Shown here: in pieces, positions 1 through 64,000 of the stretch
Layout of the letters: every line of letters starts with the position of its first letter
Position numbering within the stretch: the stretch's first letter is position 1
Source of the DNA: Candidatus Anderseniibacteriota bacterium
GTDB lineage: Bacteria > Patescibacteriota > Andersenbacteria > UBA10190
NCBI GenBank assembly: GCA_040900375.1
Contig: JBBDZC010000021.1
Span: forward strand, 5,258 to 69,257
Direction of reading: 5' to 3'
DNA: 64,000 bases
Notes under the pieces: generated by a model
Databases searched by the model: none
What the model saw: only the letters and a program-made list of their open reading frames with translations
Told to the model about the DNA's origin: nothing
Translations under genes and position numbers: made by a program

Positions 1-542
1 CGGGCACGGCGTACCGGCCGGGTGATATTCTCCGGGCGAAGAATGGTAAGACAATTGAAGTTCTTAATACGGATGCGGAAGGACGGATTACGCTGGCTGA
101 TGCGTTGAGCTATGCGGTGGAGCATCAGCCGAACGCGATTATTGATGTAGCGACCCTGACTGGTGCCTGCATGGTGGCGCTGGGCGAGACGATTGCGGGT
201 TTGTGGAGCAACGATGAGGCTCTCCAGACGGAATTGTTGCAAGCGGCACAAGCTTCTGGGGAAGGACTGTGTGCCTTGCCGCTGCCTGCCGAGTACAAAT
301 CACTGATCAAGAGCCAAGTTGCTGATTTACGCAATCTCTCAGCGTCGCGGTATGGGGGAGCGATCACGGCTGCAATGTTCTTACGCGAGTTTGTAGGAGA
401 GACACCATGGGCTCATCTTGATATCGCTGGGCCCTCGTATATTGACCGGCCATGTATATCATATTATCCGGGCGGCGCCACGGGCTACGGCGTGCGGCTG
501 CTGGCCGAGTACGTCCAGAATTTAACGATTGCCACTACTTAA
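1..542 (+). CDS. pepA: Leucyl aminopeptidase (M17 family), C-terminal part; 5' end lies outside the window
   Basis: Frame 3 translation from window start contains NTDAEGRITLADALSYA (M17 signature NTDAEGRL) and the conserved C-terminal region; stop at 540-542. Confidence 0.85.
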   Translation, partial: GTAYRPGDILRAKNGKTIEVLNTDAEGRITLADALSYAVEHQPNAIIDVATLTGACMVALGETIAGLWSNDEALQTELLQAAQASGEGLCALPLPAEYKSLIKSQVADLRNLSASRYGGAITAAMFLREFVGETPWAHLDIAGPSYIDRPCISYYPGGATGYGVRLLAEYVQNLTIATT

Positions 543-805
543 AGTAAGTTTGATTCGGCAACAAGGGGGGGCGGGAAGATTTGTTTATCAGCGTCGTCGT
601 AAATATAAATGGCGAGGGTGGGACAAGAACGGGCAGCTTCAAGGATAGTGTCCTGGTCGGCGCCTTGGGGATTTGTCACGACGGCTTTGTTTTCGTCGTC
701 GAGGGCAAAAACATCAGGGGCGATAGCTGTACATGTAGCGGCACCAATGCAGATATCTCGTTTTACTTCAATACGCATACTCCGTATATCAACTGCCACC
801 GCCAA
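539..805 (-). CDS. Small single-cluster ferredoxin (likely true start at second ATG ~778)
   Basis: MRIEVKRDICIGAATC...SCPTLAI: Cys ligand pattern and length typical of 3Fe/4Fe-4S ferredoxins. Confidence 0.65.
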   Translation of the reverse strand: MAVAVDIRSMRIEVKRDICIGAATCTAIAPDVFALDDENKAVVTNPQGADQDTILEAARSCPTLAIYIYDDADKQIFPPPLVAESNLL

Positions 806-892
806 ACACCGCTCGTTGAGCGAAAAGCAGTGGGCTTAAGTATAAGAACACTGTCGTCATGGTTATGGCTTCTCGCCTGGTGTTTGGCGGTG
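797..892. repeat. Perfect 14-bp inverted repeat CACCGCCAAACACC / GGTGTTTGGCGGTG separated by about 68 nt
   Basis: Read directly in the 5' region of the minus-strand ferredoxin gene. Confidence 0.5.
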
Positions 893-1009
893 CCGTTCGT
901 GATGAGTGCACGACGAGTCGGGAGGTCAGTGCCAGACAGAATAGTGAGGAAGTTATATTGCGGGGCATAGAGTGTCTTTTGTCAGTTATTTTAACCTATT
1001 ACACTACTT

Positions 1010-1717
1010 TTAAGTAAATTGCTCGGTGTGTAAATGGGCTTCAGGTAGACCGTGTTCACGGAGCATCGCTAGAGTATCTTTGACCATGGCGGGAGTACCA
1101 CAGATATATGCGGCGTGCTCGCTTAGATTTTTGACGCGCCGGGGAGTGACAGCGGTGACTAGTCCTCGCTCGCCTGCCCAGACATCGCTGGGCTCGGAAC
1201 AGACAGGAATGAAGGTGAAGTGAGGGTGAATGTGAGCCAACTCGGTGAACTCGTCATCAAAGAAAAAGTAGTGTTCATCTTGGTTACCAAAGAGGAGCGT
1301 CATGGGCAGCGCTGGGTCGCGCGCGAGTTCAGCTAAAATTTGGGCACGAATGGGGCCAATACCAGAACCGGTGGCAATAAAAAGTAGCGGCCGCTTGGAC
1401 TCATGTTCGACCAAGAAGCGCCCGTAGGGTGACATGAACGTAACAGGGTCACCGGGTGCGAGATTTTGGACAAATTGTGAGGCGACGCCTCCCGGAGAGA
1501 TATCAACGACAAATTCTAAATAAGGATATTGCGGGGGTGTGGCATAGGACAGGGGGCGGCGCTGCTCATTGATGAGAAAACTTGCGTACTGGCCGGGCAG
1601 GTAGGAAACAGGTTTATCACTAATGATTTGTATCACTATTATTTTCGGCGTCAGCTGGTGGTGAGCGGTTAGACGACCTTGTTCAAGACGAGGGATGGCG
1701 ATGGGCTGTTGGAGCAT
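1010..1717 (-). CDS. Ferredoxin-NADP reductase-like FAD/NAD(P)-binding oxidoreductase (start taken at internal MLQQP)
   Basis: RPLSYATPP (RxYS FAD motif), LLFIATGSGIGPIRAQI (NAD-binding GxGxxP); N-terminal 40 aa of the longer ORF are low complexity and overlap the upstream gene. Confidence 0.65.
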   Translation of the reverse strand: MLQQPIAIPRLEQGRLTAHHQLTPKIIVIQIISDKPVSYLPGQYASFLINEQRRPLSYATPPQYPYLEFVVDISPGGVASQFVQNLAPGDPVTFMSPYGRFLVEHESKRPLLFIATGSGIGPIRAQILAELARDPALPMTLLFGNQDEHYFFFDDEFTELAHIHPHFTFIPVCSEPSDVWAGERGLVTAVTPRRVKNLSEHAAYICGTPAMVKDTLAMLREHGLPEAHLHTEQFT

Positions 1718-1736
1718 AGGTCTTTTTAAGGAAGGA

Positions 1737-2237
1737 TTACTTAGTGTTATCGAGTAAACCGGGCTCCCAGCTGGGGTAGGGCCCAGTGTGGTCGGTGCCG
1801 GCGCGGTCGTAGAAAAACGTGAGGACTTGGTGTCCATCAGGGGTCATCAGCTCATAGGTAACACGGGTCTGATGGGTAGGATTATCAGCCGGAGCGACAC
1901 TAATGTTGCCCAAACGCTCGGTTTTCGTGGCATAGTAGGCGCGCAAAGGAGCGAGTAGTTTTTTTTCAAACTCCGGTGTCTGGGAGACGAGGCTGGGGTG
2001 GACCGTTAGTTGCGGCTGGAGAATATCATTTGGGGGGAGTGACGGAGTGAGAACGGGGAGAGGATCAGCCTGACCATGACGCAGCCACGTATTCATGGTT
2101 GCCCAGGAACCACCGCTATCATGCCACAGCAGCCAGCCCACCCCTGCGCATGCGCCCACGGCCACTATAAAAATCAGAGTAGCGACCGAGACAAGGACGC
2201 TACCAGTCTGGGTGGAGGCGGAAGAGGGGGCCGGCAT
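1737..2237 (-). CDS. Hypothetical membrane-anchored protein (N-terminal TM), in the znuCB operon
   Basis: ORF with hydrophobic N-terminus VLVSVATLIFIVAVGACAG; no recognisable domain. Confidence 0.4.
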   Translation of the reverse strand: MPAPSSASTQTGSVLVSVATLIFIVAVGACAGVGWLLWHDSGGSWATMNTWLRHGQADPLPVLTPSLPPNDILQPQLTVHPSLVSQTPEFEKKLLAPLRAYYATKTERLGNISVAPADNPTHQTRVTYELMTPDGHQVLTFFYDRAGTDHTGPYPSWEPGLLDNTK

Positions 2238-2241
2238 AGAT

Positions 2242-3051
2242 TTACGAGCGAGCCGTCAAGGGTTTCAAGGCAAAGGAGAACAGAAAAAGACAGGCGGCGG
2301 TCAACACAATGGTGGGGCCTGAAGGAACATTGAGGAAGGCGCTAGCCACCATCCCGAGTACGGTAGCGACAACACTTAACATGATACTAATGACAAACAT
2401 GGAGGAGAGCGACCAGGCAGTATTTTGGGCGCTCGCGGCGGGAATAACGAGCATAGCAGTCACGAGCACGATCCCAACTAATTTGATCGAGACGGCCACC
2501 ACGGCAGCCAACAGTGTCAATAAGAGTAGTTCGTACCAAAAGACCGGTATGCCTTCAGCGTGAGCCAAGGATTCGTCTACAGCAATAGTAATAAGCGCTT
2601 TGCCTGCCAGCGCTACTAAAGCGATGACGGCCACCGCCAAAACACTGCTCATAATAACGTCGAATCGGCTCACGGTTAAAATATCACCGAAGAGAAAACT
2701 GATTAGGTCAGCTTGATAGCCTTGGGTCTGTTGAATCAAAATTACACCAAGGGCGACGGCAGCGGGGAAAGAAACACCGAGCAAAGTATCGACTGGCAAT
2801 TTAGAAAAGCGGCGAGCCGTGGCAATGCCAGCGGCCACGAGTACCGCAAAGACAATGGCGGCAATAAAGGGATTAAGATTAAGGAGTAGACCGAGTGCCA
2901 GGCCGGTGAGGGCCGAGTGGCTCAAGGCATCAGCAAAAAAAGAGAGGCGACGTAAGACCACGAGCACGCCCAAGATTGCCATTAAAATGCCCAGTAGTAA
3001 GCCCACGAGGAGGGCTCGTTGAAAAAACGGAATGGTTAAAAGCTCAAGCAT
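2242..3051 (-). CDS. znuB: Metal (Zn/Mn) ABC transporter permease, ABC-3 family
   Basis: Polytopic membrane protein with ABC-3 permease signature; immediately downstream of the ATPase gene. Confidence 0.85.
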   Translation of the reverse strand: MLELLTIPFFQRALLVGLLLGILMAILGVLVVLRRLSFFADALSHSALTGLALGLLLNLNPFIAAIVFAVLVAAGIATARRFSKLPVDTLLGVSFPAAVALGVILIQQTQGYQADLISFLFGDILTVSRFDVIMSSVLAVAVIALVALAGKALITIAVDESLAHAEGIPVFWYELLLLTLLAAVVAVSIKLVGIVLVTAMLVIPAASAQNTAWSLSSMFVISIMLSVVATVLGMVASAFLNVPSGPTIVLTAACLFLFSFALKPLTARS

Positions 3052-3063
3052 AGAGAGGCGGAG

Positions 3064-3825
3064 TTAGTGCCTGTGCGTGAAGTGCCTGATAGGCGCACCA
3101 TACATTTGTTGCAGCATTTCATTAGAGAGGACTTCACGGGGTGTACCCGTGCACAGTAATTTACGATTGAGACAGAGTACTTGAGTGGCATACTGCATGA
3201 CAATTTCTAATTCGTGGCTGACGAGAAGCAGGGTTAATTTTTTTTCTTGTTGGATACGTTGTAATAATGTGTAGATTGTTTCCTGACCCTGAACATCAAT
3301 GCCGGCCGAAGGTTCATCCAGAATCAACAGACGAGGTTGGTCCATGAGGCTAAAACCGAGGAGTACGCGCTGCATCTGTCCTCCCGACAGCGTACTGATT
3401 TTATGATCAATGTGATTGGTCATGCCGACCAGGTTCAAGAGCTGCTCCATTCGTTGTTCGTCGATGGCTGACATGCCGAGGATACCCCTGGCCTTGAGGG
3501 CAAACAAACCTCGGACGGTTAGGGGGAATGAGTGATCAAACATTAATTTTTGGGGAATGTATGAGATCAACGGGGCAATCCGGCGGTATTGTTCGTGCGG
3601 TATGCCAAAAATATTAACCCGGCCCCTGGTTTTAGGAATGAGCCGCAGTATAGCCTTTAAAAGAATGGATTTACCCGCGCCATTGGGGCCAATAATTGCC
3701 GTGGTTTGGCCGGTAGGTACAGTAAAGGTTAGTCCTTCGAGAATAGGATGGCCAGCAAGGGTAACCGCTAGATCTTGCGCCTCAATGGCAATTTCAGGCA
3801 GGGGAGTAGGCAGTCGAGAAGACAT
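3064..3825 (-). CDS. znuC: Metal ABC transporter ATP-binding protein
   Basis: Walker A GPNGAGKS, ABC signature LSGGQMQR, Walker B LLILDEP. Confidence 0.85.
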   Translation of the reverse strand: MSSRLPTPLPEIAIEAQDLAVTLAGHPILEGLTFTVPTGQTTAIIGPNGAGKSILLKAILRLIPKTRGRVNIFGIPHEQYRRIAPLISYIPQKLMFDHSFPLTVRGLFALKARGILGMSAIDEQRMEQLLNLVGMTNHIDHKISTLSGGQMQRVLLGFSLMDQPRLLILDEPSAGIDVQGQETIYTLLQRIQQEKKLTLLLVSHELEIVMQYATQVLCLNRKLLCTGTPREVLSNEMLQQMYGAPIRHFTHRH

Positions 3826-3924
3826 AGTTCAACTATACCCTGCTAGTCTGTCCTTGTGCTACCTCGAAAAGATAACTTGTCGTGCTATAGTGAAAGTCTT
3901 ACTAGGGCGAAGCTTTGAATTAGT

Positions 3925-5220
3925 ATGTATCCTCATTTCGGGAAGGGCACAGTGAAATCTGCCAGCCGGCGGCAACGTGTGTTAGTGATCGGCGGCGGTT
4001 ATGCGGGTGTGCGGGTGGCGCGTGACTTAGCGCGGGCCCGACGGCGCGGGGTGCCACTGGAGATAGTCTTAGTCAGCAATGATGGGTTTCATCTCGAAAC
4101 TCCCGCCTTATATGAAGTCGCCACTGCTTATTTGGATCGGGAATCAACTTTGTCGAGTGAGCAGGTGCAAGCGACTGTCTGCGTTGATCTGGCAGAGATC
4201 TTTGCAGAGTTACCAGTAACAATTCAGCGGAAGACAGTGAGTGGTATTGAGACAACCAGTCGCCTGGTGACTTGTCGCGATGCCACCGCGCTTAGTTATG
4301 ACTTGTTAGTGGTTGCCCTAGGAGCTCATGTTGCTACCTATGGCGTGCCGGGAGTCCAAGAGTTTGCCTTTGGGGTGAAGACTCTCCATGAAGCCCTCGA
4401 ATTGCGGCACCATATTGTCCGCCATTTTCTCATGGCAAAAAAACTACCGCCGGAAAAAACTGGTGGCTTGCTTTCCTTTGTCGTCGTGGGTGCCGGCGCC
4501 GCCGGGGTAGAAACGGCAGCGGAACTAGCGGGGCAGGTGTACAAGCTTTGTACTAAATATGGGGTTGCGCTGTCTTGTCCCCGGGTGTCACTTGTCGAAG
4601 CGGGCGAGGATATTTTGCCGGGAGTGGCAGAACCGGTGCGCAAGTTTGCGCGCACGCGCTTACAAAAATTAGGGGTGGAAATTATGACTCATCAGAGAGT
4701 CACAGCGGTCGGCAGTGACCATGTGGTCTTGACTGACGAACGCCGCCTGCCCACGAATGCAGTAATCTGGACGGGCGGACTTGTTATTAATCCAATACTC
4801 TCGGCCGCGGGCTTGCCTGTGCAGCGGTGGGGCGTAGCTTGTGAGAGTTCGTTGCAAGTCGTGGGGCATCCTGATATTTATGCCGCCGGGGATTGTGCGA
4901 TTCCGGTCTCAATACCAGAAAAAATTCCCGCCACGGTGCCGGTTGCCTATACCCAAGCTAAACTCGTGGCGAGTAATATCGTCCGTCAACTACAGGGCAA
5001 GCCCCTGGTATCATATCGCTTCCACAGCCTGGGTGCTCTTATTGCCTTGGGTGGTAAGAGAGCGGTAGCAACTTTACCTGGCAACCGGGGACTGGTTGGC
5101 CGGTGGCCCTGGATAATCAAGCAATTTGTTATGCTCCGCTATTGGCTTGGCTACCTCGCCTGGCATAGGGCCCTGCGCTTTTGGTGGCACCGCGTGGTCG
5201 CCCAAAGTTATAATGACTAG
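3925..5220 (+). CDS. ndh: Type II NADH dehydrogenase (NDH-2) / FAD-dependent pyridine nucleotide-disulfide oxidoreductase
   Basis: Two Rossmann GxGxxG motifs (VIGGGYAG, VVGAGAAGVETAAEL) in NDH-2 arrangement. Confidence 0.8.
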   Translation: MYPHFGKGTVKSASRRQRVLVIGGGYAGVRVARDLARARRRGVPLEIVLVSNDGFHLETPALYEVATAYLDRESTLSSEQVQATVCVDLAEIFAELPVTIQRKTVSGIETTSRLVTCRDATALSYDLLVVALGAHVATYGVPGVQEFAFGVKTLHEALELRHHIVRHFLMAKKLPPEKTGGLLSFVVVGAGAAGVETAAELAGQVYKLCTKYGVALSCPRVSLVEAGEDILPGVAEPVRKFARTRLQKLGVEIMTHQRVTAVGSDHVVLTDERRLPTNAVIWTGGLVINPILSAAGLPVQRWGVACESSLQVVGHPDIYAAGDCAIPVSIPEKIPATVPVAYTQAKLVASNIVRQLQGKPLVSYRFHSLGALIALGGKRAVATLPGNRGLVGRWPWIIKQFVMLRYWLGYLAWHRALRFWWHRVVAQSYND

Positions 5221-5274
5221 TTGGATTATTACCCCCCGTGAGTACTCTCCTGCCGGCAGGGGAGGCGATGGGTT

Positions 5275-7065
5275 GTGTCACTACCCGATCAGGGGAGAGA
5301 TTACTACGGATTTTTACTACCTGGTATACTAAGAGCGATGCCTGACGCTGTTGATGAATCAACTTTGCGAAGTTTAGTTGAGCAAAAGCTGCTCACTGTG
5401 ACCCAAGCGGACGAGATTTTAAAAAAACTAGGAGAAGGGGGAGCCGACCTACACAGTTTGGTGGTTGATAGTGGCTTGATTAAAGATCATGACTTTACGC
5501 AGGTGCAAGCGGCCGTTCTCGGCATGACCTACATTGATTTACGAGCGGTCACCATTCCCCGAGAGCTGCTCAATATTATTCCTGAATCAACGGCGCGGGA
5601 GCACTTGATCGTAGCGTATGAGCAAACGGACAGTGAGTTGAAGCTGGCCATGGTCAATCCCAGTGATCGACAGATTGTCGAGTTTATCCGCAAAAAGGTG
5701 GATATGCCGATTGCGGTTGCCTTGGCGAGCCGCCAGGGGATTATGGCGGCCCTGCAGCAATACCAACAGACCCTGACACTTGAGCTGGAGAATGTGCTCG
5801 CCACGAGTAAGAGCGTGATGACGGAAGCCGATCTCAATAAAGCGGCGGAAGATTTACCGGTCGTGCGCATTACGGACCTCATTTTAAAACATGCTATTTT
5901 ACAGGGCTCATCTGACATCCATATTGAACCGACGGAACAGAACGTGATTGTCCGCTACCGCATTGATGGCATTTTGCATGATGCATTAACGCTTCCCCGG
6001 TATGTGCTCGCGGGTCTGGTGGCGCGGATTAAAGTCTTGAGCCGGTTGAAGATTGATGAGCATCGGCTGCCGCAAGACGGTCGCTTCAAGATTGAAAGTG
6101 AGGATTATAAGATTGCTTTTAGAGTTTCGATCTTACCTGTCTTTGATGGTGAGAAAGTAGTCATGCGTCTCCTGGATGAGTCGGGGCATGGCTTGGGGCT
6201 CGATAGCATTGGCTTGCGCCCGTCAGTCCTAGAAGTGTTTCGCCGTAACATTAACAAACCAAATGGGCTCATTTTAGTCACTGGCCCGACCGGCTCGGGA
6301 AAAACGACCACGCTCTATGCGGCGATGAAAGAGCTAAATCAGGCGGACGTAAACATTAGTACGGTGGAAGATCCAATTGAGTACCGTATGCCGCGCATTA
6401 ATCAGACACAAGTCAATCCTAAGATCGGCCTCACTTTCTCGAACGGCTTACGTTCACTGGTGCGTCAAGATCCCGACATTCTGATGGTCGGTGAAATTCG
6501 CGATGAAGAGACCGCCTCGCTAGCAGTCAATGCGGCGCTCACCGGTCACTTAGTGCTTTCCACGTTGCACACCAATAGTGCGGCCGGGGCCTTGCCGCGC
6601 CTGCTTGATATGAAGGTCGAAGCTTTTCTGGTCGCCTCGACGGTCAATCTCTTGATAGCGCAGCGTCTCGTGCGGCGGTTATGCCAAGAGTGTCGGCGCG
6701 AGCAGAAATTAACGAAGGATGTGGTGACGGAGTTAGCCAAGTCATTTAGTATAGAGACACTGGTGGCGACCTTGGTGCGGGAAGGGGTAGTGGCCGACAA
6801 GCAAGCTCTCGAAGACTTAGTGGTTTATGAAGCGGTTGGTTGTAAGCTGTGCCAGGACGGTTACAAAGGCCGCAGCGGGATCTATGAGTTGTTGGAAATG
6901 ACTGACTCGATTCGCAAGATTATTACTTCCAAGACGACAACGGCCGAACTGGAGGACGCCGCGCGAGCGGAGCAAGGCATGGTCACCATGATTGAAGATG
7001 GTTTTATTAAGGTGGTTGAGGGACAAACGACTATTGAAGAAGTGATGCGTGTTTCCATGGAGTAA
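5275..7065 (+). CDS. pilB: Type IV pilus assembly ATPase PilB (GspE family)
   Basis: N-terminal GSPII_E_N-like region, Walker A GPTGSGKTTT, tetracysteine motif CQECRRE...CKLCQDGY; GTG start with GGAGG 9 nt upstream. Confidence 0.9.
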   Translation: MSLPDQGRDYYGFLLPGILRAMPDAVDESTLRSLVEQKLLTVTQADEILKKLGEGGADLHSLVVDSGLIKDHDFTQVQAAVLGMTYIDLRAVTIPRELLNIIPESTAREHLIVAYEQTDSELKLAMVNPSDRQIVEFIRKKVDMPIAVALASRQGIMAALQQYQQTLTLELENVLATSKSVMTEADLNKAAEDLPVVRITDLILKHAILQGSSDIHIEPTEQNVIVRYRIDGILHDALTLPRYVLAGLVARIKVLSRLKIDEHRLPQDGRFKIESEDYKIAFRVSILPVFDGEKVVMRLLDESGHGLGLDSIGLRPSVLEVFRRNINKPNGLILVTGPTGSGKTTTLYAAMKELNQADVNISTVEDPIEYRMPRINQTQVNPKIGLTFSNGLRSLVRQDPDILMVGEIRDEETASLAVNAALTGHLVLSTLHTNSAAGALPRLLDMKVEAFLVASTVNLLIAQRLVRRLCQECRREQKLTKDVVTELAKSFSIETLVATLVREGVVADKQALEDLVVYEAVGCKLCQDGYKGRSGIYELLEMTDSIRKIITSKTTTAELEDAARAEQGMVTMIEDGFIKVVEGQTTIEEVMRVSME

Positions 7066-7297
7066 TTGCCGGGGCGATTGAGGGATTGTCAGTTCGGTTA
7101 TCGTTGCTCAAGAAAGTCTGTTAAACTAAGCACATTGATTAGTCTTTGAGCTTATTGTATGCCCCGTAGAATCACCTCGATCACCCTCTCGTCTTAAAAT
7201 ATATGGATACAATACCTACCAACCTTATTTGTCAGTCACCGCTTCCTCTCACCGCTGTCCGGCCTACGCCGGACATATCGAGGTAGCTCTACGGGGT

Positions 7298-8515
7298 ATG
7301 CCGATTTATACCTTCCAGGGTCGTAAGGAAACCACCGGTGAGATAGTCTCGGGTATGCGCGAAGCAACTTCGCATGCTGTTCTGGGGCAGGATTTATTAA
7401 CTGAAGGAATTCTCTTAACGCGCTACCAGGAGCAAAAACAGCGACTACCAGGAGCCAGTATTCTCTCGAGTTTTTTCTCACGGGTGCCCATTCTCGAGCG
7501 CGTGCTCTTTGCCCGGTATTTTTCTTTAATGCTTAGAGCGGGTCTCGATGTTAAACAAGCGCTGATGGCCTTAGGGCAGCAGACACGCAGTCGGCCAATG
7601 CGTACGGCTGTGGAATCAATTGTTCAGGGAGTAGATCGCGGCAGTACATTGGCTGATAGCATGGCGGTTTTCCCCCTGGCTTTTCCGGCAATCTTTGTCA
7701 GTTTTGTGCGGGTAGGGGAAACAACCGGCCGTCTTCAGGAAGCTTTGCAAGTCTTGGCGCAACAGTTGCAGAAAGAATATGAGCTGCGACGGGCAGTGCG
7801 GGGAGGATTGATGTATCCGGCCGTGATTCTGACGGCATTGATTGCTGTCGGTTTTGCGATGTTGGTATTCGTTGTGCCCAAACTTGCCGAAGTTTTTGAG
7901 GGCTTCAAGGTAGAGTTACCCCTGCCCACGCGTATTTTAATTGGTCTCGGTGATTTTTTTTCGAGTTATTGGTACCTCGTCATCGCGGGAAGCATCCTGA
8001 GTATTTTTGGCTTGACGTTGCTGCTACGAATTCCTTCTTTTAAAGGCAGCATCCTGCACGCCTTTTTATTTATGCCAATTATCGGACAGATTATGCAGCA
8101 GGTGAATCTGGCGCGCTTTACTCGTAACTTAAGCTCGCTGCTTAAGAGCGGTGTTTCCTTTGTGGAGGCACTCGAAATTTTGGGTGTCAATACCCCTCAT
8201 CCCAGCTATGCTCGGGTCTTTGCGGGAGCGAAGGAACACGTCAAACAAGGTAAATTATTGAGTGACTTTTTGGTTGATTTTAAGCGACTCTTTCCCCCGT
8301 TGGTGGTCAACGTTATTAAAGTGGGCGAAGAAACAGGAGCCCTCGACGAAGTGTTGCAGGAAATTGCACTTTTCTACGAAGGAGAAGTTGATCAGACAAT
8401 GAAGAATTTAACCTCAATTATGGAGCCTGTTTTAATGGTAATTATTGGCTTGGCGGTCGGGGCCTTGGCAATCTCGGTCATCTCGCCCATCTACAATTTA
8501 GTGAACGTTATCTAA
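7298..8515 (+). CDS. pilC: Type IV pilus inner-membrane platform protein PilC (GspF family)
   Basis: Two T2SSF-like repeats and 3 TM segments; start chosen at ATG 7298 (MPIYTFQG...), longer ORF begins with TTG at 7229. Confidence 0.85.
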   Translation: MPIYTFQGRKETTGEIVSGMREATSHAVLGQDLLTEGILLTRYQEQKQRLPGASILSSFFSRVPILERVLFARYFSLMLRAGLDVKQALMALGQQTRSRPMRTAVESIVQGVDRGSTLADSMAVFPLAFPAIFVSFVRVGETTGRLQEALQVLAQQLQKEYELRRAVRGGLMYPAVILTALIAVGFAMLVFVVPKLAEVFEGFKVELPLPTRILIGLGDFFSSYWYLVIAGSILSIFGLTLLLRIPSFKGSILHAFLFMPIIGQIMQQVNLARFTRNLSSLLKSGVSFVEALEILGVNTPHPSYARVFAGAKEHVKQGKLLSDFLVDFKRLFPPLVVNVIKVGEETGALDEVLQEIALFYEGEVDQTMKNLTSIMEPVLMVIIGLAVGALAISVISPIYNLVNVI

Positions 8516-8565
8516 AGTCTGTTAGTTAGTATTTTGCCTCAAGTTTTATGACCGGGAGATGGGTA

Positions 8566-9894
8566 GTGACTAAACGCGCAGCGCATAGGGGCTTTACGAT
8601 CATCGAATTACTCATTGCGACATTTATTATCGGGACGGTCGTGACCGGCCTCTTCGGGCTTTTTGTTTTAAATTTACGCGCGGCGCAAGAAGGCGAGCGG
8701 CGCCTGGTGGCGATTGCGTTGGCAAATGAGCGGGCAGAAATGATTCGCAATTTACCCTACAGCAATGTGGGAACGAGTGGCGGGATCCCGGCCGGCAGTA
8801 TTTTGCAGGAGGAAGTTATTGCCAGGCCCACTTCGACCTACACCGTGCGGACTGATGTTCGCTATGTCGATGACTCTTTTGATGGGACGGCTGGCGGCGC
8901 GCCAAACGATACTGTCAATACTGACTACAAGCAGGCTCGCATTGAAGTGGCGTGGCAGAGTCCCTCGTCGCCTGCTCCTATCCTCTTGGTCATGGTGGTA
9001 GCGCCCCCGGGCGTGGAAGGAGGAGAAGCAGCAGGGACATTGAGCTTCCAAGCCTTAAACGCCGCTGCTGCTGGGATACCCGATGCGAGCTTGCGGATTG
9101 TGAACATGGCAACTAATCCGACGATCGATGTTACGACGAACACGGATAACAACGGTCGCATTCTCTTGCCTGGGCTGCCCGAAAGTGCGGGCAGCTATGA
9201 GCTAACTCTGACTAAGGCAGGCTACACTAGTGAGCAAACATATACTGAAACGGCAACCTTTATTCCTGATACCGACCATGCCCATCTCTCGATGCTCCAA
9301 GGACAGGTGACTCCTAAGACATTTAGTATTGACCTGGTAAGCGAGATGGCGATTGCCACCCAAGACGAAGAGCTGCAGCCGCTGGGTAACATTGCCTACA
9401 GCTTACGTGGGACTAAGACGATTGGTGTTGATGAGACGGAGACACCGGTCTATCGTCTCAATGTCCAAGAGCAAACGAACGCTAGTGGCACAGCGACTCA
9501 CCCTGATATTATCTGGGATAGCTATGATTTTTCTATTGATGGGTTAGCCACCGGCTATGATATCAAAGAGACCAGTATGCTGTTGCCGGCCAAGGTGAAC
9601 CCAGGAGAGCAGGCTGATCTTACCGTGACGCTTGTGCCCCATACACCGATTTCTCTCCATGTGACCGTGGCTACACCCGAGGGGTTGCCCATTGATAACG
9701 CAACCGTCCAGCTGACCCAAGTTGGTTACGACACCACATTAGGGACTGGGGCCTTGGGCCAAGTCCTCTTTACTGACTTGCCCTTTAACGCTGATTATAC
9801 GCTCTCTATTACCGCTCCCGGCTGGCAAGTTTTTAATGAGGTGATAACTGTGACTAATACGACGCGGACACGGGCTGAACTGACTAGCGCATGA
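8566..9894 (+). CDS. Large prepilin-like protein (type IV pilin N-terminus + carboxypeptidase-regulatory-like beta-sandwich domains)
   Basis: Leader M(V)TKRAAHRG|FTIIELLIA with G-1, F+1, E+5 and hydrophobic helix; later NMATNPTIDVTTNTDNNGRILLPGLP...YELTLTKAGY resembles CarboxypepD_reg fold; GTG start at 8566 preferred over ORF-track start 8548. Confidence 0.7.
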   Translation: MTKRAAHRGFTIIELLIATFIIGTVVTGLFGLFVLNLRAAQEGERRLVAIALANERAEMIRNLPYSNVGTSGGIPAGSILQEEVIARPTSTYTVRTDVRYVDDSFDGTAGGAPNDTVNTDYKQARIEVAWQSPSSPAPILLVMVVAPPGVEGGEAAGTLSFQALNAAAAGIPDASLRIVNMATNPTIDVTTNTDNNGRILLPGLPESAGSYELTLTKAGYTSEQTYTETATFIPDTDHAHLSMLQGQVTPKTFSIDLVSEMAIATQDEELQPLGNIAYSLRGTKTIGVDETETPVYRLNVQEQTNASGTATHPDIIWDSYDFSIDGLATGYDIKETSMLLPAKVNPGEQADLTVTLVPHTPISLHVTVATPEGLPIDNATVQLTQVGYDTTLGTGALGQVLFTDLPFNADYTLSITAPGWQVFNEVITVTNTTRTRAELTSA

Positions 9895-10538
9895 GACAGT
9901 TATTTACTAAACGACAGGCCGACTTAACCAGCCAACGGGGCCTGACGGCTCTGGAAATTGTGATTACGGTCATGATTAGCTCTCTACTGATTGCGGCTCT
10001 TTTGCGGTTTATGTCATTCGGTCATCCGCTGGCAAAAACAGCCTATCTTCAAGCGCAATCTACTGACACTGCGCGACTCCAACTCAAACGTATCGCTAAA
10101 CTATTGCGGGAAGCACGCTATGCCGATACGGGTGCCTATCCCTTACTGGAAGTTAGTCCCCAGCGAATCATTTTCTTTGCTAATGCTGATACGGATGCAA
10201 CCACCGAACGTATTCGCTATGAACTCAATGGCACCAACCTGGAGCGAGGTATGGTTAAGCCGAGTGGAGATCCTTTAACCTACGACCTAGCCCAGGAGCA
10301 AGTGACGGTCGTTACCAGCGCCGTGCGTAATGGCAGCGACCCAATCTTTACCTACTATACTGGTGATTATCCGGCTGACCCTACACCGCTCACCCCCACC
10401 GACCTTACCGAGGTGAAGTATATTCAGTTCCGCTTGCTCATTGACGCTGACCCGGCGATTGATCCGCCGGCCATTGAAGTAGTTTCGCAGGTTCAACTAC
10501 GCAACCTTAAAACGAACCTAGGGGAGACAGTCGAGTAA
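9891..10538 (+). CDS. Minor pilin / pseudopilin with prepilin-type N-terminal signal
   Basis: TSQRG|LTALEIVITVMISSLLIA; 4-nt overlap (ATGA) with upstream pilin gene. Confidence 0.7.
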   Translation: MRQLFTKRQADLTSQRGLTALEIVITVMISSLLIAALLRFMSFGHPLAKTAYLQAQSTDTARLQLKRIAKLLREARYADTGAYPLLEVSPQRIIFFANADTDATTERIRYELNGTNLERGMVKPSGDPLTYDLAQEQVTVVTSAVRNGSDPIFTYYTGDYPADPTPLTPTDLTEVKYIQFRLLIDADPAIDPPAIEVVSQVQLRNLKTNLGETVE

Positions 10539-10551
10539 ACGGCACCGGGAC

Positions 10552-11193
10552 TTAAAAGCGAATATTCGTTTGAGGCAGGCGCTGGCGGATTTGCTCTTTA
10601 GCTTGATCGGGGAAAAGATTTTTCGTGAGAGAGAGTTCGCGGAGATTAGTCAAGTTGGCGATCTCTGGCGGCAGATTCTGGAGCTGGTTAGCATCAAGCG
10701 TAAGCCGTTCGAGGTTTGTCAATTGACCAATTTCCGGCGGTAGAATTATTAGTTTGTTGCCGCTCAAAAGCAGTGATCTAAGCTCTGGTAAGTCGCCGAT
10801 CTCGGGGGGGAGCTGGGTGAGGCCTTTAGAGTTTAAATTGAGTGTGACGAGACTGGTAAAACGGTTGATAGTGGGAGGCACGGCTTTGATCGGATCATTC
10901 TCGACGATGTGGCAGACTTTTTCTGGCTCGCGGAGGGCTTGAGCGATGCTCGTGTAAACCTTTTGCGGATCTTCCGTGCAGAACGCTTTAAAAGTTCGCC
11001 CGGTATTGGCCAGCGGCAGGGAGAGGGGTGAGGTCAGCGGTGAGGCAAGAGGAGTATTTAAGGGCCGCTTAAGAGCAAAAGTTATCAAGAAAGAAGCACC
11101 GAGCACAGTCGCTATCACCACGAGGAGAACAACAATGAGCACAGTCGTGTTCACTTTTTTTACGGGAAGCTGGGGGTTGACAGAGAGAGGCAT
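10552..11193 (-). CDS. Membrane-anchored leucine-rich repeat (LRR) protein
   Basis: N-terminal TM then five or more LxxLPPEIGxLxNLxxLxLxxNxL repeats. Confidence 0.75.
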   Translation of the reverse strand: MPLSVNPQLPVKKVNTTVLIVVLLVVIATVLGASFLITFALKRPLNTPLASPLTSPLSLPLANTGRTFKAFCTEDPQKVYTSIAQALREPEKVCHIVENDPIKAVPPTINRFTSLVTLNLNSKGLTQLPPEIGDLPELRSLLLSGNKLIILPPEIGQLTNLERLTLDANQLQNLPPEIANLTNLRELSLTKNLFPDQAKEQIRQRLPQTNIRF

Positions 11194-11330
11194 AGACAGA
11201 AGGAATAACGCTTGTATTGTACGACTAAATTAGAAAGAGTACCAGCGTTCACGAGAGAGAATACTTTTTGGCCGTCACTTGTATACCTGGTCTTAAGTGG
11301 CCAAACGCCTTACAATTATTTCTATCACCT

Positions 11331-11834
11331 ATGTTTCCTTCTCTAGGCCGCTTAGGCAACCGCGGCAGCATTATGCTGTTAGTATTAATTCTCCTTGTCG
11401 TGTTTGTGATCATCATGACCGCTTCCGTCCGTTTCATTGCGCGCCAGTCGACCCAGACTGCCAATCAAGAGCAAGAGGAGCAGGCGTTTGAGATCGCCGA
11501 TGCTGGTATTAACTACACCCTGTGGTTGCTCGATTCCGAGGGCGGCAACTTTACGCCAGAACAGCTTGAGGCAGGACCGGATGGCGGCGGTCCGCCAACG
11601 GCGGATACTGAAAATCACCTCATCCACAATGATCAGAGTGAGCTTATCGGTAGGTTTTCGCTGGATTTTTCCGATGCTGATAACGTGGCGGGAGTTTTAA
11701 CTGTCCGCGCCACGGGCAAAGACGAGATTAAACCCGATCTTTGTCAGGTGATCGAGGCGAAAGTCCAGAAAGATGCTAACGGTGAGTACCGCCTCTATCG
11801 GTGGGACCACTTGGTAGGGTATCCTTGTTCTTAA
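11331..11834 (+). CDS. PilX N-terminal-domain protein (pilus-associated, TM anchored)
   Basis: GSIMLLVLILLVVFVIIMTAS followed by AFEIADAGINYTLWLL, matching the PilX_N pattern also seen in the 14743 gene. Confidence 0.6.
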   Translation: MFPSLGRLGNRGSIMLLVLILLVVFVIIMTASVRFIARQSTQTANQEQEEQAFEIADAGINYTLWLLDSEGGNFTPEQLEAGPDGGGPPTADTENHLIHNDQSELIGRFSLDFSDADNVAGVLTVRATGKDEIKPDLCQVIEAKVQKDANGEYRLYRWDHLVGYPCS

Positions 11835-11853
11835 AGAGACATTAAGGATTATT

Positions 11854-13209
11854 ATGACCCCTTCTCGTTTACGGCACCAACGCGGCTTTTCGCTGGCGGA
11901 GGTAATTATTATGGTCGCCATTGGCACGGTGGTGATCATCGCCCTGGCTATTTTTGTCGGGCGATCATTTACGGTATCACGGGAACAGTTTGAACAGGTA
12001 CGCATCACCGAAGACGGCCGGAAAGAAATGGAGCGCATGAGTGATACTCTGCGTAACGCTAGCTACGTGGACTTAGACGGTAATGGCTACACCATGGATG
12101 TGGGTGAGCAGTGGCTGCAAGTTGGTAAAGAATACGAGATTAGGGTTTTTAGTAATGTTGACATCGATCCGGAAATGGAACTCGTGCGCTATTTTGTTGA
12201 TAGTGCCGAGCCAACCGAGCTTAAGCGAGGAGTGATTGAACCTGATGGTACAGCATATAACTCGCCCGAGAGCATCCAGATACTTTCGCGCAGCGTGCGC
12301 AACTTGCAGCAGGAGACGCCCATTTTTTCTTACTATGATGTCAATGGTGCGGCCCTTGCGCCGCCGGTGAGTGGGGACACACTCAAAGCAGTCGCGCGCG
12401 TTGGCATTGACCTGAAAATAGATATTACGGCGCAGATCCGTCCGGATTCAGCCTTGCTTTACACTGAAGTGTCACCGCGTACTAATCGGTGTTCCGCGTA
12501 TGAGGGATGCACCAGTGGTGCTGGAGATGATAGTGGCGGTACTGGCGGTACGGGTTGTGTTGATCCCGGGGGAGCACAGTTGCCTACCTGGTCGTATAAG
12601 TCGCCATCTTTTGTGGAAGACGCGGGGCAAACCTGTAAGGCGCGGTGCGAGACGGAGGGAAGTACCACCACGTGTCCCTGGTTTGTAACCTTTTCTTGGA
12701 ATGGTGACCCCGAGGGCTATGTGGCCGCCTACTGCTCATGTCAAGAAGCAGTCTACCCAATACCGTTGCCCGACAACCGACAGTACGGTCAGTACACCCA
12801 GTACTACAAAGATCGGTGGAATGGGTGTGTGGCTCAAGGCCAATCGGGTGAAGTATACTGTGATCCAGGGTATGACTTACCCCAAGACGAGCTACGCCCC
12901 TGCGGGTACCAATGTAGTGCTGCTTCCCCTGCACCGAGCCCGAGTGACGTAGCGGTTGATCTTAAAGTCAACAACAGCGATGGGCCAGTTGGTGTAAGTT
13001 ATAACGATTTTGTGACGCTTAGTTGGACTTCAGCAAACGCTACTAGTTGCACGGCGTCTGATGCCTGGTCAGGAACCAAGAGCCCCGAGGGATCAGAGGT
13101 TAACGGGCCATTAACTGATGTCACAACGCCCTATATTTTTACACTTACCTGCACGGGGCCGAGCGGGGAGGCACAAGACAGCGTGACGGTTAATGTTTCT
13201 ATTGTCTAA
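11854..13209 (+). CDS. Large cysteine-rich prepilin-like protein with C-terminal Ig-like domain
   Basis: RHQRG|FSLAEVIIMVAIG class III signal; about 18 Cys between residues 210 and 360; C-terminal beta-sandwich-like region VAVDLKVNNSDGPVGVSY...TLTCTG. Confidence 0.7.
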   Translation: MTPSRLRHQRGFSLAEVIIMVAIGTVVIIALAIFVGRSFTVSREQFEQVRITEDGRKEMERMSDTLRNASYVDLDGNGYTMDVGEQWLQVGKEYEIRVFSNVDIDPEMELVRYFVDSAEPTELKRGVIEPDGTAYNSPESIQILSRSVRNLQQETPIFSYYDVNGAALAPPVSGDTLKAVARVGIDLKIDITAQIRPDSALLYTEVSPRTNRCSAYEGCTSGAGDDSGGTGGTGCVDPGGAQLPTWSYKSPSFVEDAGQTCKARCETEGSTTTCPWFVTFSWNGDPEGYVAAYCSCQEAVYPIPLPDNRQYGQYTQYYKDRWNGCVAQGQSGEVYCDPGYDLPQDELRPCGYQCSAASPAPSPSDVAVDLKVNNSDGPVGVSYNDFVTLSWTSANATSCTASDAWSGTKSPEGSEVNGPLTDVTTPYIFTLTCTGPSGEAQDSVTVNVSIV

Positions 13210-13237
13210 GACCGAGCGGGTGGGGTATAACCTGAAT

Positions 13238-14632
13238 ATGCTGCTGACACAACGAGATTTTTTAGTGCTGGCCGTTTTCATAGGGATTGGCTTGGTGACG
13301 CATTTTTCTGTTCTCGGCTGGCCCGACCAGGTGATCTTTGATGAAGTTCATTTCGGCAAGTTTATTACCGCCTATTGCTGCACGGGCGAGCGCTTTTTCG
13401 ATATTCATCCGCCGCACGCTAAATTACTGATCGCCGGTACAAGCTGGCTGGGCGGTTACCGAGGCGGCTTTGCCTTTGACCATATTGGGCAAGTCTACGA
13501 GGGAGTCCCTATAGCTGCGATGCGCTTTGTGCCAGCGGCGGCGGGGATGATATTGCCGCTGGTGATCTTTGTGGTGATCCGCCAATTAGGCGCATCATTT
13601 GGGGTTGCGTTGGTAGGAGCTGCCGCAGTGCTGCTGGACAACGCGCTGACTATTCAAACTCGGGTGATTGCTTTGGATGGTGTGTTGCTTGTGGCTACGT
13701 TTGGTAGTTTAAGTGCGTACCTAGCGGGTGAGCGAGCTCACGGCTGGCACCAGGCCGGTTATTTCCTGTTGGCGGGGGCTTTAGCGGGGTTGGCAGCCGG
13801 GACAAAGTTTACCGGTTTAGCCGCATTGGGATTACTCGGAGCAATTGTGGTGGTACGTATGTTGCAGCGTATAGACAAACAGACCGTGATGGCTGGCATT
13901 ACTAATGGCTTACTTATTGTGGCCAGCGCGCTGATTGTGTACCTGGCGGGTTGGGTGCTGCATTTTGCACTTTTACCTCTCCCGGGGAGCGGGGATGCTT
14001 TTCATGTGCCTCATAGTTTATTGCCGCCGCAAAGGCCCAATCCCAGTAGTTTCTTGCGAGAAACAGTGGCTCTCCATAAGGTGATGTTTACCGCTAACTA
14101 TAATCTTACCGCGACTCACCCCAATGCGAGTTCATGGTGGAGTTGGCCGCTAATGCAGATGCCCGTATTCTATTGGACGGACACGGCGGGGTTGCGCCAT
14201 ATATATTTTGTCGGTAATCCGGTAGTCTGGTGGGGAGTAACGCTATTATTTGTCGTTGCCGTCTTGGTTTGGATTATTCAGCTCGGCCAGCGCCGGCGCG
14301 AAGCCGCCTCCGGCATTATATGGATTAGTGTCGTTGGCTTTTGCATTGCGATGCTGCCTCTTGTTCGTGTGCCCCGCGCTCTCTTTCTCTATCATTATTT
14401 GACACCGCTTCTCTTTTCGCTGCTAGCGGGACTTGTCTGGCTGGATCGAGAGCTAGCTCGGGTGCGCCTTACGCTAGCGGGGCAGCGGAGACTTATAGTG
14501 GGAGTCTTAGCGGTTCTCCTGGCAGGGTTTTTGTTCATGAGCCCACTGACGTATGGTTTGAAGCTGGGTGAGACCACGCTCGAGAAAGACGCTCGTTTGC
14601 AGACAATACTCTTTTGGTTGCCGGGACCATAA
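13238..14632 (+). CDS. GT39/PMT-family (GT-C fold) dolichyl-phosphate-mannose protein mannosyltransferase-like membrane glycosyltransferase
   Basis: VIFDEVHFGKF...FDIHPPHAKLL matches the PMT loop-1 DE motif; about 10 predicted TM segments. Confidence 0.75.
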   Translation: MLLTQRDFLVLAVFIGIGLVTHFSVLGWPDQVIFDEVHFGKFITAYCCTGERFFDIHPPHAKLLIAGTSWLGGYRGGFAFDHIGQVYEGVPIAAMRFVPAAAGMILPLVIFVVIRQLGASFGVALVGAAAVLLDNALTIQTRVIALDGVLLVATFGSLSAYLAGERAHGWHQAGYFLLAGALAGLAAGTKFTGLAALGLLGAIVVVRMLQRIDKQTVMAGITNGLLIVASALIVYLAGWVLHFALLPLPGSGDAFHVPHSLLPPQRPNPSSFLRETVALHKVMFTANYNLTATHPNASSWWSWPLMQMPVFYWTDTAGLRHIYFVGNPVVWWGVTLLFVVAVLVWIIQLGQRRREAASGIIWISVVGFCIAMLPLVRVPRALFLYHYLTPLLFSLLAGLVWLDRELARVRLTLAGQRRLIVGVLAVLLAGFLFMSPLTYGLKLGETTLEKDARLQTILFWLPGP

Positions 14633-14742
14633 ATTATAGCAGCTAAGGCACAGGCTCACTCTTAGATTCTTGATCTTACCCAAGGAGAGTGGCGAGTGAT
14701 CAGGTATCCCAAGTCTCGTCAGTAGTGTGCTAGGATATACGC

Positions 14743-16128
14743 ATGAGGTCCTTCTTGGCGAGGGGAAGAAGTGCGCGCCGGGGCAGTATTTTGATCATGA
14801 CATTGGTTTTTATGTCAATGTTTGCCGTCATTTTTATTGCCTTATCCGGCTTAGTCAATCGTTCGTACCGGGAGACCGTCTTGCAAGCGCACGACGAGTT
14901 GGCTTTTCAGATCGCGGAGGCAGGACTTAACTATGCCCGGTGGCGCTTGGCACATGAACCCGAAAATTTTTCGGCGGAAAGCAAGACCGTCACTGATCAG
15001 TTTGCTGGTGACTTGGGAACTTATGATCTTACTTTTGATTCACCTATTGAGGGGGGGACCATCACGGTCATTACCGCAGTGGGAAAAACTGCCTCGCAAC
15101 CACTGCGGGAGGTAACGCTGCGCGCGCGGTACGGCATACCTTCGCTGGCCCGGTACGCCTATATTACCAACAGTGATGTTCGCTATGCCGCCGTCATGAG
15201 AGGACCCTTTCACGCCAATGGCGGCATCCGCATGGACGGTACGTCGGATAGTATTGTCCAGAGCGCTAAGACCACTTATACGTGTCGGCCGATCCATGGG
15301 TGTGACAACGAGACAAAGCCGGGCGTCTGGGGTACCGGCGAGATTCAAGAACTCTGGGAATTTCCGGTCACGGCGATTGATTACAATGCCTTAACCAATG
15401 ATTTAGCAACTATGAAAACCATTGCTCAAGAGGCTACTACCTACTACGGCGCCTCGGGAGCGTTTGGCTACCAAATAGTTTTTAATGCTGATAATACGTA
15501 TGCTCTTTACCGGGTGACTCAAAAGACGAGCCCGGTAGATTCGTGTGATTATAACGCCAGTGGGGAGTTTAGCTGCACGAGTCTTTCTCATGATGTGCAA
15601 ACGATGGCGTTGCTCGAGACGAAACCAGTGCCGTCCGGCGGGGTACTTTTTATTGAAGACAACTTGTGGGTGCGGGGAGAAATTAGAGACCGGATTACCG
15701 TCGCGGCGGGGCGGTTTCCGGATTCACCGGCCACGCATGCTGATATTATTACTAACGGTAATATCACGTACGGAGGGGTTAAAGATGGCACACGGGTCTT
15801 TGGCGCCATTGCCCAGCGCAATCTGCTCATTCCTTATTCTGGTGCGCCTGATGTCTTTACCCTTGACGGGGCGTTTATTGCCCAAAAGGGAAAATTTGGA
15901 CGACGTCATTATCCTTCTGGTAGCCATCGCCTGAAAACAAGTATTGATATTTATGGCATGGTGGCCAGCAACTTAGTACCAGGGACCACGTGGACGAGTG
16001 GAGGAACAGTGGTCAGCGGCTACCAGGAGAAAGTACAATCCTATGATCCTAATCTACTTTATAATCCACCCCCTTATTTTCCAACTACGGGTCAGTACGA
16101 ATTTATTTCATGGGAAGAGGAGCAGTAA
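14743..16128 (+). CDS. Large PilX N-terminal-domain protein (pilus-associated)
   Basis: GSILIMTLVFMSMFAVIFIALSG then AFQIAEAGLNYARWRL, paralogous to the N-terminus of the 11331 gene. Confidence 0.6.
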   Translation: MRSFLARGRSARRGSILIMTLVFMSMFAVIFIALSGLVNRSYRETVLQAHDELAFQIAEAGLNYARWRLAHEPENFSAESKTVTDQFAGDLGTYDLTFDSPIEGGTITVITAVGKTASQPLREVTLRARYGIPSLARYAYITNSDVRYAAVMRGPFHANGGIRMDGTSDSIVQSAKTTYTCRPIHGCDNETKPGVWGTGEIQELWEFPVTAIDYNALTNDLATMKTIAQEATTYYGASGAFGYQIVFNADNTYALYRVTQKTSPVDSCDYNASGEFSCTSLSHDVQTMALLETKPVPSGGVLFIEDNLWVRGEIRDRITVAAGRFPDSPATHADIITNGNITYGGVKDGTRVFGAIAQRNLLIPYSGAPDVFTLDGAFIAQKGKFGRRHYPSGSHRLKTSIDIYGMVASNLVPGTTWTSGGTVVSGYQEKVQSYDPNLLYNPPPYFPTTGQYEFISWEEEQ

Positions 16129-16229
16129 GAGATCGATTAGGTCTTGGCCTATGTTACCACCACCAGCAAATGTTATACTAAATGTACACCACTACTTTGG
16201 TGGCCGTCCTACATTGGCATATACTCTAT

Positions 16230-17255
16230 ATGATCGGTATTGATATTTCTGATCGCTCTGTGAAAGTGGTGCGGCTGTCAAATCGGGCTGATCACAAGCT
16301 GCTGACGCACTGTTGGCAGGAAGTCCCTCTCAATGTCATTGAGAAAGGGGTCATTAAAGACACTAAAGTGATGCAAGAAGTGTTGCGTCATGCTCTGCAG
16401 CGGTGCAATTTGAGTTGGGATAGCAAGGATGCCGTGGTGGCTTCAATTCCAGAGACACAATCATTCTTACGGGTGATTGAAATTCCGCTCATGGACGAAA
16501 GCGAGATTGGTGAGGCAATTCAATGGGAAGTGGCTCAGCATATTCCCTTTGGTTTAGAGAATGTCTACATTGATTGGCAACCAATCCATAGCGGTAAACC
16601 GCCGACGCCGGGCCGCCACGAAGTGCTTGTCGGGGCGGCGGAAAAGAGTGTGGTTGATCCTCTCTTGCACGTGCTCGCGACGATTGGTTTAGACATTGCG
16701 GCCTTTGAATTAGAGAGCCAGGCCATTGTCCGGTCGCTGGTTTCGCGTGAACTTGAACAACATCGCGGTCTCCTGATTGTCGATTTGGGTGGCTCGGCAA
16801 CTAATGTGGTTATTTACGACCGGGGAACGATTCGCTTCACCGCCAGTTTACAGAAAGGGTCCTACAGCCTTCTCCACCCGCTCACGCCCACCGAGGCGCA
16901 AGCGGTCACTGGTCCGCCGAAAGAAATTGTGGAAGCGGACCGAGCCATGCTCGCCTCCAAGTTACAAGCTGTGCATGAAGAGTTGGTAATTGAAATTCAG
17001 GGCATTGTAGAGTTTTACAATGGCATTGACACAAACCACCAGGTTAAGGAAATTATCCTCACCGGCGGGGGCGCCAATTTACCCGGTTTCGATCAGGCAG
17101 TACTCAAGTATTTTGATAATGTGCTGGTCCATCGCGGTAATCCATGGGTTAATATCTTGCCTCCCGGGAAGGACGCTCATCCGCCTTTTGGCTTATTAGA
17201 AGCGGTTCATTTCTCCACAGCGCTGGGGTTAGCACTGCGGGCAGCGGTTAAGTAA
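16230..17255 (+). CDS. pilM: Type IV pilus assembly protein PilM (actin-like ATPase), copy 1
   Basis: MIGIDISDRSVKVV start, ASKHA fold motifs (DLGGSATNV, LTGGGANLPG). Confidence 0.85.
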   Translation: MIGIDISDRSVKVVRLSNRADHKLLTHCWQEVPLNVIEKGVIKDTKVMQEVLRHALQRCNLSWDSKDAVVASIPETQSFLRVIEIPLMDESEIGEAIQWEVAQHIPFGLENVYIDWQPIHSGKPPTPGRHEVLVGAAEKSVVDPLLHVLATIGLDIAAFELESQAIVRSLVSRELEQHRGLLIVDLGGSATNVVIYDRGTIRFTASLQKGSYSLLHPLTPTEAQAVTGPPKEIVEADRAMLASKLQAVHEELVIEIQGIVEFYNGIDTNHQVKEIILTGGGANLPGFDQAVLKYFDNVLVHRGNPWVNILPPGKDAHPPFGLLEAVHFSTALGLALRAAVK

Positions 17256-17263
17256 ATCTGGCT

Positions 17264-17800
17264 ATGAAAGAAGAAATAAATTTACTCCCACCAGCTTTTC
17301 AAAAGTTACGACGCCGGCGGATCTACCTGGTGCGTATCGGTGAGCTTATGCGCCGCATTGATTTCGTGATCATTCTCATTGGGATTGTGTTTGTCGCACT
17401 CTACGGTGCTCTTTTTAGTTTGCAGGCTAATTTGGAGCGCAAGCTCGCGGCCGCGGGTACAACCGAGCAAAGCACAGAAGAAAGAGTTCGTTCAGTTAAT
17501 GAGTTGCTGACAGCAGTCCATAGCCGTACTGTGCCGGTGCTACCATGGATGCCGGGGGTAGGGCAAATCATTCAGTTGTTGCCGCCGAGTATTGTGCTGA
17601 CAGAATTAAGATTGGACGAAGTGAAAAATGTTCTCACGATCCAGGGAATATTCTCGGATCGCCAGGCGATTGTTAAGTTTGAGCAAGAGGTGGCAGCTCT
17701 CCCCTGGGTCGAAAAAGTGGAAGCGCCCCTGCGGAATTTTGCCACGGGTGAGAAAACGGAATTTACCTTTACGGTGACTCGTAAAATAAAAAAGCCATGA
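17264..17800 (+). CDS. pilN: PilN-like protein, copy 1
   Basis: N-terminal INLLP motif followed by single TM. Confidence 0.75.
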   Translation: MKEEINLLPPAFQKLRRRRIYLVRIGELMRRIDFVIILIGIVFVALYGALFSLQANLERKLAAAGTTEQSTEERVRSVNELLTAVHSRTVPVLPWMPGVGQIIQLLPPSIVLTELRLDEVKNVLTIQGIFSDRQAIVKFEQEVAALPWVEKVEAPLRNFATGEKTEFTFTVTRKIKKP

Positions 17801-18438
17801 ACACTCTTCTCCAGGCCCGTGAGCGGCGGTTGTTGTTTAACCGGGGATTGGAACTACTGATTATCGTGGTCTTAATTATTGCTTTGTTTTACTTTCGGGA
17901 ACTCATCCATAGTAAGCGCGTCATGGTCTACCAATTGCAACGTCAGCTTGATGAGGCGCCACAATATGCCGCGCAGCAAGTTAGTTTGCGGACGGAGCTG
18001 GAGAAATCAGCCCATGATATTGTCCGGATTGAGTCCTTGCTCGTCCGACGCGAAGCGCTCGGCGATTTTGTTAGCTTATTAGAAAAGCAGGCACGGCAGA
18101 ACAGGGTGACGCTGCGGGTGCCTGACATTAAAGAAGAAATGGTCCTTAGTGCCGAAGGCAAGCCGGTGGCGGCGACCGGGCCGTATCGCGACATTCGTCT
18201 GCAAGTTACCGCGACCGGTGAGCCCAATGACTTACTCCAACTGCTCCATCAATTAGAACACCTGCCGCATGCTGTTCGTTTGCCGGCCTGGAGTATCACC
18301 ACCACTAACACAGCGGTGTTACTTGATCTTCGTCCCCAGGCACCAGTGATCGGACCTGATGGCAAAGAGGTACCAGTGGTGGCTCCTGGGGGATTACTCG
18401 AAGCCACGATGATCTTAACTATTCGCCAAGATTCATGA
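17797..18438 (+). CDS. pilO: PilO-like protein, copy 1
   Basis: Position after pilN with 4-nt overlap; N-terminal TM and coiled-coil region. Confidence 0.55.
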   Translation: MNTLLQARERRLLFNRGLELLIIVVLIIALFYFRELIHSKRVMVYQLQRQLDEAPQYAAQQVSLRTELEKSAHDIVRIESLLVRREALGDFVSLLEKQARQNRVTLRVPDIKEEMVLSAEGKPVAATGPYRDIRLQVTATGEPNDLLQLLHQLEHLPHAVRLPAWSITTTNTAVLLDLRPQAPVIGPDGKEVPVVAPGGLLEATMILTIRQDS

Positions 18439-18797
18439 AGAAAAAACTGCCGGCAATCCGTATCCGCATGGTGGGCGCGAGCCTGGGACGTGCAGCCCGC
18501 GCTGTACCCCAGTATCTGCTCTTTCAACATCCACTAGCAGTGCAGGTAGTGTTACTGCTCGTGGGTATGGGCTTGGGATTATATGTTGTCTTACGGGTAC
18601 TCTTTACTGATCCCACTGAACTCTCACTTGAGGTGTCGCAAAAGATACCGCAGCTTATGACTGAACAGTTAGATGAACTAGAGTTCTGGATCGAAGAACA
18701 GCACGCGGCATTTTCTACGCCCTTACCGCTGGGGACGCGACAATATTTTCAGGTGATTCGGGAGGGGCAAAGCCAGGTGATCCAGGAACCATTTTAG
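18435..18797 (+). CDS. Small single-TM protein, 4th gene of pilMNO module 1 (PilP-like role possible)
   Basis: 4-nt overlap with pilO; hydrophobic segment VVLLLVGMGLGLYVV. Confidence 0.4.
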   Translation: MKKKLPAIRIRMVGASLGRAARAVPQYLLFQHPLAVQVVLLLVGMGLGLYVVLRVLFTDPTELSLEVSQKIPQLMTEQLDELEFWIEEQHAAFSTPLPLGTRQYFQVIREGQSQVIQEPF

Positions 18798-18849
18798 GGG
18801 CTGGGCGTTGCGCCCGCGGATGTCGGTGGTCTAATCCCGTGGTAGTATA

Positions 18850-19911
18850 GTGAATATGATTGGCATTGACATTTCTGATCGGTCGATAAAGGTTGTCGAA
18901 ATTTCCGGAGGGGAAAACCCTAAACTTCGTACGGTCTGTTGGTCGGCACTTAACCCTAATCTTATTCGGCGCGGTATTGTGCAGGATGTGGCGGCTGTGA
19001 TGCAGGGCTTAGAACAGGCGCTCAACAAATGCTCGCCGGTGCCGGTAGAGGGAAAACGAGTGGTGTTATCTATTCCGGAAACACAATCATTTGTACGTGT
19101 CCTGGATTTACCCGCGATGAGTGAACGAGAAATGAATGAAGCAGTGCAGTGGGCGATTCGCCAGCACATCCCGTTTGACTTAGAGCGTGTCTATCTTGAT
19201 TGGCAACCGCTGGCGACATCACAAACTACCCCCACTCACCGCCAAGTGCTTGTGGGTGCGGCCCAGCGCGATGTCATTGATCCGCTGCTCCAAGTAGTGG
19301 ATGCTCTGGGTCTGGAAGTAGCGGCGCTCGAATTAGAAGCCCAGGCGATTGTCCGTTGCCTCTTGCCGCAAAATGCGGCCGATGTCATGGGGGTTTTGCT
19401 GGTTGATTTAGGGGCAACCTCTACGAATGTTATTTTTGTCGATGAAGGGGCAATGCGCTTTACGACAAGTATTCAGCAGGGCGGTGATGACTTAACGCAG
19501 CAGTTGGCGCAAGAGTTCAAACTGCAGCCCACGATTGCGGCGGAGAAAAAAGCTTTAATTGGAGTCCAAACTAATGGTAATGAGGCGCAGATTGCGGCGA
19601 CGCTACGCTCGGCCACGCTGCGTCTGGTCCAGCAAGTCAGTCAAGTGGTCACGGAATATACGTCCCAGTTACAATCATCACAGGGGCTTCGGGCAATTCT
19701 TTTGGCTGGAGGCGCGGCAAATTTACCAGGCTTGGTCAGTATTTTTGCAGAAGTCTTTCCTGGTATACCCGTCCAGCTTGGCAATCCATGGATTAATCTG
19801 ACGATGGGTAATGGCAAGGAGACAAGTCCGCCTCTCTCGAATGCGGATGCGGCGCACTTTACCACGGCGATTGGCCTCGCTCTCCGGTCGTTAGAGTACG
19901 CGCCGCGGTAG
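18850..19911 (+). CDS. pilM: Type IV pilus assembly protein PilM, copy 2
   Basis: About 50 percent identical to copy 1 (IGIDISDRS, IPETQSF, HIPF, VLVGAA, ALELE-QAIVR blocks conserved). Confidence 0.85.
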   Translation: MNMIGIDISDRSIKVVEISGGENPKLRTVCWSALNPNLIRRGIVQDVAAVMQGLEQALNKCSPVPVEGKRVVLSIPETQSFVRVLDLPAMSEREMNEAVQWAIRQHIPFDLERVYLDWQPLATSQTTPTHRQVLVGAAQRDVIDPLLQVVDALGLEVAALELEAQAIVRCLLPQNAADVMGVLLVDLGATSTNVIFVDEGAMRFTTSIQQGGDDLTQQLAQEFKLQPTIAAEKKALIGVQTNGNEAQIAATLRSATLRLVQQVSQVVTEYTSQLQSSQGLRAILLAGGAANLPGLVSIFAEVFPGIPVQLGNPWINLTMGNGKETSPPLSNADAAHFTTAIGLALRSLEYAPR

Positions 19912-19927
19912 ATCTGGATTTTTTACT

Positions 19928-20509
19928 ATGCGTGAAATTAATCTTTTGCCTCCCTCGCGCCGTCAATCCCTGCGGCGGGAAGTGACGTTGGCTTCCATCG
20001 GACGTTTTTTGAGTAGCTTAATGGTCGGTTTAGGCATGCTGACTGTTGGGGCAGTGTTGGCGATGATCGGTTTGTGGATTTTCTTCTATACTGTGGCCGC
20101 GACCAATAATGTTGAGTTTGAGCGGACCATTGCTCAGTATCGTGAGCTGCGAGATGGAATTGCCGAGCAGAATATTTTTCTTAATTACATTTATGGCTTA
20201 GGCACCGGGCGGCAAGTATGGTCTGATTTTTTGCCAGGGTTGTTTACTAGTATTCCTCCCGGTGTGGAGATTGCCACGATGAGTGGGCGATCGGTTATAA
20301 ATGAGGAAGGGGTAGTGGAGAGTACTTTTACTGTTTCAGGGCGGGCCGCGGCGCGTAGTACACTCACCATTTTTGCTGATCGCCTGCGTCTGTTGCCCGA
20401 CGTGGCTCAGGTTGATGCACCCAGTTCTAATTTGATTCAGCGAGAGAACCCACTGTATCGCTTTACCCTGCAGTTAAAAGACAAGATAATTGAGGAGGAA
20501 GAGCTATGA
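19928..20509 (+). CDS. pilN: PilN-like protein, copy 2
   Basis: MREINLLPP motif plus TM. Confidence 0.75.
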   Translation: MREINLLPPSRRQSLRREVTLASIGRFLSSLMVGLGMLTVGAVLAMIGLWIFFYTVAATNNVEFERTIAQYRELRDGIAEQNIFLNYIYGLGTGRQVWSDFLPGLFTSIPPGVEIATMSGRSVINEEGVVESTFTVSGRAAARSTLTIFADRLRLLPDVAQVDAPSSNLIQRENPLYRFTLQLKDKIIEEEEL

Positions 20510-21111
20510 AAGTCTTGGCCCAAACGAGGACCAGCCAACAGTATCAAAAAATCGTACTTCGCTCGATTATGCTGGTTATTTTAATCGTGGCCCAGCCTTT
20601 TCTATGGAGTATGGTTGCAGGTGTAGCCAATCGGGTCCATGCGCAACAGTCACAGAAACAACAGATTATCGATGTGCAGGCCCGCACTGCCCAAATTAGA
20701 GAAATTAATGTCAGCCAGAAAGAATTTCTTGATCAGCTTGATGTGGTGGTACCGCTGGCGGGCTCACTGTCCCAAATTATTGAGCGGCTGGAGCGCTTAG
20801 CCACCGACCGGCAGCTGCGGTTGTCAATTCTTGATATCAAGGAAGATGTTTTGGAGGAAGCAACGGATTTGGAGAATATTCCGGTGCAGCGTTTTCGGAT
20901 TAGCTTGCAGGTTACGGGCACCCCCGCCCAGTTGTTGACCTATATTGATGCGGTGGAGCATGTACAGGAATTGACTATTTTGGAGGACTGGTCCTTTGTG
21001 GCAGCCACGGCCCCGGTTAGTTTCCCGGCTCCGGATGCGGTCTATCCTTATACCGCGACGATGAGCCTTTTATTCTTTTTACAGTCGGAAATCGATGCCG
21101 TCGAAGAGTAA
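20506..21111 (+). CDS. pilO: PilO-like protein, copy 2
   Basis: Position and topology equivalent to copy 1; 4-nt overlap with pilN2. Confidence 0.5.
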   Translation: MKVLAQTRTSQQYQKIVLRSIMLVILIVAQPFLWSMVAGVANRVHAQQSQKQQIIDVQARTAQIREINVSQKEFLDQLDVVVPLAGSLSQIIERLERLATDRQLRLSILDIKEDVLEEATDLENIPVQRFRISLQVTGTPAQLLTYIDAVEHVQELTILEDWSFVAATAPVSFPAPDAVYPYTATMSLLFFLQSEIDAVEE

Positions 21112-21433
21112 ATCATTCCTGATTCGCCTGTTACCCCGCTTTAATACTTTCGGGGCTTTTATCTTCGCCTGGTTGGGCACGGCGATCATGCGCCTGCTAG
21201 TTATTTTTATTGGCGTGTTGCTTCTTGCCTATATGCTGTATCTTAATGTGTGGCAACCGCTGCGCCAGGAGGTAGAATTGCCCCCGGGGGTTACCCCCAC
21301 TAATCCCGAGCTAGATGTTACCCGCTTAAAGGAAATTAATAACCAGCGCTCTCAACGTTTTCAAAGTATCCGTCGTAATTTCGAGACGCGAAATTTTCTG
21401 TTTGTCCCCCAGCAAACTTCAGGAACGCCTTAA
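21095..21433 (+). CDS. Small single-TM protein, 4th gene of pilMNO module 2
   Basis: Hydrophobic segment LLVIFIGVLLLAYMLY; position mirrors 18435 gene. Confidence 0.4.
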   Translation: MPSKSKSFLIRLLPRFNTFGAFIFAWLGTAIMRLLVIFIGVLLLAYMLYLNVWQPLRQEVELPPGVTPTNPELDVTRLKEINNQRSQRFQSIRRNFETRNFLFVPQQTSGTP

Positions 21434-21452
21434 TAGAGAAGAGCGAGCGACC

Positions 21453-21863
21453 ATGTCTCGTGTCCTAGTTTTTGGTACATTTGATCCCTTGCACGAAGGC
21501 CATCATAATTTCTTTAATCAGGCAAAAGCCGAAGGGACACACTTGACTGTCGTAGTGGCCCGCGATAGTCAAGTGCGCGTGCAGAAAGGACGGGAACCCC
21601 ACCAGCCCGAGAGAGAGCGCTTGCAGGCGGTCGCGCGCGCGAGCGCTGTTGATCAAGTCTTGTTGGGAGAAGAAGGTGAGCAGAGCTACGCACTCTTGGG
21701 GCGTCTGGCCTTCGAGGTACTGGCGGTAGGATATGATCAGGAACCGGACGATGCAGAAATTCAGGAGCAACTTCGGGCGTGTGGTAAACAGGCGGTGCGC
21801 TTGGTGAGACTGAAACCATATCAACCAGACATCTATAAGTCATCATACCTACGCAGTAAGTGA
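21453..21863 (+). CDS. Cytidylyltransferase-like nucleotidyltransferase (HxGH superfamily; RibL/TagD-like)
   Basis: VLVFGTFDPLHEGH near the N-terminus; start at ATG 21453. Confidence 0.6.
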   Translation: MSRVLVFGTFDPLHEGHHNFFNQAKAEGTHLTVVVARDSQVRVQKGREPHQPERERLQAVARASAVDQVLLGEEGEQSYALLGRLAFEVLAVGYDQEPDDAEIQEQLRACGKQAVRLVRLKPYQPDIYKSSYLRSK

Positions 21864-21902
21864 TCGGGAGTTTTATGCTTAATCTGCTATCCTAGATCTC
21901 AT

Positions 21903-22235
21903 ATGCCAGCTTCTCTAACTAGTGAGCAACTGCGAGCTGCCTTGCGGACAGTGCTTGATCCGGAACTAGGTTTTTCAATCGTAGATTTGGGCTTAGTCTA
22001 CGCGCTGGACTACGACGGCGCTGGCAATGTGCACATTCTCTTAACCTTGACTACGCCAACATGTCCCCTGCAAGACCACTTCCGACAAGCTATTACTACC
22101 GCTTTACAATCATTGCCGCAGGTACATAATGTTGCTATTGATTTTACTTTTACGCCTCGTTGGAACCTAGAGAAAGCGACCGCCCAAGTGCGGGAAGGAC
22201 TTGCCTTACTCGGCATAGGGACACTGCGGTGGTGA
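21903..22235 (+). CDS. DUF59/MIP18-family Fe-S cluster assembly protein (SufT-like)
   Basis: VLDPELGFSIVDLGLVY...TTPTCPL characteristic of DUF59. Confidence 0.7.
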   Translation: MPASLTSEQLRAALRTVLDPELGFSIVDLGLVYALDYDGAGNVHILLTLTTPTCPLQDHFRQAITTALQSLPQVHNVAIDFTFTPRWNLEKATAQVREGLALLGIGTLRW

Positions 22236-22236
22236 C

Positions 22237-23100
22237 GTGTCTATGACCTACGATCTCCATCTCCATTCCGCGTGCTCGGATGGAGACTTATCTCCCACAG
22301 CCGTCATGGCGGAGGCTGCCGGGCGGGGTCTGGCGGGCGTTAGTTTGACGGACCACAATGGCTTGTGGGGACTTGAGGAAGCGCAAACGGCTGCGGCCGA
22401 GCACGATTTGGTTTTTGTGTCCGGTATTGAGGTGACGGCTCTCTATGGTGCGGCCGATGTGCATATTTTAGGATATAGCCGCAATTTTGCGGCCAAGACG
22501 CTGCGGGCGGGGCTGGCAACAACTCGGGCAGGGTATCGGACGCGGGTGGAAGAGATGGTGGAGCGTTGTCATGCGGCTGGATATCCGCAAGTCTCCTTTG
22601 CCGATATTGTGGCGGACAGAGCTAAGCAGGCCGATCCCTGCTATGTGTCGTATGATGTGGCGCGCAAGCTGACGGAGCACGGTGGCCTCACGCTTGAGCA
22701 AGCTCGGCAACTAACCGTTCGCGGAGGAGCGTGCTATGTACCCTATAGCTCTTGGACCCTGTCACCCGCGGCTGTCGTGGCGCTGCTGCATGAAGCCCAC
22801 GGGATTGCAGTCTTAGCTCATCCTGGTACCGTCGCTTACGAGACCGGCCAAGACACCTTAGATGAGCTGATTGACGGACTAGTAGAGGCCGGTCTCGATG
22901 GCATTGAGGTACATCATCCTTTTCATGATCGGGCATTGGTTGCTGTCTTGCTTGAACGTATTAGGCGAGATAATTTGCTTGTGACGGGTGGTTCAGATTG
23001 GCATGGACCGGGGCGTTTTCACAAAGGCTACTTTGGTCGAAGCGGTATTGATGAGACACAGTTTAGGGTTTTAGCCGAGCGGCTCGAAGAGGTACAGTAG
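22237..23100 (+). CDS. PHP-domain metal-dependent phosphoesterase
   Basis: DLHLHSACSDG...LTDHN...HPG motifs of the PHP family. Confidence 0.75.
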   Translation: MSMTYDLHLHSACSDGDLSPTAVMAEAAGRGLAGVSLTDHNGLWGLEEAQTAAAEHDLVFVSGIEVTALYGAADVHILGYSRNFAAKTLRAGLATTRAGYRTRVEEMVERCHAAGYPQVSFADIVADRAKQADPCYVSYDVARKLTEHGGLTLEQARQLTVRGGACYVPYSSWTLSPAAVVALLHEAHGIAVLAHPGTVAYETGQDTLDELIDGLVEAGLDGIEVHHPFHDRALVAVLLERIRRDNLLVTGGSDWHGPGRFHKGYFGRSGIDETQFRVLAERLEEVQ

Positions 23101-23104
23101 AAGT

Positions 23105-24064
23105 ATGGAATATATTGGGGTTGATGCCGGCGCCACGTGGATTAAAGCGAGCCGCTTTGATGCGACCATGCGGGTGTTAGAGCACGTTAGTATTCCCAGC
23201 GGAGCTGGGACCGGGCCACATGAGTATTTTGCAAGTATTGCGCAAGCTGTAGCGCAGTGCGGACGAGAAAGATTGCCGATTGGTTTAGCGTTACCCGCTG
23301 CCTTAACGCCGGACGGGCAGAAAATTCATTATCTTGTAAATGTAAAGGGATTGGGCGTGGGCAGTGAGGGGATCACTCTCCCGGCAGCCCTTTCTCCCCA
23401 TATGGACGCCGCGCAGGTGGTCGCTGCCAATGATGCCAGTTGTGCGGCCTTAGGCGAATGGGGGTATGGCCAAGGTGGCAGTGATCTGGTTGTGCGCTTG
23501 CTGCACCTTACCTGGGGCACGGGTATTGGGACTGGTTTTGTGAGTAATGGACGGATGCACTATGGCTGGGAAGGAGGCCATCTTCCGGTAGCGCATTCTC
23601 GACCAGCTCCCCTGCCCTGCAATTGCGGCTCCCGCACTGACATTGAGGCATATGCCGCCGTTCCCCATCTGGTAGCGTCTGCGTATGCGCTCTGGCAGGA
23701 GAGAAAAACTCCTACTAGTTTGACGGCTGCTGACTTCGCTGACCGCACTAAAACTTCTTCTATTTTAGTCCAGCACGCAGTCGCCGGTGATGAACTGTGC
23801 CAGCAGGTTTTGCAGCAGGGTATACATGCCCTGGCGCAGGGCCTGGCGGCCATGGCAGTGATTGCGTACCCGACGGTGGTAACGATTGGCGGGGCGATGA
23901 TGAGCCATGAGTGGCTGCTGCCGCGACTACACCAGGCAATTGCCAGTGGCAATGAGGGCCTGGCAGCAGTGGTGCTGCCGCCAACAATGGTGTCGCAAGC
24001 GAAGCTTGGTAATGATGCGGGCATGACTGGGGCAGCAATGCTCGCCCGATCGCGCTTTGGTTAA
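23105..24064 (+). CDS. ROK-family sugar kinase / transcriptional regulator-like
   Basis: IGVDAGATWIKA N-terminus, ROK zinc motif CNCGSRTDIEAYAA. Confidence 0.7.
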   Translation: MEYIGVDAGATWIKASRFDATMRVLEHVSIPSGAGTGPHEYFASIAQAVAQCGRERLPIGLALPAALTPDGQKIHYLVNVKGLGVGSEGITLPAALSPHMDAAQVVAANDASCAALGEWGYGQGGSDLVVRLLHLTWGTGIGTGFVSNGRMHYGWEGGHLPVAHSRPAPLPCNCGSRTDIEAYAAVPHLVASAYALWQERKTPTSLTAADFADRTKTSSILVQHAVAGDELCQQVLQQGIHALAQGLAAMAVIAYPTVVTIGGAMMSHEWLLPRLHQAIASGNEGLAAVVLPPTMVSQAKLGNDAGMTGAAMLARSRFG

Positions 24065-24160
24065 AAGGAATTACGTTAAGAAAAAAGCCCCCCTCCGCTT
24101 TTTTTCATTCGCTCGAGTAGGGCGAAGGAAAGTAAGGGGAGAGAGGCTGGTCGCGGTACG

Positions 24161-24325
24161 CTACTCATCATGCTGCAGATGGTGAACTTTTTCACGAAGT
24201 TCTTCGTCTGTGGCATGGACGAGTTGCTCGGTGGGGATGAGTCCGAAGAGCGTATCTTCGAGTTCGTCGCGAGTCATTCTGTTGACGATCTCATCATCCA
24301 AGGCTCGCATCAGGGGCTCTGACAT
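24161..24325 (-). CDS. Small acidic hypothetical protein (54 aa)
   Basis: ATG at 24325 preceded on the coding strand by GGAGG with 5-nt spacer. Confidence 0.35.
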   Translation of the reverse strand: MSEPLMRALDDEIVNRMTRDELEDTLFGLIPTEQLVHATDEELREKVHHLQHDE

Positions 24326-24533
24326 GGTGTCCTCCAGGTCTCTCGTGCCCGGTATCGGGGGGGCACGGGGAGAGAGGGGCCGAGGGAGGGGCCGAAGGGA
24401 AAGTCCTGGCCTCACGTTCGAACAGCTGATAGTTCTTGAGAGTGTCCTCCAAGACTTTGTTCAGCTGCTGCCGGCGGGCCAGCGCATCAGGATGAGTGCT
24501 AAAACTACTTTGCGGTTGGGGGGCAGGGGTCAT
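24294..24533 (-). CDS. Small hypothetical protein (79 aa)
   Basis: ATG preceded by GGAG with 6-nt spacer; overlaps downstream small ORF by about 30 nt. Confidence 0.35.
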   Translation of the reverse strand: MTPAPQPQSSFSTHPDALARRQQLNKVLEDTLKNYQLFEREARTFPSAPPSAPLSPCPPDTGHERPGGHHVRAPDASLG

Positions 24534-24555
24534 AGTGTCTCCATTCGCCGGGGGA

Positions 24556-24744
24556 TTACTGCACCAAACGGGCCAAGATTTTGAATGCGTCCGAGCTGGG
24601 GTGCAAACTTATCGGTACCTTAAACTCGGGGTTGAAGGTGGGGTCGCGCGCTGCTTTGCACCGAGCCATTTCTTCCAGCTCCGCCACTGTGCGCGGAGAT
24701 TGCGCGCTGGATGCGGGGTCGGAACTCGGCCACACGGCGGTCAT
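24556..24744 (-). CDS. Small hypothetical protein (62 aa)
   Basis: ATG at 24744 preceded by AGGAGG with 5-nt spacer (ORF track starts 2 codons earlier at GTG). Confidence 0.35.
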   Translation of the reverse strand: MTAVWPSSDPASSAQSPRTVAELEEMARCKAARDPTFNPEFKVPISLHPSSDAFKILARLVQ

Positions 24745-24987
24745 GGGCACCTCCTTGTCAGGATAGGTTAAGAAGGAACGGGAGTAACAGGGATAAGGAC
24801 ATTATAGCATTACGGAGTATGATAGTGTATGACAACTTATCCACAATTGTCAATCCCGTTAGAGGTAAGCCGCTCCAAGCGGCTGCCGCCGTCCTGTTTT
24901 GAGGAGGAGAGCGGATCTCTAACGGGATCAACTGTAGTTAGAGACAAAGTCGTTCTACTCTATTGTATGGCTTCGACCACGGAGTTT

Positions 24988-25845
24988 TTAAGGAGAGCCT
25001 TGTTTTTGCCAATGCTTGAGTACTTGTTCGTACACGTCGGGTGTGGATACGTCGAACCATTGTCCCTCAAAGGGATAGCCGTAGAGACGCCCCTGCTCGA
25101 TTAGTTCGGGGAAAATGTCTCGTTCAAGGGATAGTTCCCCTCGCTTTTTGGTGATGAAATTAAAGACACTGGGATTGAGCGCCGCATAACCGGCGAACAC
25201 GAGGCGCGAGACGTCACTACTAATGACTGGCTTCTCGGAAAATTCAACCACCCGGGTGCCGCGCAGCCGTACGGCCCCATAGGCGGAGGGGTCAGCCACC
25301 GAAGTCAACGCAATAGTCCCGACAGCGGCTTTTAAATTTTGGTGAGCTTGGAGGAACTCAGTGAGATCGAGTTCCACTAAGACGTCACCGTAGAGGACGA
25401 GAAATGGGGCGTTACCCAGATACGGCTGACTAGCGCGCAGGGCCCCGCCCGTGCCCGAGGGCTTTTTCTCTTCCACGTAGGTAATGCGGACGCCCCATTT
25501 AGAGCCATCGCCAAAATGTTCTTTAATCTTGGTGGCCAAATGGCTGATAGTCATAATGATCTCGGTAATACCATATTTGCGGAGGAGCTCAATGCTGTAT
25601 TCCAGCAGCGGCCGACCATTGACGGGAATGAGCGGTTTAGGAATTTCATAGGTAAAGGGACGCATTTTAGTACCCTCACCACTGGCAAGAATGACTGCTT
25701 GTTTCGTTTCGGTGTGCAGGGTGCGGGAGAGGAGGACTTCGAGGGCGTGCGAACGGTTACGAATCCGGTGGTGGTCAATCATGCGGTCGAGCCCTCGCAG
25801 GAGGTCATCACGAATTGTTACCGTTATGCGTTCTCGTTGAGCCAT
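24988..25845 (-). CDS. Sugar-1-phosphate nucleotidyltransferase with N-terminal ribbon-helix-helix (CopG/Arc-like) domain
   Basis: ITVTIRDDLLRGLDRMI...NRSHALEVLL (RHH pattern) then AVILASGEGTKMRPFT..KPLIPV (GxGTRxxP NTP-transferase motif) and left-handed beta-helix-free catalytic core. Confidence 0.7.
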   Translation of the reverse strand: MAQRERITVTIRDDLLRGLDRMIDHHRIRNRSHALEVLLSRTLHTETKQAVILASGEGTKMRPFTYEIPKPLIPVNGRPLLEYSIELLRKYGITEIIMTISHLATKIKEHFGDGSKWGVRITYVEEKKPSGTGGALRASQPYLGNAPFLVLYGDVLVELDLTEFLQAHQNLKAAVGTIALTSVADPSAYGAVRLRGTRVVEFSEKPVISSDVSRLVFAGYAALNPSVFNFITKKRGELSLERDIFPELIEQGRLYGYPFEGQWFDVSTPDVYEQVLKHWQKQGSP

Positions 25846-25969
25846 AGGCTTTTTTAGGGTAACACCTTTACCGAACAAAAGGGAAACCCTTTGCTCTTTA
25901 AGGAGGCGCGGGCGCTGCTTTAGATACGCCTATTTGCTCGTCTCTGGACATCTGCGATACGATACAGAG

Positions 25970-26674
25970 ATGATTGAAGACTCAAGGTCGTCGTTTAATG
26001 TCGGTTTAGCGGTGGCGATTGTCCTGGCGGGCGGGATTGTCGCCCTAGCAGTATATTTTGCCCAGGAAAACCGACAGCCGATTGCTTCCGAGTCAGGAGT
26101 GATGCTATCCGAAGTTGCCGGGACCCAAGACGAGCCTATTGTGGTCACGATAGAAGAAGATGATCCGGTGCTGGGAGTAGCGGATGCACCAGTGACGATC
26201 GTGGAGTTTTCTGATTTCGAGTGTCCCTACTGTCGACAATTTCACCAAACCACCTTCCGTCAATTGCGCGAGACGTATATTGATTCAGGCAAGGCTCGTT
26301 TCGTACACAAGGATTTTCCGTTGAGCCAAATTCATCCCCAGGCGCAAGCGGCTGCCGCGGCAGCATACTGTGCGGGCCGACAAGGCCAGTTCTGGGAGTA
26401 CGCCGAGAAACTTTATGCTCCTGAAGCAGTCTTGGATAAGGCAGCCCTGGAGCAGTATGCCCAAGCTCTGACCTTAGATACGACAGCTTTTACCACTTGT
26501 CAGGAGGAGTCAGGCACAGAGGAGAAAATTACTCGGAATGCGCGGGCCGCGATTGCGGCCGGGGTAACAGGCACGCCCGCGTTTGTGGTTAATGGAGTAT
26601 TAATCGAAGGTGCTCTGCCCCTAGCTCAATTTACGGCTACCATTGAGGCGGCCCTGCGTCAGGCACAAGAATAA
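25970..26674 (+). CDS. Membrane-anchored DsbA-family thiol:disulfide oxidoreductase
   Basis: N-terminal TM, thioredoxin-fold active site FECPYCRQF. Confidence 0.75.
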   Translation: MIEDSRSSFNVGLAVAIVLAGGIVALAVYFAQENRQPIASESGVMLSEVAGTQDEPIVVTIEEDDPVLGVADAPVTIVEFSDFECPYCRQFHQTTFRQLRETYIDSGKARFVHKDFPLSQIHPQAQAAAAAAYCAGRQGQFWEYAEKLYAPEAVLDKAALEQYAQALTLDTTAFTTCQEESGTEEKITRNARAAIAAGVTGTPAFVVNGVLIEGALPLAQFTATIEAALRQAQE

Positions 26675-26685
26675 TCGGTATTGCT

Positions 26686-27627
26686 ATGGAAGAAGTTATT
26701 ATCCTGCCGGCGGGGGTTTCCTTTGCCATTCTGGCTTTTTTACTAAGTTTGCTACCCGCGGGGCTTTTCTTGTGGGTCTGGTATTTACGTCGCCATGATC
26801 GCCCGGTACCGACTTCGGCAGTTCTCACGGGGTTGTTTGTTGGCGCTTGTATTGTCATTCCCGCCTTCTATTTGGAAACCGAGGCGAAAGATCTTTGGCA
26901 AACTCTTTCTCCCGCTACTGTCCACAATTTTGATGGTGCCCTGCTGCCGCTGCAAAGCCCGCTTGATATTTTGCTGCCGGCCGTGGGCACGTTTGTGATT
27001 GTGGCGACGGTGGAGGAGGGGTTACGCTTCTTAGCCTTGTGGTGGTGGTTTCGCCGGAGCCGGGCAATTGACCAGGTTTTTGACGGCTTAGTAGTTGGTT
27101 TAGCCGCTGGCCTGGGATTTGCCACGCTGGAAAATACCTTATATTTCCTCGACCTTATTCAGCGCGGCAATTTCGACACGCTCATCTTTGTCTTTTTCTT
27201 ACGGTTTTTGATCTCGACGCTCGCCCACATTAGCTTCGGTGGGATTATGGGTGTCTTAATTGCTCGCGGGGTCTTTGCTGTGTACCGTCCGTCGCGCCAG
27301 CTCATCCAGGCATTTTTGCTGCCTTGGTTCGTGCACGGTCTCTTTGATTTACTCTTGGGCATTAACTTAAGCATGTACGCTGTGATTATTCTTGTGCCGC
27401 CGCTGGCAGTACTTATCTTGTGGAGCACACGCCGAGAGTTCTTTGTGATCAATCGCCAGGGCAGTACGTTGCTGGTGAATCAGCGCGCTCCAGAGACGAG
27501 CGAGGCGAAGCTCATGCAAGACTTCTTTAAGCAGTTTGACTCGCCATGGAATGTGCACGCGCCCTGGCTACGAGAAAAACGCCTCCGGCGGACATTGTTA
27601 CGTCATCTCGAAAGTAATGCGCCATAG
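26686..27627 (+). CDS. PrsW-family intramembrane metalloprotease
   Basis: Polytopic; VATVEEGLRF (EExxK/R), FLISTLAHISFGG (FxxxH), FVHGLFDLLLG (HxxxD). Confidence 0.65.
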   Translation: MEEVIILPAGVSFAILAFLLSLLPAGLFLWVWYLRRHDRPVPTSAVLTGLFVGACIVIPAFYLETEAKDLWQTLSPATVHNFDGALLPLQSPLDILLPAVGTFVIVATVEEGLRFLALWWWFRRSRAIDQVFDGLVVGLAAGLGFATLENTLYFLDLIQRGNFDTLIFVFFLRFLISTLAHISFGGIMGVLIARGVFAVYRPSRQLIQAFLLPWFVHGLFDLLLGINLSMYAVIILVPPLAVLILWSTRREFFVINRQGSTLLVNQRAPETSEAKLMQDFFKQFDSPWNVHAPWLREKRLRRTLLRHLESNAP

Positions 27628-28033
27628 TCTTCGCGTGGTTTGGGCCTTGGCCGGCATTATTATACTGCTCTTATTGTTGCTGATGATATTGCAAGTGGGC
27701 GGTATTGCGATTCGCGGTGTTGGTGGCCCGGCTGACGCGATTACCTTTACCCTTTCCGAGCCGCTCCTGCGCGGGGTTCCCTTAACACTCCAGTGGCAGG
27801 GTGGGGCCACGGATGCGGCTTACGAAGTCCTGATTCTCTGGTATGACGATGAGGGCGACGAAGTGATGGTGGGCAAGGCCGGAATCAATGAACAGCGCGC
27901 GCGAGTGGTTTTGCCTTGTACGACGGTGGGGGATACCGGGACACTGGCGCTGGTTAATCGGGAGACCCAAGAAATTGTGGCGCGGGAATCATTAACCCTT
28001 CTGCCGGCCGGGGCAGAGTGTCTGTTGCGGTAA
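27617..28033 (+). CDS. Hypothetical membrane-anchored protein
   Basis: Start at MRHSL with poly-Leu TM; overlaps PrsW stop by 11 nt. Confidence 0.4.
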   Translation: MRHSLRVVWALAGIIILLLLLLMILQVGGIAIRGVGGPADAITFTLSEPLLRGVPLTLQWQGGATDAAYEVLILWYDDEGDEVMVGKAGINEQRARVVLPCTTVGDTGTLALVNRETQEIVARESLTLLPAGAECLLR

Positions 28034-28054
28034 GGCTACCGGATCGTAGCTGTT

Positions 28055-28981
28055 TTAGAGTTGGGTGAAGTAAGCGATCGTTTTGGTTAACCCGTCAGAG
28101 AGGGTAGTAGTAGGTTGCCACTTTAAGATTTCTTGAGCGAGGCTGATGTCGGGCTGGCGTTGTTTAGGGTCATCAGCGGGCAGATCATGGTGCTCAAGCG
28201 AGGATGAGGAATGAGCAAGCGCAATAATCTGCTCCGCCAGGGCTTTAACGGAAATCTCTTCGGGGTTGCCGAGGTTAATCGGGCCGGTCGTTTGCTCTTG
28301 CTCCATCATCGCGATGAGGCCCTCGATTAAGTCATCAACATAGCAAAAGGAACGAGTTTGGTTACCTTCACCGTAGAGCGAGAGTGGTTTATGATGAAGG
28401 GCTTGGACAATAAAGTTGCTGACTACGCGACCGTCTTGAGGGTGCATGCGCGGGCCGTAGGTATTAAAGATCCGAGCAATGCGTACGTCTACCTTATTCT
28501 GGCGGTGGTAATCCATGCAGAGCGTTTCCGCCACGCGTTTGCCCTCGTCGTAGCAGCTCCGGATACCGACAGGATTAACATTACCCCAGTAAGATTCTGG
28601 TTGTGGATGCACTTCTGGATCGCCGTAGACCTCCGAGGTGGAAGCTTGCAGCAGACGAGCTTTATTTTTCTTGGCGAGGCCGAGCATATTGACCATGCCG
28701 ACAGTGGAAGTTTTGATGGTGCGGATAGGGTTGAACTGGTAGTGAACGGGCGACGCGGGACAGGCGAGGTTGTAAATCTGTTCCGCCTCGAGGTTTAACG
28801 GTTCAATAATGTCGTGGCGGTGTAACTCAAACTGCGAGTGCTTCAGTAAATGAGCAATGTTGCGTTCCTGACCGGTGAAGAAATTGTCGACGCAGATAAC
28901 ATGGTGGCCTCGTTCAATGAGACGGTCACAAAGGTGGCTGCCGAGAAAGCCGGCGCCCCCCGTGACGATAATTTTTTTCAT
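28055..28981 (-). CDS. UDP-glucuronate decarboxylase (UDP-xylose synthase), SDR family
   Basis: [21 protein letters not shown]...DNFFTG, YxxxK catalytic region; UXS-like throughout. Confidence 0.85.
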
Positions 28982-29073
28982 ACGAATAGCAATTTACAAG
29001 CGGTGATTAGTAACTAGGGATATGTCCATAATACTCCCGAGATTGCTATACTTCCTACTATGGATTACCCCTT

Positions 29074-29487
29074 ATGGCAATACCGATGGCGGAACTGACT
29101 GATGCAAACCAGGCCCGCGTGCTTGGGCTGCGCTGGTTTCTGGTGGCGGTATGGATGGCGCTCATCTGGTATGCTTCGGCGCAGCCGGATTTACACTCGG
29201 GTCTCGCGCAAGATTTTCTGCTGCGCAAAATCGCTCACCTACTGGAATTTGCTGTCTTAACCGGACTCGTGCAGCGAGCGATTTTCCCTGTATATCCGCG
29301 GCACTTCTTAGTCGGCGCTTTGCTATGGGCACTGACCTATAGTGTCATTGACGAGTGGCACCAAACAAGCGTGCCGGGGCGTATGGGCACGCTGCAGGAT
29401 GTCGGTGTTGATTTTATAGGGATTGGGGCGGCCACTCTCGGGCGCCTAGGGTATACCCGCTTCCTTAAGCGGCGGGAGTTTTCTTAA
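29074..29487 (+). CDS. VanZ-like family membrane protein
   Basis: Size, TM pattern and conserved RKIAHLLEF/ DEWHQ region. Confidence 0.55.
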   Translation: MAIPMAELTDANQARVLGLRWFLVAVWMALIWYASAQPDLHSGLAQDFLLRKIAHLLEFAVLTGLVQRAIFPVYPRHFLVGALLWALTYSVIDEWHQTSVPGRMGTLQDVGVDFIGIGAATLGRLGYTRFLKRREFS

Positions 29488-29842
29488 TCGGAAGCTTAGC
29501 GGTAGCAATCATCACAATTTCTTTGAAAATTTCGGGGTGCTCCGCGGCAATTTGCGCGAGTACCTTGCGGTCGAGCTCACTGTGGTAGAGCTTTAAGCCG
29601 TGGAGCAACTGGGAGTACGTCACGCCGTGAGCGCGGGCGGCCGCGTTAATGCGGACGTGCCAGAGTTGGCGAAAGGCACTCTTTTTCTTCCGGCGGTCGT
29701 AGTAGGCGTGCTGGCCAGCTTTAAGGACGGCCTCTTTTGCCAGCTTGAAGACACTCTTGCGGCGGCCCCGAAAACCTTTGGCCCGCTTGAGCCACTTCTT
29801 GTGGCGGCGGTGTTTAGCAATACTGCGAACAGCTCGTGGCAT
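29465..29842 (-). CDS. rplT: 50S ribosomal protein L20
   Basis: MPRAVRSIAKHRRHKKWLKRAKGFRG... Confidence 0.9.
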   Translation of the reverse strand: MPRAVRSIAKHRRHKKWLKRAKGFRGRRKSVFKLAKEAVLKAGQHAYYDRRKKKSAFRQLWHVRINAAARAHGVTYSQLLHGLKLYHSELDRKVLAQIAAEHPEIFKEIVMIATAKLPIKKTPAA

Positions 29843-29846
29843 GGGG

Positions 29847-30041
29847 TTAGTTATACGGCAGTAAGCGGGTGATGCGGCCAAGGTCAGTCCTGTCCACGCT
29901 CTGACCCCCGTGTTTGTCCCGGGTATCTTTGCCAGTGTCACGGGCGTTAAAGTGCGCTTGACCCACGTGACGGTGTTGCACTTTGCCTTTTCCGGAAAAG
30001 TAAAAACGCTTCTTGGCAGCTTTTTTAGTCTTTTGCTTCAT
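29847..30041 (-). CDS. rpmI: 50S ribosomal protein L35
   Basis: MKQKTKKAAKKRF...HRH...LLPYN; between infC and rplT. Confidence 0.85.
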   Translation of the reverse strand: MKQKTKKAAKKRFYFSGKGKVQHRHVGQAHFNARDTGKDTRDKHGGQSVDRTDLGRITRLLPYN

Positions 30042-30084
30042 AGTGACCATTAGACGTCCACGATAGATTATGTGTGCCGCTCTG

Positions 30085-30657
30085 TCAAATACTCTCGGCT
30101 TTGTCAGCCCGGGTACGGGCCAGGACAACCGAGAGACTATTAGGTGATTTACTGATACCGCCTTCTTGGGTAGCACCGCCGGGCACCATGGTGATAAATT
30201 CCCGCATTTTTTGCTCGGCCATATTGACGCGACCTTTTTCCCGGCCGCGCAGGCGCATCTCTAGTTTCACTTTATTGCCGTCGTGCAGGAACTGCTCGGT
30301 TTGGCGCAGACGAATTTCCCAATCATGCTCGCCAGTTTTAAAACCAATGCGAATCCCTTTAATTTCCCCGCCTTTGCTCTTCACTTTTTGCTTGGCATCT
30401 TTCTTGCGCTTTTCGTACATGTGCTTGCCTAAGTCCATGATGCGCGCGACCGGGGGGGAGGCCTTCTCGGCCACCATCACCAAATCAGTCGCCGCGTCAT
30501 TGGCGCGCTGCTTGGCTTCGGCGGTACTCACCACGCCGAGTTGTTCGCCGGCCACGCCAATCAAGCGTACCTCGGGTACTCTAATTTCATCATTGGCGGG
30601 CGGCCGCTTGATTTGTGGTTTGGGACGGCTGCGAAAGCGCCGTCGGCGACTGGGCAT
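30085..30657 (-). CDS. infC: Translation initiation factor IF-3
   Basis: NDEIRVPEVRLIGVAGEQLGVVS...PPVARIMDLGKHMYE; conserved infC-rpmI-rplT order. Confidence 0.9.
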   Translation of the reverse strand: MPSRRRRFRSRPKPQIKRPPANDEIRVPEVRLIGVAGEQLGVVSTAEAKQRANDAATDLVMVAEKASPPVARIMDLGKHMYEKRKKDAKQKVKSKGGEIKGIRIGFKTGEHDWEIRLRQTEQFLHDGNKVKLEMRLRGREKGRVNMAEQKMREFITMVPGGATQEGGISKSPNSLSVVLARTRADKAESI

Positions 30658-30789
30658 AGTAAGTTATCAGAATTTATTTAAAAGATGCGCGGGGACTTTA
30701 GCGCAAGAATACAGTAGATTGTTTTGCCATTATAAGCAACTATAAAGGAGGCCTGGCTGGTACTGTCATGCTGGTCAGCGCCAGCGACT

Positions 30790-31239
30790 ATGAAGTCACT
30801 TGCCTACAACAAACGCGCGGTCTTCGACTACAAAATCCTTGAAAAATTCGAGGCGGGCTTGGTGTTGCTCGGCACCGAAGTAAAATCTGTCCGCGCCGGT
30901 AACATGAAACTGCGCGGGGCGTTCGTAACGATGCACGGCGACGAGGCGTTTTTAACTAATGCCACCATTCCGCCCTGGCAACCAGCCAACACTCCCGAAT
31001 CATACGACCCCGAGCGGCCCCGCCGCCTGTTGCTTAAGAAAGAAGAGCTCAAGCAGCTTCTCGGCACGCGCCGCGCCGGTGGATTGACAATAATACCAAT
31101 TCGTGTTTATAATAAAGGTCCCCATTTGAAGCTAGAAATTGCGCTCGCCCGGGGCAAAAAACAGCACGATAAAAAGCAGCAGAAAAAAGAACGTGACATT
31201 CAGCGGGATGTTGATAGAGTGTTACGAGGAAAGGAGTAG
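30790..31239 (+). CDS. smpB: SsrA-binding protein SmpB
   Basis: NKRAVFDYKILEKFEAGLVLLGTEVKSVR...ARGKKQHDKKQQ. Confidence 0.9.
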   Translation: MKSLAYNKRAVFDYKILEKFEAGLVLLGTEVKSVRAGNMKLRGAFVTMHGDEAFLTNATIPPWQPANTPESYDPERPRRLLLKKEELKQLLGTRRAGGLTIIPIRVYNKGPHLKLEIALARGKKQHDKKQQKKERDIQRDVDRVLRGKE

Positions 31240-31430
31240 GTTCTTTTCAACTTTCTTTTCTTCTGGTAGATATCACAGATTGTTTAAAGAAAAATATCAC
31301 GCAGGCCACGCGGGCATGGTGCTCTGCTAAAAGCAGAGCGAGCGTGGCCGAGTGTTAAGCGGCACTTTTCTCGCCGGGAAACGTGACCGCGTCTTTTCGT
31401 AAATAATCTGGGGTATCTAACCCTCTTACC

Positions 31431-31834
31431 GGGCATGCTAGGCCTCGATAGGGTGTTGTTTCAACAATCAGCGTGTCGTGAGTAGTGAATTGGCTCACGC
31501 AAATCTCTTAATTCACAATTGGTACGTGCAAACCTTACCCAGCGCGTGAAGACCGCTTTTGCTAACGCATTTGCGTTCCCTTCATTTGCGCCTGTTGTGG
31601 CCTAATCGCCACAACCATCGCTACCCAAAAGCCTCGGTTGGCGTAGCGGTGATATATTAGAGGCTTGAGAAAGTAACGCCGAGTGTCGTTACTACCTGAC
31701 CTGCACACCACTCTCGCGATGACAAAATATTTGCTTATTTTTTCTTGTCATAGCGATTCTCACCCAAATAAGCTACGCACGTAGAAACTTGTTGTGGCGC
31801 ATTCTACACGGCGGTTCAATTCCGCCCATGTCCA
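31431..31834 (+). ncRNA. ssrA: tmRNA (ssrA), about 404 nt; CCA not encoded
   Basis: 5' GGGCATG pairs with 3' CATGTCC (G-U at position 3); 5' region CUAGGCCUCGAUAGGG resembles the E. coli AUUCUGGAUUCGACGGG; T-arm GGCGG-TTCAATT-CCGCC before the acceptor 3' strand; adjacent to smpB; candidate tag frame GCT AAC GCA ... GTG GCC TAA (ANAFAFPSFAPVVA). Confidence 0.6.
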
Positions 31835-31836
31835 CT

Positions 31837-31980
31837 CTTCGACTCGGCGCTAAGGCGCCTCGCTCAGAGTAAACCCTTCGCTCTTAGAAAGCTTTCTCGT
31901 ATTAAGAAAGCTTTTTTGGTATGCGCCGAGACGAAGAACCCTGAGCGAAGTGCTGAGGCACGAAGTCGAAGGGCCTCGCT
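31837..31980. repeat. Imperfect long inverted repeat flanking the tmRNA terminator
   Basis: CTTCGACTCGGCGC (31837-50) vs GCGCCGAGACGAAG (about 31923-36); GGCGCCTCGCT / GGGCCTCGCT direct copies. Confidence 0.4.
31868..31918 (+). terminator. Candidate rho-independent terminator after tmRNA
   Basis: AGAAAGCTTTCT palindrome then AAGAAAGCTTTTTTGG. Confidence 0.4.
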
Positions 31981-32065
31981 AAACTTCTTACAAAACAATA
32001 CTGGGTTCAGAAAGATTTTTCGATGTGTCCTGAATCATTAAATAAATTCTTGCTATAGTAGAATA

Positions 32066-32320
32066 ATGTCCTGGTATATCTATATTGCCCAAGCTCGCAC
32101 CGGCAGATACTACGTCGGCATAACCACTGAACCTGAGCGACGGATTCAAGACCATAACCAAGGCAAGGGCGCTCGCATGGCAGTTAATCAAGGACCATTT
32201 AGATTAGTGTACACATCACCCGCTCTCCTAAATCAATCCGTTGCCCGAAAACGAGAGATTCAGATTAAAGGTTGGAGTCGATCAAAGAAGATAAAGTTAA
32301 TTAACGGTGAGTTGGTGTAA
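32066..32320 (+). CDS. GIY-YIG nuclease-family protein (YhbQ/UPF0213-like)
   Basis: WYIYIAQARTGRYYVGITTEPERRIQDHN. Confidence 0.75.
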   Translation: MSWYIYIAQARTGRYYVGITTEPERRIQDHNQGKGARMAVNQGPFRLVYTSPALLNQSVARKREIQIKGWSRSKKIKLINGELV

Positions 32321-32374
32321 CTCCTGGCAAAGCCTTCCGCAACAAGCGGTTCATCTAATAAAAGTACCTGACCC

Positions 32375-32400
32375 CTTTATTCTCTTTATTCTCTTTATTC
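32375..32400. repeat. Tandem 9-nt repeat CTTTATTCT x3
   Basis: Directly read at 32375-32400. Confidence 0.6.
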
Positions 32401-32630
32401 GACCCGCAAAGTTGATGTCGTGACCGTCTCCCTTGAAGAGGCCAATCTGCTTCACAATGCCCTTTTCATCGCTAAGGGCATATTTTTCTATCAGAGGGAA
32501 GGTAAACATAAAATATACTGGTATGTAAGGTTTACAGTACACTCTTTGCTGGTAGCGGATCAACTATACCAGTAAAAAGGTGTAAATATGGCTCTAAAAA
32601 GCCGTAAAATAGCACTATCAACCACTGGCT

Positions 32631-32659
32631 ATTGACAAAATGACCATTTGGGAGTATCA
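32631..32659 (+). promoter_or_regulatory. Sigma-70-type promoter TTGACA-N17-TATCAT
   Basis: Consensus -35 and near-consensus -10 with 17-nt spacer, about 90 nt upstream of the 32751 ORF. Confidence 0.5.
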
Positions 32660-32750
32660 TTTAGCGTTCTGGATAGTTCCTTCCACTGGCAGGCCGTAGG
32701 TTTAGCACGTTGCTAGACAGGCGGTAGGCCACATACCCCACAGGTGTCAC
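32660..32750 (+). promoter_or_regulatory. Structured leader element, copy 1
   Basis: CACTGGCAGGCCGTAGG - hairpin GTTTAGCA/TGCTAGAC - AGGCGGTAGGCCAC, then ATG. Confidence 0.5.
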
Positions 32751-33074
32751 ATGTTTAGCAAGGACGATCTAACGAATGCGCCCGAGGACGAGTTGTGCGG
32801 CGCGATCACTATTGTTCTCGAGGACTTCAAGAAAAGCTCTCAATATCATCTGATGATCAATCAGTCGCATGAGAGTGACTGGACCTTGGGTGCCCGCTTT
32901 GAGGAACACCTTGCGGCGCTGCATATCAAGGAAGCTTATCGGGTGCTGTGCGTGCTCGTGGCTGAGTATCGACGGCGCGGCCTGTCCCTACCGGACAACG
33001 TGAATGCCGACTTGAAGCGCAACGTCGCGCTCAAGGAGACCGACATCGATGTCGCCTATCGCTGCCTTGTGTAG
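32751..33074 (+). CDS. Hypothetical protein (107 aa)
   Basis: ORF following leader copy 1; no recognisable domain. Confidence 0.5.
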   Translation: MFSKDDLTNAPEDELCGAITIVLEDFKKSSQYHLMINQSHESDWTLGARFEEHLAALHIKEAYRVLCVLVAEYRRRGLSLPDNVNADLKRNVALKETDIDVAYRCLV

Positions 33075-33100
33075 ATTGCTGCTGGTGTGCTGTATGCACA

Positions 33101-33239
33101 GGGTGAGTACCATGAAATCTCACCACTTTCTTTTCTCTGATCTCGGAAGAGGTCGTAGGTGAGAAGGTTCTTTTCACCGGCAGGCCGTAGACTGCGTGCG
33201 TTACGCAGTAAGCGGTAAGCCAACACGGGAGGTACTGCA
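33101..33239 (+). promoter_or_regulatory. Structured leader element, copy 2
   Basis: GTGAG-TACCATGAAAT-CTCAC hairpin, then GGTTCTTTTCACCGGCAGGCCGTAG - hairpin ACTGCGT/ACGCAGT - AAGCGGTAAGCCAAC, GGGAGG, ATG. Confidence 0.5.
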
Positions 33240-33509
33240 ATGTACATTCACTACATCCAGTTCAATGGCAGCTCCACCTATCGCCTCTATATCGGCCCGT
33301 TCGATACCGAGGTGCAGGCCGAGGTCTTCAAGCAGCGCATGGTGCGTACCCGCGAGAGCTCACCGCATCTCACGATGCAAGGGGTCGCTCTTGAGATCGC
33401 GCCGGGCATTGACGGTCGTTGGGGTGTCGTTACTCCCGATCAGTTCAAGGGCTTCTGCGTGTTCGATATGAACACCGAGCGGGAGGTCAATGTCCCGCTG
33501 GCCGACTAA
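33240..33509 (+). CDS. Hypothetical protein (89 aa; weak SPOR-like pattern YRLYIGPFDTEVQAEVF)
   Basis: ORF following leader copy 2. Confidence 0.5.
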   Translation: MYIHYIQFNGSSTYRLYIGPFDTEVQAEVFKQRMVRTRESSPHLTMQGVALEIAPGIDGRWGVVTPDQFKGFCVFDMNTEREVNVPLAD

Positions 33510-33533
33510 CTGATCAAACGGTGTGCATAGCAC

Positions 33534-33677
33534 GAGGCGAGTACCGTAAAATCTCGCCACCTTTCCTAATGCAAGCTCACAAGAGATTGTATCAGGAAAG
33601 GTTCTTTTCACTGGCAAGCCGTAAGTCCGACGCGGTGTCGGATAGGCGGTAGGTCACTACTCGAAAGAGGTGCTGCA
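33534..33677 (+). promoter_or_regulatory. Structured leader element, copy 3
   Basis: GCGAG-TACCGTAAAAT-CTCGC hairpin, CCTTTCCT...AGGAAAGG hairpin, GGTTCTTTTCACTGGCAAGCCGTAAG - hairpin TCCGAC/GTCGGA - TAGGCGGTAGGTCAC, AGAGGTG, ATG. Confidence 0.5.
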
Positions 33678-34127
33678 ATGGCACGTCCACGCAGTGAGTT
33701 TCTAGGTTCGCTCGGCAAGCTGTTCTCCATCTTCAAGAAGGTGGCGGACGCGGTGCTGGAACTGGGTGGTAGTGATGACGACATTATCCGTATCAACACG
33801 GATGAAGTTCTCGCTACCAACATCGCCTATCTACTTCTCGCATCGAGAACGCGAGGTGACCTCCGCGGTGGTTTCGGCGGCACGCTAGTTGCCGTACGCA
33901 ATCCACTCACAGGTGACCTCATCCGTGTCGGCGAGCCCTTCTATGTGAAGCCGGTGGGGTCTCCTCTCGGCAAACGCGCGTGGGGCGTGGTGACCAAGAT
34001 ACGTCCACCGTCATCAGACCCTCTCGATAGATCTCTAAGCATCAGCTACCCCTTCATCGGTCACGGAGGAGAAGCTGAGCTCTCTGACCTCGGCACGTTC
34101 GGCTTCAACGAGATTGAGAAGCAATAA
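33678..34127 (+). CDS. Hypothetical protein (149 aa)
   Basis: ORF following leader copy 3. Confidence 0.5.
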   Translation: MARPRSEFLGSLGKLFSIFKKVADAVLELGGSDDDIIRINTDEVLATNIAYLLLASRTRGDLRGGFGGTLVAVRNPLTGDLIRVGEPFYVKPVGSPLGKRAWGVVTKIRPPSSDPLDRSLSISYPFIGHGGEAELSDLGTFGFNEIEKQ

Positions 34128-34136
34128 CAGACACTC

Positions 34137-34172
34137 ACCGGCGATCTGGCAACAGGTCGCCGTTTTCTTTCG
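34137..34172 (+). terminator. Rho-independent terminator
   Basis: CGGCGATC-tggcaaca-GGTCGCCG stem (one G-U) followed by TTTTCTTTC. Confidence 0.5.
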
Positions 34173-34402
34173 CGCGGCCGCCCCGTTACTACTTACTAAC
34201 TATTACTATCTTATTCTCTGTATGTGTTCTTACTGGCTGAGAGAACCCACCTTTTCGCCGACCCCTATTTTACCCCTTCCTAACCCCGCCGCAGCGTATT
34301 CCTGCATATTTTGGCTCTCTGACGCGTGATATTCGAGTTGCGGCGCCCAGTCCAATACGGTATCAAGAAAGCGGTTCCAGTTTTCTGACAAGATGTCCAC
34401 TA

Positions 34403-34423
34403 TTTGTGATAAGTTATCACAAA
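34403..34423. promoter_or_regulatory. Perfect 21-bp palindrome TTTGTGATAA-G-TTATCACAAA (candidate operator)
   Basis: Read directly; 34 nt upstream of the 34457 ATG. Confidence 0.5.
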
Positions 34424-34456
34424 TCAAAAACTGTTCACCAGTTTGGAGAACAAGCA

Positions 34457-34657
34457 ATGGCTATTTCAACAGAAAGACGCAACGAGATTGCATGGCAGTA
34501 CTTGGTCTTCCAGATTCGAGAAGCTGGGCTACATCACACGAACTTCGACTCTCCCGACACAAGACAAAAAATCCGTGTGACCGCAGGGAAAATTGGAGTT
34601 TCTTTTGAAGAAGCGATGGAGTTTGTCAAAGCAGTCCTTGCCGAAACCAAAGATTAG
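34457..34657 (+). CDS. Small hypothetical protein (66 aa)
   Basis: ATG with GGAGAA 6 nt upstream; ORF track's longer 34406 start would read through the palindrome. Confidence 0.45.
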   Translation: MAISTERRNEIAWQYLVFQIREAGLHHTNFDSPDTRQKIRVTAGKIGVSFEEAMEFVKAVLAETKD

Positions 34658-34671
34658 TTATCGCATGTGTC

Positions 34672-34720
34672 AGAACCCCTTCACCATAACTGGTGAGTGC
34701 ATTAAGGGTTCTTTTTCTTT
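34672..34720 (+). terminator. Rho-independent terminator
   Basis: AGAACCC ... GGGTTCT stem followed by TTTTTCTTT. Confidence 0.55.
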
Positions 34721-34847
34721 GGTCAGTATGGTATAGAAATCCTGGACTTCGGCATAGAGAGGTTCCAAGAATTTTCCTTCATGTCCACTATTATCTAAAA
34801 TACTTCTTCTCGTTGACCGGCTAGTGATCCCGGTATAGAAAGAAGGC

Positions 34848-35420
34848 ATGGCAAAGCGCGCGTTTATTGTGCATGGTTGGGACGGCTATCCAGAAGAAGG
34901 TTGGTTTCCCTGGATGAAGCGCGAGCTCGAACAAAGAGATTTTGTTGTCGCGGTGCTGAGTATGCCTGATCCAGCGGTGCCAACAATTGACGCCTGGGTT
35001 GGACACCTGGCACAGATTGTGGGAGAGCCAGATGAGCAAACATATTTTTTAGGTCACAGCATTGGGTGCCAGGCGATTCTGCGGTATGTAGCCTCGATAA
35101 GCGGCCGAAAAATTGGTGGCATTGTGTTAGTGGCTGGTTTTTTGGAGCTTAAGAAACTGGAGACGGACGAGGAGGAGACGATTGCCCGGCCGTGGCTGAC
35201 AACCCCTATTGATTTTAAACAGGTGCAGCAAGCGACACGTAATATTACCGTTATTCTCTCTGACAATGATGCTTGGGTGCCGCTTGCAAGAAACACAGCG
35301 CTTTTTAAACAGCACCTTAATCCTCGTATTATCGTTGAGCACGAGAAAGGGCACTATAGCGGGAGCGATGGTATTACCGAACTACCAGCAGCGCGCGACG
35401 CGGTGGTGCAGGATAACTAA
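34848..35420 (+). CDS. Alpha/beta hydrolase (YdeN/RBBP9-like serine hydrolase)
   Basis: IVHGWDG, nucleophile elbow GHSIG, size about 190 aa. Confidence 0.7.
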   Translation: MAKRAFIVHGWDGYPEEGWFPWMKRELEQRDFVVAVLSMPDPAVPTIDAWVGHLAQIVGEPDEQTYFLGHSIGCQAILRYVASISGRKIGGIVLVAGFLELKKLETDEEETIARPWLTTPIDFKQVQQATRNITVILSDNDAWVPLARNTALFKQHLNPRIIVEHEKGHYSGSDGITELPAARDAVVQDN

Positions 35421-35504
35421 ACTTTCTTGCACGACGATACGTTTATTGGGGGAGGAAATATTTTGTATGAACCCGGTGTATGGTATGGTTGAGGGAGCAC
35501 CTTA

Positions 35505-36530
35505 GTGATGAAGTACACCAAGTTACAAATTCGGTTCTTTTTAAGCTTGCTGTTTGGCATCAGCGTCTTAGCCTTCTTTGTTTTTCGGCCGTACCTGGGA
35601 GCCGTGGTTTTGGCGGCAACTTTTGCCGTTATTTTTTATCCTCTCTATCGCCGGATTTTAGGGTTAGTTGGCGGGCGTGAGAACGTGGCAGCGACTCTGA
35701 CGACGGTTTGTGTACTTCTCGTTGTCTTTGTGCCTTTTATACTGTTTGGCATACAGATTTTTCGGGAGGCGCAGTTACTCTATGGCCATGTGACTGGTGC
35801 GCCATTTGATTTTTCGATAGCGATTCCTTCCCAGATTGAAGATCAGGTGCAAGCACTTACCCCGCGCTTTTCTCTCGACGTGGATCAATATGTTCGGCAG
35901 GGGGTGGAGTGGCTCCTGCAGCACATTGGCTCTATCTTCTCCAGTGTAGCCAAACTAGTCTTAAACATCTTTTTAAGTTTGTTCACTCTCTACTATCTGC
36001 TGCGTGATGGACGCAAGCTCAAGCAGAAGATCATGAGCTTAAGTCCGCTGCAAGATCAGCATGACCAACAGATTTTTAGCCGGCTGGAAGTAGCAGTCAA
36101 TTCGGTTATCCGGGGATCGCTGATGATCGCTCTCCTGCAGGGAATTGTTACCGGGATTGGCTTGGCGCTGTTCGGCGTGCCGAATGCTGCCTTGTGGGGA
36201 AGCGTCACGGTTTTGGCAGCGTTAATCCCCACGGTGGGCACATCGGTTGTCCTCGCACCAGCCATTGCCTATCTCTTTTTTACCGGCCACGCGGTGGCAA
36301 GTGCGGGCCTATTGGGATGGGGCGTAGTGGCCGTGGGCCTGATTGATAATTTACTTGGTCCTCGTCTCATCAATCGTGGTATCAAATTGCACCCGCTGCT
36401 GATCTTACTGGCGGTTCTGGGGGGCTTAGGGTTTTTTGGTCCAATTGGCTATATCTTAGGGCCGCTCGTTATTAGTCTCTTGTTTGCCTTGCTGGATATC
36501 TATCCGCTCGTCATGCGTAAGAGCACGTAA
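35505..36530 (+). CDS. AI-2E family transporter (UPF0118 permease)
   Basis: 8-TM topology and conserved central region typical of AI-2E/PerM family. Confidence 0.75.
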   Translation: MMKYTKLQIRFFLSLLFGISVLAFFVFRPYLGAVVLAATFAVIFYPLYRRILGLVGGRENVAATLTTVCVLLVVFVPFILFGIQIFREAQLLYGHVTGAPFDFSIAIPSQIEDQVQALTPRFSLDVDQYVRQGVEWLLQHIGSIFSSVAKLVLNIFLSLFTLYYLLRDGRKLKQKIMSLSPLQDQHDQQIFSRLEVAVNSVIRGSLMIALLQGIVTGIGLALFGVPNAALWGSVTVLAALIPTVGTSVVLAPAIAYLFFTGHAVASAGLLGWGVVAVGLIDNLLGPRLINRGIKLHPLLILLAVLGGLGFFGPIGYILGPLVISLLFALLDIYPLVMRKST

Positions 36531-36541
36531 TTTGGTAATAG

Positions 36542-36569
36542 TTGAAAAAATATTTTTTTTGTTTATAGT
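36542..36569 (+). promoter_or_regulatory. Candidate promoter TTGAAA-N16-TATAGT
   Basis: Upstream of 36621 ORF which has GGAGGAG RBS. Confidence 0.45.
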
Positions 36570-36620
36570 AAAAGTCGGTGACGTTTGTTCCTTGTTATCA
36601 CACCTAGGCGGAGGAGTAGT

Positions 36621-36875
36621 ATGAGAACTACTAATTTCTACCATGGTGATTTCACGATTGAGCTCCAACCCGGGGTTTCGCTGTTGCAGATCCCCCAGCA
36701 TGTCACGCTTATTGATCGCAAAATTGTGGTCAAGAACGGCACCTGGGAGAGAGTCCACGGCGGCATCTACTTCTTGTGTGGCAGTACGCCGTTCACGCTG
36801 TTGACGGCACAAATCTTTTCTATCCGCGACAGCACGGGCGAGATACTCTATGAGTCTGCCGTGGCTAAAGTATAG
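36621..36875 (+). CDS. Small hypothetical protein (84 aa)
   Basis: ATG with strong GGAGGAG SD. Confidence 0.5.
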   Translation: MRTTNFYHGDFTIELQPGVSLLQIPQHVTLIDRKIVVKNGTWERVHGGIYFLCGSTPFTLLTAQIFSIRDSTGEILYESAVAKV

Positions 36876-36916
36876 ACGCCCTTACCGACACGCCAGGTCA
36901 ATTTTTTCTCACCTGA

Positions 36917-36961
36917 CCCTGCAGTAAGGCAACACTTACCCAGGGTCTTTTCTTTTTCTCT
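36917..36961 (+). terminator. Rho-independent terminator
   Basis: GACCCTG...CAGGGTC stem (inner GTAAG/CTTAC) followed by TTTTCTTTTTC. Confidence 0.55.
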
Positions 36962-36991
36962 TTTGCTCACAGGCCACGCTATACTCCATCT

Positions 36992-37633
36992 ATGATTGCC
37001 GCAGTATTATTTGATGTTGACGGTACGCTCTTGGACGCTCGGGAGTTTATTTTCCAGGCGTTTGAGCATGTCTTTACCATGCATCACTTGCCGGCAGTTG
37101 CCCGGCAGCAGCTCGCACTTATTAGTGGAAAACCACTCGAAGAATGCTATCGGCTTTTGGCACCCCAGCTTGACACGGCATTGCTCTGCCAGGAACACCG
37201 CATGTTTCAGGAGCAGCACTTTAATCTCTTGCAGCCCTTTCCTCATACCGTGGTTACCCTGCAGCAACTGCAAGCCCGCGGTATTGCAACCGCCGCCATT
37301 ACTAATCGTCGGCAGAGTGGCGTGCAGAGTTTGGCGCATACCGGAGTTTTAGATTATCTCACGGTAGTTATTACTGGTGATGATGTCACCAAGCTTAAGC
37401 CTGATCCGGAAGGTCTCTTCAAGGCACTCGAAGTTTTGCAGGTGGCGCCAACGGCAGCCGCGATGGTGGGTGATACCGATGCCGATATTCTTGCGGGCAA
37501 GCGGGCGGGGATAAAGACAATCGGAGTGACGTATGGGTTTTTTGCGGCGGCAGACTTGCAGGCGGCGGCACCCGATGTTGTGGTGGACGATATTGCTGAC
37601 ATTATAGCGGTAGTAACAAAGCATCTGACATGA
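36992..37633 (+). CDS. HAD-IA family hydrolase (phosphoglycolate phosphatase/beta-phosphoglucomutase-like)
   Basis: LFDVDGTL motif I, AITNR motif II, MVGDTDADILAGKRAG motif III/IV. Confidence 0.8.
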   Translation: MIAAVLFDVDGTLLDAREFIFQAFEHVFTMHHLPAVARQQLALISGKPLEECYRLLAPQLDTALLCQEHRMFQEQHFNLLQPFPHTVVTLQQLQARGIATAAITNRRQSGVQSLAHTGVLDYLTVVITGDDVTKLKPDPEGLFKALEVLQVAPTAAAMVGDTDADILAGKRAGIKTIGVTYGFFAAADLQAAAPDVVVDDIADIIAVVTKHLT

Positions 37634-37682
37634 AATAAAAAGCACATTGCCTGATTAGAGGCAATGTGCGCGAGGGGGAATG

Positions 37683-38051
37683 TCACGAGGGAACGGGTAC
37701 ATCCGCATCATGAAAAATTTCGAACGTGATAATGACCGCCCTGGCGATAGCCCCGATGGTCATATTTCGAGAGCAGGCATTGTTCCGGAGTGTATTATAG
37801 GCGCAGGACTCATCCATCTTGCCAAATTTCATAAGTAAGCTCTTGGCTTGCTCCACAAATGGGCGATCAGCAATCCTTTGCCGTAGCTTCTCGTTTTCCT
37901 GGTTAACGTTTTTACAGTCTTGGGCGACATTGGCTTGCGCCTGCTTGAGCTGTCTCACTTCTTGCCACAGCTTCGCGATTTCTTGCTGAAGCGCTCGGAT
38001 TAGCGGTGACGCTGGATCAGCAGACAATGTCGTTAGGTCAGATGCTGACAT
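37683..38051 (-). CDS. ANTAR-domain protein (RNA-binding antitermination regulator) with N-terminal coiled coil
   Basis: VEQAKSLLMKFGKMDESCAYNTLRNNACSRNMTIGAIARAVI matches ANTAR three-helix pattern; start at ATG 38051 with AAGGAG RBS. Confidence 0.65.
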   Translation of the reverse strand: MSASDLTTLSADPASPLIRALQQEIAKLWQEVRQLKQAQANVAQDCKNVNQENEKLRQRIADRPFVEQAKSLLMKFGKMDESCAYNTLRNNACSRNMTIGAIARAVIITFEIFHDADVPVPS

Positions 38052-38220
38052 ACTCATCTCCTTCATGCAGCGGCTCATACCAAACCTATTCTTGGTGCTC
38101 TCCACCATGGAGAGCGGTGAAAAGTGCAGATCAGCCACCCGTTACTACTGTGCGGTACTCTATTCAATAATGTTTTTAAAAATTAGTCAAGCGCGGTGTT
38201 CTATAATACTATCAGAGGTA

Positions 38221-39198
38221 ATGAGCTCCACGAGTAACCAAGCGGCTCGGAATATTCCTCTGGCGGTGCGCTCACCAGCGGCCCCGATCTTGGAGCCGCG
38301 AACTGGTGAGCAGTATTGGTGGGAGCGTCACGGCACGTTTAATCCGGGTGTAGCGGAGTATCAGAAAAATATTATTCTTCTATACCGGGCCTATGATGAT
38401 TTTCGTATCTCGCGCCTGGGCTTGGCCAATAGTCAGGATGGGGTACATTTTACTCGCTATGATCACCCGGCAATTGATACCAACCCGGATGATCCTCATG
38501 AGCGCCTTGGGATCGAAGACTCCCGGATTACACAACTGGGATCAACTTACTATATTGTCCACACGTCAGCATCCTACCATCGCATTGGCGATAAGAAGGA
38601 TGTCAGAGGTGTGAGAGATTATATTCCCTGGCGGGTACGGATTGGGATGCACAGTACGGAAGACTTTCATTCATTCCAGCATTGGGGAGTAATCTTGCCG
38701 GACGTGCCGGCGAAAAATGCCTGTCTCTTGCCGGAAAAAATTCAGGGCTCTTTTGGGCTCTATTACCGCGAACACGAAGATACACGGGATATCTTAAAGT
38801 TAACCTATACCAAGGACTTCAAACACTGGTCACCGGCGAGCGTGGTGGAGTGGCCGGCAGCAGCCGAGTGGCAGCGCTTTAAATTTGGCATAGGTTCACA
38901 ACCACTTGCCACGCCCCACGGCTTTTTAACGGTGTACCATGCGGTTGATGAGTCACAGGTGTATCGACTAGGCCTTCTTCTCTTAAGCCGAGAAGACCCA
39001 GCGCATATTCTCTGGCATAGTAATCCGATTCTTGAACCAGAGATGCCTTATGAGCGAGAAGGATACGTACCGAATGTGGTGTATACCTGCGGCGCGCTTA
39101 TTCGGGGGCAGGAGCTATGGGTATACTATGGGGCGGCTGACCGAGTAATTGGACGAGCGGTGGTGCCGCTGCACGATATTTGGAGAAATAATTCTTAA
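38221..39198 (+). CDS. GH130-family glycoside phosphorylase/glycosidase-like protein
   Basis: NPGVAEY..LLYRAYDD..LGLANSQDGVHF..EDSRITQLGSTYYIVHTS beta-propeller GH130 blocks; TATAAT -10 at about 38202. Confidence 0.7.
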   Translation: MSSTSNQAARNIPLAVRSPAAPILEPRTGEQYWWERHGTFNPGVAEYQKNIILLYRAYDDFRISRLGLANSQDGVHFTRYDHPAIDTNPDDPHERLGIEDSRITQLGSTYYIVHTSASYHRIGDKKDVRGVRDYIPWRVRIGMHSTEDFHSFQHWGVILPDVPAKNACLLPEKIQGSFGLYYREHEDTRDILKLTYTKDFKHWSPASVVEWPAAAEWQRFKFGIGSQPLATPHGFLTVYHAVDESQVYRLGLLLLSREDPAHILWHSNPILEPEMPYEREGYVPNVVYTCGALIRGQELWVYYGAADRVIGRAVVPLHDIWRNNS

Positions 39199-39210
39199 CT
39201 CTTCGCCACT

Positions 39211-40239
39211 ATGAGAACTAGAGAGAAGCTGCGGGTAGCGATGCTGGCACCAATTGCCTGGCGCACGCCACCTAACCATTATGGTCCGTGGGAGCAAGTC
39301 ACCTCGCTTATTACCGAGGGCTTGGTTAAAGAAGGAGTAGATGTGACACTCTTTGCCACCAAAGATTCAGTGACGACGGCGCAACTGCGGGCTGTCTGCC
39401 CCACGGGCTACGAGAATAATAAAAAATTAGATCAGCCGGTGTGGCTGGCATTACATGTCTCTGAAGTTTTTGAGCACGCTGATGAATTTGATATTATTCA
39501 TAGTCATCTCGATGTTCTGCCGCTCTCTTACTCGCGGTTAGTGGATACACCACTGGTGACCACTATTCATGGATTTCCCTCGCTGCAAAGCCCGATAGTG
39601 TACCGCAAATACAATGGTCAGGCTTTCTATGTCGCCATTAGTGATGCTAACCGTCACCCTGATTTAACGTATGTTGCCACTGTGCACCACGGTATCAATC
39701 TTAATGATTTTTCTTTCCGCGCTGATCCCGATGACTACCTGATCTTTTTTGGCCGGATTCATCACGACAAGGGGACGGCTGAGGCAATTGAAATTGCCCG
39801 GCAGGCGGGTTGCCGGCTGATAATAGCGGGACTGATTCAGGATACAGCGTACTATCAAGAGCAAGTTGAACAGCGTCTCGATGGTAAAAATGTGGTGTAC
39901 GAAGGGAACGTGGGACCAGAAAAGCGCAATGAACTGCTCAGTGGAGCGAGAGCACTATTGCACCCTATTAATTTTGATGAGCCGTTTGGGCTCTCGGTCA
40001 TTGAAGCGATGGCTTGTGGCACGCCGGTGATCGCATTTAACCGCGGCAGCATGCCGGAACTCATTGAGGAGGGCGTAACTGGCTATCTCGTACCAAATGT
40101 TGACGAGGCGGTGCGGGCGGTGGAGAAGCTGCCAGAGCTTAACCGGGAAGAGTGCCGCCGGCGAGCGGAACGGCGCTTTGGTGTGGAGCGGATGGTGGCA
40201 GACTACCTGAAGGTGTATGCACAGATTCTAGGGCGTTAA
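39211..40239 (+). CDS. Glycosyltransferase family 4
   Basis: EPFGLSVIEAMACGTPVIA (EX7E region). Confidence 0.8.
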   Translation: MRTREKLRVAMLAPIAWRTPPNHYGPWEQVTSLITEGLVKEGVDVTLFATKDSVTTAQLRAVCPTGYENNKKLDQPVWLALHVSEVFEHADEFDIIHSHLDVLPLSYSRLVDTPLVTTIHGFPSLQSPIVYRKYNGQAFYVAISDANRHPDLTYVATVHHGINLNDFSFRADPDDYLIFFGRIHHDKGTAEAIEIARQAGCRLIIAGLIQDTAYYQEQVEQRLDGKNVVYEGNVGPEKRNELLSGARALLHPINFDEPFGLSVIEAMACGTPVIAFNRGSMPELIEEGVTGYLVPNVDEAVRAVEKLPELNREECRRRAERRFGVERMVADYLKVYAQILGR

Positions 40240-41437
40240 CTGATTGGGTAGCGTGATTATTATTGAGGACAGTGCGGAAGAGATTGAGGTGACTCTGGGC
40301 CACGTTTGGCCAGGTCATCAGGCGGCCATACTGGTAAGCTTTTTTCTCAATCCGCTGCCTTTTATCGGGATGTTGCCAGAGGTCAATCACGGCGGCGGCA
40401 ATGGCGTGGGGGTCTTTAAAGGGAACAATGATACCGCGCTCGTCCGCTAAAACTTCACGGGCATAAATATAGGGAGTGGAAATACACGCCTTACCGGCCC
40501 CAATGGCATAGGCTAAAGCCCCTGAAGTAACCTGCTCGGGATCGAGGTAGGGCGTGATATAGATATCTAGTGTTTTGAGCCAGTCAATTAATTCCTTGAG
40601 CGGTAAGTAGGAATTAACAAAGCGGACATTATTTTTTATGCCGAGCTCGCGCGCTCGTTTCTTAAGGTAATTGCGGTACTGCTCGCCTTCGGAGCGCAAA
40701 AGGTTAGGGTGAGTTTGGCCAATGACCGTGTAGAGTACCCGAGGATTTTTTTGGGCAATGAGCGCGACTGCTTCCAGGGCATATTCAATGCCTTTGTTTG
40801 GTGAGAGTAAATTAATATTACCGAGCACGAGACGATCAGTCAGTTGCCGTTTTTTCTTATGGCCCTCGACGGAGTTAAAGGGAAGATCAGGAACGCCGTG
40901 GGGTATCACCACAATTTTTTCTCGAGGAATGCCGTAATTTTGCACCAGTTTTTGGGCAACGTTTTCCATCATAACAACGATAGCTTGAGACTTTGCAGCA
41001 ATGCGCTTTAAAATCTCGCCGTATTTAGTTTGGCTGTTTTCCACGATTGTATGAAAGGTGGTAATCAGCGGGCGTTCAAGGGCTTCAACAAAATGCACGA
41101 TATATTCCCCGCCTTCGCCTCCAAATAGACCAAATTCATGTTGGAGCGATACTAAATCTGCCCGCGATTGATTGACATATTCGGCAGCCGCGAGGTAGCT
41201 CCCCAGTTCGTTGTCAGTCATTTTAAATTTCGCTTCCCAGGGGTACTCAATGGTGTCATCCGGATCATTGATGACTAGAATTTCCGCTAGAGAGTAAGAG
41301 TTGAGCAAGTTAATCGCGTTAGTGAGGTCTTTAGTGTACGTGGCAATACCGCATTTACGAGGGATGTAGGAGGAGATATAAATAACATTAAGGGGTTGTT
41401 GTTGCAGGTTGAGAGCTTGTTCAAAATTCTTTGTCAT
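40139..41437 (-). CDS. Glycosyltransferase family 4 (large, sucrose-synthase-like GT-B)
   Basis: GT4 C-terminal domain; 3' end overlaps the convergent GT4 gene by about 100 nt. Confidence 0.75.
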   Translation of the reverse strand: MTKNFEQALNLQQQPLNVIYISSYIPRKCGIATYTKDLTNAINLLNSYSLAEILVINDPDDTIEYPWEAKFKMTDNELGSYLAAAEYVNQSRADLVSLQHEFGLFGGEGGEYIVHFVEALERPLITTFHTIVENSQTKYGEILKRIAAKSQAIVVMMENVAQKLVQNYGIPREKIVVIPHGVPDLPFNSVEGHKKKRQLTDRLVLGNINLLSPNKGIEYALEAVALIAQKNPRVLYTVIGQTHPNLLRSEGEQYRNYLKKRARELGIKNNVRFVNSYLPLKELIDWLKTLDIYITPYLDPEQVTSGALAYAIGAGKACISTPYIYAREVLADERGIIVPFKDPHAIAAAVIDLWQHPDKRQRIEKKAYQYGRLMTWPNVAQSHLNLFRTVLNNNHATQSVNALESVHTPSGSLPPSAPHQSAVPLAGGTLPG

Positions 41438-41441
41438 AGTC

Positions 41442-42536
41442 TTAGTATACTTTAAGAATTGTGAGCATTGTCTGGGCAATGACTGGTGGGGCATACATTG
41501 CTGTCACGTGATCGCGGGCCGCGTGCCCCATCTTTTCCCGCCGGGCCGGATTAGTCAGGAGCAACTTGAGGTAACCGGCCAGATCGTTGATGTCAGCCCG
41601 GAGCGTATTGGTGGCCGGCGCCGGGCGGGCGAGGAAACCGGTTTTCTCATGGAGCACCGTTTCAGTTAGCGCATTAGCAGCAATTGCAATCACGGGCTTG
41701 CCGCACATTTGCGCTTCAATAAACGGTAAACCGAATCCTTCGCGCCGCGAGGGAGCCACATAGAGGTCACAGGTATTCATCAAGCCCCGCATGAAGACTT
41801 GCGAAAATTCTCCCACGATATAACGGATGCGATGATCGATACCTAATTTTTTCGCCAATGTTAGTTCGGCCTGTGAATAAGAAAAACTTGTAGCTGACGG
41901 CCATGTTTTGATCATGTAGACCCATGGGATGTCGCTAGCGGTCTGGCCAAGGGCCGTGATGACTTCTTGAGCTCCCTTGCTTGTGGCATCACCACCGGTG
42001 GTGAATAGGATGGGAATACCAGCTTGTTTAAGTTTTACGAGATCATATTGGAGTGGTAGGTCAACCGTTGCATGCGCCGGAGAAATAAGTTGTAAAAATG
42101 ATTCGAGTTCGGCGGCCGCTAACGGGTGCCAAAATTCGGGGTCAACTGCTTCGGGAACGACAGTGAGCAGCTCTTCCTTAATGCCTTGCGCGACGAAAGT
42201 TTTCTTACAATGCTCGCTGGGGGTGAGAATCACGGGTAGTTTGTTATACTTGGCGACGTGTTCGCCACCCGCGCCATCAGCGACAAGCCAGGGAATAGTG
42301 GGTAGTTTTAATTCGTGAGGGGCGGCTACCAGGAGAGAGTAATCGTGCCAGTCACCCACACTGATGACAAAGTCAGGATTCAACTCTCCCAACACCTCGC
42401 GATAATTTTTAGCCTCGCCCATTTTGACAATCTGGTTGGGAACAGCCAGTTGCGTAAAACCCTTGGCCAGTGCGTCGGCTTGATTTAAGAAACTATAACC
42501 GTGCTCGGCGGGAGCAACAATGATGGCAATTTTCAT
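41442..42536 (-). CDS. Glycosyltransferase family 4
   Basis: MKIAIIV..., EGFGLPFIEAQMCGKPVIA. Confidence 0.8.
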   Translation of the reverse strand: MKIAIIVAPAEHGYSFLNQADALAKGFTQLAVPNQIVKMGEAKNYREVLGELNPDFVISVGDWHDYSLLVAAPHELKLPTIPWLVADGAGGEHVAKYNKLPVILTPSEHCKKTFVAQGIKEELLTVVPEAVDPEFWHPLAAAELESFLQLISPAHATVDLPLQYDLVKLKQAGIPILFTTGGDATSKGAQEVITALGQTASDIPWVYMIKTWPSATSFSYSQAELTLAKKLGIDHRIRYIVGEFSQVFMRGLMNTCDLYVAPSRREGFGLPFIEAQMCGKPVIAIAANALTETVLHEKTGFLARPAPATNTLRADINDLAGYLKLLLTNPARREKMGHAARDHVTAMYAPPVIAQTMLTILKVY

Positions 42537-42724
42537 ACGTGTCCTCAAGTGTCGAAACTAAAAAACACCTTTCCCCTACAATAACGAGGCAAGGGTGTCA
42601 GCAGTTAAAGTGTGTATCGACGAATTGTGGTACAGTTACTTCCCACGATTCGATGCCAGCTAAAGCCAAATCACTGCTGGGCTAAGCCTTGACAGGTGAG
42701 TAGGATGATACTATAAAATAGCCG

Positions 42725-43861
42725 ATGACGCAAGTTTTTCCTGCTATGTCTCCCGCTGCTTCTTTACATGCCTATCCTTTATTGAACCATTTTAAAACCA
42801 TGATGGGTCCCTATGGCTTGTACCAGCATGCTACCAGTCGTGTGCCGCTCTTGAGGGAAGGATATTGCACGGATGACAATGCCCGGGCGGTGCAAGTCTT
42901 AGTTCACCTGCGCTCGTTGATGGCGATAGAGGAGCGAGGACTTGTGGATCAATTTCTGGAGCGCTGCTGGCAGTTTCTTCGTGAAGCGCGAACGGGTGCG
43001 GGCGAGTACCTTAATTTTCGCTCGGCGCAGGGTGGGTGGCTACCAACGGGTGTTTCTGATGATATGTATGCCCGGCTCATCCGTACCTTTGTCACTGTTT
43101 TGATGCACGATGGAACAGCTGCTCGCCGCCAACAAGCGCAGGAAATGTTGACAGAACTACTGGTTGCACTGCCGCGACTGCAAGCACCACGAGCGTGGGC
43201 AGAAATACTATTGAGCTTAGCCAGTCTACCGATAGAACTTCAACAATCTCTCGCAGCGAAGTCGATCATCAGCCATGGTTTGGAATTTTTGCATCGTTTG
43301 TGGCAGCACCAAGCTTCAGCGGCCTGGCCATGGTTTGAGCTAAAAATGACCTATGCTAATGCGCTGTTGCCTCATGGATTGCTCGCTGGCTTGCGAGTCG
43401 CGCCGCAAACAACATATGAAGAAATTTTGCACCAAAGTGCTCAATTTCTGATTAAGACCACTATTCCCCAGGAAATTTTTATTCCGATCGGCAGCGTTGG
43501 CTGGTATGAAAAAGGAGGAGAGCCTTCCCAAGATAATCAACAACCAATCGAGGCGGGCACTATGTTTGATTTCTTGATTGACTACTATCGCTCCTTTCCC
43601 CAGCGGGTGACAGTGGCGCAGGTTACTGCTCCTTACCTGTGGTTCTATGGTTACAATACTCACCGCCTCGCCCTGGTTGATCCTATGACAGGGGCCAGTT
43701 TTGATGGTCTTTTTCGCCATGGTCCTAATAAAAATTGCGGGGCGGAATCTTTACTGGCTTATTTGTGGGCGGAGATTTTACTCCAGCAAGCACCACCCGC
43801 TATGCGTGAGGTAGCCACACTTAAGAGAAGTGAATTTGTTTCTTCTTCAGACTTGACTTAA
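42725..43861 (+). CDS. Hypothetical protein, possibly alpha/alpha-toroid glycoside-hydrolase-like
   Basis: Long ORF; REGYCTDDNARAV region; no firm family assignment. Confidence 0.4.
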   Translation: MTQVFPAMSPAASLHAYPLLNHFKTMMGPYGLYQHATSRVPLLREGYCTDDNARAVQVLVHLRSLMAIEERGLVDQFLERCWQFLREARTGAGEYLNFRSAQGGWLPTGVSDDMYARLIRTFVTVLMHDGTAARRQQAQEMLTELLVALPRLQAPRAWAEILLSLASLPIELQQSLAAKSIISHGLEFLHRLWQHQASAAWPWFELKMTYANALLPHGLLAGLRVAPQTTYEEILHQSAQFLIKTTIPQEIFIPIGSVGWYEKGGEPSQDNQQPIEAGTMFDFLIDYYRSFPQRVTVAQVTAPYLWFYGYNTHRLALVDPMTGASFDGLFRHGPNKNCGAESLLAYLWAEILLQQAPPAMREVATLKRSEFVSSSDLT

Positions 43862-43877
43862 GGGAAGTCTCGGCAGA

Positions 43878-44615
43878 CTACTGGGTTGGCACGGGTTCGC
43901 TGTAGATACGGACGTTATCAATCCAGCCATCAAACGCGTTGGAGTTGCTGTTATAGCCGCGCCCTACGTCCCAATTGGCGGCGACAAAATTAGGCGAGGT
44001 GACTGTCTGCTGCGCTACTATTTTAGCGTCAACATACAAGCGCGCCGTTGTGCCATCGTGAGTGGCAACAATGTGTTGCCAGCGATTAAGGAGAACGCTG
44101 TTATTAGGTGACCCAATCGATACGGAAGATGACAGGAAGACCCTATAGGCAGTGCCCTGGCGGGCTAGGCGAGGGAATGTTCCACTGCCGCCAGCATTTT
44201 GCTTGCCTAAGAAGATATCTAAGCCGGCCAAGGTATGGGGATACACCCAAGCTTCGAGGGTGTAGGTGTTACCGATTGCCGGCACGCCGGTAAAACGCAC
44301 GCTATCGTTTGAACCATCGAAGTTAAGTCCCTTGGTGTTGTTAATGCCATCAACTACTGTAGCGCCGCTGATAGTGCCGGTTTGACTAGCGCGGCAGGTA
44401 TCGGGAGTGGTGCCAGAAGTAACCGTATTAAAATCCCAGACGCCAATACAGTTGTTGACAAGGGTGCGATAGATTTGGCCGCTGTAAGCATAGAGACTGG
44501 CGAGACGCGCACGCTCCCGCGAACCGTAGACCGCCACAATAACGACGGTGACGAGGATACCCATTAAACCGACAACAATCAGGATCTCAATCAGGGTGAA
44601 ACCAGTTTTTTTCAT
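43878..44615 (-). CDS. Type IV prepilin fused to a concanavalin A-like lectin/LamG domain
   Basis: MKKTG|FTLIEILIVVGLMGIL class III signal; C-terminal LNFDGSNDSVRF...YTLEAWVYP...WQHIVATHDG...FDGWIDNVRIYS LamG/ConA-like blocks. Confidence 0.75.
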   Translation of the reverse strand: MKKTGFTLIEILIVVGLMGILVTVVIVAVYGSRERARLASLYAYSGQIYRTLVNNCIGVWDFNTVTSGTTPDTCRASQTGTISGATVVDGINNTKGLNFDGSNDSVRFTGVPAIGNTYTLEAWVYPHTLAGLDIFLGKQNAGGSGTFPRLARQGTAYRVFLSSSVSIGSPNNSVLLNRWQHIVATHDGTTARLYVDAKIVAQQTVTSPNFVAANWDVGRGYNSNSNAFDGWIDNVRIYSEPVPTQ

Positions 44616-44802
44616 GTCAGAGACACCAGATTTTTTAGGAGAACGCTAAGTAGTATAGCATAGTTGGATTAAGAAACGCTCGCGCTTAGGAGGCCCGCGG
44701 TCTGATACTCATTGTTGTGGCTTCTTTGTGCGGTGCCCTCTATACCGCACTGCGTGGGGAGTAAGGTTTTGCTTTAGCCGTGCTTATATTATCGTTAAGA
44801 GT

Positions 44803-46506
44803 ATGATGAATCTTAAGCAGAGCTTATCCCGCGACATTACCGAGGGCATCAAGGCAGCGCAAGCGAGCGGGGCGCTGCCAAAAATCACGCATGAATTGAC
44901 GGTGGTGGTAGAACATCCGGAAAACCCAGAGTGGGGCGACTATGCTTCGCCGGTGGGTCTTACCCTCACGAAAGAGCTGCAGCACAGCCCCCTCGAGATT
45001 GTGGCGGCGATTGCCAAGCACATGCCCAAAAAAGAATATATTGGCAAAATGGAGGCGGTGGCGCCTGGCTTTCTCAATATCCGCTTAAATCCAGGATGGC
45101 TCACAGCGCGTCTTGATGATTTAATTGAGCAAGATCTTTGTGCCGACACGAGTGTCGGTCAGGGCAAGCGTATCAATCTTGAGTTTATCTCGGCTAATCC
45201 GACCGGGCCGATGACGCTTGGTAATGCCCGGACGGCGTTTAGCGTTGATACCCTAGCAAACGTCTTGGCCTGCGCCGGGTATAACGTGACGCGCGAATAT
45301 TATATTAATGATGCCGGTGCCCAGATTAAGAAGTTAGGGGAATCAGTCGTGCGACGGATTTTGCAGGCGCAAGGAGAGACGGTGGAATTTCCGGAAACCT
45401 TATACCAGGGCGACTATATTAAAGACGTGGCTACCACGGTGGCTGAAGCCTGGCGGGAAAACGAGAGTAAGGAATTTGATGCGACTGATCTTGATAATGA
45501 ATCCTTGCTGGCCGTCGTTAGTCAGCAGGCGATGGAGCTTCTGTTTGCAGCGATTCGAGAGACGGTGACCCAGGATTTACGCATTGCTTTTGATATCTGG
45601 ACATCGGAACAAACACTGCGGCGATCAGGGGTGATTGAGCGTGCGCTCGAGCGGTTACGCCAACAGGACGCCACCTATACCAAAGACGGGGCAGAATATT
45701 TGCGGACGACTAAGTTTGGTGATACGGAGGACCGGGTACTGGTGAAAAAGGATGGTGAATACGCCTACATCGCGCCCGACATCGGCTATCACCAAGATAA
45801 GTACAACCGTGGCTTTGATCTCATTTTCACTTTTGTGGGACCTGATCATCAGGGGCATGCGCCAAAGCTTTTGGCTGCCATGCAAGCGTTGGGCAATGAC
45901 GTCAGCAAGTTTAAGATTGTGACCAGCGGGTGGATGCGATTTTTGAGCGACGGCAAGCCAGTTAAGCTCTCGAAGCGAGCGGGCACGATTGTCACACCCC
46001 AGGATTTAATTAAAGAGGTGGGCTATGATGCGGCCCGCTTCTTTATGGTGCAGCGAGCACTGCCAGGTCACATGGATTTTGATTTAGATTTAGCGCGGGA
46101 ACACAGTGAGCGTAACCCGGTTTACTATATTCAATATGCATTCGTTCGCCTCCAGTCAATTATTCGCCGAGCGAAGGAGGAAGGATTCATTGAATCAGTT
46201 GGGGAAGAGATTATTTTAACCAGCCGCGCCCAACTTACCCATACCGTGGAACTTCACTTGCTCCGCCATCTCTACCAGTTTCCGGAAATCATTGCTGACA
46301 TCGCGCGCAGTTTTGAAGTCCAGGGATTAGCCTACTATGCCCTGGAGCTGGCGAGGAGTATCCACATATTTTACAAGCATGCGCCGGTGTTGGCCGCCGG
46401 TGACAAAACCTTGATTGCGAGCCGTCTGCAATTAGTGTTAGCTGCTCGTAAAGTGTTAGGCACCAGCTTAGATCTCTTGGGGATTAGTAAACCGGATGTA
46501 ATGTGA
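44803..46506 (+). CDS. argS: Arginyl-tRNA synthetase
   Basis: Class I HIGH-like region, anticodon-binding DALR C-terminus (MVQRA...YIQYAFVRL). Confidence 0.9.
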   Translation: MMNLKQSLSRDITEGIKAAQASGALPKITHELTVVVEHPENPEWGDYASPVGLTLTKELQHSPLEIVAAIAKHMPKKEYIGKMEAVAPGFLNIRLNPGWLTARLDDLIEQDLCADTSVGQGKRINLEFISANPTGPMTLGNARTAFSVDTLANVLACAGYNVTREYYINDAGAQIKKLGESVVRRILQAQGETVEFPETLYQGDYIKDVATTVAEAWRENESKEFDATDLDNESLLAVVSQQAMELLFAAIRETVTQDLRIAFDIWTSEQTLRRSGVIERALERLRQQDATYTKDGAEYLRTTKFGDTEDRVLVKKDGEYAYIAPDIGYHQDKYNRGFDLIFTFVGPDHQGHAPKLLAAMQALGNDVSKFKIVTSGWMRFLSDGKPVKLSKRAGTIVTPQDLIKEVGYDAARFFMVQRALPGHMDFDLDLAREHSERNPVYYIQYAFVRLQSIIRRAKEEGFIESVGEEIILTSRAQLTHTVELHLLRHLYQFPEIIADIARSFEVQGLAYYALELARSIHIFYKHAPVLAAGDKTLIASRLQLVLAARKVLGTSLDLLGISKPDVM

Positions 46507-46727
46507 GGCGAGACTTATCATTAAAAGAATTATGCTTTACCCTTTACGTTTTTCGTTCTAAACTTAAATTCCTATGCTCTGTAATACAACATCGCTAAGG
46601 CTTGTCTTATCTGGCAGCTCGTCCACGGGGAAGCAAGAACTTTGGTCAATGAGACTGATGTTTATTTTTAAGACTGATGTTGCATCGGCAAGCTTGAGAG
46701 CTGCCGAGCGATGTTGATATACAGGGT

Positions 46728-47387
46728 ATGCGCATTGGGATTGATGCTCACATTATTCTGCCGCAGCACAAGCGGTATGATCCACGGATTGCCCGGTATA
46801 CCGAGCAGCTAATTAATAATATTTTGGAGGCTGACGGCAACGAGGAACATACTTGGGTGCTCTTTTTCGATGAGCGTATGAAGGATACGGCAAAGTTCAA
46901 ACGGAAAAACGTAGAAATTAAACACTTTCCTTTCATTCAGTACCGCACGTACTTACCAGTGGTGTATTCGCACATGCTCATTTCCGCTTTTTTGCGTTCA
47001 GCCCGTCTCGATGTCTTTCACTCGCCGGAGGGACTAATTCCGTTTGTGTATCCGGGTAAGATTGTCACCACCTTTCACTATGTTCCCCGCGGTGAGAGCG
47101 AAAGTAACTTGTTTGTTCGGACTTTTATGCTCGGCGCGCGCGCGGCCTTTGCGCAGCTGTGCCGCCGGGCGCGGCGGATTATTGTTAGCAAGCGCAGCGA
47201 CAAAAAGTTGCTGGTGGAGCGGCACAAGTACCCAGAAGAACACATAGTAGTTATGGAAGAGGAGGATATGGAACGGGTGGATTGGCCCAAACGTATTAAA
47301 GAATTACTGCATGTTTATGATGAGGTCGTCACCGAAAAGACAGCCCGTAAGAAGAAAGAAAAGCTTAAGAAAAAGGCTGTTTCCTGA
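46728..47387 (+). CDS. Truncated glycosyltransferase-like protein (GT4 N-terminal-like) with Lys-rich tail
   Basis: MRIGIDAHIIL and RRIIVSKRSDKKLLVE resemble GT4 segments but EX7E region absent. Confidence 0.4.
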   Translation: MRIGIDAHIILPQHKRYDPRIARYTEQLINNILEADGNEEHTWVLFFDERMKDTAKFKRKNVEIKHFPFIQYRTYLPVVYSHMLISAFLRSARLDVFHSPEGLIPFVYPGKIVTTFHYVPRGESESNLFVRTFMLGARAAFAQLCRRARRIIVSKRSDKKLLVERHKYPEEHIVVMEEEDMERVDWPKRIKELLHVYDEVVTEKTARKKKEKLKKKAVS

Positions 47388-47459
47388 AGGGGGCTTAAGG
47401 GCGGGGAACGCGGCAAACTGCTTCACGTTTTGCTTGTTTCGCCGTACGCTTGAAGGCAC

Positions 47460-50456
47460 ATGACACCATCTGCTTCCAAGGCGGCCTTTGCCGATGTCGT
47501 GGCGGGGGTCGACAGCGATGCGCTCGAGCGAGAGATTTTATCGTTCTGGGATACAGAAAATATTTTTGCGGAATCCCTCGCCCAGACTGAGCAGGGACCA
47601 CTCTATATCTTTTATGACGGGCCGCCGTATGCCACGGGCAAGCCGCACTACGGGCACATTCTCCAGTCAGCAATTAAGGATACGGTCCTGCGGTATAAGA
47701 CGATGCGGGGTTACCATGTACCGCGCCGTGTCGGGTGGGATTGCCATGGACTGCCGGTAGAAACATTAGTTGAGAAAGAGCTTGGTATTACCAGCAAGCA
47801 AGAGATTGAACGGCTGGGGATTGCGGAATTCAATGCACATTGTCGGGCAGTCGTATTTCGCTATATTAAAGAATTTACGACAACTCTGCAGCGAATTGGC
47901 CGCTGGGCTGATTATGACAATGCCTATGCCACGCTTAATCAAGACTACATGGAGTCAGAGTGGTGGGTCTTTAAACAATTGTGGGATAAGGGTCTAGTCT
48001 ATAAAGCGTTTCGCTCAACACCATACTGTATCCGTTGCGCTACACCTCTTTCTAATTTTGAAGTTTCTAGCAACTACCAGGAGACGCAAGATACGGCAAT
48101 CTATGTCCTCCTTAAAGTAGTGGGGAGAGAAAATCTTTACTTGGCTGTTTGGACAACCACACCCTGGACTCTGCCAGGGAATGTGGCAGTCGCAATTAAT
48201 CCTGACCTTTCGTATGTGGTTGTTGAGCACGAAGATAAGAACATAATTGTTGCTCAAGAAAGGGTATCGGAAGTGTTCGATAAAAAAGGCCTCAATCAAG
48301 CACTGCTTAGCTTGCAGGAACTCACTACTTTATCATATGAACCCCTCTATAATTTCTTACCAGCGGCGGGGGCTTACCGAGTAGTGGAAAGCGAGCATGT
48401 CACGAGTGACGACGGGACCGGTTTAGTCCATATTGCCCCGGCCTTTGGTGAAGAAGATTTTGTGGTAGCCAAAAATAATAGTTTGCCGACGCTGCGAACA
48501 GTTGATCCCCACGGTAACTTCATTCCCGAGGTTACGCTGTGGGCGGGAAAGAATATCTTTGCGGTTAACCAGGAGATTATTGTCGAGTTAGAGCAGCGTG
48601 GACTTCTGCTTAGACAAGAGTCTTTTCGCCATAGCTACCCTTTTTGCTGGCGTTGCGATCAGCCGCTCATTTACTATGCACTCGATACTTGGTTTATTCG
48701 CGTGGAAGAACTCAAAGAACGCATGCTCAAGATTAATGAAAAGATTGACTGGACGCCGAAGCATGTTCAGCACGGCCGTTTTGGTAAAGGCATTGTCGCC
48801 GCTCCTGATTGGGCAGTCTCGCGGAATCGTTACTGGAGCGTCCCGCTGCCGATATGGGAGTGTGATGCCTGTAGTCGCCGCGTGTGTTTGGGCAGTGTGG
48901 CAGAACTGCAGGAGCTTAGTGGTCAACACGATATTCCTGATCTTCATCGGCCCCTGGTTGATACCTTTACCTGGCCATGTGGAGCGGCGCTGGGCGCTGA
49001 TGGCACAACTCCTGAAATCTGCGAGGGCACTATGAGACGGACACCGGAGGTGCTTGATGTGTGGTTTGATTCAGGGGCCATGCCGTATGCGCAGTGGCAC
49101 TACCCATTTGAGCGAAAAGAATTTGTCGAGCAAGGATACCCGGCGGATTTTATTGCCGAGAGCATTGAAATGACCCGTGCCTGGTTTTATGTCTTGCATG
49201 TCTTAGCGACAGCGCTAACTCAAGAAGACATTGGTTTAGGTGTTGATCAGCCAGCGTTTAAACACGCCATTGCCTCGGGCCTCATTTTTGCGGAGGATGG
49301 CAAGAAGCTTTCCAAAAAGCTTAAAAATTATCCGGAAATTGAACCTACTCTCGAGCGGTATGGGGCTGATACGCTACGCTTTTATTTACTGGCAAGTACT
49401 AGCCTAGGGGAGCCGTACCGATTTTCCGAGAAAGACCTTAAGCAGGTACAACGGGCGTTCTATATGACGCTCTGGAATGTATATAGCTTCTTTGTCCGCT
49501 ACGCCAATACGCATGCCTGGCGTTCCAGTAAGCGGCGCCGGGCGAGCACCCACCTTCTTGATCAATGGATCCGAGCGCGGCTGGCACAGTTCGAGCGAGA
49601 GGTAACGCAGCACTTGGAAGAGTATACGATTGACCAGGCCGCTCGGGCTTTCTTAGGCTACAGTGATGACTTGAGTAATTGGTACGTGCGCCGTTCTCGG
49701 TCGCGATTTCAAAAACCAGTCTCGCGGGCAGCGGCGGATGAAGCTTTTGCGACGCTCTACGAAGTGTTAACCCGCACGGCGGTGGTCCTGGCCCCTTTTA
49801 TGCCGTTTGTGAGCGAAGCAATATATCGCAATTTGGCGGGACAAAAGCCAGCCCAGGGCAAAAAGACTTCGGTGCACTTGGCGGCGTGGCCAAAAGCGGC
49901 GGCTAGCAAGAATCGGGAGAAAACTGTTTTAGAGGACATGCGGCATGTCCGGGAAATTGTTTCCCAGGGGCTAGCGCTACGGGCGCAGGCAGGTATTAAG
50001 GTGCGGCAGCCTTTAGCAGAACTGGCGGTGAGCGGAAAATCACTCGGGGAAGAATTGACCGAGATGATCCGGGATGAGGTTAACGTCAAGGCAGTTTCGT
50101 ACCAGTCAGTTGTCCCGCAAGAGGGTTGGTTAGTGGCCGCGTCACGCGAGGAAGAACAGATAGGCTTGGATACGCGCCTGACTCCCGCATTGCGTCACGA
50201 AGGTTATGCCCGAGAAATTATTCGCTACGGGCAGGTACTTCGCAAAGAAGCTAACTATGCTCTCAATGACCGGATTATCGTTAAGGCGGAAACTACCGAC
50301 CAAGACCTACAAGCCGTCTTGGCCGCATATGGTTCAGATATTAGAGAAGCCTTGCAAGCCGAGACCATCGAAGTTATCGGGGACAATTATGATGTGGAGC
50401 GGGTAATCAAAATTGATAGCAAAACAGTAACCCTCGCAGTACGTCGGGCGTCGTAA
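47460..50456 (+). CDS. ileS: Isoleucyl-tRNA synthetase (type 2, no C-terminal zinc-finger)
   Basis: HYGH (HIGH), KKLSKKLKN (KMSKS), editing CP1 insertion; C-terminus lacks Cys cluster. Confidence 0.9.
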   Translation: MTPSASKAAFADVVAGVDSDALEREILSFWDTENIFAESLAQTEQGPLYIFYDGPPYATGKPHYGHILQSAIKDTVLRYKTMRGYHVPRRVGWDCHGLPVETLVEKELGITSKQEIERLGIAEFNAHCRAVVFRYIKEFTTTLQRIGRWADYDNAYATLNQDYMESEWWVFKQLWDKGLVYKAFRSTPYCIRCATPLSNFEVSSNYQETQDTAIYVLLKVVGRENLYLAVWTTTPWTLPGNVAVAINPDLSYVVVEHEDKNIIVAQERVSEVFDKKGLNQALLSLQELTTLSYEPLYNFLPAAGAYRVVESEHVTSDDGTGLVHIAPAFGEEDFVVAKNNSLPTLRTVDPHGNFIPEVTLWAGKNIFAVNQEIIVELEQRGLLLRQESFRHSYPFCWRCDQPLIYYALDTWFIRVEELKERMLKINEKIDWTPKHVQHGRFGKGIVAAPDWAVSRNRYWSVPLPIWECDACSRRVCLGSVAELQELSGQHDIPDLHRPLVDTFTWPCGAALGADGTTPEICEGTMRRTPEVLDVWFDSGAMPYAQWHYPFERKEFVEQGYPADFIAESIEMTRAWFYVLHVLATALTQEDIGLGVDQPAFKHAIASGLIFAEDGKKLSKKLKNYPEIEPTLERYGADTLRFYLLASTSLGEPYRFSEKDLKQVQRAFYMTLWNVYSFFVRYANTHAWRSSKRRRASTHLLDQWIRARLAQFEREVTQHLEEYTIDQAARAFLGYSDDLSNWYVRRSRSRFQKPVSRAAADEAFATLYEVLTRTAVVLAPFMPFVSEAIYRNLAGQKPAQGKKTSVHLAAWPKAAASKNREKTVLEDMRHVREIVSQGLALRAQAGIKVRQPLAELAVSGKSLGEELTEMIRDEVNVKAVSYQSVVPQEGWLVAASREEEQIGLDTRLTPALRHEGYAREIIRYGQVLRKEANYALNDRIIVKAETTDQDLQAVLAAYGSDIREALQAETIEVIGDNYDVERVIKIDSKTVTLAVRRAS

Positions 50457-50508
50457 GTGCTATTGGTAAAAATTAGGTTACTCGCTTGCCGACCAGGCGA
50501 AAAAATCA

Positions 50509-51297
50509 GTGATGCGGTATACTACACTCATGATGCGGCGGGAAAAGATTCATGCCCTGATCCTGGCACGGAAAAATAGCGGCGAGGCTGACCGCTTTTT
50601 GACGCTATTCACGCGTGATTATGGGTTGCTGCGGGTGGTGGCTAAAGGTGTGCGTAAAATTCCCTCACGGCGGGGTGGCCACCTTGAGCCGCTGACGCAC
50701 GCCCTCGTCATTATTTCAGGAGGACCGGGTCATTACTTTTTAGCGGCGGTGGAGACCCAGCACGAACATCTAACTTTACGCCGTGATACTGTGGCCCGGG
50801 CTCATGCCCAGACTTTAGCTCATCTGCCTATTTACCTCTTTGAAGAAGCGGAAGTGAATGCGACATTATTTGATGCTGTTCACCATGCGTGGCAGATTTT
50901 GCCTGACTTAGAGATTGCCAAACAGCAAACACTGGTGACTGCTGTGACGCTCCATGCCTTGCGGTGTGCCGGGCTCATGCCGGACCTGGCCGCCTGCCAA
51001 GCATGTGGAGTGCAGCAACCAACTGATGCAGTAATTATGGATGCCCGGGGCGGCGGGTGGCGCTGTCTGCCGTGTCTCACCAGCTTGTCGGGGACACGGC
51101 TGTCGCTTTCTCCACGACTACTCAAGGCGGTCCGTTTTATTGCGCGCTATCCCGAGCGAGCGCTGCAGGTCCGCCTGGCGGCTGAAGAAAGCCAGCAAAT
51201 TGGGGCGACCATTCAGGAATATGTTGAGCATACTATTGGCAAATCTCTACTCTCCCCGCCCGCGCCGCTCTTGACGCCACTGCTATATGCCCAGTGA
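50509..51297 (+). CDS. recO: DNA repair protein RecO
   Basis: OB-fold N-terminus and C-terminal CxxC...CxxC zinc motif. Confidence 0.8.
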   Translation: MMRYTTLMMRREKIHALILARKNSGEADRFLTLFTRDYGLLRVVAKGVRKIPSRRGGHLEPLTHALVIISGGPGHYFLAAVETQHEHLTLRRDTVARAHAQTLAHLPIYLFEEAEVNATLFDAVHHAWQILPDLEIAKQQTLVTAVTLHALRCAGLMPDLAACQACGVQQPTDAVIMDARGGGWRCLPCLTSLSGTRLSLSPRLLKAVRFIARYPERALQVRLAAEESQQIGATIQEYVEHTIGKSLLSPPAPLLTPLLYAQ

Positions 51298-53329
51298 GAA
51301 GAAGGGGCTACCAGTACCCGCCGATTCTCAACCGGGCGAGGGCAAGCCTCCGTTACCGGGTAATTTAACCACGCCTCCTGGTCAGTCCGAAGAAGCAGTG
51401 TTGAGCCAGCTCAAGCGGGAGTTATACGCCCGAGATGAATCAAAGACGATTACTAATCGGGGTGAGGAATTGCACCACCTCGGCATTCGCCGACAAGTGT
51501 TGCCACCAGCGATAGTGAGCAAGGAAGAGCCAACAGTTGCTTTTGAAAGTTTGATAACTAAGCGAGCCAAACGCCGCCGCCGCGTATTGCTGGGCGCGGG
51601 CGGCATTAGCTTGCTCATTTTTTTGTTTGGCAGCGCGGTGGCGGGAACGTTGTGGTACCGCCTGCGCCAGACGGTGAAGCAAGAACAAATTAGAGTAGAG
51701 CTGACCGCGCCGACCGAGTTTACGACTGGCGAAACGATTACCTACCGGGCACAGTTGCGCAATGATAGTTATGTTGATTGGGAAAATGTGGAGCTAGTTT
51801 TTGAACCGCCCCGAGGCTTTCGCTACCGCGAGAGTTCGCACGAGCTACAGCGCAATAATAAGCAATATACGGCAACCTTGAACACGCTGGCGAGCGGGCA
51901 AGAGGCGACGGTCGAGATCAATGGTCAGTTGCTGGGGGAGCATAATGCTTCACTGGTAGCCCGGGCGGAAGTAGTCTTTACGCCAAAGAATTTTCCGAGC
52001 GGGCGATTTACGAAATCAACCTTGGCGACGACGGTGATTACTTTGGTGCCCATTGATGTAGCGATTGATGCGACTGATGAAGCCCAGAGTGGCGAACGTC
52101 TACTGGTCACCGTGCAGGTACGTAACAATAGTCCCAATACTTTAGAAGGAGCATACCTTAGGATCAACCCTGCCCCAGGGATGGAAGTTGCCCCGGAAGA
52201 TGCGCAATTCTCCCCAGGGTTTTCGGTGGTTGATTCGCGGTGGGAACTGGGAGTGCTCGAGCCGCTCGCGAATGTTCAGCGCCAACTTGTAGTTTATGTC
52301 GAGGGCGAGCCGAGCGAGCGGCGGACACTCGATGTCGAGTTGGGCATTCAAGACGGTGAGGAGGAGTTTATTCAACGCTCGGTAGCCCACTTAATCACTA
52401 TCACCGCTTCTGCTTTGGCGGTTGAGCAAGTCTACAATGATCAGAGTAACTCGCTGATCGTTACTCCTGAAGAGCGAATTAGCGGCGTGATCCGTTACAC
52501 GAATATTGGCACCGGAGGACTTAAAAATGTGGTCATTAAGGTAGCTTTTGAAGGAACGGGCATTGATCCGGCTTCGCTGCGGCTACCGGCTGGAGCCTAT
52601 GACCCAACTACGCGCACAATTACCTGGACGGCTGCTTCTGTGTCGGCGCTGGCGACAGTGCAGCCGCGCCAGGAAGGGTCAGTGTCGTACGAGTTTCAGA
52701 TTCTCCCCGCGGCTGGTTTTCCGACGTCCGGAGATGACGCGAAAAATAATGTGCTGACAGCAATCGCCACAATTGATAGTCCGGATTTAATTACCCCGAC
52801 TGGGCAGCAGCGTAACTTAGTCTCTGATCGGTCAGTTTTATCAATTGCCACGACACTCTCATTGGAGACGGATGCTTTCTATGATGATGGTCGCCTCGGC
52901 ATTGAAAGTAGTGGACCCTTGCCGCCACGAGCCGGGGAACAAACAACGTATACACTCCGTTTTCGTTTAGGCTCGACACTCAATGATATGGGTGACGTAA
53001 AGCTTGTTGCTGTTCTGCCAGATGGAGTGCGGTATATGGATAAAATATATAAGACGGCCGGCGAAGTCACGTTTAACGAGCGCACCGGCGAGATCATTTG
53101 GACGCTGCCGACTTTAGCTGGTCTGACCGCGCGCGCGCTACCAGGGGAGGAACTTCAAGCCCAAATTGCCATTACCCCGGCTGAACACCAACGCGGCCAA
53201 AGCATTACTTTCCTTAACCGTTTGACGGCTGAAGGCACTGATCTCTTTACGGAAAATTCAATTCAGACCCAGATAACAAGCTTCCCCACAACCGAGACCG
53301 CTGTGAGGAATAAAGGCACGGTCGAGTAG
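51287..53329 (+). CDS. Large membrane-anchored surface protein with repeated beta-sandwich (DUF11/CARDB-like) domains
   Basis: Cytoplasmic N-terminus, basic stop-transfer RRRR + TM, then about 550 aa repetitive extracellular region; 11-nt overlap with recO. Confidence 0.5.
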   Translation: MPSEKKGLPVPADSQPGEGKPPLPGNLTTPPGQSEEAVLSQLKRELYARDESKTITNRGEELHHLGIRRQVLPPAIVSKEEPTVAFESLITKRAKRRRRVLLGAGGISLLIFLFGSAVAGTLWYRLRQTVKQEQIRVELTAPTEFTTGETITYRAQLRNDSYVDWENVELVFEPPRGFRYRESSHELQRNNKQYTATLNTLASGQEATVEINGQLLGEHNASLVARAEVVFTPKNFPSGRFTKSTLATTVITLVPIDVAIDATDEAQSGERLLVTVQVRNNSPNTLEGAYLRINPAPGMEVAPEDAQFSPGFSVVDSRWELGVLEPLANVQRQLVVYVEGEPSERRTLDVELGIQDGEEEFIQRSVAHLITITASALAVEQVYNDQSNSLIVTPEERISGVIRYTNIGTGGLKNVVIKVAFEGTGIDPASLRLPAGAYDPTTRTITWTAASVSALATVQPRQEGSVSYEFQILPAAGFPTSGDDAKNNVLTAIATIDSPDLITPTGQQRNLVSDRSVLSIATTLSLETDAFYDDGRLGIESSGPLPPRAGEQTTYTLRFRLGSTLNDMGDVKLVAVLPDGVRYMDKIYKTAGEVTFNERTGEIIWTLPTLAGLTARALPGEELQAQIAITPAEHQRGQSITFLNRLTAEGTDLFTENSIQTQITSFPTTETAVRNKGTVE

Positions 53330-53433
53330 GCGAGACAGCAATTCATTATTCACCAAGCTCAACTTTTGGTGCTTGACGGGGGTGAGAGATCACCCTACGT
53401 ATAACAAATACCTTATATAGTAGAGAAGGTACT

Positions 53434-54579
53434 ATGTTTTCATTTCAGGTGAAGAAACAATTAGGCGAGGCACGCTTCAGTGTGCTCACGACCCCGCATG
53501 GCAGTATTCCAGGACCGTTTTTTCAATTTGTCGCTACTCAAGCTGCTATTCGCGGCATGGTTTTTACTGAAGATCTGCAAAAGCTCGGGGTAGATATATT
53601 ATTAGCCAATACCTATCACCTACACTTACGACCCGGAGAAGATATTGTGGCTGCCGCGGGCGGCCTTCATGAATTTATGCAGTGGGAGCGGCCGATCACG
53701 ACTGATTCGGGCGGCTACCAAGTATTTAGCCTAGGTACACAGGTTACGGTAGATCCTGGCGGTGTGACCTTTCGCTCACCGCGCAGTGGCGACCTGGTTC
53801 GCTTCACACCCGAGAGCACCATGCAGATGCAAGCGAAATTAGGGGCGGATATCATCATGCCGCTCGATGTGTGCACGCCTTATGGGGCATCACTGCCGGA
53901 GGTAGCCCGCGCGGTGGAGCAGACGACCGAGTGGGCAAAGCGTTGCCAGCTTGAGCATGAACGTCTCCAGTCAGGACGGCCGTTTCCCCAAGTGGTATAT
54001 GGAATTGTGCAGGGAGGAGTATATCCTGACTTACGGGAAAAAAGCGCGGCTAGTTTACGCGAGTTAAACTTTTTCGGCTATAGCATTGGTGGGGAGCTGC
54101 GGGATCAAGATGACTACATGGTAGAAGAGGGAGTGTTGATGACGACTCCTCATTTACCAGCAGATAAACCCCGGTATCTGATGGGCTCTGGTGCCCCCGA
54201 AGATATCGTCAGAGCCGTGCGGGCAGGGATTGATCAATTTGACTGTGTGTTACCGGTGCGTAACGCCCGCCACGGGAAAGTGTATATGGATCTTAACACG
54301 ACAGAATTAATTGCTTGTCTACGTGATCCCGCACGGCCGGTTGAGCCCGCGCGTTTGTATACCGCCCACGATATGCGCAAGAGTATCTATGCGCGGGACT
54401 TCTCCGTTTTCTCGCCGGCTAACCCGGCCACTGAACGCGCTTACAGTCGAGCGTATGTGCACCACCTCTTGCGCGCCGAACCACTGTCTGGCGTGAGGCT
54501 GACGGTGCTCCATAATATCCATTTTTATGTGCAACTCCTGCAGGCGATACGCCAGACAATTGAGGCTTACGGCTCGTAA
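53434..54579 (+). CDS. tgt: Queuine tRNA-ribosyltransferase
   Basis: LANTYHL...TDSGGYQVFSL and zinc site region. Confidence 0.9.
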   Translation: MFSFQVKKQLGEARFSVLTTPHGSIPGPFFQFVATQAAIRGMVFTEDLQKLGVDILLANTYHLHLRPGEDIVAAAGGLHEFMQWERPITTDSGGYQVFSLGTQVTVDPGGVTFRSPRSGDLVRFTPESTMQMQAKLGADIIMPLDVCTPYGASLPEVARAVEQTTEWAKRCQLEHERLQSGRPFPQVVYGIVQGGVYPDLREKSAASLRELNFFGYSIGGELRDQDDYMVEEGVLMTTPHLPADKPRYLMGSGAPEDIVRAVRAGIDQFDCVLPVRNARHGKVYMDLNTTELIACLRDPARPVEPARLYTAHDMRKSIYARDFSVFSPANPATERAYSRAYVHHLLRAEPLSGVRLTVLHNIHFYVQLLQAIRQTIEAYGS

Positions 54580-54612
54580 TATGGACGATAAGGGCTGTGC
54601 TATACTGGCGCT

Positions 54613-55164
54613 ATGCCCCTAGAAGTGCCGCGCCATAGCCCATCACTGGCTACGTCCCCGCCCAAGAGCGGCGAGCGGAGCGAGTCTGTGCCAGCCCATA
54701 CCTGGGCTGCGCGGCATAAACCTAGTTTTTCCGAGCGTCTCTTAGAGCGAGGGCCGTGGTATTCCGAGCGAAAGCGGCGGCGCAGCAGCTATATTAAGGA
54801 AACTTATAAGCCGGCCCGCAGTAATTTTAAAAAAGGGAAAGACCGGCAGCGTCAGCAGTTGGACAGAACACTAGAATTGAAACAGCGCGACATTGACCGC
54901 AAATGGCGTGTGCCAGCTTTACAGGAACGCTTGAAACAGGAGCGTAATCCGCGCACGCGTGAACGAGTGGCGCGTGATCTTGCGCATGCCCAAGAGCGAG
55001 CCCAGGAGGAATACGGACGATTTGCTAAAGATCAGGAGCAGGCGCACACGTTGTGGCTTAGGACAACGGAGCGAGGACTATACCAACAAAAAGAGGAAGC
55101 TTTTCGGACGATCACGCGAGACATGAATACCATGTGGCGCACGATGCATACTGATGAAGAATGA
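54613..55164 (+). CDS. Highly charged (Arg/Glu-rich) hypothetical protein
   Basis: ORF only. Confidence 0.4.
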   Translation: MPLEVPRHSPSLATSPPKSGERSESVPAHTWAARHKPSFSERLLERGPWYSERKRRRSSYIKETYKPARSNFKKGKDRQRQQLDRTLELKQRDIDRKWRVPALQERLKQERNPRTRERVARDLAHAQERAQEEYGRFAKDQEQAHTLWLRTTERGLYQQKEEAFRTITRDMNTMWRTMHTDEE

Positions 55165-55389
55165 GGCAAGGGCAGGGCTTGCGCTTTACTGGCGCACATA
55201 GTTAAATACGGTGATATTTGCTAAGTTGTTGAAGAGCTGCCTATGTGTACGTCACTGCCCACCATGGAAACAATTGTCACTCTAGCGAAGCATCGGGCCC
55301 CAGTAGTACCTGCCCGTCCGGCAGGCGGGGAACCTACTTGGTTCACTACAGGGCTCGCTCGGCTTAAAGTATTATAGAGGAATTGCTAT

Positions 55390-56769
55390 ATGGCTGACAT
55401 AGAAATGGAAAAAATCGTTGCGCTTGCTAAACACCGCGGCTTTATTTTTCCTGGCTCGGAAATTTATGGCGGGCTGGCAAATAGTTGGGATTATGGTCCG
55501 CTGGGAACCCTGCTTAAGAATAATTTACGGGATGCTTGGTGGAAGTTTTTTGTGCAGCAGCGCCGTGATATGGTAGGGCTTGATGCGGCAATCTTAATGA
55601 ATCCAGAGGTATGGAAGGCTTCGGGCCATGTCGCTAACTTTAATGATCCGCTCATTGATTGTAAGTCGTGTCAGACTCGTTGGCGGGCTGATACACTGCT
55701 CGCCCAGCAGGCGCCCGAGATTACAGTGGCAGGCCTTAGTTTTGCCGATTTGCAAAAACTTTTTGCCGGGCGGGCATTCAAGTGCCCGCAGTGCGGGGCG
55801 AACGATTTTACCGAGGTGCGCCGCTTTAATTTATTATTTGAAACTTCGCTTGGCGTGGTAGAGGGGCAGAAGCAGACTATTTTTCTGCGGGGCGAGCTCG
55901 CCCAGGCGATGTTTGTTGATTTCAAGCGGGTGATGGAATCGATGCGCAAGCAACTGCCTTTTGGCATTGCCCAGGTGGGCCGCGTATTCCGTAATGAAAT
56001 TACCCCCGGTAACTTTATCTACCGGACGTTGGAGTTTGATTTAATGGAGTTCGAATATTTTATCGCGGCGGAGAATTGGCAGGAAATGTTTGATTACTGG
56101 CTAGAGCGGATGCAGCACTGGGCGGTTGTTGAAGTGGGGCTGACGGCCGCGCGCTTGCGCGTGCGCGAGCATCAACCTCATGAGCTCGCCCATTATTCCT
56201 CCCGGACTGCGGATATTGAGTACGAAACACCGTTTGGCTGGAAAGAGCTTTTTGGTTTAGCCTACCGCGGGGATTTTGACCTCAAGAACCATGCCGAGAA
56301 AAGCGGACAAGATTTGCAGGTGCTTGATCCAAAGTCAGGAGAAAAATACTATCCTCATGTGGTGGAACCGACCTTTGGTTTAACGCGGCTGGTGCTCATG
56401 ACACTTCTTGATGCTTATCACGAGGAGGAGGTCGAGGGGCAACTACGAGTGGTGTTGCGCTTCAAGCCGCAACTCGCGCCATATCAAGTCGCCATCCTTC
56501 CCCTTTCAAAGAAAGAAGAGCTCATGAAGGTGGCGCTGCCATTGGCCGATGAGTTGAGCCGGGTCATGAGCGTTGACTATGATGTGACGCAATCAATTGG
56601 CAAACGGTACCGCCGCCAAGATGAAATTGGCACACCTTATTGCGTGACGATTGATTTTGCCACACTGCAGGATGATCAGGCGACGGTGCGCGAGCGAGAC
56701 TCGATGAAGCAGGAGCGGATTGCCTTATCCCAGATCGCCTCGTATTTGCACGATAAGCTTCGGTCGTAA
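55390..56769 (+). CDS. glyQS: Glycyl-tRNA synthetase (class II, alpha2 homodimer type)
   Basis: HRGFIFPGSEIYGGLANSWDYGPLG and class II motifs. Confidence 0.9.
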   Translation: MADIEMEKIVALAKHRGFIFPGSEIYGGLANSWDYGPLGTLLKNNLRDAWWKFFVQQRRDMVGLDAAILMNPEVWKASGHVANFNDPLIDCKSCQTRWRADTLLAQQAPEITVAGLSFADLQKLFAGRAFKCPQCGANDFTEVRRFNLLFETSLGVVEGQKQTIFLRGELAQAMFVDFKRVMESMRKQLPFGIAQVGRVFRNEITPGNFIYRTLEFDLMEFEYFIAAENWQEMFDYWLERMQHWAVVEVGLTAARLRVREHQPHELAHYSSRTADIEYETPFGWKELFGLAYRGDFDLKNHAEKSGQDLQVLDPKSGEKYYPHVVEPTFGLTRLVLMTLLDAYHEEEVEGQLRVVLRFKPQLAPYQVAILPLSKKEELMKVALPLADELSRVMSVDYDVTQSIGKRYRRQDEIGTPYCVTIDFATLQDDQATVRERDSMKQERIALSQIASYLHDKLRS

Positions 56770-56818
56770 AGATCTTTACGTAATTTATTTACTCTTTACT
56801 CAAGAATCCCGGAGACCT

Positions 56819-58099
56819 ATGAAAAATTTTCCTCTTACCGAAAAAAAGCTACCGGGAGGTTTGCGCACCGTGCTGCTGCCCCGCCAGGAAGGACAGACGG
56901 TCACTTTTCTCGTCCTGATTGGCGTGGGCTCACGGTATGAAACGCCGCGGCAATCAGGCCTTTCTCATTTCTTAGAACACATGTTTTTTAAAGGCACACA
57001 ACGGCGGCCCACGACGAAGGAAATTGCCGAGGCGATTGAGAACGTCGGTGGAGAATTTAATGCTTTTACTAGCGAGGAATATACCGGTTACTATGTCAAA
57101 GTTGCGGCCGAATATTTAGAACAGGGAGCCGAGGTAGTTTCGGATATTTTACTGCGTCCACTTTTTCCCCAAGTAGAGATTGATCGAGAACGAGGAGTGA
57201 TCACTGAAGAGATTCGTATGTATACCGACACGCCGATGCGGCACATTTGGCATCTATGGCAAGAGGCGTTGTTTGGCGCGCATCCTCTCGGGCGGCGGAT
57301 TGATGGCACGCTGGAGACAGTCGGAACATTTATGCGGAAAGACTTTCTGCAGTACACACAGCGGCACTATCACACCGAAAATGCCGTGGTGGCCGTAGCG
57401 GGTAAGTTTGCGGAAAAACAAACCGAGCAACTGCTCAAGGAACTCTTAGCGCCCTTGGCGCGGGGCAAAGAGACTTCACCGAAAACAGTGCCGAAGCGAC
57501 TACCGCAACGGCGTTTTCTTAATGAATACCGAAAATCACTGGACCAAACACACATGATTGTGGGTGTCCCCGGGCTCTCGTTGACTGACCCGCGCCGCTG
57601 GGCAGCAGAATTATTAGCAACGATTCTCGGTGCCGGGATGAGTAGCCGCCTCTTCATTCAGGTGCGGGAGCGGCACGGGTTGGCCTATGCTGTGCGGACG
57701 AGTACCGAGAGCTACACTGATGCGGGTGCCGTAGCCACTCAAGCAGGCGTGCGGACGGATAAGGCGGATTTTGCCTTACGGCTGATTTTGCAGGAATACG
57801 ATCGGATAATGCAGGAGAAGGTCACAGCGGACGAACTGGCTAAAGCTAAGCAGATGCTCCGGGGGAGAATGGTCATTGACCTGGAGGAAACCAATACGCT
57901 GGCCTTGTTTGCTGGTCTCCAAGAATTGCTGACGCAGCGGATTGATACACCAACGACCATGTGGGAAAAAATAGAGGCAGTTACACCCGAGCAGATCCAG
58001 ACGGTGGCGCAGGCACTGCTGGCGCCGACACAGCGAGTGGCAGTGCTCCTAGGTCCGCAAAAATCAACTAAAGAGTTTAGTAAACAACTTGGTCTCTAA
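56819..58099 (+). CDS. M16-family (insulinase-like) zinc peptidase
   Basis: HFLEH inverted zincin motif (HxxEH); start at ATG 56819 with GGAG upstream. Confidence 0.8.
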   Translation: MKNFPLTEKKLPGGLRTVLLPRQEGQTVTFLVLIGVGSRYETPRQSGLSHFLEHMFFKGTQRRPTTKEIAEAIENVGGEFNAFTSEEYTGYYVKVAAEYLEQGAEVVSDILLRPLFPQVEIDRERGVITEEIRMYTDTPMRHIWHLWQEALFGAHPLGRRIDGTLETVGTFMRKDFLQYTQRHYHTENAVVAVAGKFAEKQTEQLLKELLAPLARGKETSPKTVPKRLPQRRFLNEYRKSLDQTHMIVGVPGLSLTDPRRWAAELLATILGAGMSSRLFIQVRERHGLAYAVRTSTESYTDAGAVATQAGVRTDKADFALRLILQEYDRIMQEKVTADELAKAKQMLRGRMVIDLEETNTLALFAGLQELLTQRIDTPTTMWEKIEAVTPEQIQTVAQALLAPTQRVAVLLGPQKSTKEFSKQLGL

Positions 58100-58105
58100 C
58101 TGATA

Positions 58106-59158
58106 TTGATCCGTATGCCTTCCCAACGAATCAGTGCTGATATTACTTCTGGCACTATTCTCCGTACGATCTTAATTCTACTGGGTTTCTGGTTTCTCTA
58201 TGTTATCTCGGACATTCTCTTGATGCTCTTTGCGGCAGTCGTCATAAGTTCCGCCATTGAGCCAATTGCTAACTACTTCCAGTATTATCGTCTGCCCCGG
58301 GCGTTATCGGTAGCCGTGGTGTATTTACTGTTGCTCCTCGTCTTGTCGGGCACGGTTACGCTTCTCGTTCAACCCTTGACCGAACAAATTACGCAGCTCG
58401 CGCTGGCTATCCCCCACCTGGTAGCTAACTTAAGTCACTTGATTTCCTTTGTTCCCCAGTTTGATCAACAGGCAGTCACAGTCGCGCTCCAGGAAGGGCT
58501 GTTGCGCCTCGGGCAAAACTTGGCGAATGTGGGGTTGAATGTGATCCAGCAAACTCGCTCACTCTTTTCTGGCATTTTTACCTTGTTGTTCATTTTTATT
58601 CTTGCTTTCTATTTAGTGGTCGAAAAAGATGCCCTCAAAAAATTTGCCCGACTGATTACCCCTCGTGAACACCTGCCTTACATTGAACGGTCGATTGAGC
58701 GAGCACAGCGCAGTATTGGCCGGTGGGTGCTGGCCCAATTGGCGTTAGCGCTGATTATTGGAGTCGTCGTGGGCTTAGGGCTTTGGCTTATGGGCATTAA
58801 GTATGCTCTAGTGCTAGGGCTGCTAGCGGGGATATTAGAAATTGTGCCGGTTATCGGGCCGGTTATTGCCGCTATTCCGGGAGTGCTCGTGGGCTTGGCG
58901 CAATCCTGGGTCATTGGCGTCGCCGCTCTGATTTTTTACATCGTGGTACAACAGTTAGAAAATAACCTGCTGGTACCGACAATTATGCGCCGCGCCATTG
59001 GCTTGAACCCTCTCGTGACAATTATTGCTATTCTATTGGGTGCGCGCCTGGCTGGTGTGGCAGGCGTGATTCTCTCCGTGCCCATGGCCGCGATTATCAG
59101 TATTTTCCTTTCTGACCTTTTTGCAGCGCCCGCGATTGAGGATGAACTGCCCGGGTAG
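58106..59158 (+). CDS. AI-2E family transporter, second copy
   Basis: Topology and conserved blocks shared with 35505 gene. Confidence 0.75.
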   Translation: MIRMPSQRISADITSGTILRTILILLGFWFLYVISDILLMLFAAVVISSAIEPIANYFQYYRLPRALSVAVVYLLLLLVLSGTVTLLVQPLTEQITQLALAIPHLVANLSHLISFVPQFDQQAVTVALQEGLLRLGQNLANVGLNVIQQTRSLFSGIFTLLFIFILAFYLVVEKDALKKFARLITPREHLPYIERSIERAQRSIGRWVLAQLALALIIGVVVGLGLWLMGIKYALVLGLLAGILEIVPVIGPVIAAIPGVLVGLAQSWVIGVAALIFYIVVQQLENNLLVPTIMRRAIGLNPLVTIIAILLGARLAGVAGVILSVPMAAIISIFLSDLFAAPAIEDELPG

Positions 59159-59160
59159 GT

Positions 59161-59619
59161 TCAGGATATTTGCTGCAGTACTAAACTTACAGCAAGACCA
59201 CTCAAGAGTGCCTGCGAGACAAGACCGCGGAGGGGATCGGTAGTTTCTAGTTGGAGAGCGTCATGCCAGGTGGCGGCAGGAGCAGCCCATCCCAGCCATT
59301 TTTTGCGCGGGGCGGCTCGTAACTTTTCATAAAGCTGCTGTAGAACGTCAGGCAGGTTGCCACCGATGATCGCCGCCAGGACTGGCAGCGTCCAGATGTC
59401 GCTGCCTACTACTAACCCGGCGATGACCAGGCCGCTGCCGATATCAAGGGCAACAAGAAGGTAAAAAATACCCCGCCGCAATTGATCATGGAATAAATTC
59501 CAGTGCAGCAAGCTGTCGCACAAAAAATGCCCGACCACCGCGGCGAGAAAAATCAACAATGGTTGTTCCAAGTAGTAAGCCAGCGGCAAACTAATTAAAG
59601 TATGCGCAAGGGAGAGCAT
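59161..59619 (-). CDS. Hypothetical integral membrane protein
   Basis: 4 predicted TM segments; no known domain. Confidence 0.45.
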   Translation of the reverse strand: MLSLAHTLISLPLAYYLEQPLLIFLAAVVGHFLCDSLLHWNLFHDQLRRGIFYLLVALDIGSGLVIAGLVVGSDIWTLPVLAAIIGGNLPDVLQQLYEKLRAAPRKKWLGWAAPAATWHDALQLETTDPLRGLVSQALLSGLAVSLVLQQIS

Positions 59620-59686
59620 AGGGTAAATTCGCTAATCAACTATATTTTAGTATAGTTGAGACAGCCACAACTCTAAAGGTACCTCT

Positions 59687-60463
59687 ATGATTGACTCCCA
59701 TGCTCATGTCATGTTTGATACTTTTGCACCCGATCGACCCGCGGTTGTCAAGCGTGCCCGCGCGGCGGGGGTGAAGTGGATTGAGATCGGCACTGATATA
59801 GACTCGAGTAAGAAAGCTGTTGCTTTTGCTCAAAAACATGAGGGAGTTTGGGCAACAGTGGGCGTTCACCCCAGTGACTATGCCGAGTTATCGGAGGCAG
59901 GATGGCAAGAGCTAGAGCAATTACTGCAACACGACAAGGTGATGGCGGTGGGTGAGGTCGGCTTGGATTTTTACCGAGGGGGACAGTTAGAAGAGCAACT
60001 GCCAATTCTCAAGCGATTTTTAGATCTAGCAACGAAGCACCATCTGCCGGTTGTCTTTCATGTCCGTGATGGCAAGGAAAGTGCCCATGAACCGATGATT
60101 ATGTTTTTGCACTCGCTGGCTCGAGAGCAGCGCCCGCGCGGCGTGATGCACACTTTTAGCGGTAACCAGACGCAAGCGTATGCCTACCTTGATCTTGGCA
60201 TGTACCTTTCTTTTTCAGGAGTGGTGACATTTAAAAATTCCGGGGTTGTGGCCGATATTGCCCGGACTATGCCCCTGGAGCGCGCGCTCATTGAAACTGA
60301 TTGCCCCTTTTTAGCACCCGAGCCTTACCGGGGCAAACGAAATGAGCCAGCGTACCTAACCTACGTGGCAAGCAAAATTGCGGCATTACGGCAGATACCG
60401 ACCGCCGAGGTGGAAAGGATCACCGAAGAAAATACACGGTCTCTCTTTAAGCTGGCGACATAA
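59687..60463 (+). CDS. tatD: TatD-family metal-dependent hydrolase (DNase)
   Basis: MIDSHAHV, GEVGLDFY, conserved His/Asp/Glu ligands. Confidence 0.85.
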   Translation: MIDSHAHVMFDTFAPDRPAVVKRARAAGVKWIEIGTDIDSSKKAVAFAQKHEGVWATVGVHPSDYAELSEAGWQELEQLLQHDKVMAVGEVGLDFYRGGQLEEQLPILKRFLDLATKHHLPVVFHVRDGKESAHEPMIMFLHSLAREQRPRGVMHTFSGNQTQAYAYLDLGMYLSFSGVVTFKNSGVVADIARTMPLERALIETDCPFLAPEPYRGKRNEPAYLTYVASKIAALRQIPTAEVERITEENTRSLFKLAT

Positions 60464-60523
60464 ATTCCCGCCGGGAGGAAAGAAGCTTAAGCCACTCTTT
60501 CAGAAATAGTGTATAGTAGGAAT

Positions 60524-61831
60524 ATGTTGCGAACAATTATAGAACAGAAAGTATCAACTCCTCAATCCTACGTGCCGTTGGCAGCCCGCATGCGGCCGCG
60601 CAGCCTCGGCGAATACGAGGGCCAAGAAAAGGTGCTGGGACCAGGTACGCCGCTGCGGCGCGCTATCGAGCAGGGCAGCGCCGGCTCGCTTATTTTATGG
60701 GGACCACCGGGCATTGGAAAAACAACATTGGCTGAAATTATTGCGCTTAATATGACCGCCACGGTCGAGCGCGTGAGTGCTGTGACCGCGGGGGTCAAAG
60801 ATTTGAAAGAGATTATCGGCCGTGCGCAAGCGTGGCGAAAGATTAACAAGCGCACCGTGCTCATTGTGGATGAAATCCACCGGTTTAATAAGCTCCAGCA
60901 GGATGTCCTTTTGCCGCACGTGGAAGAGGGCTTAATCACTTTACTGGGGGCCACCACCGAAAATCCCTACTTTGAGGTGATTGCCGCGTTAGTATCACGA
61001 GCAGAAGTGGTCCGTCTCGAGGCACTAAAGGAACAGGACATAGCGGCAATCGTGGCTCGTGCGTTACTTGAGGCTCACCGTGGACTGGGCGGGCAAAAGA
61101 AGTTGGGTCAAGCGGCGCAGGCAACATTGCTTCAGATTGCCGGCGGCGACGCGCGGCGAGCTCTCAATATTCTGGAGCGGGCCGCGCTGGCCAGTGATAA
61201 AAAAATGATTACGGAGCAAGAGGTACAGGGCGCTGCGCAGCAACGGGTAGTCCAGTATGATAAGGCCGGTGATGCACACTATGATACTATCTCGGCATTT
61301 ATTAAGAGTATGCGTGGCTCTGATCCGGATGCCGCACTCTTCTACCTTTTCCGGATGTTGGCGGCTGGTGAAGATCCCAAGTTTATTATGCGGCGCATGC
61401 TGATTTTTGCCTCCGAAGATATTGGTAATGCCGATCCCCATGCCTTAATGCTGGCTAGCGCCGCAGCCGCGACTCTGGAGTGGGTGGGGTTGCCAGAAGC
61501 AGAATTTGCGCTTGCCCATGCCGCTACCTATTTAGCGGCTGCGCCCAAAAGCAACAGTGTCACCCTCGCGAAAGAGGCCGCGAAGGTTGATGTTATGCGG
61601 CACGGTAATGCGGTGCCGCCTGATCATCTAACCCTCGCACCGGTGGCAGGTCTTAAAAAACACGGCAAGGGGGTAGGGTATAAATATCCGCATGATTATC
61701 CGGGGAATATTGTTGCCCAACAATATCGGCCCACTGTTATTCAAGATCATCTCTACTACGAGCCGGGAGAAGAAGGATTTGAAAGAGAGGTAAAGCGGCG
61801 GGTAGCCCAGGCACGAGCCTTGTTGCACTAG
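60524..61831 (+). CDS. rarA: Replication-associated recombination protein A (AAA+ ATPase RarA/MgsA)
   Basis: PLAARMRP N-terminus, Walker A GPPGIGKTTLA, Walker B LIVDEIHRFNK, MgsA C-terminal helical domain. Confidence 0.85.
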   Translation: MLRTIIEQKVSTPQSYVPLAARMRPRSLGEYEGQEKVLGPGTPLRRAIEQGSAGSLILWGPPGIGKTTLAEIIALNMTATVERVSAVTAGVKDLKEIIGRAQAWRKINKRTVLIVDEIHRFNKLQQDVLLPHVEEGLITLLGATTENPYFEVIAALVSRAEVVRLEALKEQDIAAIVARALLEAHRGLGGQKKLGQAAQATLLQIAGGDARRALNILERAALASDKKMITEQEVQGAAQQRVVQYDKAGDAHYDTISAFIKSMRGSDPDAALFYLFRMLAAGEDPKFIMRRMLIFASEDIGNADPHALMLASAAAATLEWVGLPEAEFALAHAATYLAAAPKSNSVTLAKEAAKVDVMRHGNAVPPDHLTLAPVAGLKKHGKGVGYKYPHDYPGNIVAQQYRPTVIQDHLYYEPGEEGFEREVKRRVAQARALLH

Positions 61832-61912
61832 GGCTGGGTAACGCACTCGGGTCTCTATTTACCCAGGCTCGCTTAAACTATAAGTGAAGAGTAGAGTATA
61901 TTGTTAGGAAAT

Positions 61913-64000
61913 ATGGAAAGTTATAATCCCCAGGTACTTGAGCCAAAGTGGCAGCAGTATTGGTTGGATAATCGGCTTTTTGCCGCTGCCGACGACACTC
62001 ATAAGAAGAAAATGTATGTTCTCGACATGTTTCCGTATCCTTCCGGTGATGGTCTACATGTCGGCCACGCAAAAATTTATACTGCTTCGGATATTGTGGC
62101 GCGTTATTTGCGCATGAAGGGTTTCAATGTCCTGCATCCTACCGGTTGGGATGCCTTCGGGTTGCCCACCGAGAATTCAGCTATTAAGCTGGGCATTCAT
62201 CCCGCCGAGCTCACGAAGCGTAATGTGGCTCGTTTTCGTCAGCAAATGCAGCGACTCGGGCTTTCCTATGACTGGGAGCGAGAAATCAATACGACTGATC
62301 CCCAGTACTATAAGTGGACCCAGTGGATATTTTTACGTCTCTATAAAATGGGTTTGGCGTATGAAGCCACGGTACCCATCAACTGGTGTCCCAGCTGCTT
62401 GACTGGACTGGCTAACGAAGAGGTGGTTGACGGCAAATGTGAACGCTGCGGCACTGCGGTAGAGCAGCGGCCGCTACGTCAGTGGATGTTGCGTATTACT
62501 CGGTATGCCGATCAATTGCTCCAGGGGTTAGGCGGGCTGGATTGGCCGCAGTTTATCATTGAATTGCAACAGAACTGGATTGGCCGCAGTGAGGGAGCAG
62601 AAATTATCTTTACACTGGATCAATCCAGCGCCGTTAACCCTCAAGCGATGGCAGAAAAACTGACCATTAAAGTGTTTACTACCCGCCCCGAAACTATTTA
62701 TGGGGCGACCTATGTTGTGGTAGCGCCGGAGCATCCTTTAGTGGGAGTGATTACGACGCCCCAGCAGCGCGAAGCCGTTACTACGTATGTGGCCCAAACC
62801 AAGCAGCGAACCGAGGTCGAGCGGACCGATGTCACGAAAGAGAAAACAGGAGTTTTTACAGGAGCATACGTTTTGCATCCCTTAACTCATGAACCTTTGC
62901 CGGTGTGGGTGGCGGACTATGTGCTCCTAGCCTACGGCACGGGCGCGATTATGGCTGTGCCCGCGCATGACGAACGCGACTTTGCCTTTGCCACAAAATA
63001 CAACTTGCCCATTGTGCAGGTTATTTCTCCTGTGCTCGGCAAAGACCAAGCCGAGCTGCCTTATAGCGGTGATGGCGTGCTTATTAATTCCGATCAAAGC
63101 GATGGGCAGGAGGTTGCGGCAGGACGACAGATGATTATGGGTCTATTGCAGCAGCGGGCGGTGGCGCAAAAGGCAGTTATCTATAAACTGCGCGACTGGG
63201 TATTTTCTCGGCAGCGTTATTGGGGAGAACCAATACCGCTTATTCATTGTAAAAAATGTGGCGTAGTGCCCGTACCCGAAAAAGATTTGCCGGTGGAATT
63301 GCCACCGATCGATACCTATCAACCAACAGGGACAGGCGAGTCACCACTGGCGGCAATTGAATCGTGGGTGCAAGTTAAGTGTCCAACCTGTCCGAATATT
63401 GCTCGCCGCGAAACTAACACGATGCCGCAGTGGGCTGGTTCGTCCTGGTATTTCTTGCGCTACACTGATCCTCATAATAAGCAAGCCTTGGCGGCGCCGG
63501 AAAAAATGCAGTGGTGGCTACCGGTGGATGTCTATATGGGAGGAGCCGAACACGCGGTCTTGCATTTGCTCTATGCGCGATTTTGGATTAAGGCGCTGCG
63601 GGATGCCGGGGTGATATCGCTGACAGAGCCATTCTCTCGTCTGCGCAGTGTGGGTTTAGTGATGGGCGAAGATGGACAGAAGATGAGCAAATCGCGGGGA
63701 AATGTAGTTAACCCAGATGAGGTGGTTGCCCAGTATGGCGCGGATACTCTACGCCTCTATGCTATGTTCATGGGTCCTTTTTCGGCGTCGGGAGCGTGGA
63801 ATACGGGCAGTATTGCTGGGGTGCACCGTTTCTTAAAGCGAGTGTGGCAGACAGTTTTGCGCCTGGCGGAAAACTCGGAGCCAGGACCGGAAACCACGAC
63901 CGACCTCGAAGTTTTACTTCAGCAAACAATTAAGCGCGTGTCAGAAAACACCGAGAATTTTAAGTTTAATACGGCTATTGCGGCTCTCATGGAATTCCAT
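61913..64000 (+). CDS. leuS: Leucyl-tRNA synthetase, N-terminal about 695 aa; continues past window end
   Basis: [21 protein letters not shown] (HIGH), zinc CxxC region and editing domain; open reading frame runs to position 64000. Confidence 0.9.

Follow-up and report, generated by a model that had tools for sequence, protein, structure and literature searches.

In T4-type phages, PeSLs, each consisting of a terminator stem-loop and an early promoter, act in transcription (Arbiol et al. 2010, PMC2839356; Comeau et al. 2014, PMC4122927). The array that we analyse here is like these PeSL cassettes in that hypervariable regions contain small orphan genes with short conserved regulatory modules recurring between them, and in that the genes between the modules are gained, lost or replaced among relatives, with breakpoints in the modules. 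It is unlike them in that its internal modules have no promoter, carry covarying RNA structures including a pseudoknot and keep a fixed distance from the start codon, and in its host, which is the chromosome of a CPR bacterium, an uncultured member of the Andersenbacteria, and not a phage. Translational operators offer a second comparison: in those of ThrRS, in ribosomal-protein leaders and in the MS2 coat-protein hairpin, a hairpin carries conserved unpaired purines near the ribosome-binding site. The hairpin common to all our modules, H3, is likewise a structured element with conserved unpaired purines; it keeps a short and constant distance to the ribosome-binding site, and its symmetry suggests a dimeric ligand, as in the case of the ThrRS dimer. 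However, H3 is repeated before unrelated genes of one operon, and it excludes both the Shine-Dalgarno sequence (SD) and the AUG.

We refer to the whole stretch of DNA that was analysed, 64 kb in length, as the window. Within it, three small ORFs lie between a single promoter (32632-32660) and a single terminator (34139-34172), arranged as follows.

32632-32660, + strand: sigma-70-type promoter, TTGACA-17-TATCAT, 11/12 matches
32676-32736, + strand: linker (GUUCCUUCCAC) and H3 copy 1, the promoter-proximal form, helix at 32687-32731
32751-33074, + strand: ORF1, 107 aa, orphan cassette gene, called as a gene in independent assemblies
33083-33124, + strand: pseudoknot of junction 2, strand a UGGUG at 33083-33087, mini-hairpin at 33087-33099
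33102-33107 / 33119-33124, + strand: H1 of junction 2, GGUGAG/CUCACC, loop start UACCA (33108-33112) pairing with strand a
33125-33168, + strand: H2 of junction 2, 18-bp hairpin with 5 G.U pairs and a U-rich tail
33167-33227, + strand: linker (GUUCUUUUCAC) and H3 copy 2, helix at 33179-33221, 76.6 bits with covariance model R1
33240-33509, + strand: ORF2, 89 aa, cassette gene with one homologue, P0158
33518-33558, + strand: pseudoknot of junction 3, strand a ACGGUG at 33518-33523, mini-hairpin at 33523-33533
33536-33541 / 33553-33558, + strand: H1 of junction 3, GGCGAG/CUCGCC, a' UACCGU at 33542-33547
33559-33602, + strand: H2 of junction 3, 18-bp hairpin with a U-rich tail
33601-33661, + strand: linker and H3 copy 3, helix at 33612-33656, 77.8 bits with R1
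33678-34127, + strand: ORF3, 149 aa, last gene of the operon, with a conserved N-terminal part of ~55 aa and a variable C-terminal part
34139-34172, + strand: intrinsic terminator at the operon end, 10-bp stem (34139-34162) with 7 GC pairs, then TTTTCTTTCG

The promoter, which an earlier note on this DNA had already recognised, is the only such site in 31800-34900, where our scan returned no second promoter-like or terminator site; internal promoters were found neither in the window operon (by the scan) nor in the other modules (by eye). The homologous operon at locus L071 has a near-identical promoter in front, and an equivalent terminator stands 3' of the ORF3-family gene in L071, L081, L094, L141 and L142. 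From the window promoter the predicted +1 falls ~8-10 nt 5' of the conserved linker. The header that then leads to each gene begins with a ~11-nt linker and H3; an unstructured spacer rich in CA/A follows, and a strong SD precedes the AUG. An SD-like sequence is present 5' of the ATG of all three ORFs. In our preferred reading the three-ORF region is one polycistronic mRNA in which each cistron has a structured header and each junction a three-part module. Two other elements of the earlier note have no place in this layout: MAFFT did not reproduce the match that it drew between the TACCRT loop and the -10 box, which has no counterpart in other loci, and the GIY-YIG gene that it mentioned is absent from five other annotated loci.

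The leader that had been reported before the three ORFs is real. It appears as a 57-nt repeat in three copies (32676-32732, 33167-33223, 33601-33657) with pairwise identities of 68-74%, and the pattern GGCARGCCGTAR-N12-30-ARGCGGTARG matches the window exactly three times, at those copies, with 0 matches in 100 shuffles. A covariance-model scan of the whole 64 kb, with filters off, found no fourth copy. H3 is a ~45-nt hairpin with a helix of ~20 bp, one before each of the three ORFs. It is built from a lower stem of 3-4 bp, a 2x2 internal loop (5'-AR/5'-AR), a middle stem of 5 bp, a second 2x2 AR/AR loop and an upper stem of 7-9 bp that is free in sequence; because the two 5'-AR/5'-AR loops lie exactly 5 bp apart, the helix is near two-fold symmetric. 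Across the four loop strands, A occupies the first position in 25, 24, 22 and 22 of 25 copies and a purine the second in 23-25 of 25; the 5-bp spacing of the loops is fixed. The conserved flanks had also been suspected of being protein-binding direct-repeat half-sites, a reading that we abandon, since the flanks pair with each other as one continuous helix with two 2x2 purine loops. Copy 1, which has neither pseudoknot nor H2, scores 77 bits with R1 (E 3e-17) and folds at -24.2 kcal/mol in RNAfold (z -3.7). The upper stem of copy 3 is identical to that of L071 copy a, and the genes downstream differ.

Three known types of element were compared with H3 and rejected. A kink-turn (L7Ae, box C/D) has a 3-nt bulge and then tandem sheared 5'-GA/5'-GA pairs, whereas the H3 loops lack a bulge and show 5'-AR on both strands, often as AA/AA. 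An ANTAR gene is present at a distance of 3.5 kb, but ANTAR target RNAs consist of two adjacent short hexaloop hairpins; H3 has terminal loops of 3-7 nt on a single long helix, and the H1 loops measure 8-18 nt. TIGR-Tas and CRISPR-type arrays are tandem short repeats whose short spacers lack self-complementarity; our copies are 434-491 nt apart with ORFs between them, and what varies in them is a stem that pairs with itself.

On related metagenome contigs we identified ~25 copies of H3. When 23 copies are fitted to the covariance model, pairing is seen in 92.0% of cells, compared with 26-40% for slid partners, and 75 double-change cells are observed against 25.2 +/- 4.7 in shuffles, with 0 of 500 shuffles reaching 75. 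An independent analysis of 25 copies by MAFFT and RNAalifold gave the same H3 fold, with compensatory changes in 12 of 15 pairs. In the L106 orthologue of copy 2, GUUGU/GCAAC replaces the middle stem GCCGU/GCGGU, and the other middle-stem double compensations relative to GCCGU/GCGGU among orthologous copies are GCGGU/GCCGU and GCUUC/GGAGC. On this comparison of sequences, selection on H3 for RNA secondary structure, which the earlier note had proposed from 3 paralogues, appears well supported by ~25 copies from several contigs; the copies are not simply recent duplicates, covarying homologues being at hand. The H3 cells hold 68 G.U and 9 A.C combinations, G.U making up 18% of the paired cells, and the large excess of G.U over A.C implies that the folding molecule is the sense-strand RNA.

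The ORF3 family is the sole gene consistently linked to H3, a linkage that is partly ascertainment because most loci were retrieved via ORF3 homologues and only L071 and L081 via the motif itself. The four weakest copies, in L097, were accepted on position only, as their 14-16 bits overlap the decoy range (maximum 22.7 bits). The strict pattern gave 2 matches in IMG/VR, 32 in species-representative genomes and 57 in metagenome contigs; apart from L071 and L081, all of these fall by chance in coding sequence of high GC content, with decoys at or below 22.7 bits by the model. A looser pattern gave 30 matches in viral contigs, every one at or below 18 bits. The cold-shock-domain family member of L092/L093, on a GC-rich contig, comes without a model match, and we saw there only a divergent irregular hairpin ending ~17 nt 5' of the AUG. 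Rfam 15 at the gathering threshold returned only tmRNA for the whole window; for 32300-34400 at E up to 10 it returned one chance sRNA match outside the modules, and for eight related loci at E up to 1 it matched none of the modules. In line with the earlier note, which could not assign it to a known class, the element corresponds to no Rfam family and lacks the distinguishing features of attC, CRISPR and riboswitch-type elements.

The modules behave as cassette-like junctions, a role that the earlier note had raised, in that the ORFs standing between the same modules differ from one close relative to the next. L071 shares promoter and terminator with the window operon but begins with another gene; in L106 an additional ORF follows the ORF2 homologue; and L141 lacks two cassettes compared with the syntenic L097, the junction lying inside H3. 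All three comparisons show breakpoints of the kind described for PeSL cassettes. ORF1 matches no family, and the cassette ORFs outside the ORF3 family are mutually unrelated save for ORF2 and its L106 homologue P0158, which is 74% identical and sits in a differently composed array. H3 modules appear to be a previously undescribed family of mRNA junction modules joining swappable orphan genes.

Cassettes present or absent between relatives, one junction inside H3, and arrays of unrelated small same-strand ORFs with separators conserved in structure and variable in sequence are also what one would see if the modules were integron-like DNA recombination sites, with H3 folding as single-stranded DNA, like attC, for a site-specific recombinase. 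Of the alternatives weighed here we consider this the least probable. Recombination of attC uses the bottom strand, whereas in H3 it is the coding strand that pairs best, with a share of G.U that fits RNA. The module has no RYYYAAC/GTTRRRY core and no extrahelical bases, and its loops are symmetric where attC has an asymmetric unpaired central spacer; H3 ends in NGGC...GCCA(C/A)A, and the linker GTTCTTT offers pyrimidines where RRRY is required. Moreover, integrons have no attC before the first cassette, whereas H3 sits between promoter and first gene, occurs after promoters in single-gene loci and keeps a fixed distance to the AUG. An integron would have its integrase and attI beside the array; neither the 10 kb downstream of the array nor the ORF list from ~3.6 kb upstream contains an integrase or recombinase.

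The position of H3 relative to genes is closely constrained. The motif is invariably on the coding strand, 5' of an ORF. In 22 of 24 copies the base of H3 stands 15-23 nt before the AUG, and the remaining two have an extra small hairpin in the spacer. It stands directly after sigma-70 promoters in window copy 1 (w1), L071a, L081, L094, L097a, L101, L102a, L105 and L107, and it is present in single-gene loci, directly 3' of the promoter. We favour, with a probability of about 0.5, the reading that H3 is a post-transcriptional cistron header read by a hypothetical, probably dimeric, factor. A trans-acting factor, most simply a homodimeric protein, would read H3 as an RNA operator. Bound there, beside the 5' end of the ribosome-binding site, it would determine how translation starts and/or how long the mRNA lasts, for all cistrons of the operon together. 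Since H3 does not overlap the SD, the effect of such a factor would have to be steric or to run through the stability of the mRNA. If H3 instead worked without protein, as an insulating or stabilising hairpin, its position would be explained but its conserved loops would not.

Between ORFs, two extra elements are found 5' of H3, an H-type pseudoknot and then the hairpin H2. The upstream hairpin with a TACCRTRAAAT loop that the earlier note had described does exist as H1, but it is only half of the pseudoknot: the first 5-7 bases of its loop pair with a segment 11-13 nt upstream of H1. At junction 2 the remainder of the H1 loop is A-rich, and the a/a' pairing of this copy taken alone does not stand out from shuffles (a fraction of 0.37 of the shuffled loops reaches its score). 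At junction 3 the a/a' duplex reaches -7.6 kcal/mol, which 3% of shuffled loops equal, and relative to copy 2 an A-to-G change is matched by U-to-C. The pseudoknot architecture with covarying a/a' recurs in 10 of 14 intercistronic modules and is missing in the other 4. H2 had been noted as a third hairpin, of which only part had been seen, its full extent being an 18-bp helix in the window. Its length is 16-21 bp in all 14 modules, each copy with 1-5 G.U pairs, and its sequence is unconserved across lineages. The U tract after H2 (UUCUUUU in the window lineage) is absent in the L097 lineage, and the terminator scan did not flag H2 in the window; neither internal module has the promoter-like site that would complete a PeSL.

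In the proposed mechanism, the pseudoknot and H2, being intercistronic only, would insulate or punctuate the message, either by halting upstream ribosomes and exonucleases or by offering a double-strand-specific cleavage site. Each cassette would thereby act as a message of its own, with the same kind of 5' end as a primary transcript. One could instead take the pseudoknot domain for a small self-cleaving ribozyme or a ligand-binding aptamer that gates the next cistron, given its compact H-type fold, A-rich third loop and partly conserved stem (GGYGAR/YUCRCC), its constant position between stop codon and H2 and, in the window lineage, the terminator-like H2 that comes next. This we judge very improbable, because no known ribozyme or riboswitch model matches at E up to 10 in the window operon or up to 1 in the eight loci, invariant positions are few among the unpaired ones, and the pseudoknot is missing before promoter-proximal genes as well as from the 4 junctions mentioned above.

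A related but distinct reading is that the modules are above all endonuclease processing sites, at which a double-strand-specific RNase (RNase III or similar) cuts H2 and/or H3 and so divides the polycistronic RNA into single-gene mRNAs protected by hairpins at their ends, that is, punctuation in place of factor-mediated translational control. In the early operons of the phages T7 and SP82 (the latter of B. subtilis), intercistronic RNase III sites are irregular hairpins with internal loops, and our modules share with them conserved irregular hairpins between small genes of one strong-promoter operon, upper stems that vary and a loop region that is conserved. RNase III substrates span about two turns of double-stranded RNA, with which H3 (~20 bp) and H2 (16-21 bp, free in sequence and at 14/14 junctions) are compatible, and the conserved internal loops and pseudo-two-fold axis of H3 would suit a dimeric nuclease. 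The linker after H2 coincides with the predicted +1 of promoter-proximal copies, so that processed and primary mRNAs would have the same 5' end, and a strong promoter, small orphan genes and one terminator together recall a phage early operon. On the other side, H3 is kept in single-gene loci and right after promoters, positions at which no two genes have to be divided. For E. coli RNase III the proximal box must be Watson-Crick paired, and it is there, 2-3 bp either side of the dyad, that H3 has its symmetric 2x2 loops. H3 has no sequence or model similarity to the T7 and SP82 sites, shows two symmetric 2x2 loops against their one asymmetric loop, and occurs in monocistronic leaders as well; no operon protein or motif pattern turned up in IMG/VR viral contigs. 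We therefore regard processing as the main function of the modules as doubtful.

The presence of the motif directly after promoters also brings to mind antitermination. In lambda the boxB hairpin has boxA on its 5' side, and the EAR of the Bacillus eps operon is an intercistronic, pseudoknotted antitermination RNA (PMC8632103). Linker and H3 could correspondingly be a nut- or put-like processive antitermination signal, a boxA-like element plus hairpin that loads onto RNA polymerase once behind the promoter and again behind every gene, with H2, terminator-like in this lineage by virtue of its UUCUUUU, being read through. Both the order of linker and H3 and the precedent of EAR speak for this, as does the likeness of nut, put and EAR to our modules in placing a linear U-rich element beside a hairpin just 3' of a promoter and, for EAR, a pseudoknotted element between cistrons. 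The linker varies among copies (GUUCUUUUCAC, GUUCUUUGAC, GCUCUUUGAA), and in these forms it resembles the general boxA consensus, GCUCUUUAACAA or, in Firmicutes, GUUCUUUGAAAA. However, a boxA-like linker is found in only about half of the copies: within contig L102 alone it reads GCUCUUUGA, GCACAUUUUC and GGUACUAAC, and in L097 GYACAUUU. H3, a 20-bp helix with two loops, is unlike boxB, which binds an N protein through a 5-bp stem and GNRA-like pentaloop beside a conserved boxA for NusB-S10, and it is unrelated to put; in this, in the variable linker and in the fixed AUG spacing the modules depart from lambda nut, rrn boxA-boxB, HK022 put and EAR. No U tract follows H2 in the L097 lineage, the scan called no terminator at H2 in the window, no arginine-rich N-like protein is present, and the 15-23 nt to the AUG would go unexplained. 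We consider antitermination unlikely. An anti-SD role of the linker was also rejected, its complementarity to the SD region being that of shuffled linkers (mean z -0.12, 24 copies).

What, then, might read H3? The earlier note had described the three proteins as without known families, which holds for Pfam, and PHROGs, PADLOC and NCBIfam also gave no match for the operon proteins; ORF3, however, belongs to a family of 285 clusters, whose N-terminal domain (MARPRSEFLGSLGKLF..GGSDDD) is conserved family-wide and net acidic and whose C-terminal parts include fusions to Sigma70_r4, RNAP alpha CTD and CSD. NCBI assigns the ORF3 protein to Candidatus Andersenbacteria. Profile searches of PDB sequences found no solved relative of ORF3, and its AlphaFold model (pLDDT 60.8) is of too low confidence for a fold search; together with the acidity of the N-terminal domain, these points weigh against our preferred reading. 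A phage origin was rejected, as IMG/VR viral contigs contain no relatives of ORF1, ORF2 or the N-domain and neither motif pattern is found there. Factor binding, control of translation or stability, processing, and the cause of cassette turnover are what we infer from this arrangement; as to the last, we propose that the modules, being repeated, also serve as breakpoints for the gain and loss of orphan genes. More tentatively, we suggest that H3, pseudoknot and H2 together form a dedicated CPR system acting on cassettes at the RNA level, with H3, a pseudo-symmetric hairpin with two AR loops, as operator for a lineage-specific dimeric factor. That factor could be the linked N-domain family, with its members that carry sigma region 4, alpha-CTD or cold-shock domains.

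CPR bacteria (Patescibacteria) make up a large share of bacterial diversity, with tiny genomes and few recognisable regulators, and we found no description in the literature of a structured regulatory RNA specific to them. The recognition surface of H3 is unusually clear, with its four conserved loop adenines, two loops 5 bp apart and a strict position on the side of the ribosome-binding site, and H3 marks the boundaries both of swappable orphan genes and of a 285-cluster protein family fused to transcription-related domains. If the more tentative proposal is true, one factor would co-ordinate hypervariable arrays of orphan genes, and pseudoknot and H2 would be a new intercistronic device for processing or ribosome handling, in functional parallel to integron cassettes or phage PeSLs but at the level of mRNA. 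H3 gives a handle on how CPR bacteria express and exchange accessory genes, and a route both to the hypothetical reader factor and to the annotation of small genes in CPR metagenomes by their header.

Our analysis indicates that the three small ORFs to which the earlier note drew attention form a single transcription unit, since one promoter and one terminator bracket them. NCBI attributes the ORF3 protein to a Candidatus Andersenbacteria MAG (Candidate Phyla Radiation). The features of the operon and its surroundings are the following.

30790-31239: smpB, upstream of the operon
31431-31837: tmRNA gene (Rfam, 87.8 bits; not called by ARAGORN)
32066-32320: small GIY-YIG gene, downstream of the tmRNA gene
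32632-32660: sigma-70-type promoter TTGACA-17-TATCAT, the sole one in 31800-34900
32751-33074, plus strand: ORF1, 107 aa
33240-33509, plus strand: ORF2, 89 aa
33678-34127, plus strand: ORF3, 149 aa
34139-34162, plus strand: intrinsic terminator with T run, the sole plus-strand one in 31800-34900
34392-34404 and 34780-34792: recurrences of the tmRNA 3' end
34458-34657: small ORF (ATG at 34458) beside a palindrome, no family match

The repeated leader described before the three ORFs is real: the window holds three copies of a 57-nt repeat, 68-74% identical, and its signature pattern has three matches there and none in 100 shuffles. A covariance-model scan with filters off detected no further copy across the 64 kb. 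The left flank, hairpin and right flank do recur as described, but not as separate parts, since folding gives a single extended hairpin, H3. In the window copies the lower stem has 3-4 bp (UGGC/GCCA) and is separated by a 2x2 internal loop from a 5-bp middle stem (GCCGU/GCGGU, with G.U closing both ends), and a second 2x2 loop leads to an upper stem of 7-8 bp, free in sequence, with 3-5 nt in its terminal loop; these copies fold at -23.5 to -24.6 kcal/mol (z about -3.5). The GCSGTARR half-sites, for which a direct-repeat protein site had been considered, are in fact the paired strands of the middle helix, and they look like direct repeats because the H3 helix is nearly two-fold symmetric.

Exact-pattern scans of public collections gave mostly chance matches in GC-rich coding DNA, the genuine H3 copies lying on two metagenome contigs, L071 and L081, which each encode a protein beginning like ORF3. 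Further loci were retrieved through ORF3 homologues. A covariance model with seven copies as input finds H3 twice in L071, once each in L081, L094, L101, L105, L107, L108 and L142, three times in L106, four times in L102 and up to seven times in L097, where the four weakest copies were accepted on location alone. All related loci are short metagenome contigs, and all H3 copies lie on the coding strand, immediately upstream of an ORF. Good copies score 25-83 bits, against at most 22.7 bits for decoy loci picked for conserved flanks. Because most loci were reached through the ORF3 family, the association of H3 with that family is partly built in. The exact-pattern scans see only GCCGU/GCGGU middle stems, so the true distribution of H3 is underestimated.

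Among 23 model-aligned copies, 92.0% of cells pair, whereas sliding the partners by 1-3 columns leaves 26-40% paired. Double-change cells number 75; shuffles give 25.2 +/- 4.7, and 0/500 of them reach as high. Since a model-fitted alignment leans towards its model, we repeated the analysis with plain MAFFT and RNAalifold on 25 copies and obtained the same structure, with compensatory double changes in 12 of the 15 pairs; the proposed covariation therefore extends well beyond the three window copies. Whereas the three window copies share one middle stem, this stem covaries at other loci: it is GUUGU/GCAAC in the L106 copy orthologous to window copy 2, GCGGU/GCCGU in L108, GCUUC/GGAGC in L094 and GCUCU/AGAGC in L102. 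G.U accounts for 68/375 cells and A.C for only 9, so that the sense strand is what folds, and the folded molecule is most simply the mRNA. In the four loop strands the first base is A in 25/25, 24/25, 22/25 and 22/25 copies, and at the second position 23-25 of the 25 copies have a purine.

The distance from the base of H3 to the AUG is 15-23 nt in 22/24 copies, most commonly 19-21 nt, with the base 6-9 nt upstream of a strong SD across a CA-rich or A-rich spacer; the two outliers (39 and 51 nt) carry an additional small hairpin within the spacer. Moreover, H3 directly follows a TTGACA-17-TAnnnT promoter in window copy 1 and likewise in L071a, L081, L094, L097a, L101, L102a, L105 and L107, and is thus more than an intergenic element. 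What is firmly shown of H3, then, is that it is a conserved RNA structure of the sense strand, that its unpaired purines are specific and that its place beside the ribosome-binding site is fixed; it is repeated before each cistron and is found in monocistronic leaders too. We propose, with a probability of about one half, that H3 acts as a cistron header at the post-transcriptional level: a trans-acting factor would recognise it and control translation initiation, mRNA stability or both. Given the near two-fold symmetry, this factor may be a dimer.

Directly 5' of H3 lies a conserved linker of about 11 nt (GUUCUUUUCAC and variants), and in most promoter-adjacent copies the predicted transcription start is at the linker or at most ~10 nt upstream of it (in L102a it is ~35 nt upstream of H3). 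The linker presumably resembles boxA, on which a nut-like antitermination role would rest; the linker is variable and the H3-AUG distance fixed, which makes such a role quite improbable. As an anti-SD, the linker was tested and rejected. In ORF3-family genes we noted by eye that the SD 3' end could pair with codons 1-3 (GUGCC...GGCAC or GUGC...GCAC; window 33668-33692, and L094, L097c, L102d, L105, L107, L108, L141 and L142), giving a hairpin of 4-5 bp whose loop would contain the AU of AUG, both sides being also constrained, by the SD and by Ala-Arg codons.

Between ORFs, an H-type pseudoknot and a second hairpin, H2, lie upstream of H3. In the pseudoknot, a segment 7-17 nt upstream of a hairpin H1 (adjacent to it in one module) pairs with the first 5-7 H1-loop bases; a mini-hairpin usually lies between segment and H1, and the remainder of the loop is rich in A. 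The two paired segments covary (UGGUG/UACCA, ACGGUG/UACCGU, CCGGUG/UACCGG, GUCGGUG/UACCGAC, UCUGG/CCAGA, AAAGGC/GCCUUU). Pairing is present in 10/14 modules, for six of which no more than 3% of shuffled loops score equally well; in 6/9 modules the pseudoknot starts 6-10 nt past the upstream stop codon. This pairing accounts for the TACCRT motif previously read as a conserved hairpin loop: it is a pseudoknot strand rather than a plain loop. A ribozyme or aptamer within the pseudoknot, which known models do not support, is very improbable: no Rfam 15 family matches any module part in the window or eight related loci, in keeping with the earlier view that no known riboswitch class applies.

H2 is a hairpin of 16-21 bp in 14/14 modules, with 1-5 G.U pairs per copy and a sequence not conserved between lineages. 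In the window lineage H2 ends in front of a U-rich tail, which L097 lacks, so H2 is no canonical terminator everywhere; operon-final genes have an ordinary terminator in place of the module. RNA processing as in phage T7 would fit the constant H2 length, but would leave the retention of H3 in single-gene leaders without explanation, and we consider it unlikely. In the cistron-header reading, the role of the pseudoknot and H2 would be to insulate or punctuate the polycistronic message. At L142 150-195 a promoter-proximal H3 copy has an H2-like 19-bp hairpin without a pseudoknot, so the promoter-proximal and intercistronic forms are not strictly distinct.

What follows H3 is variable. Non-family ORFs are mutually unrelated, the sole exception being ORF2 and its L106 homologue, and have no Pfam, PHROG, PADLOC or NCBIfam match. 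The conserved ORF3 N-terminal domain (~55 aa; 285 clusters at 50% identity) begins almost always at residue 1, followed in some proteins by Sigma70_r4, in one by an RNA polymerase alpha CTD, in one by a cold-shock domain and in most by a C-terminus without assignment. Such fusions, seen in P0005, P0006, P0008 and members of A7, are a hint that the family acts in transcription or on nucleic acids. The family gene is last in the unit at every locus whose downstream region was read. L071 shares promoter, 3' flank and terminator with the window and has a different first gene and two genes only; in L106 the ORF2 homologue is followed by an additional ORF; L141 keeps synteny with L097 (213-aa gene to TrmB gene) minus two cassettes, its sequence switching inside H3 from the context of L097 copy a to that of copy c. 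In the cistron-header reading, being repeated would make the modules breakpoints for cassette turnover. An attC-like DNA site fails on all defining features tested and is the least probable alternative. In L102 (1575-1688) one cassette headed by an H3 copy encodes just a 37-aa hydrophobic peptide (MLGKMIGKVFDFFGGILALLIMTSPIWLLIMVLTGRL), directly followed by the next H3 copy and family gene, and in L097 1.8 kb without called genes or an Rfam match (5325-7137) separates the TrmB gene from the next H3-headed cassettes.

Several observations concern the surroundings. Directly 3' of the tmRNA end, a ~135-nt palindromic element (31836-31971; arms 31836-31850/31923-31937 at 93% and 31837-31870/31938-31971 at 71%) looks like a MITE-like repeat, and in L071 two or three elements of similar form (TTCGACTCG...CGAGTCGAA) occupy the same place, upstream of its homologous operon. 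A direct repeat, TTATTCTCT[T/G]TAT, brackets the operon (in tandem upstream, 32377-32398; once downstream, 34211-34223), with no further exact copies in 64 kb (chance expectation 0.22); it likewise follows the L071 terminator and might delimit an inserted unit. The tmRNA 3' end CATGTCCACTCTT (31827-31839) reappears as GATGTCCACTATT ~2.6 kb and as CATGTCCACTATT ~3.0 kb downstream, and may be what remains of an att site of a small islet (GIY-YIG gene, operon, 66-aa ORF) in which no integrase is present, the repeat being short enough for chance. The perfect palindrome TTTGTGATAA-G-TTATCACAAA (34403-34423), ~35 nt upstream of the small ORF, looks like an operator. An ANTAR-domain gene (RNA-binding antiterminator family; 37683-38138, minus strand) lies 3.5 kb downstream of the operon; H3 departs from the dual-hexaloop form of ANTAR targets, and other loci have no visible ANTAR gene.

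Three known systems come closest in behaviour. T4-type phage PeSL cassettes (PMC2839356) likewise shuffle orphan genes via modules, although these are promoter-terminator DNA signals, unlike the RNA modules here. The other two are the intercistronic RNase III sites of phages T7 and SP82 and translational operators. The element belongs to none of these, and we regard it as a new structured cis-acting mRNA element and junction module.

Follow-up and report, generated by a model that had tools for sequence, protein, structure and literature searches.

A prepilin with a LamG/ConA-like head in Candidatus Andersenbacteria, a candidate pilus-displayed adhesion subunit

A life attached to other microbes is assumed for CPR/Patescibacteria, and one gene in a 64-kb stretch of a Candidatus Andersenbacteria genome (referred to here as the window, meaning the whole stretch of DNA that was analyzed) encodes a type IV pilin with a lectin-like domain that may serve in such attachment. 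The gene is complete (43878..44615, minus strand, with the stop codon at 43878-43880), encodes 245 aa, and begins at the first start codon past the upstream stop. A preliminary description of the window had read it as a prepilin-lectin fusion located away from the main pil locus and next to a block of glycan genes. That observation is confirmed, and each of the motifs quoted in its support (MKKTGFTLIEILIVVGLMGIL, LNFDGSNDSVRF, YTLEAWVYP, WQHIVATHDG, and FDGWIDNVRIYS) is present in the translation. An existing GenBank entry (P0001), from a metagenome-assembled genome (MAG) of a Candidatus Andersenbacteria bacterium, is 100% identical and bears the name "LamG-like jellyroll fold domain-containing protein." When the window was searched with the family HMM, the gene itself was the sole match, with no paralogs, and in a scan of its flanks for promoters and terminators, no candidate exceeded the shuffled expectation.

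The N terminus is that of a prepilin, as had been proposed. The signal reads MKKTG/FTLIEILIVVGLMGILVTVVIVAV, where the slash marks the predicted cleavage site, and consists of a basic 5-aa leader ending in Gly-1 (44601..44615, minus strand), followed by Phe+1, Glu+5, and ∼20 hydrophobic residues. It is a class III signal of textbook form (MKKTG/FTLIE), with all of the features of an IPR012902-type prepilin signal (basic leader, Gly-1, Phe or Met at +1, Glu+5, and a hydrophobic stretch), and not an ordinary Sec signal. Its scores are above the cut-offs of both Pfam N_methyl (PF07963; 23.1 bits, cut-off 21.2) and TIGR02532 (22.0 bits, cut-off 16.3). Prepilin peptidase is predicted to cleave between Gly5 and Phe6. 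Residues F6, T7, L8, I9, and E10 are invariant across 22 homologs, and Gly-1, Phe+1, and Glu+5 are invariant family-wide. Behind the leader, precursor residues 6 to 55 (44451..44600, minus strand) correspond to the alpha-1 helix of the mature pilin, an extended segment of ∼50 residues that is represented in the structural model by helices 8-27 and 32-55. In the family profile, this segment matches the alpha-1 helices of solved pilins (geopilin, PilE, PilA, and GspG), and the long amphipathic alpha-1C is likewise conserved, up to residue 55. Judged from the alignments and the model, residues 6 to 55 are the predicted filament-core and membrane-anchor segment.

The rest of the protein, residues 56 to 245 (43881..44450, minus strand), is a LamG/ConA-like beta-sandwich head. 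Laminin_G_3 (PF13385) spans residues 100 to 241 (E = 4.4e-21; 76 bits, cut-off 27.6), and the domain assignments as a whole lie far beyond what chance would give. In the AlphaFold model (pLDDT 85, pTM 0.79), a single long N-terminal helix is followed at once by a ConA-like beta-sandwich of two sheets, with 16 strands located within residues 56 to 238. A Foldseek search of the PDB agrees with this assignment, matching BoNT/NTNH HcN, the trans-sialidase lectin-like domain, and AbnA domain 4 at E values of ∼1e-10 to 1e-9. A ConA/LamG jelly-roll fold, as the preliminary description had proposed, is recovered in the C-terminal 190 residues by sequence and by model alike. The closest solved homologs of the head are the LamG domain of an S-layer-domain protein (PDB 4QVS; profile match with E = 1.8e-23) and AbnA domain 4 (PDB 5HON; E = 1.4e-19), with which it has the core motifs FDG..DYV, W-H-V, YvDG, and G-iDevRIY in common. 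AbnA domain 4 is a glycan-chain-binding module, and both domains, unlike the window protein, are free-standing or enzyme-attached and have no pilin helix. A further candidate relative, the haloarchaeal Tat-fimbriae subunit TafC (NF052521), was rejected: it matched at 35.7 bits against a cut-off of 410, over the LamG part only, and it belongs to archaeal Tat-dependent fimbriae, whereas the window protein has a class III signal (MKKTG/F) and no twin-arginine motif.

Free-standing LamG domains align from position 59 of the family profile ("avgiWdfd"), and W60 of the window protein sits in the corresponding motif. In both the model and the profile alignment, alpha-1 runs straight into the LamG domain with nothing in between, and a separate pilin beta-sheet is missing; the canonical alpha-beta-roll head, with its four-stranded antiparallel sheet on alpha-1C, is absent, and the LamG sandwich fills everything beyond residue 55. 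The head also lacks a C-terminal tail helix. By sequence and model, the usual pilin head is replaced by the LamG domain and not supplemented with it.

Two traits are specific to the closest subclade. Cys56 (codon 44448-44450) and Cys74 (codon 44394-44396), both encoded on the minus strand within 44394..44450, are invariant in 10/10 subclade members and absent from the wider family. The model places strands 56-61 and 69-72 in this region, and a disulfide between the two cysteines probably bridges the first beta-hairpin. In addition, the C-terminal "aLs..ei" segment, which is kept in the wider pilin family, 4QVS, and 5HON, is missing in all 10 members, and the window protein ends in RIYSEPVPTQ. 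The invariant cysteine pair, the missing tail, and the replaced head are what sets this protein apart from the textbook case.

The fusion is not an unusual one. At least 2,950 protein clusters, the named ones nearly all from CPR, have the prepilin and LamG architecture. No other modular-pilin architecture on record is as frequent as the pairing of the prepilin motif IPR012902 with PF13385, which comprises 229 proteins (Raynaud et al. 2021, PNAS, PMC8179133 Dataset S1), and the legend of Fig. 8 of PMC8179133 lists first a CPR bacterium, Candidatus Magasanikbacteria. The window gene falls in this class, the commonest "modular pilin" so far published, and is accordingly a rather ordinary find; alone, it adds one member to a published architecture and opens no new question. 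As in the modular pilins of Raynaud et al., an N-terminal class III signal is followed by one Laminin_G_3 domain, so that the prepilin motif is combined with a non-pilus domain, although that class is defined by domain co-occurrence alone and no PF13385 member was characterized there. The model put forward for the class, a complete small pilin module joined through a linker to an extra module, does not describe the window protein, in which LamG lies right behind alpha-1. For modular pilins as a class, display by the filament, probably at the tip, and a direct part in adhesion are expected; both are putative for the window protein. In a GTDB genome scan with the subclade alignment as the query, most of the matches listed covered a pilin N terminus only; the full-length prepilin and LamG genes among the matches listed were also from Saccharibacteria, Paceibacterota, a Pirellulales MAG, and a Gammaproteobacteria MAG.

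Other genomes carry many paralogs with a near-identical alpha-1 and variable heads, up to 15 of them in tandem. All genes of the 15-paralog array (L010, 6407-19794) are intact; their alpha-1 is nearly invariant, whereas the LamG middle is only 26-50% conserved, and nucleotide identity is 84-85% at the coding ends for alpha-1 and the tail and 40% in the middle. This pattern is as expected for a constant assembly handle combined with a variable binding face. It is possible, but in our estimation doubtful, that LamG-headed pilins constitute a distinct, largely CPR-specific class in which a jelly roll replaces the canonical head, the subunits polymerize or are freely interchangeable, and the tandem arrays provide a recombination-driven repertoire. 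If this were so, a cell could exchange the binding faces that cover its pili or cap their tips, the arrays would switch host or ligand specificity in a manner analogous to pilin antigenic variation, and the window gene would be the single-copy, disulfide-stabilized Andersenbacteria version. The LamG-pilin family is a very abundant candidate for CPR host recognition, a step that is understood mainly from one Saccharibacteria model. Since the window protein is small, single-domain, and modeled with a pLDDT of 85, it could be practical for expression and for glycan- and host-binding screens.

Type IV pilus assembly machinery is present on the same contig: PilB, PilC, two PilM, PilN-like, and T2SSM_b-like proteins and minor pilins. 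A PilB-type assembly ATPase (5275-7065, plus strand; T2SSE, E = 9e-130) and a PilC-type platform protein (7229-8515, plus strand; T2SSF, E = 1e-56) at 5275..8515 are the presumed machine that would extrude the LamG pilin. They are followed by a minor-pilin set (8548..16128, plus strand), which includes a PilV-like minor pilin with CarboxypepD_reg domains (8548-9894), two PpdC-like minor pilins (9891-10538 and 11854-13209), a PilX_N/GspK-like minor pilin (11268-11834), and a protein whose PilX-like N terminus was recognized by eye only and had no family match in either library (14743-16128), all on the plus strand. A PMT-family glycosyltransferase gene (13193-14632) is embedded in this set, and an LRR gene lies within the region on the opposite, minus strand (10552-11193). 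Downstream, two PilM genes are each followed by two small genes (16182..21111, plus strand; PilM_2, E = 3e-32 and 2e-44). Of those after the first PilM, one is PilN-like and the other has a T2SSM_b match; those after the second have no family matches, although one of them has an INLLP N-terminal motif, as in the PilN-like gene. Together, the genes at 16182..21111 are presumed to encode the alignment subcomplex of the pilus machine. The main pil locus thus extends over ∼5.3-21.1 kb, and the LamG pilin gene is indeed apart from it, roughly 23 kb off. Among the scanned ORFs of the 64-kb window, neither a prepilin peptidase (PilD, peptidase A24) nor PilT was found, and the window contains no small classical major pilin. 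The LamG pilin has the shortest leader, 5 aa compared with 11-17 aa for the pilins of the pil locus, and among the four prepilins with Glu5 that were found in the window, its N terminus is the most canonical.

We favor, with somewhat more confidence than doubt, the reading of this protein as a type IV pilin-family subunit of a Candidatus Andersenbacteria (CPR/Patescibacteria) bacterium that acts as a low-abundance, pilus-displayed adhesion subunit. The precursor would enter the membrane via its hydrophobic N terminus, prepilin peptidase would cut off MKKTG, and the PilB/PilC/PilMNO machine, 23-39 kb away on the same contig, would lift the mature protein into the pilus. There, alpha-1 would lie in the filament core, with Glu5 paired with a neighboring subunit, and the place of the head that is usually packed on alpha-1 would be taken by the LamG/ConA-type beta-sandwich of ∼190 residues. 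Its conserved core would hold the fold, and the central strands and loops, which are the hypervariable part in the family, would form the exposed ligand-binding surface. Displayed in this manner, the LamG pilin would attach the host-dependent, ultrasmall bacterium to a partner cell or a surface polymer, with a cell-wall glycan as the leading candidate for the ligand.

The lectin activity of the head is putative. Its profile match to AbnA domain 4 relates it to a domain with measured glycan binding (arabinan, Kd ∼8-11 uM; PMC9110388), and a laminin_G_3 module acting as a CBM is cited as ref. 41 of PMC10066038. Transfer of the AbnA domain 4 binding site to the pilin was rejected because the Trp-rich, aromatic concave cleft is unconserved: 0/7 of the non-core Trp residues of AbnA domain 4 are conserved in the LamG pilin, and only two core Trp residues align. 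The pilin may bind in a mode other than that of this aromatic cleft. Ligands of the LamG fold family also include proteins and steroids, and several of the top structural matches (BoNT HcN and the trans-sialidase lectin-like domain) are not known to have a sugar ligand.

A comparable design is found in the minor pilin PilC of Streptococcus sanguinis (PDB 7OA7/7OA8; Shahin et al. 2023), which is displayed by type IV pili, was shown by experiment to bind glycans, and is modeled at the pilus tip (PMC9934059). Like the LamG pilin, PilC is a Glu5 prepilin with an unusually short pilin moiety and a module of the ConA-like lectin/glucanase superfamily. It differs in that it is a 52.8-kDa protein after processing, is galectin-like with an extra Ig-like module, is encoded in the pil locus, and requires PilA as a partner. 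The matches listed for the LamG pilin, by sequence or by fold, do not include PilC, and the likeness is one of design, with no demonstrable orthology. In the saccharibacterium Nanosynbacter lyticus TM7x, which has small major pilins and is kept from binding its host by rhamnose, the minor pilins PilX1 (a jelly-roll resembling L-type lectins) and PilX2 (a beta-propeller) are proposed lectins for host cell-wall glycans (PMC11623550). These, too, are CPR type IV pilins with lectin-like domains for which glycan binding was proposed, but in them a globular pilin domain precedes the extra domain, and their genes lie in pil loci; moreover, PilX2 has a non-canonical signal peptide, and the jelly-roll of PilX1 was missed by NCBI CD-Search. 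For the LamG pilin, a tip location is a candidate placement, to be weighed against the PilV/PpdC/GspK-like minor-pilin set that the pil locus of the window already has and against the retained Glu5.

A shaft-forming role is possible because the LamG pilin is encoded outside the minor-pilin operon and has the shortest leader and the most canonical N terminus, including alpha-1N and the retained Glu5, in a window with no classical major pilin. The protein would then be a major or alternative major pilin that polymerizes over the full length of the filament and whose LamG domain forms mainly a bulky, antigenically variable coat or a multivalent binding surface, and not a tip adhesin. Major pilins often have their genes outside the minor-pilin operon; the LamG domain, following alpha-1 without a gap, holds the place of the normal pilin head; and the paralog arrays of other genomes resemble major-pilin variation systems. 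Against this, a head of ∼190 aa exceeds that of nearly all known major pilins. The only CPR pili studied have small major pilins, with filaments 1.8-3.2 nm wide (PMC11623550), and a classical major pilin may lie elsewhere, beyond the window, since the analysis covers 64 kb of the genome. We consider a shaft-forming role unlikely overall, while giving it some weight.

It is quite improbable that the protein is a pseudopilin, part of a short filament of the competence or type II secretion-like kind that functions in DNA uptake or wall passage, with a LamG domain for binding a cargo or the wall polymer of the cell itself. DNA uptake has been suggested for CPR type IV pili (PMC5220378), and the N terminus weakly matches the GspG, GspH, ComGC, ComGD, and ComGE models, but these scores are far under the cut-offs and cover the shared alpha-1N alone. 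In addition, the machinery on the contig consists of PilB/PilC/PilMNO and PilV/W/X-like minor pilins, and LamG domains are not known to have any tie to DNA. The protein could also lie outside pilus biology, with the hydrophobic N terminus as the plain membrane anchor of a LamG surface protein; PilD is missing from the window, and the same LamG domain type occurs mostly in giant non-pilin surface proteins. Such an anchor would not be expected to preserve Gly-1, Phe+1, and Glu+5 throughout the family, F6 to E10 in 22 sequences, and alpha-1C to residue 55, and for this reason we attach hardly any probability to it.

The preliminary description had linked the pilin to the genes next to it. These neighbors are all found where that description placed them: a GH130 gene (38065-39198) and three Glycos_transf_1/Glyco_transf_4 genes (39211-40239, 40139-41494, and 41442-42548), and a gene for a 378-aa protein without a Pfam match that models as an (alpha/alpha)6 barrel (42725-43861). 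The proposed coupling of pilin display to this block did not withstand comparison across genomes, since the tie is unconserved: two related genomes (L015 and L016) have the GH130-GT4-(alpha/alpha)6 block as a conserved unit but no LamG pilin with it, and in most loci the pilin is without glycosyltransferase neighbors. Conserved coupling was consequently rejected, and the leftover proximity to GT4 genes at the level of the subclade was kept as a low-probability alternative, in which the LamG pilin would be glycosylated by the adjacent genes or would recognize the glycan that they make. In two other distinct loci of the closest subclade (L001/L002 and L013), the pilin gene abuts or lies within ∼1 kb of a GT4-GT4-GT2 block, one GT4 of which is 42% identical to the window gene at 39211-40239, and residues 63-88 of the LamG pilin are a Ser/Thr-rich stretch. 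We nevertheless give this alternative little credence. The gene flanking the LamG pilin is convergent, so the two are not co-transcribed; the block resembles sugar metabolism (a phosphorylase and an epimerase-like barrel), and no test here links it to the cell surface; and glycosyltransferase genes are plentiful in CPR genomes. The subclade member in L012 and all wider-family loci are without glycosyltransferase neighbors; LamG pilins elsewhere neighbor enolase, tRNA synthetase, GlmS, ClpB, or FtsZ genes, and most family members are situated amid housekeeping genes.

The open reading frame at 43878..44615 (-), which comprises 245 codons and begins at the first start codon past the upstream stop, is a real gene that the preliminary description read correctly, and all of the peptide blocks listed there were found in its translation. 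The translated N terminus reads MKKTG followed by FTLIEILIVVGLMGILVTVVIVAV, i.e., a basic leader of five residues ending in Gly and then Phe at +1, Glu at +5, and approximately 20 hydrophobic residues. The prepilin signal proposed at the outset is supported by PF07963 (23.1 bits versus a curated cut-off of 21.2) and TIGR02532 (22.0 bits versus 16.3), and Laminin_G_3 (PF13385) spans residues 100 to 241 (E = 4.4e-21). A GenBank protein with 100% identity, encoded by a 69.7-kb contig, is annotated [quoted passage not shown]; the Andersenbacteria are part of the Parcubacteria group within the Patescibacteria/CPR.

An AlphaFold2 model of this LamG pilin, for which 22 homologues served as input (pLDDT 85.1, pTM 0.79), consists of helices at residues 8 to 27 and 32 to 55 and sixteen strands within residues 56 to 238. 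Foldseek comparison of the model with the PDB returned ConA-like jelly rolls (E of ∼1e-10 to 1e-9), including the HcN domains of botulinum toxin, tetanus toxin, and NTNH, the lectin-like domain of trypanosomal trans-sialidase together with the helix before it, and domain 4 of the Geobacillus arabinanase AbnA. Domain modelling, named earlier as a check on the ConA/LamG assignment, thus yields a ConA-like jelly roll after a long helix, in agreement with the PF13385 match. The profile of the LamG-pilin family matched the LamG domain of the S-layer-domain protein 4qvs (E = 1.8e-23), AbnA domain 4 (5hon; E = 1.4e-19) and, at lower rank, pappalysin, pentraxin, neurexin, and laminin LG domains, while its N-terminal part matched alpha-1 of geopilin, PilE, PilA, and GspG. 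The alignment of these free-standing LamG domains to the profile starts at position 59, in an "avgiWdfd" motif containing W60, and therefore nothing is left for the four-stranded pilin sheet; the jelly roll replaces the pilin head and is not added onto it. We are highly confident that the window protein is a pilin with a LamG head.

Pilins of this kind have been described. Raynaud et al. defined "modular pilins" and surveyed InterPro for them; IPR012902-PF13385 tops their list with 229 proteins, the first-named species in the legend of their Fig. 8 is a CPR bacterium, and carbohydrate binding was predicted for these pilins (PMC8179133). The S. sanguinis prepilin PilC, which has Glu5 and joins a pilin part of unusual shortness to a ConA-like lectin module, was shown to bind sialylated glycans and is part of a tip complex (Shahin et al., PMC9934059). 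The Saccharibacteria member TM7x possesses two minor pilins that are proposed lectins, PilX1, which carries a jelly roll similar to L-type lectins, and PilX2, which carries a beta-propeller; its host binding is blocked by rhamnose, its major pilins are small, and its filaments are 1.8 to 3.2 nm wide (PMC11623550). ConA-like lectins, pili, and glycosyltransferases are also routinely named as CPR attachment factors. Because these reports are already published, the idea of a prepilin-lectin fusion is sound but was anticipated in the literature, and the window gene represents the commonest modular-pilin architecture and comes from the lineage in which that architecture has its highest frequency.

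The search for the fusion in related genomes that had been recommended was carried out with a profile, and the family comprises at least 2,950 clusters at 90% identity (E ≤ 1e-5), a lower bound since 8,000 candidates were scored. The best 120 of these clusters all encode proteins of 245 to 330 aa, almost all with PF07963 and PF13385, and their source names are nearly all CPR (Paceibacterota, Parcubacteria, Yonathbacteria, Spechtbacterales, Andersenbacteria, and Patescibacteria group), the sole non-CPR name being Candidatus Pacearchaeota archaeon. The LamG domain type alone is far wider: at 50% identity, 26,037 cluster representatives carry it (E ≤ 1e-3), and the best 150 of these are nearly all tandem copies in proteins of ∼750 to 7,500 aa. 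Within the family, the window protein belongs to a subclade of 10 sequences (35 to 46% identity) that is missing the C-terminal tail conserved in the wider family and in which C56 and C74, absent from the rest of the family, are invariant. A C56-C74 disulfide is likely because, in the model, both residues border the first hairpin (strands 56 to 61 and 69 to 72). The contig that carries the Cys codons (44394-44450, -) also carries a DsbA-like thioredoxin gene (25934-26674, +), and together with the subclade Cys pair this gene suggests extracytoplasmic disulfide formation in this CPR lineage. Three features make the window protein modestly distinctive: a jelly roll in place of the pilin head, the Cys pair that its subclade keeps without exception, and the lack of the tail.

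A type IV pilus locus spans 5.3 to 21.1 kb of the window. Family matches identified PilB (5275-7065, +), PilC (7229-8515, +), a PilV-like pilin with two CarboxypepD_reg domains (8548-9894, +), PpdC-like pilins (9891-10538 and 11854-13209, +), and a PilX_N/GspK-like pilin (11268-11834, +); the product of 14743-16128 (+), with no family match in either library, has a PilX-like N terminus by eye. A first PilM gene with two small genes matching PilN and T2SSM_b (16182-18438, +) is followed by a second PilM gene with two small genes that lack family matches (18850-21111, +), and an INLLP N-terminal motif is common to the PilN-like gene and one small gene after the second PilM. The two sets may represent a duplicated alignment subcomplex, which, if true, would hint at two pilus systems in one shared locus. 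Neither a prepilin peptidase nor PilT nor a small classical major pilin was found within the 64-kb window. A relaxed motif scan detected four Glu5-bearing prepilins, with leaders of 11 to 17 residues in the three encoded in the pil locus versus 5 in the LamG pilin. The PilV-like protein, with a prepilin motif, a SpaA-like match, and its CarboxypepD_reg domains (PF13620), is a second modular pilin; IPR012902-PF13620 is the third commonest such architecture (Raynaud et al. 2021, Dataset S1, PMC8179133). Also inside the locus, a PMT-family glycosyltransferase gene (13193-14632, +), encoding a protein O-mannosyltransferase-like membrane enzyme, overlaps the end of the pilin gene at 11854-13209 by 17 nt and is a candidate for pilin O-glycosylation, and amid the minor-pilin genes the opposite strand carries a gene for a 213-aa leucine-rich-repeat protein (10552-11193, -).

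In the proposed mechanism, the LamG pilin precursor would insert into the membrane, its leader would be cut after Gly5, and the PilB/PilC/PilMNO machine would extract the pilin, whose LamG face would then be shown on the pilus for adhesion. We lean toward the whole reading, i.e., an adhesive and probably glycan-directed pilin with a LamG head and a low-abundance role, and both a putative lectin function and a tip location are plausible. Among characterized homologues, the closest is AbnA domain 4, whose Trp-rich concave cleft binds arabinan (Kd, ∼8 to 11 µM), and the homology favors predicted sugar binding by the LamG pilin. None of the seven non-core Trp residues of AbnA domain 4 is conserved (0/7), however, which counters a simple transfer of its site. 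LamG/ConA-like folds also bind proteins and steroids.

The LamG pilin could instead be the shaft-forming subunit, as its short canonical leader, the retained Glu5, the replacement of the pilin head by LamG, the location of the gene outside the minor-pilin operon, and the lack of a classical major pilin in the window would suggest. The size of the LamG head and the TM7x precedent argue for a minor-pilin role, and we consider a shaft role unlikely.

The preliminary description also linked the pilin to a glycan gene block, and its GH130 gene (38065-39198), three GT4-type glycosyltransferase genes (39211-40239, 40139-41494, and 41442-42548), and hypothetical gene are all present. The last encodes a 378-aa protein without a Pfam or NCBIfam match (42725-43861, +) and is convergent with the pilin gene, which is therefore not cotranscribed with the block. 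Family members elsewhere are mostly single genes amid housekeeping genes, with neighbors such as enolase and PPDK; tRNA synthetases, GlmS, and POR (with a second pilin copy 6 kb off); TGT and ClpB; or FtsZ and thioredoxin. The block itself is a conserved unit: homologues of the 378-aa protein (760 in total, the named ones largely from Andersenbacteria) adjoin GT4 and GH130 genes in two related genomes (L015 and L016), and no LamG pilin lies near the block in either. The adjacency is best read as incidental, and the link drawn earlier is not supported. An association with glycosyltransferases at the level of the subclade retains a low probability: a GT4-GT4-GT2 block lies adjacent to the pilin in one other subclade locus (L013) and ∼1 kb away in another (L001/L002), one GT4 of these blocks being 42% identical to that at 39211-40239. 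No glycosyltransferase genes occur in a further subclade locus, L012. The model of the 378-aa protein (pLDDT 93) is an (alpha/alpha)6 barrel closest to Yersinia YPO2471 and AGE-family sugar epimerases (cellobiose/glucose/GlcNAc 2-epimerases), with GH9 and GH76 ranking lower. Because of this resemblance, the block looks like a sugar metabolism unit; an epimerase-like barrel beside a GH130 phosphorylase recalls the known cellobiose-2-epimerase/GH130 mannan pathway.

One Parcubacteria scaffold (ena:ERZ23498683 ZHAN22-2_SAMN18200505_METAG-scaffold_2) carries 15 intact, co-oriented prepilin-Laminin_G_3 genes arranged head to tail (L010, 6407-19794; also L011, 81-11639), which encode proteins of 261 to 281 aa and are flanked by genes for a PrsW protease and an IS200-like Y1_Tnp. 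The paralogues are 42 to 67% identical overall, and similarity varies sharply along the genes: nucleotide and third-position identities are 84% and 65 to 67% in alpha-1, 40% and 37% in the central LamG region, and 85% and 72% in the C-terminal tail. Intergenic spacers fall into recurring classes of 84, 146, and 31 nt. Because the gene ends are conserved and the middle is saturated, the pattern suggests either that the ends are homogenized or that the binding face is diversifying or exchanged cassette-like. No account of such a pattern was found in the literature searched. The array bears on the LamG-pilin family and not on the window gene itself, and it seems improbable that LamG-headed pilins form a separate CPR class whose subunits are interchangeable and whose repertoires recombine.

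Elsewhere in the window, a tmRNA gene (31431-31837; Rfam, 87.8 bits) follows a 149-aa open reading frame (30790-31239) in the position expected for SmpB, an assignment made by eye, and the ∼3 kb past it (to 34800) contain only small open reading frames of 149 aa or less; the region 30790-34800 is a possible island with the tmRNA gene as its insertion site. A 680-aa protein with a DUF11 repeat (51287-53329, +) may also be located at the cell surface; by eye, its N-terminal region is charged and rich in proline and is followed by a hydrophobic stretch.
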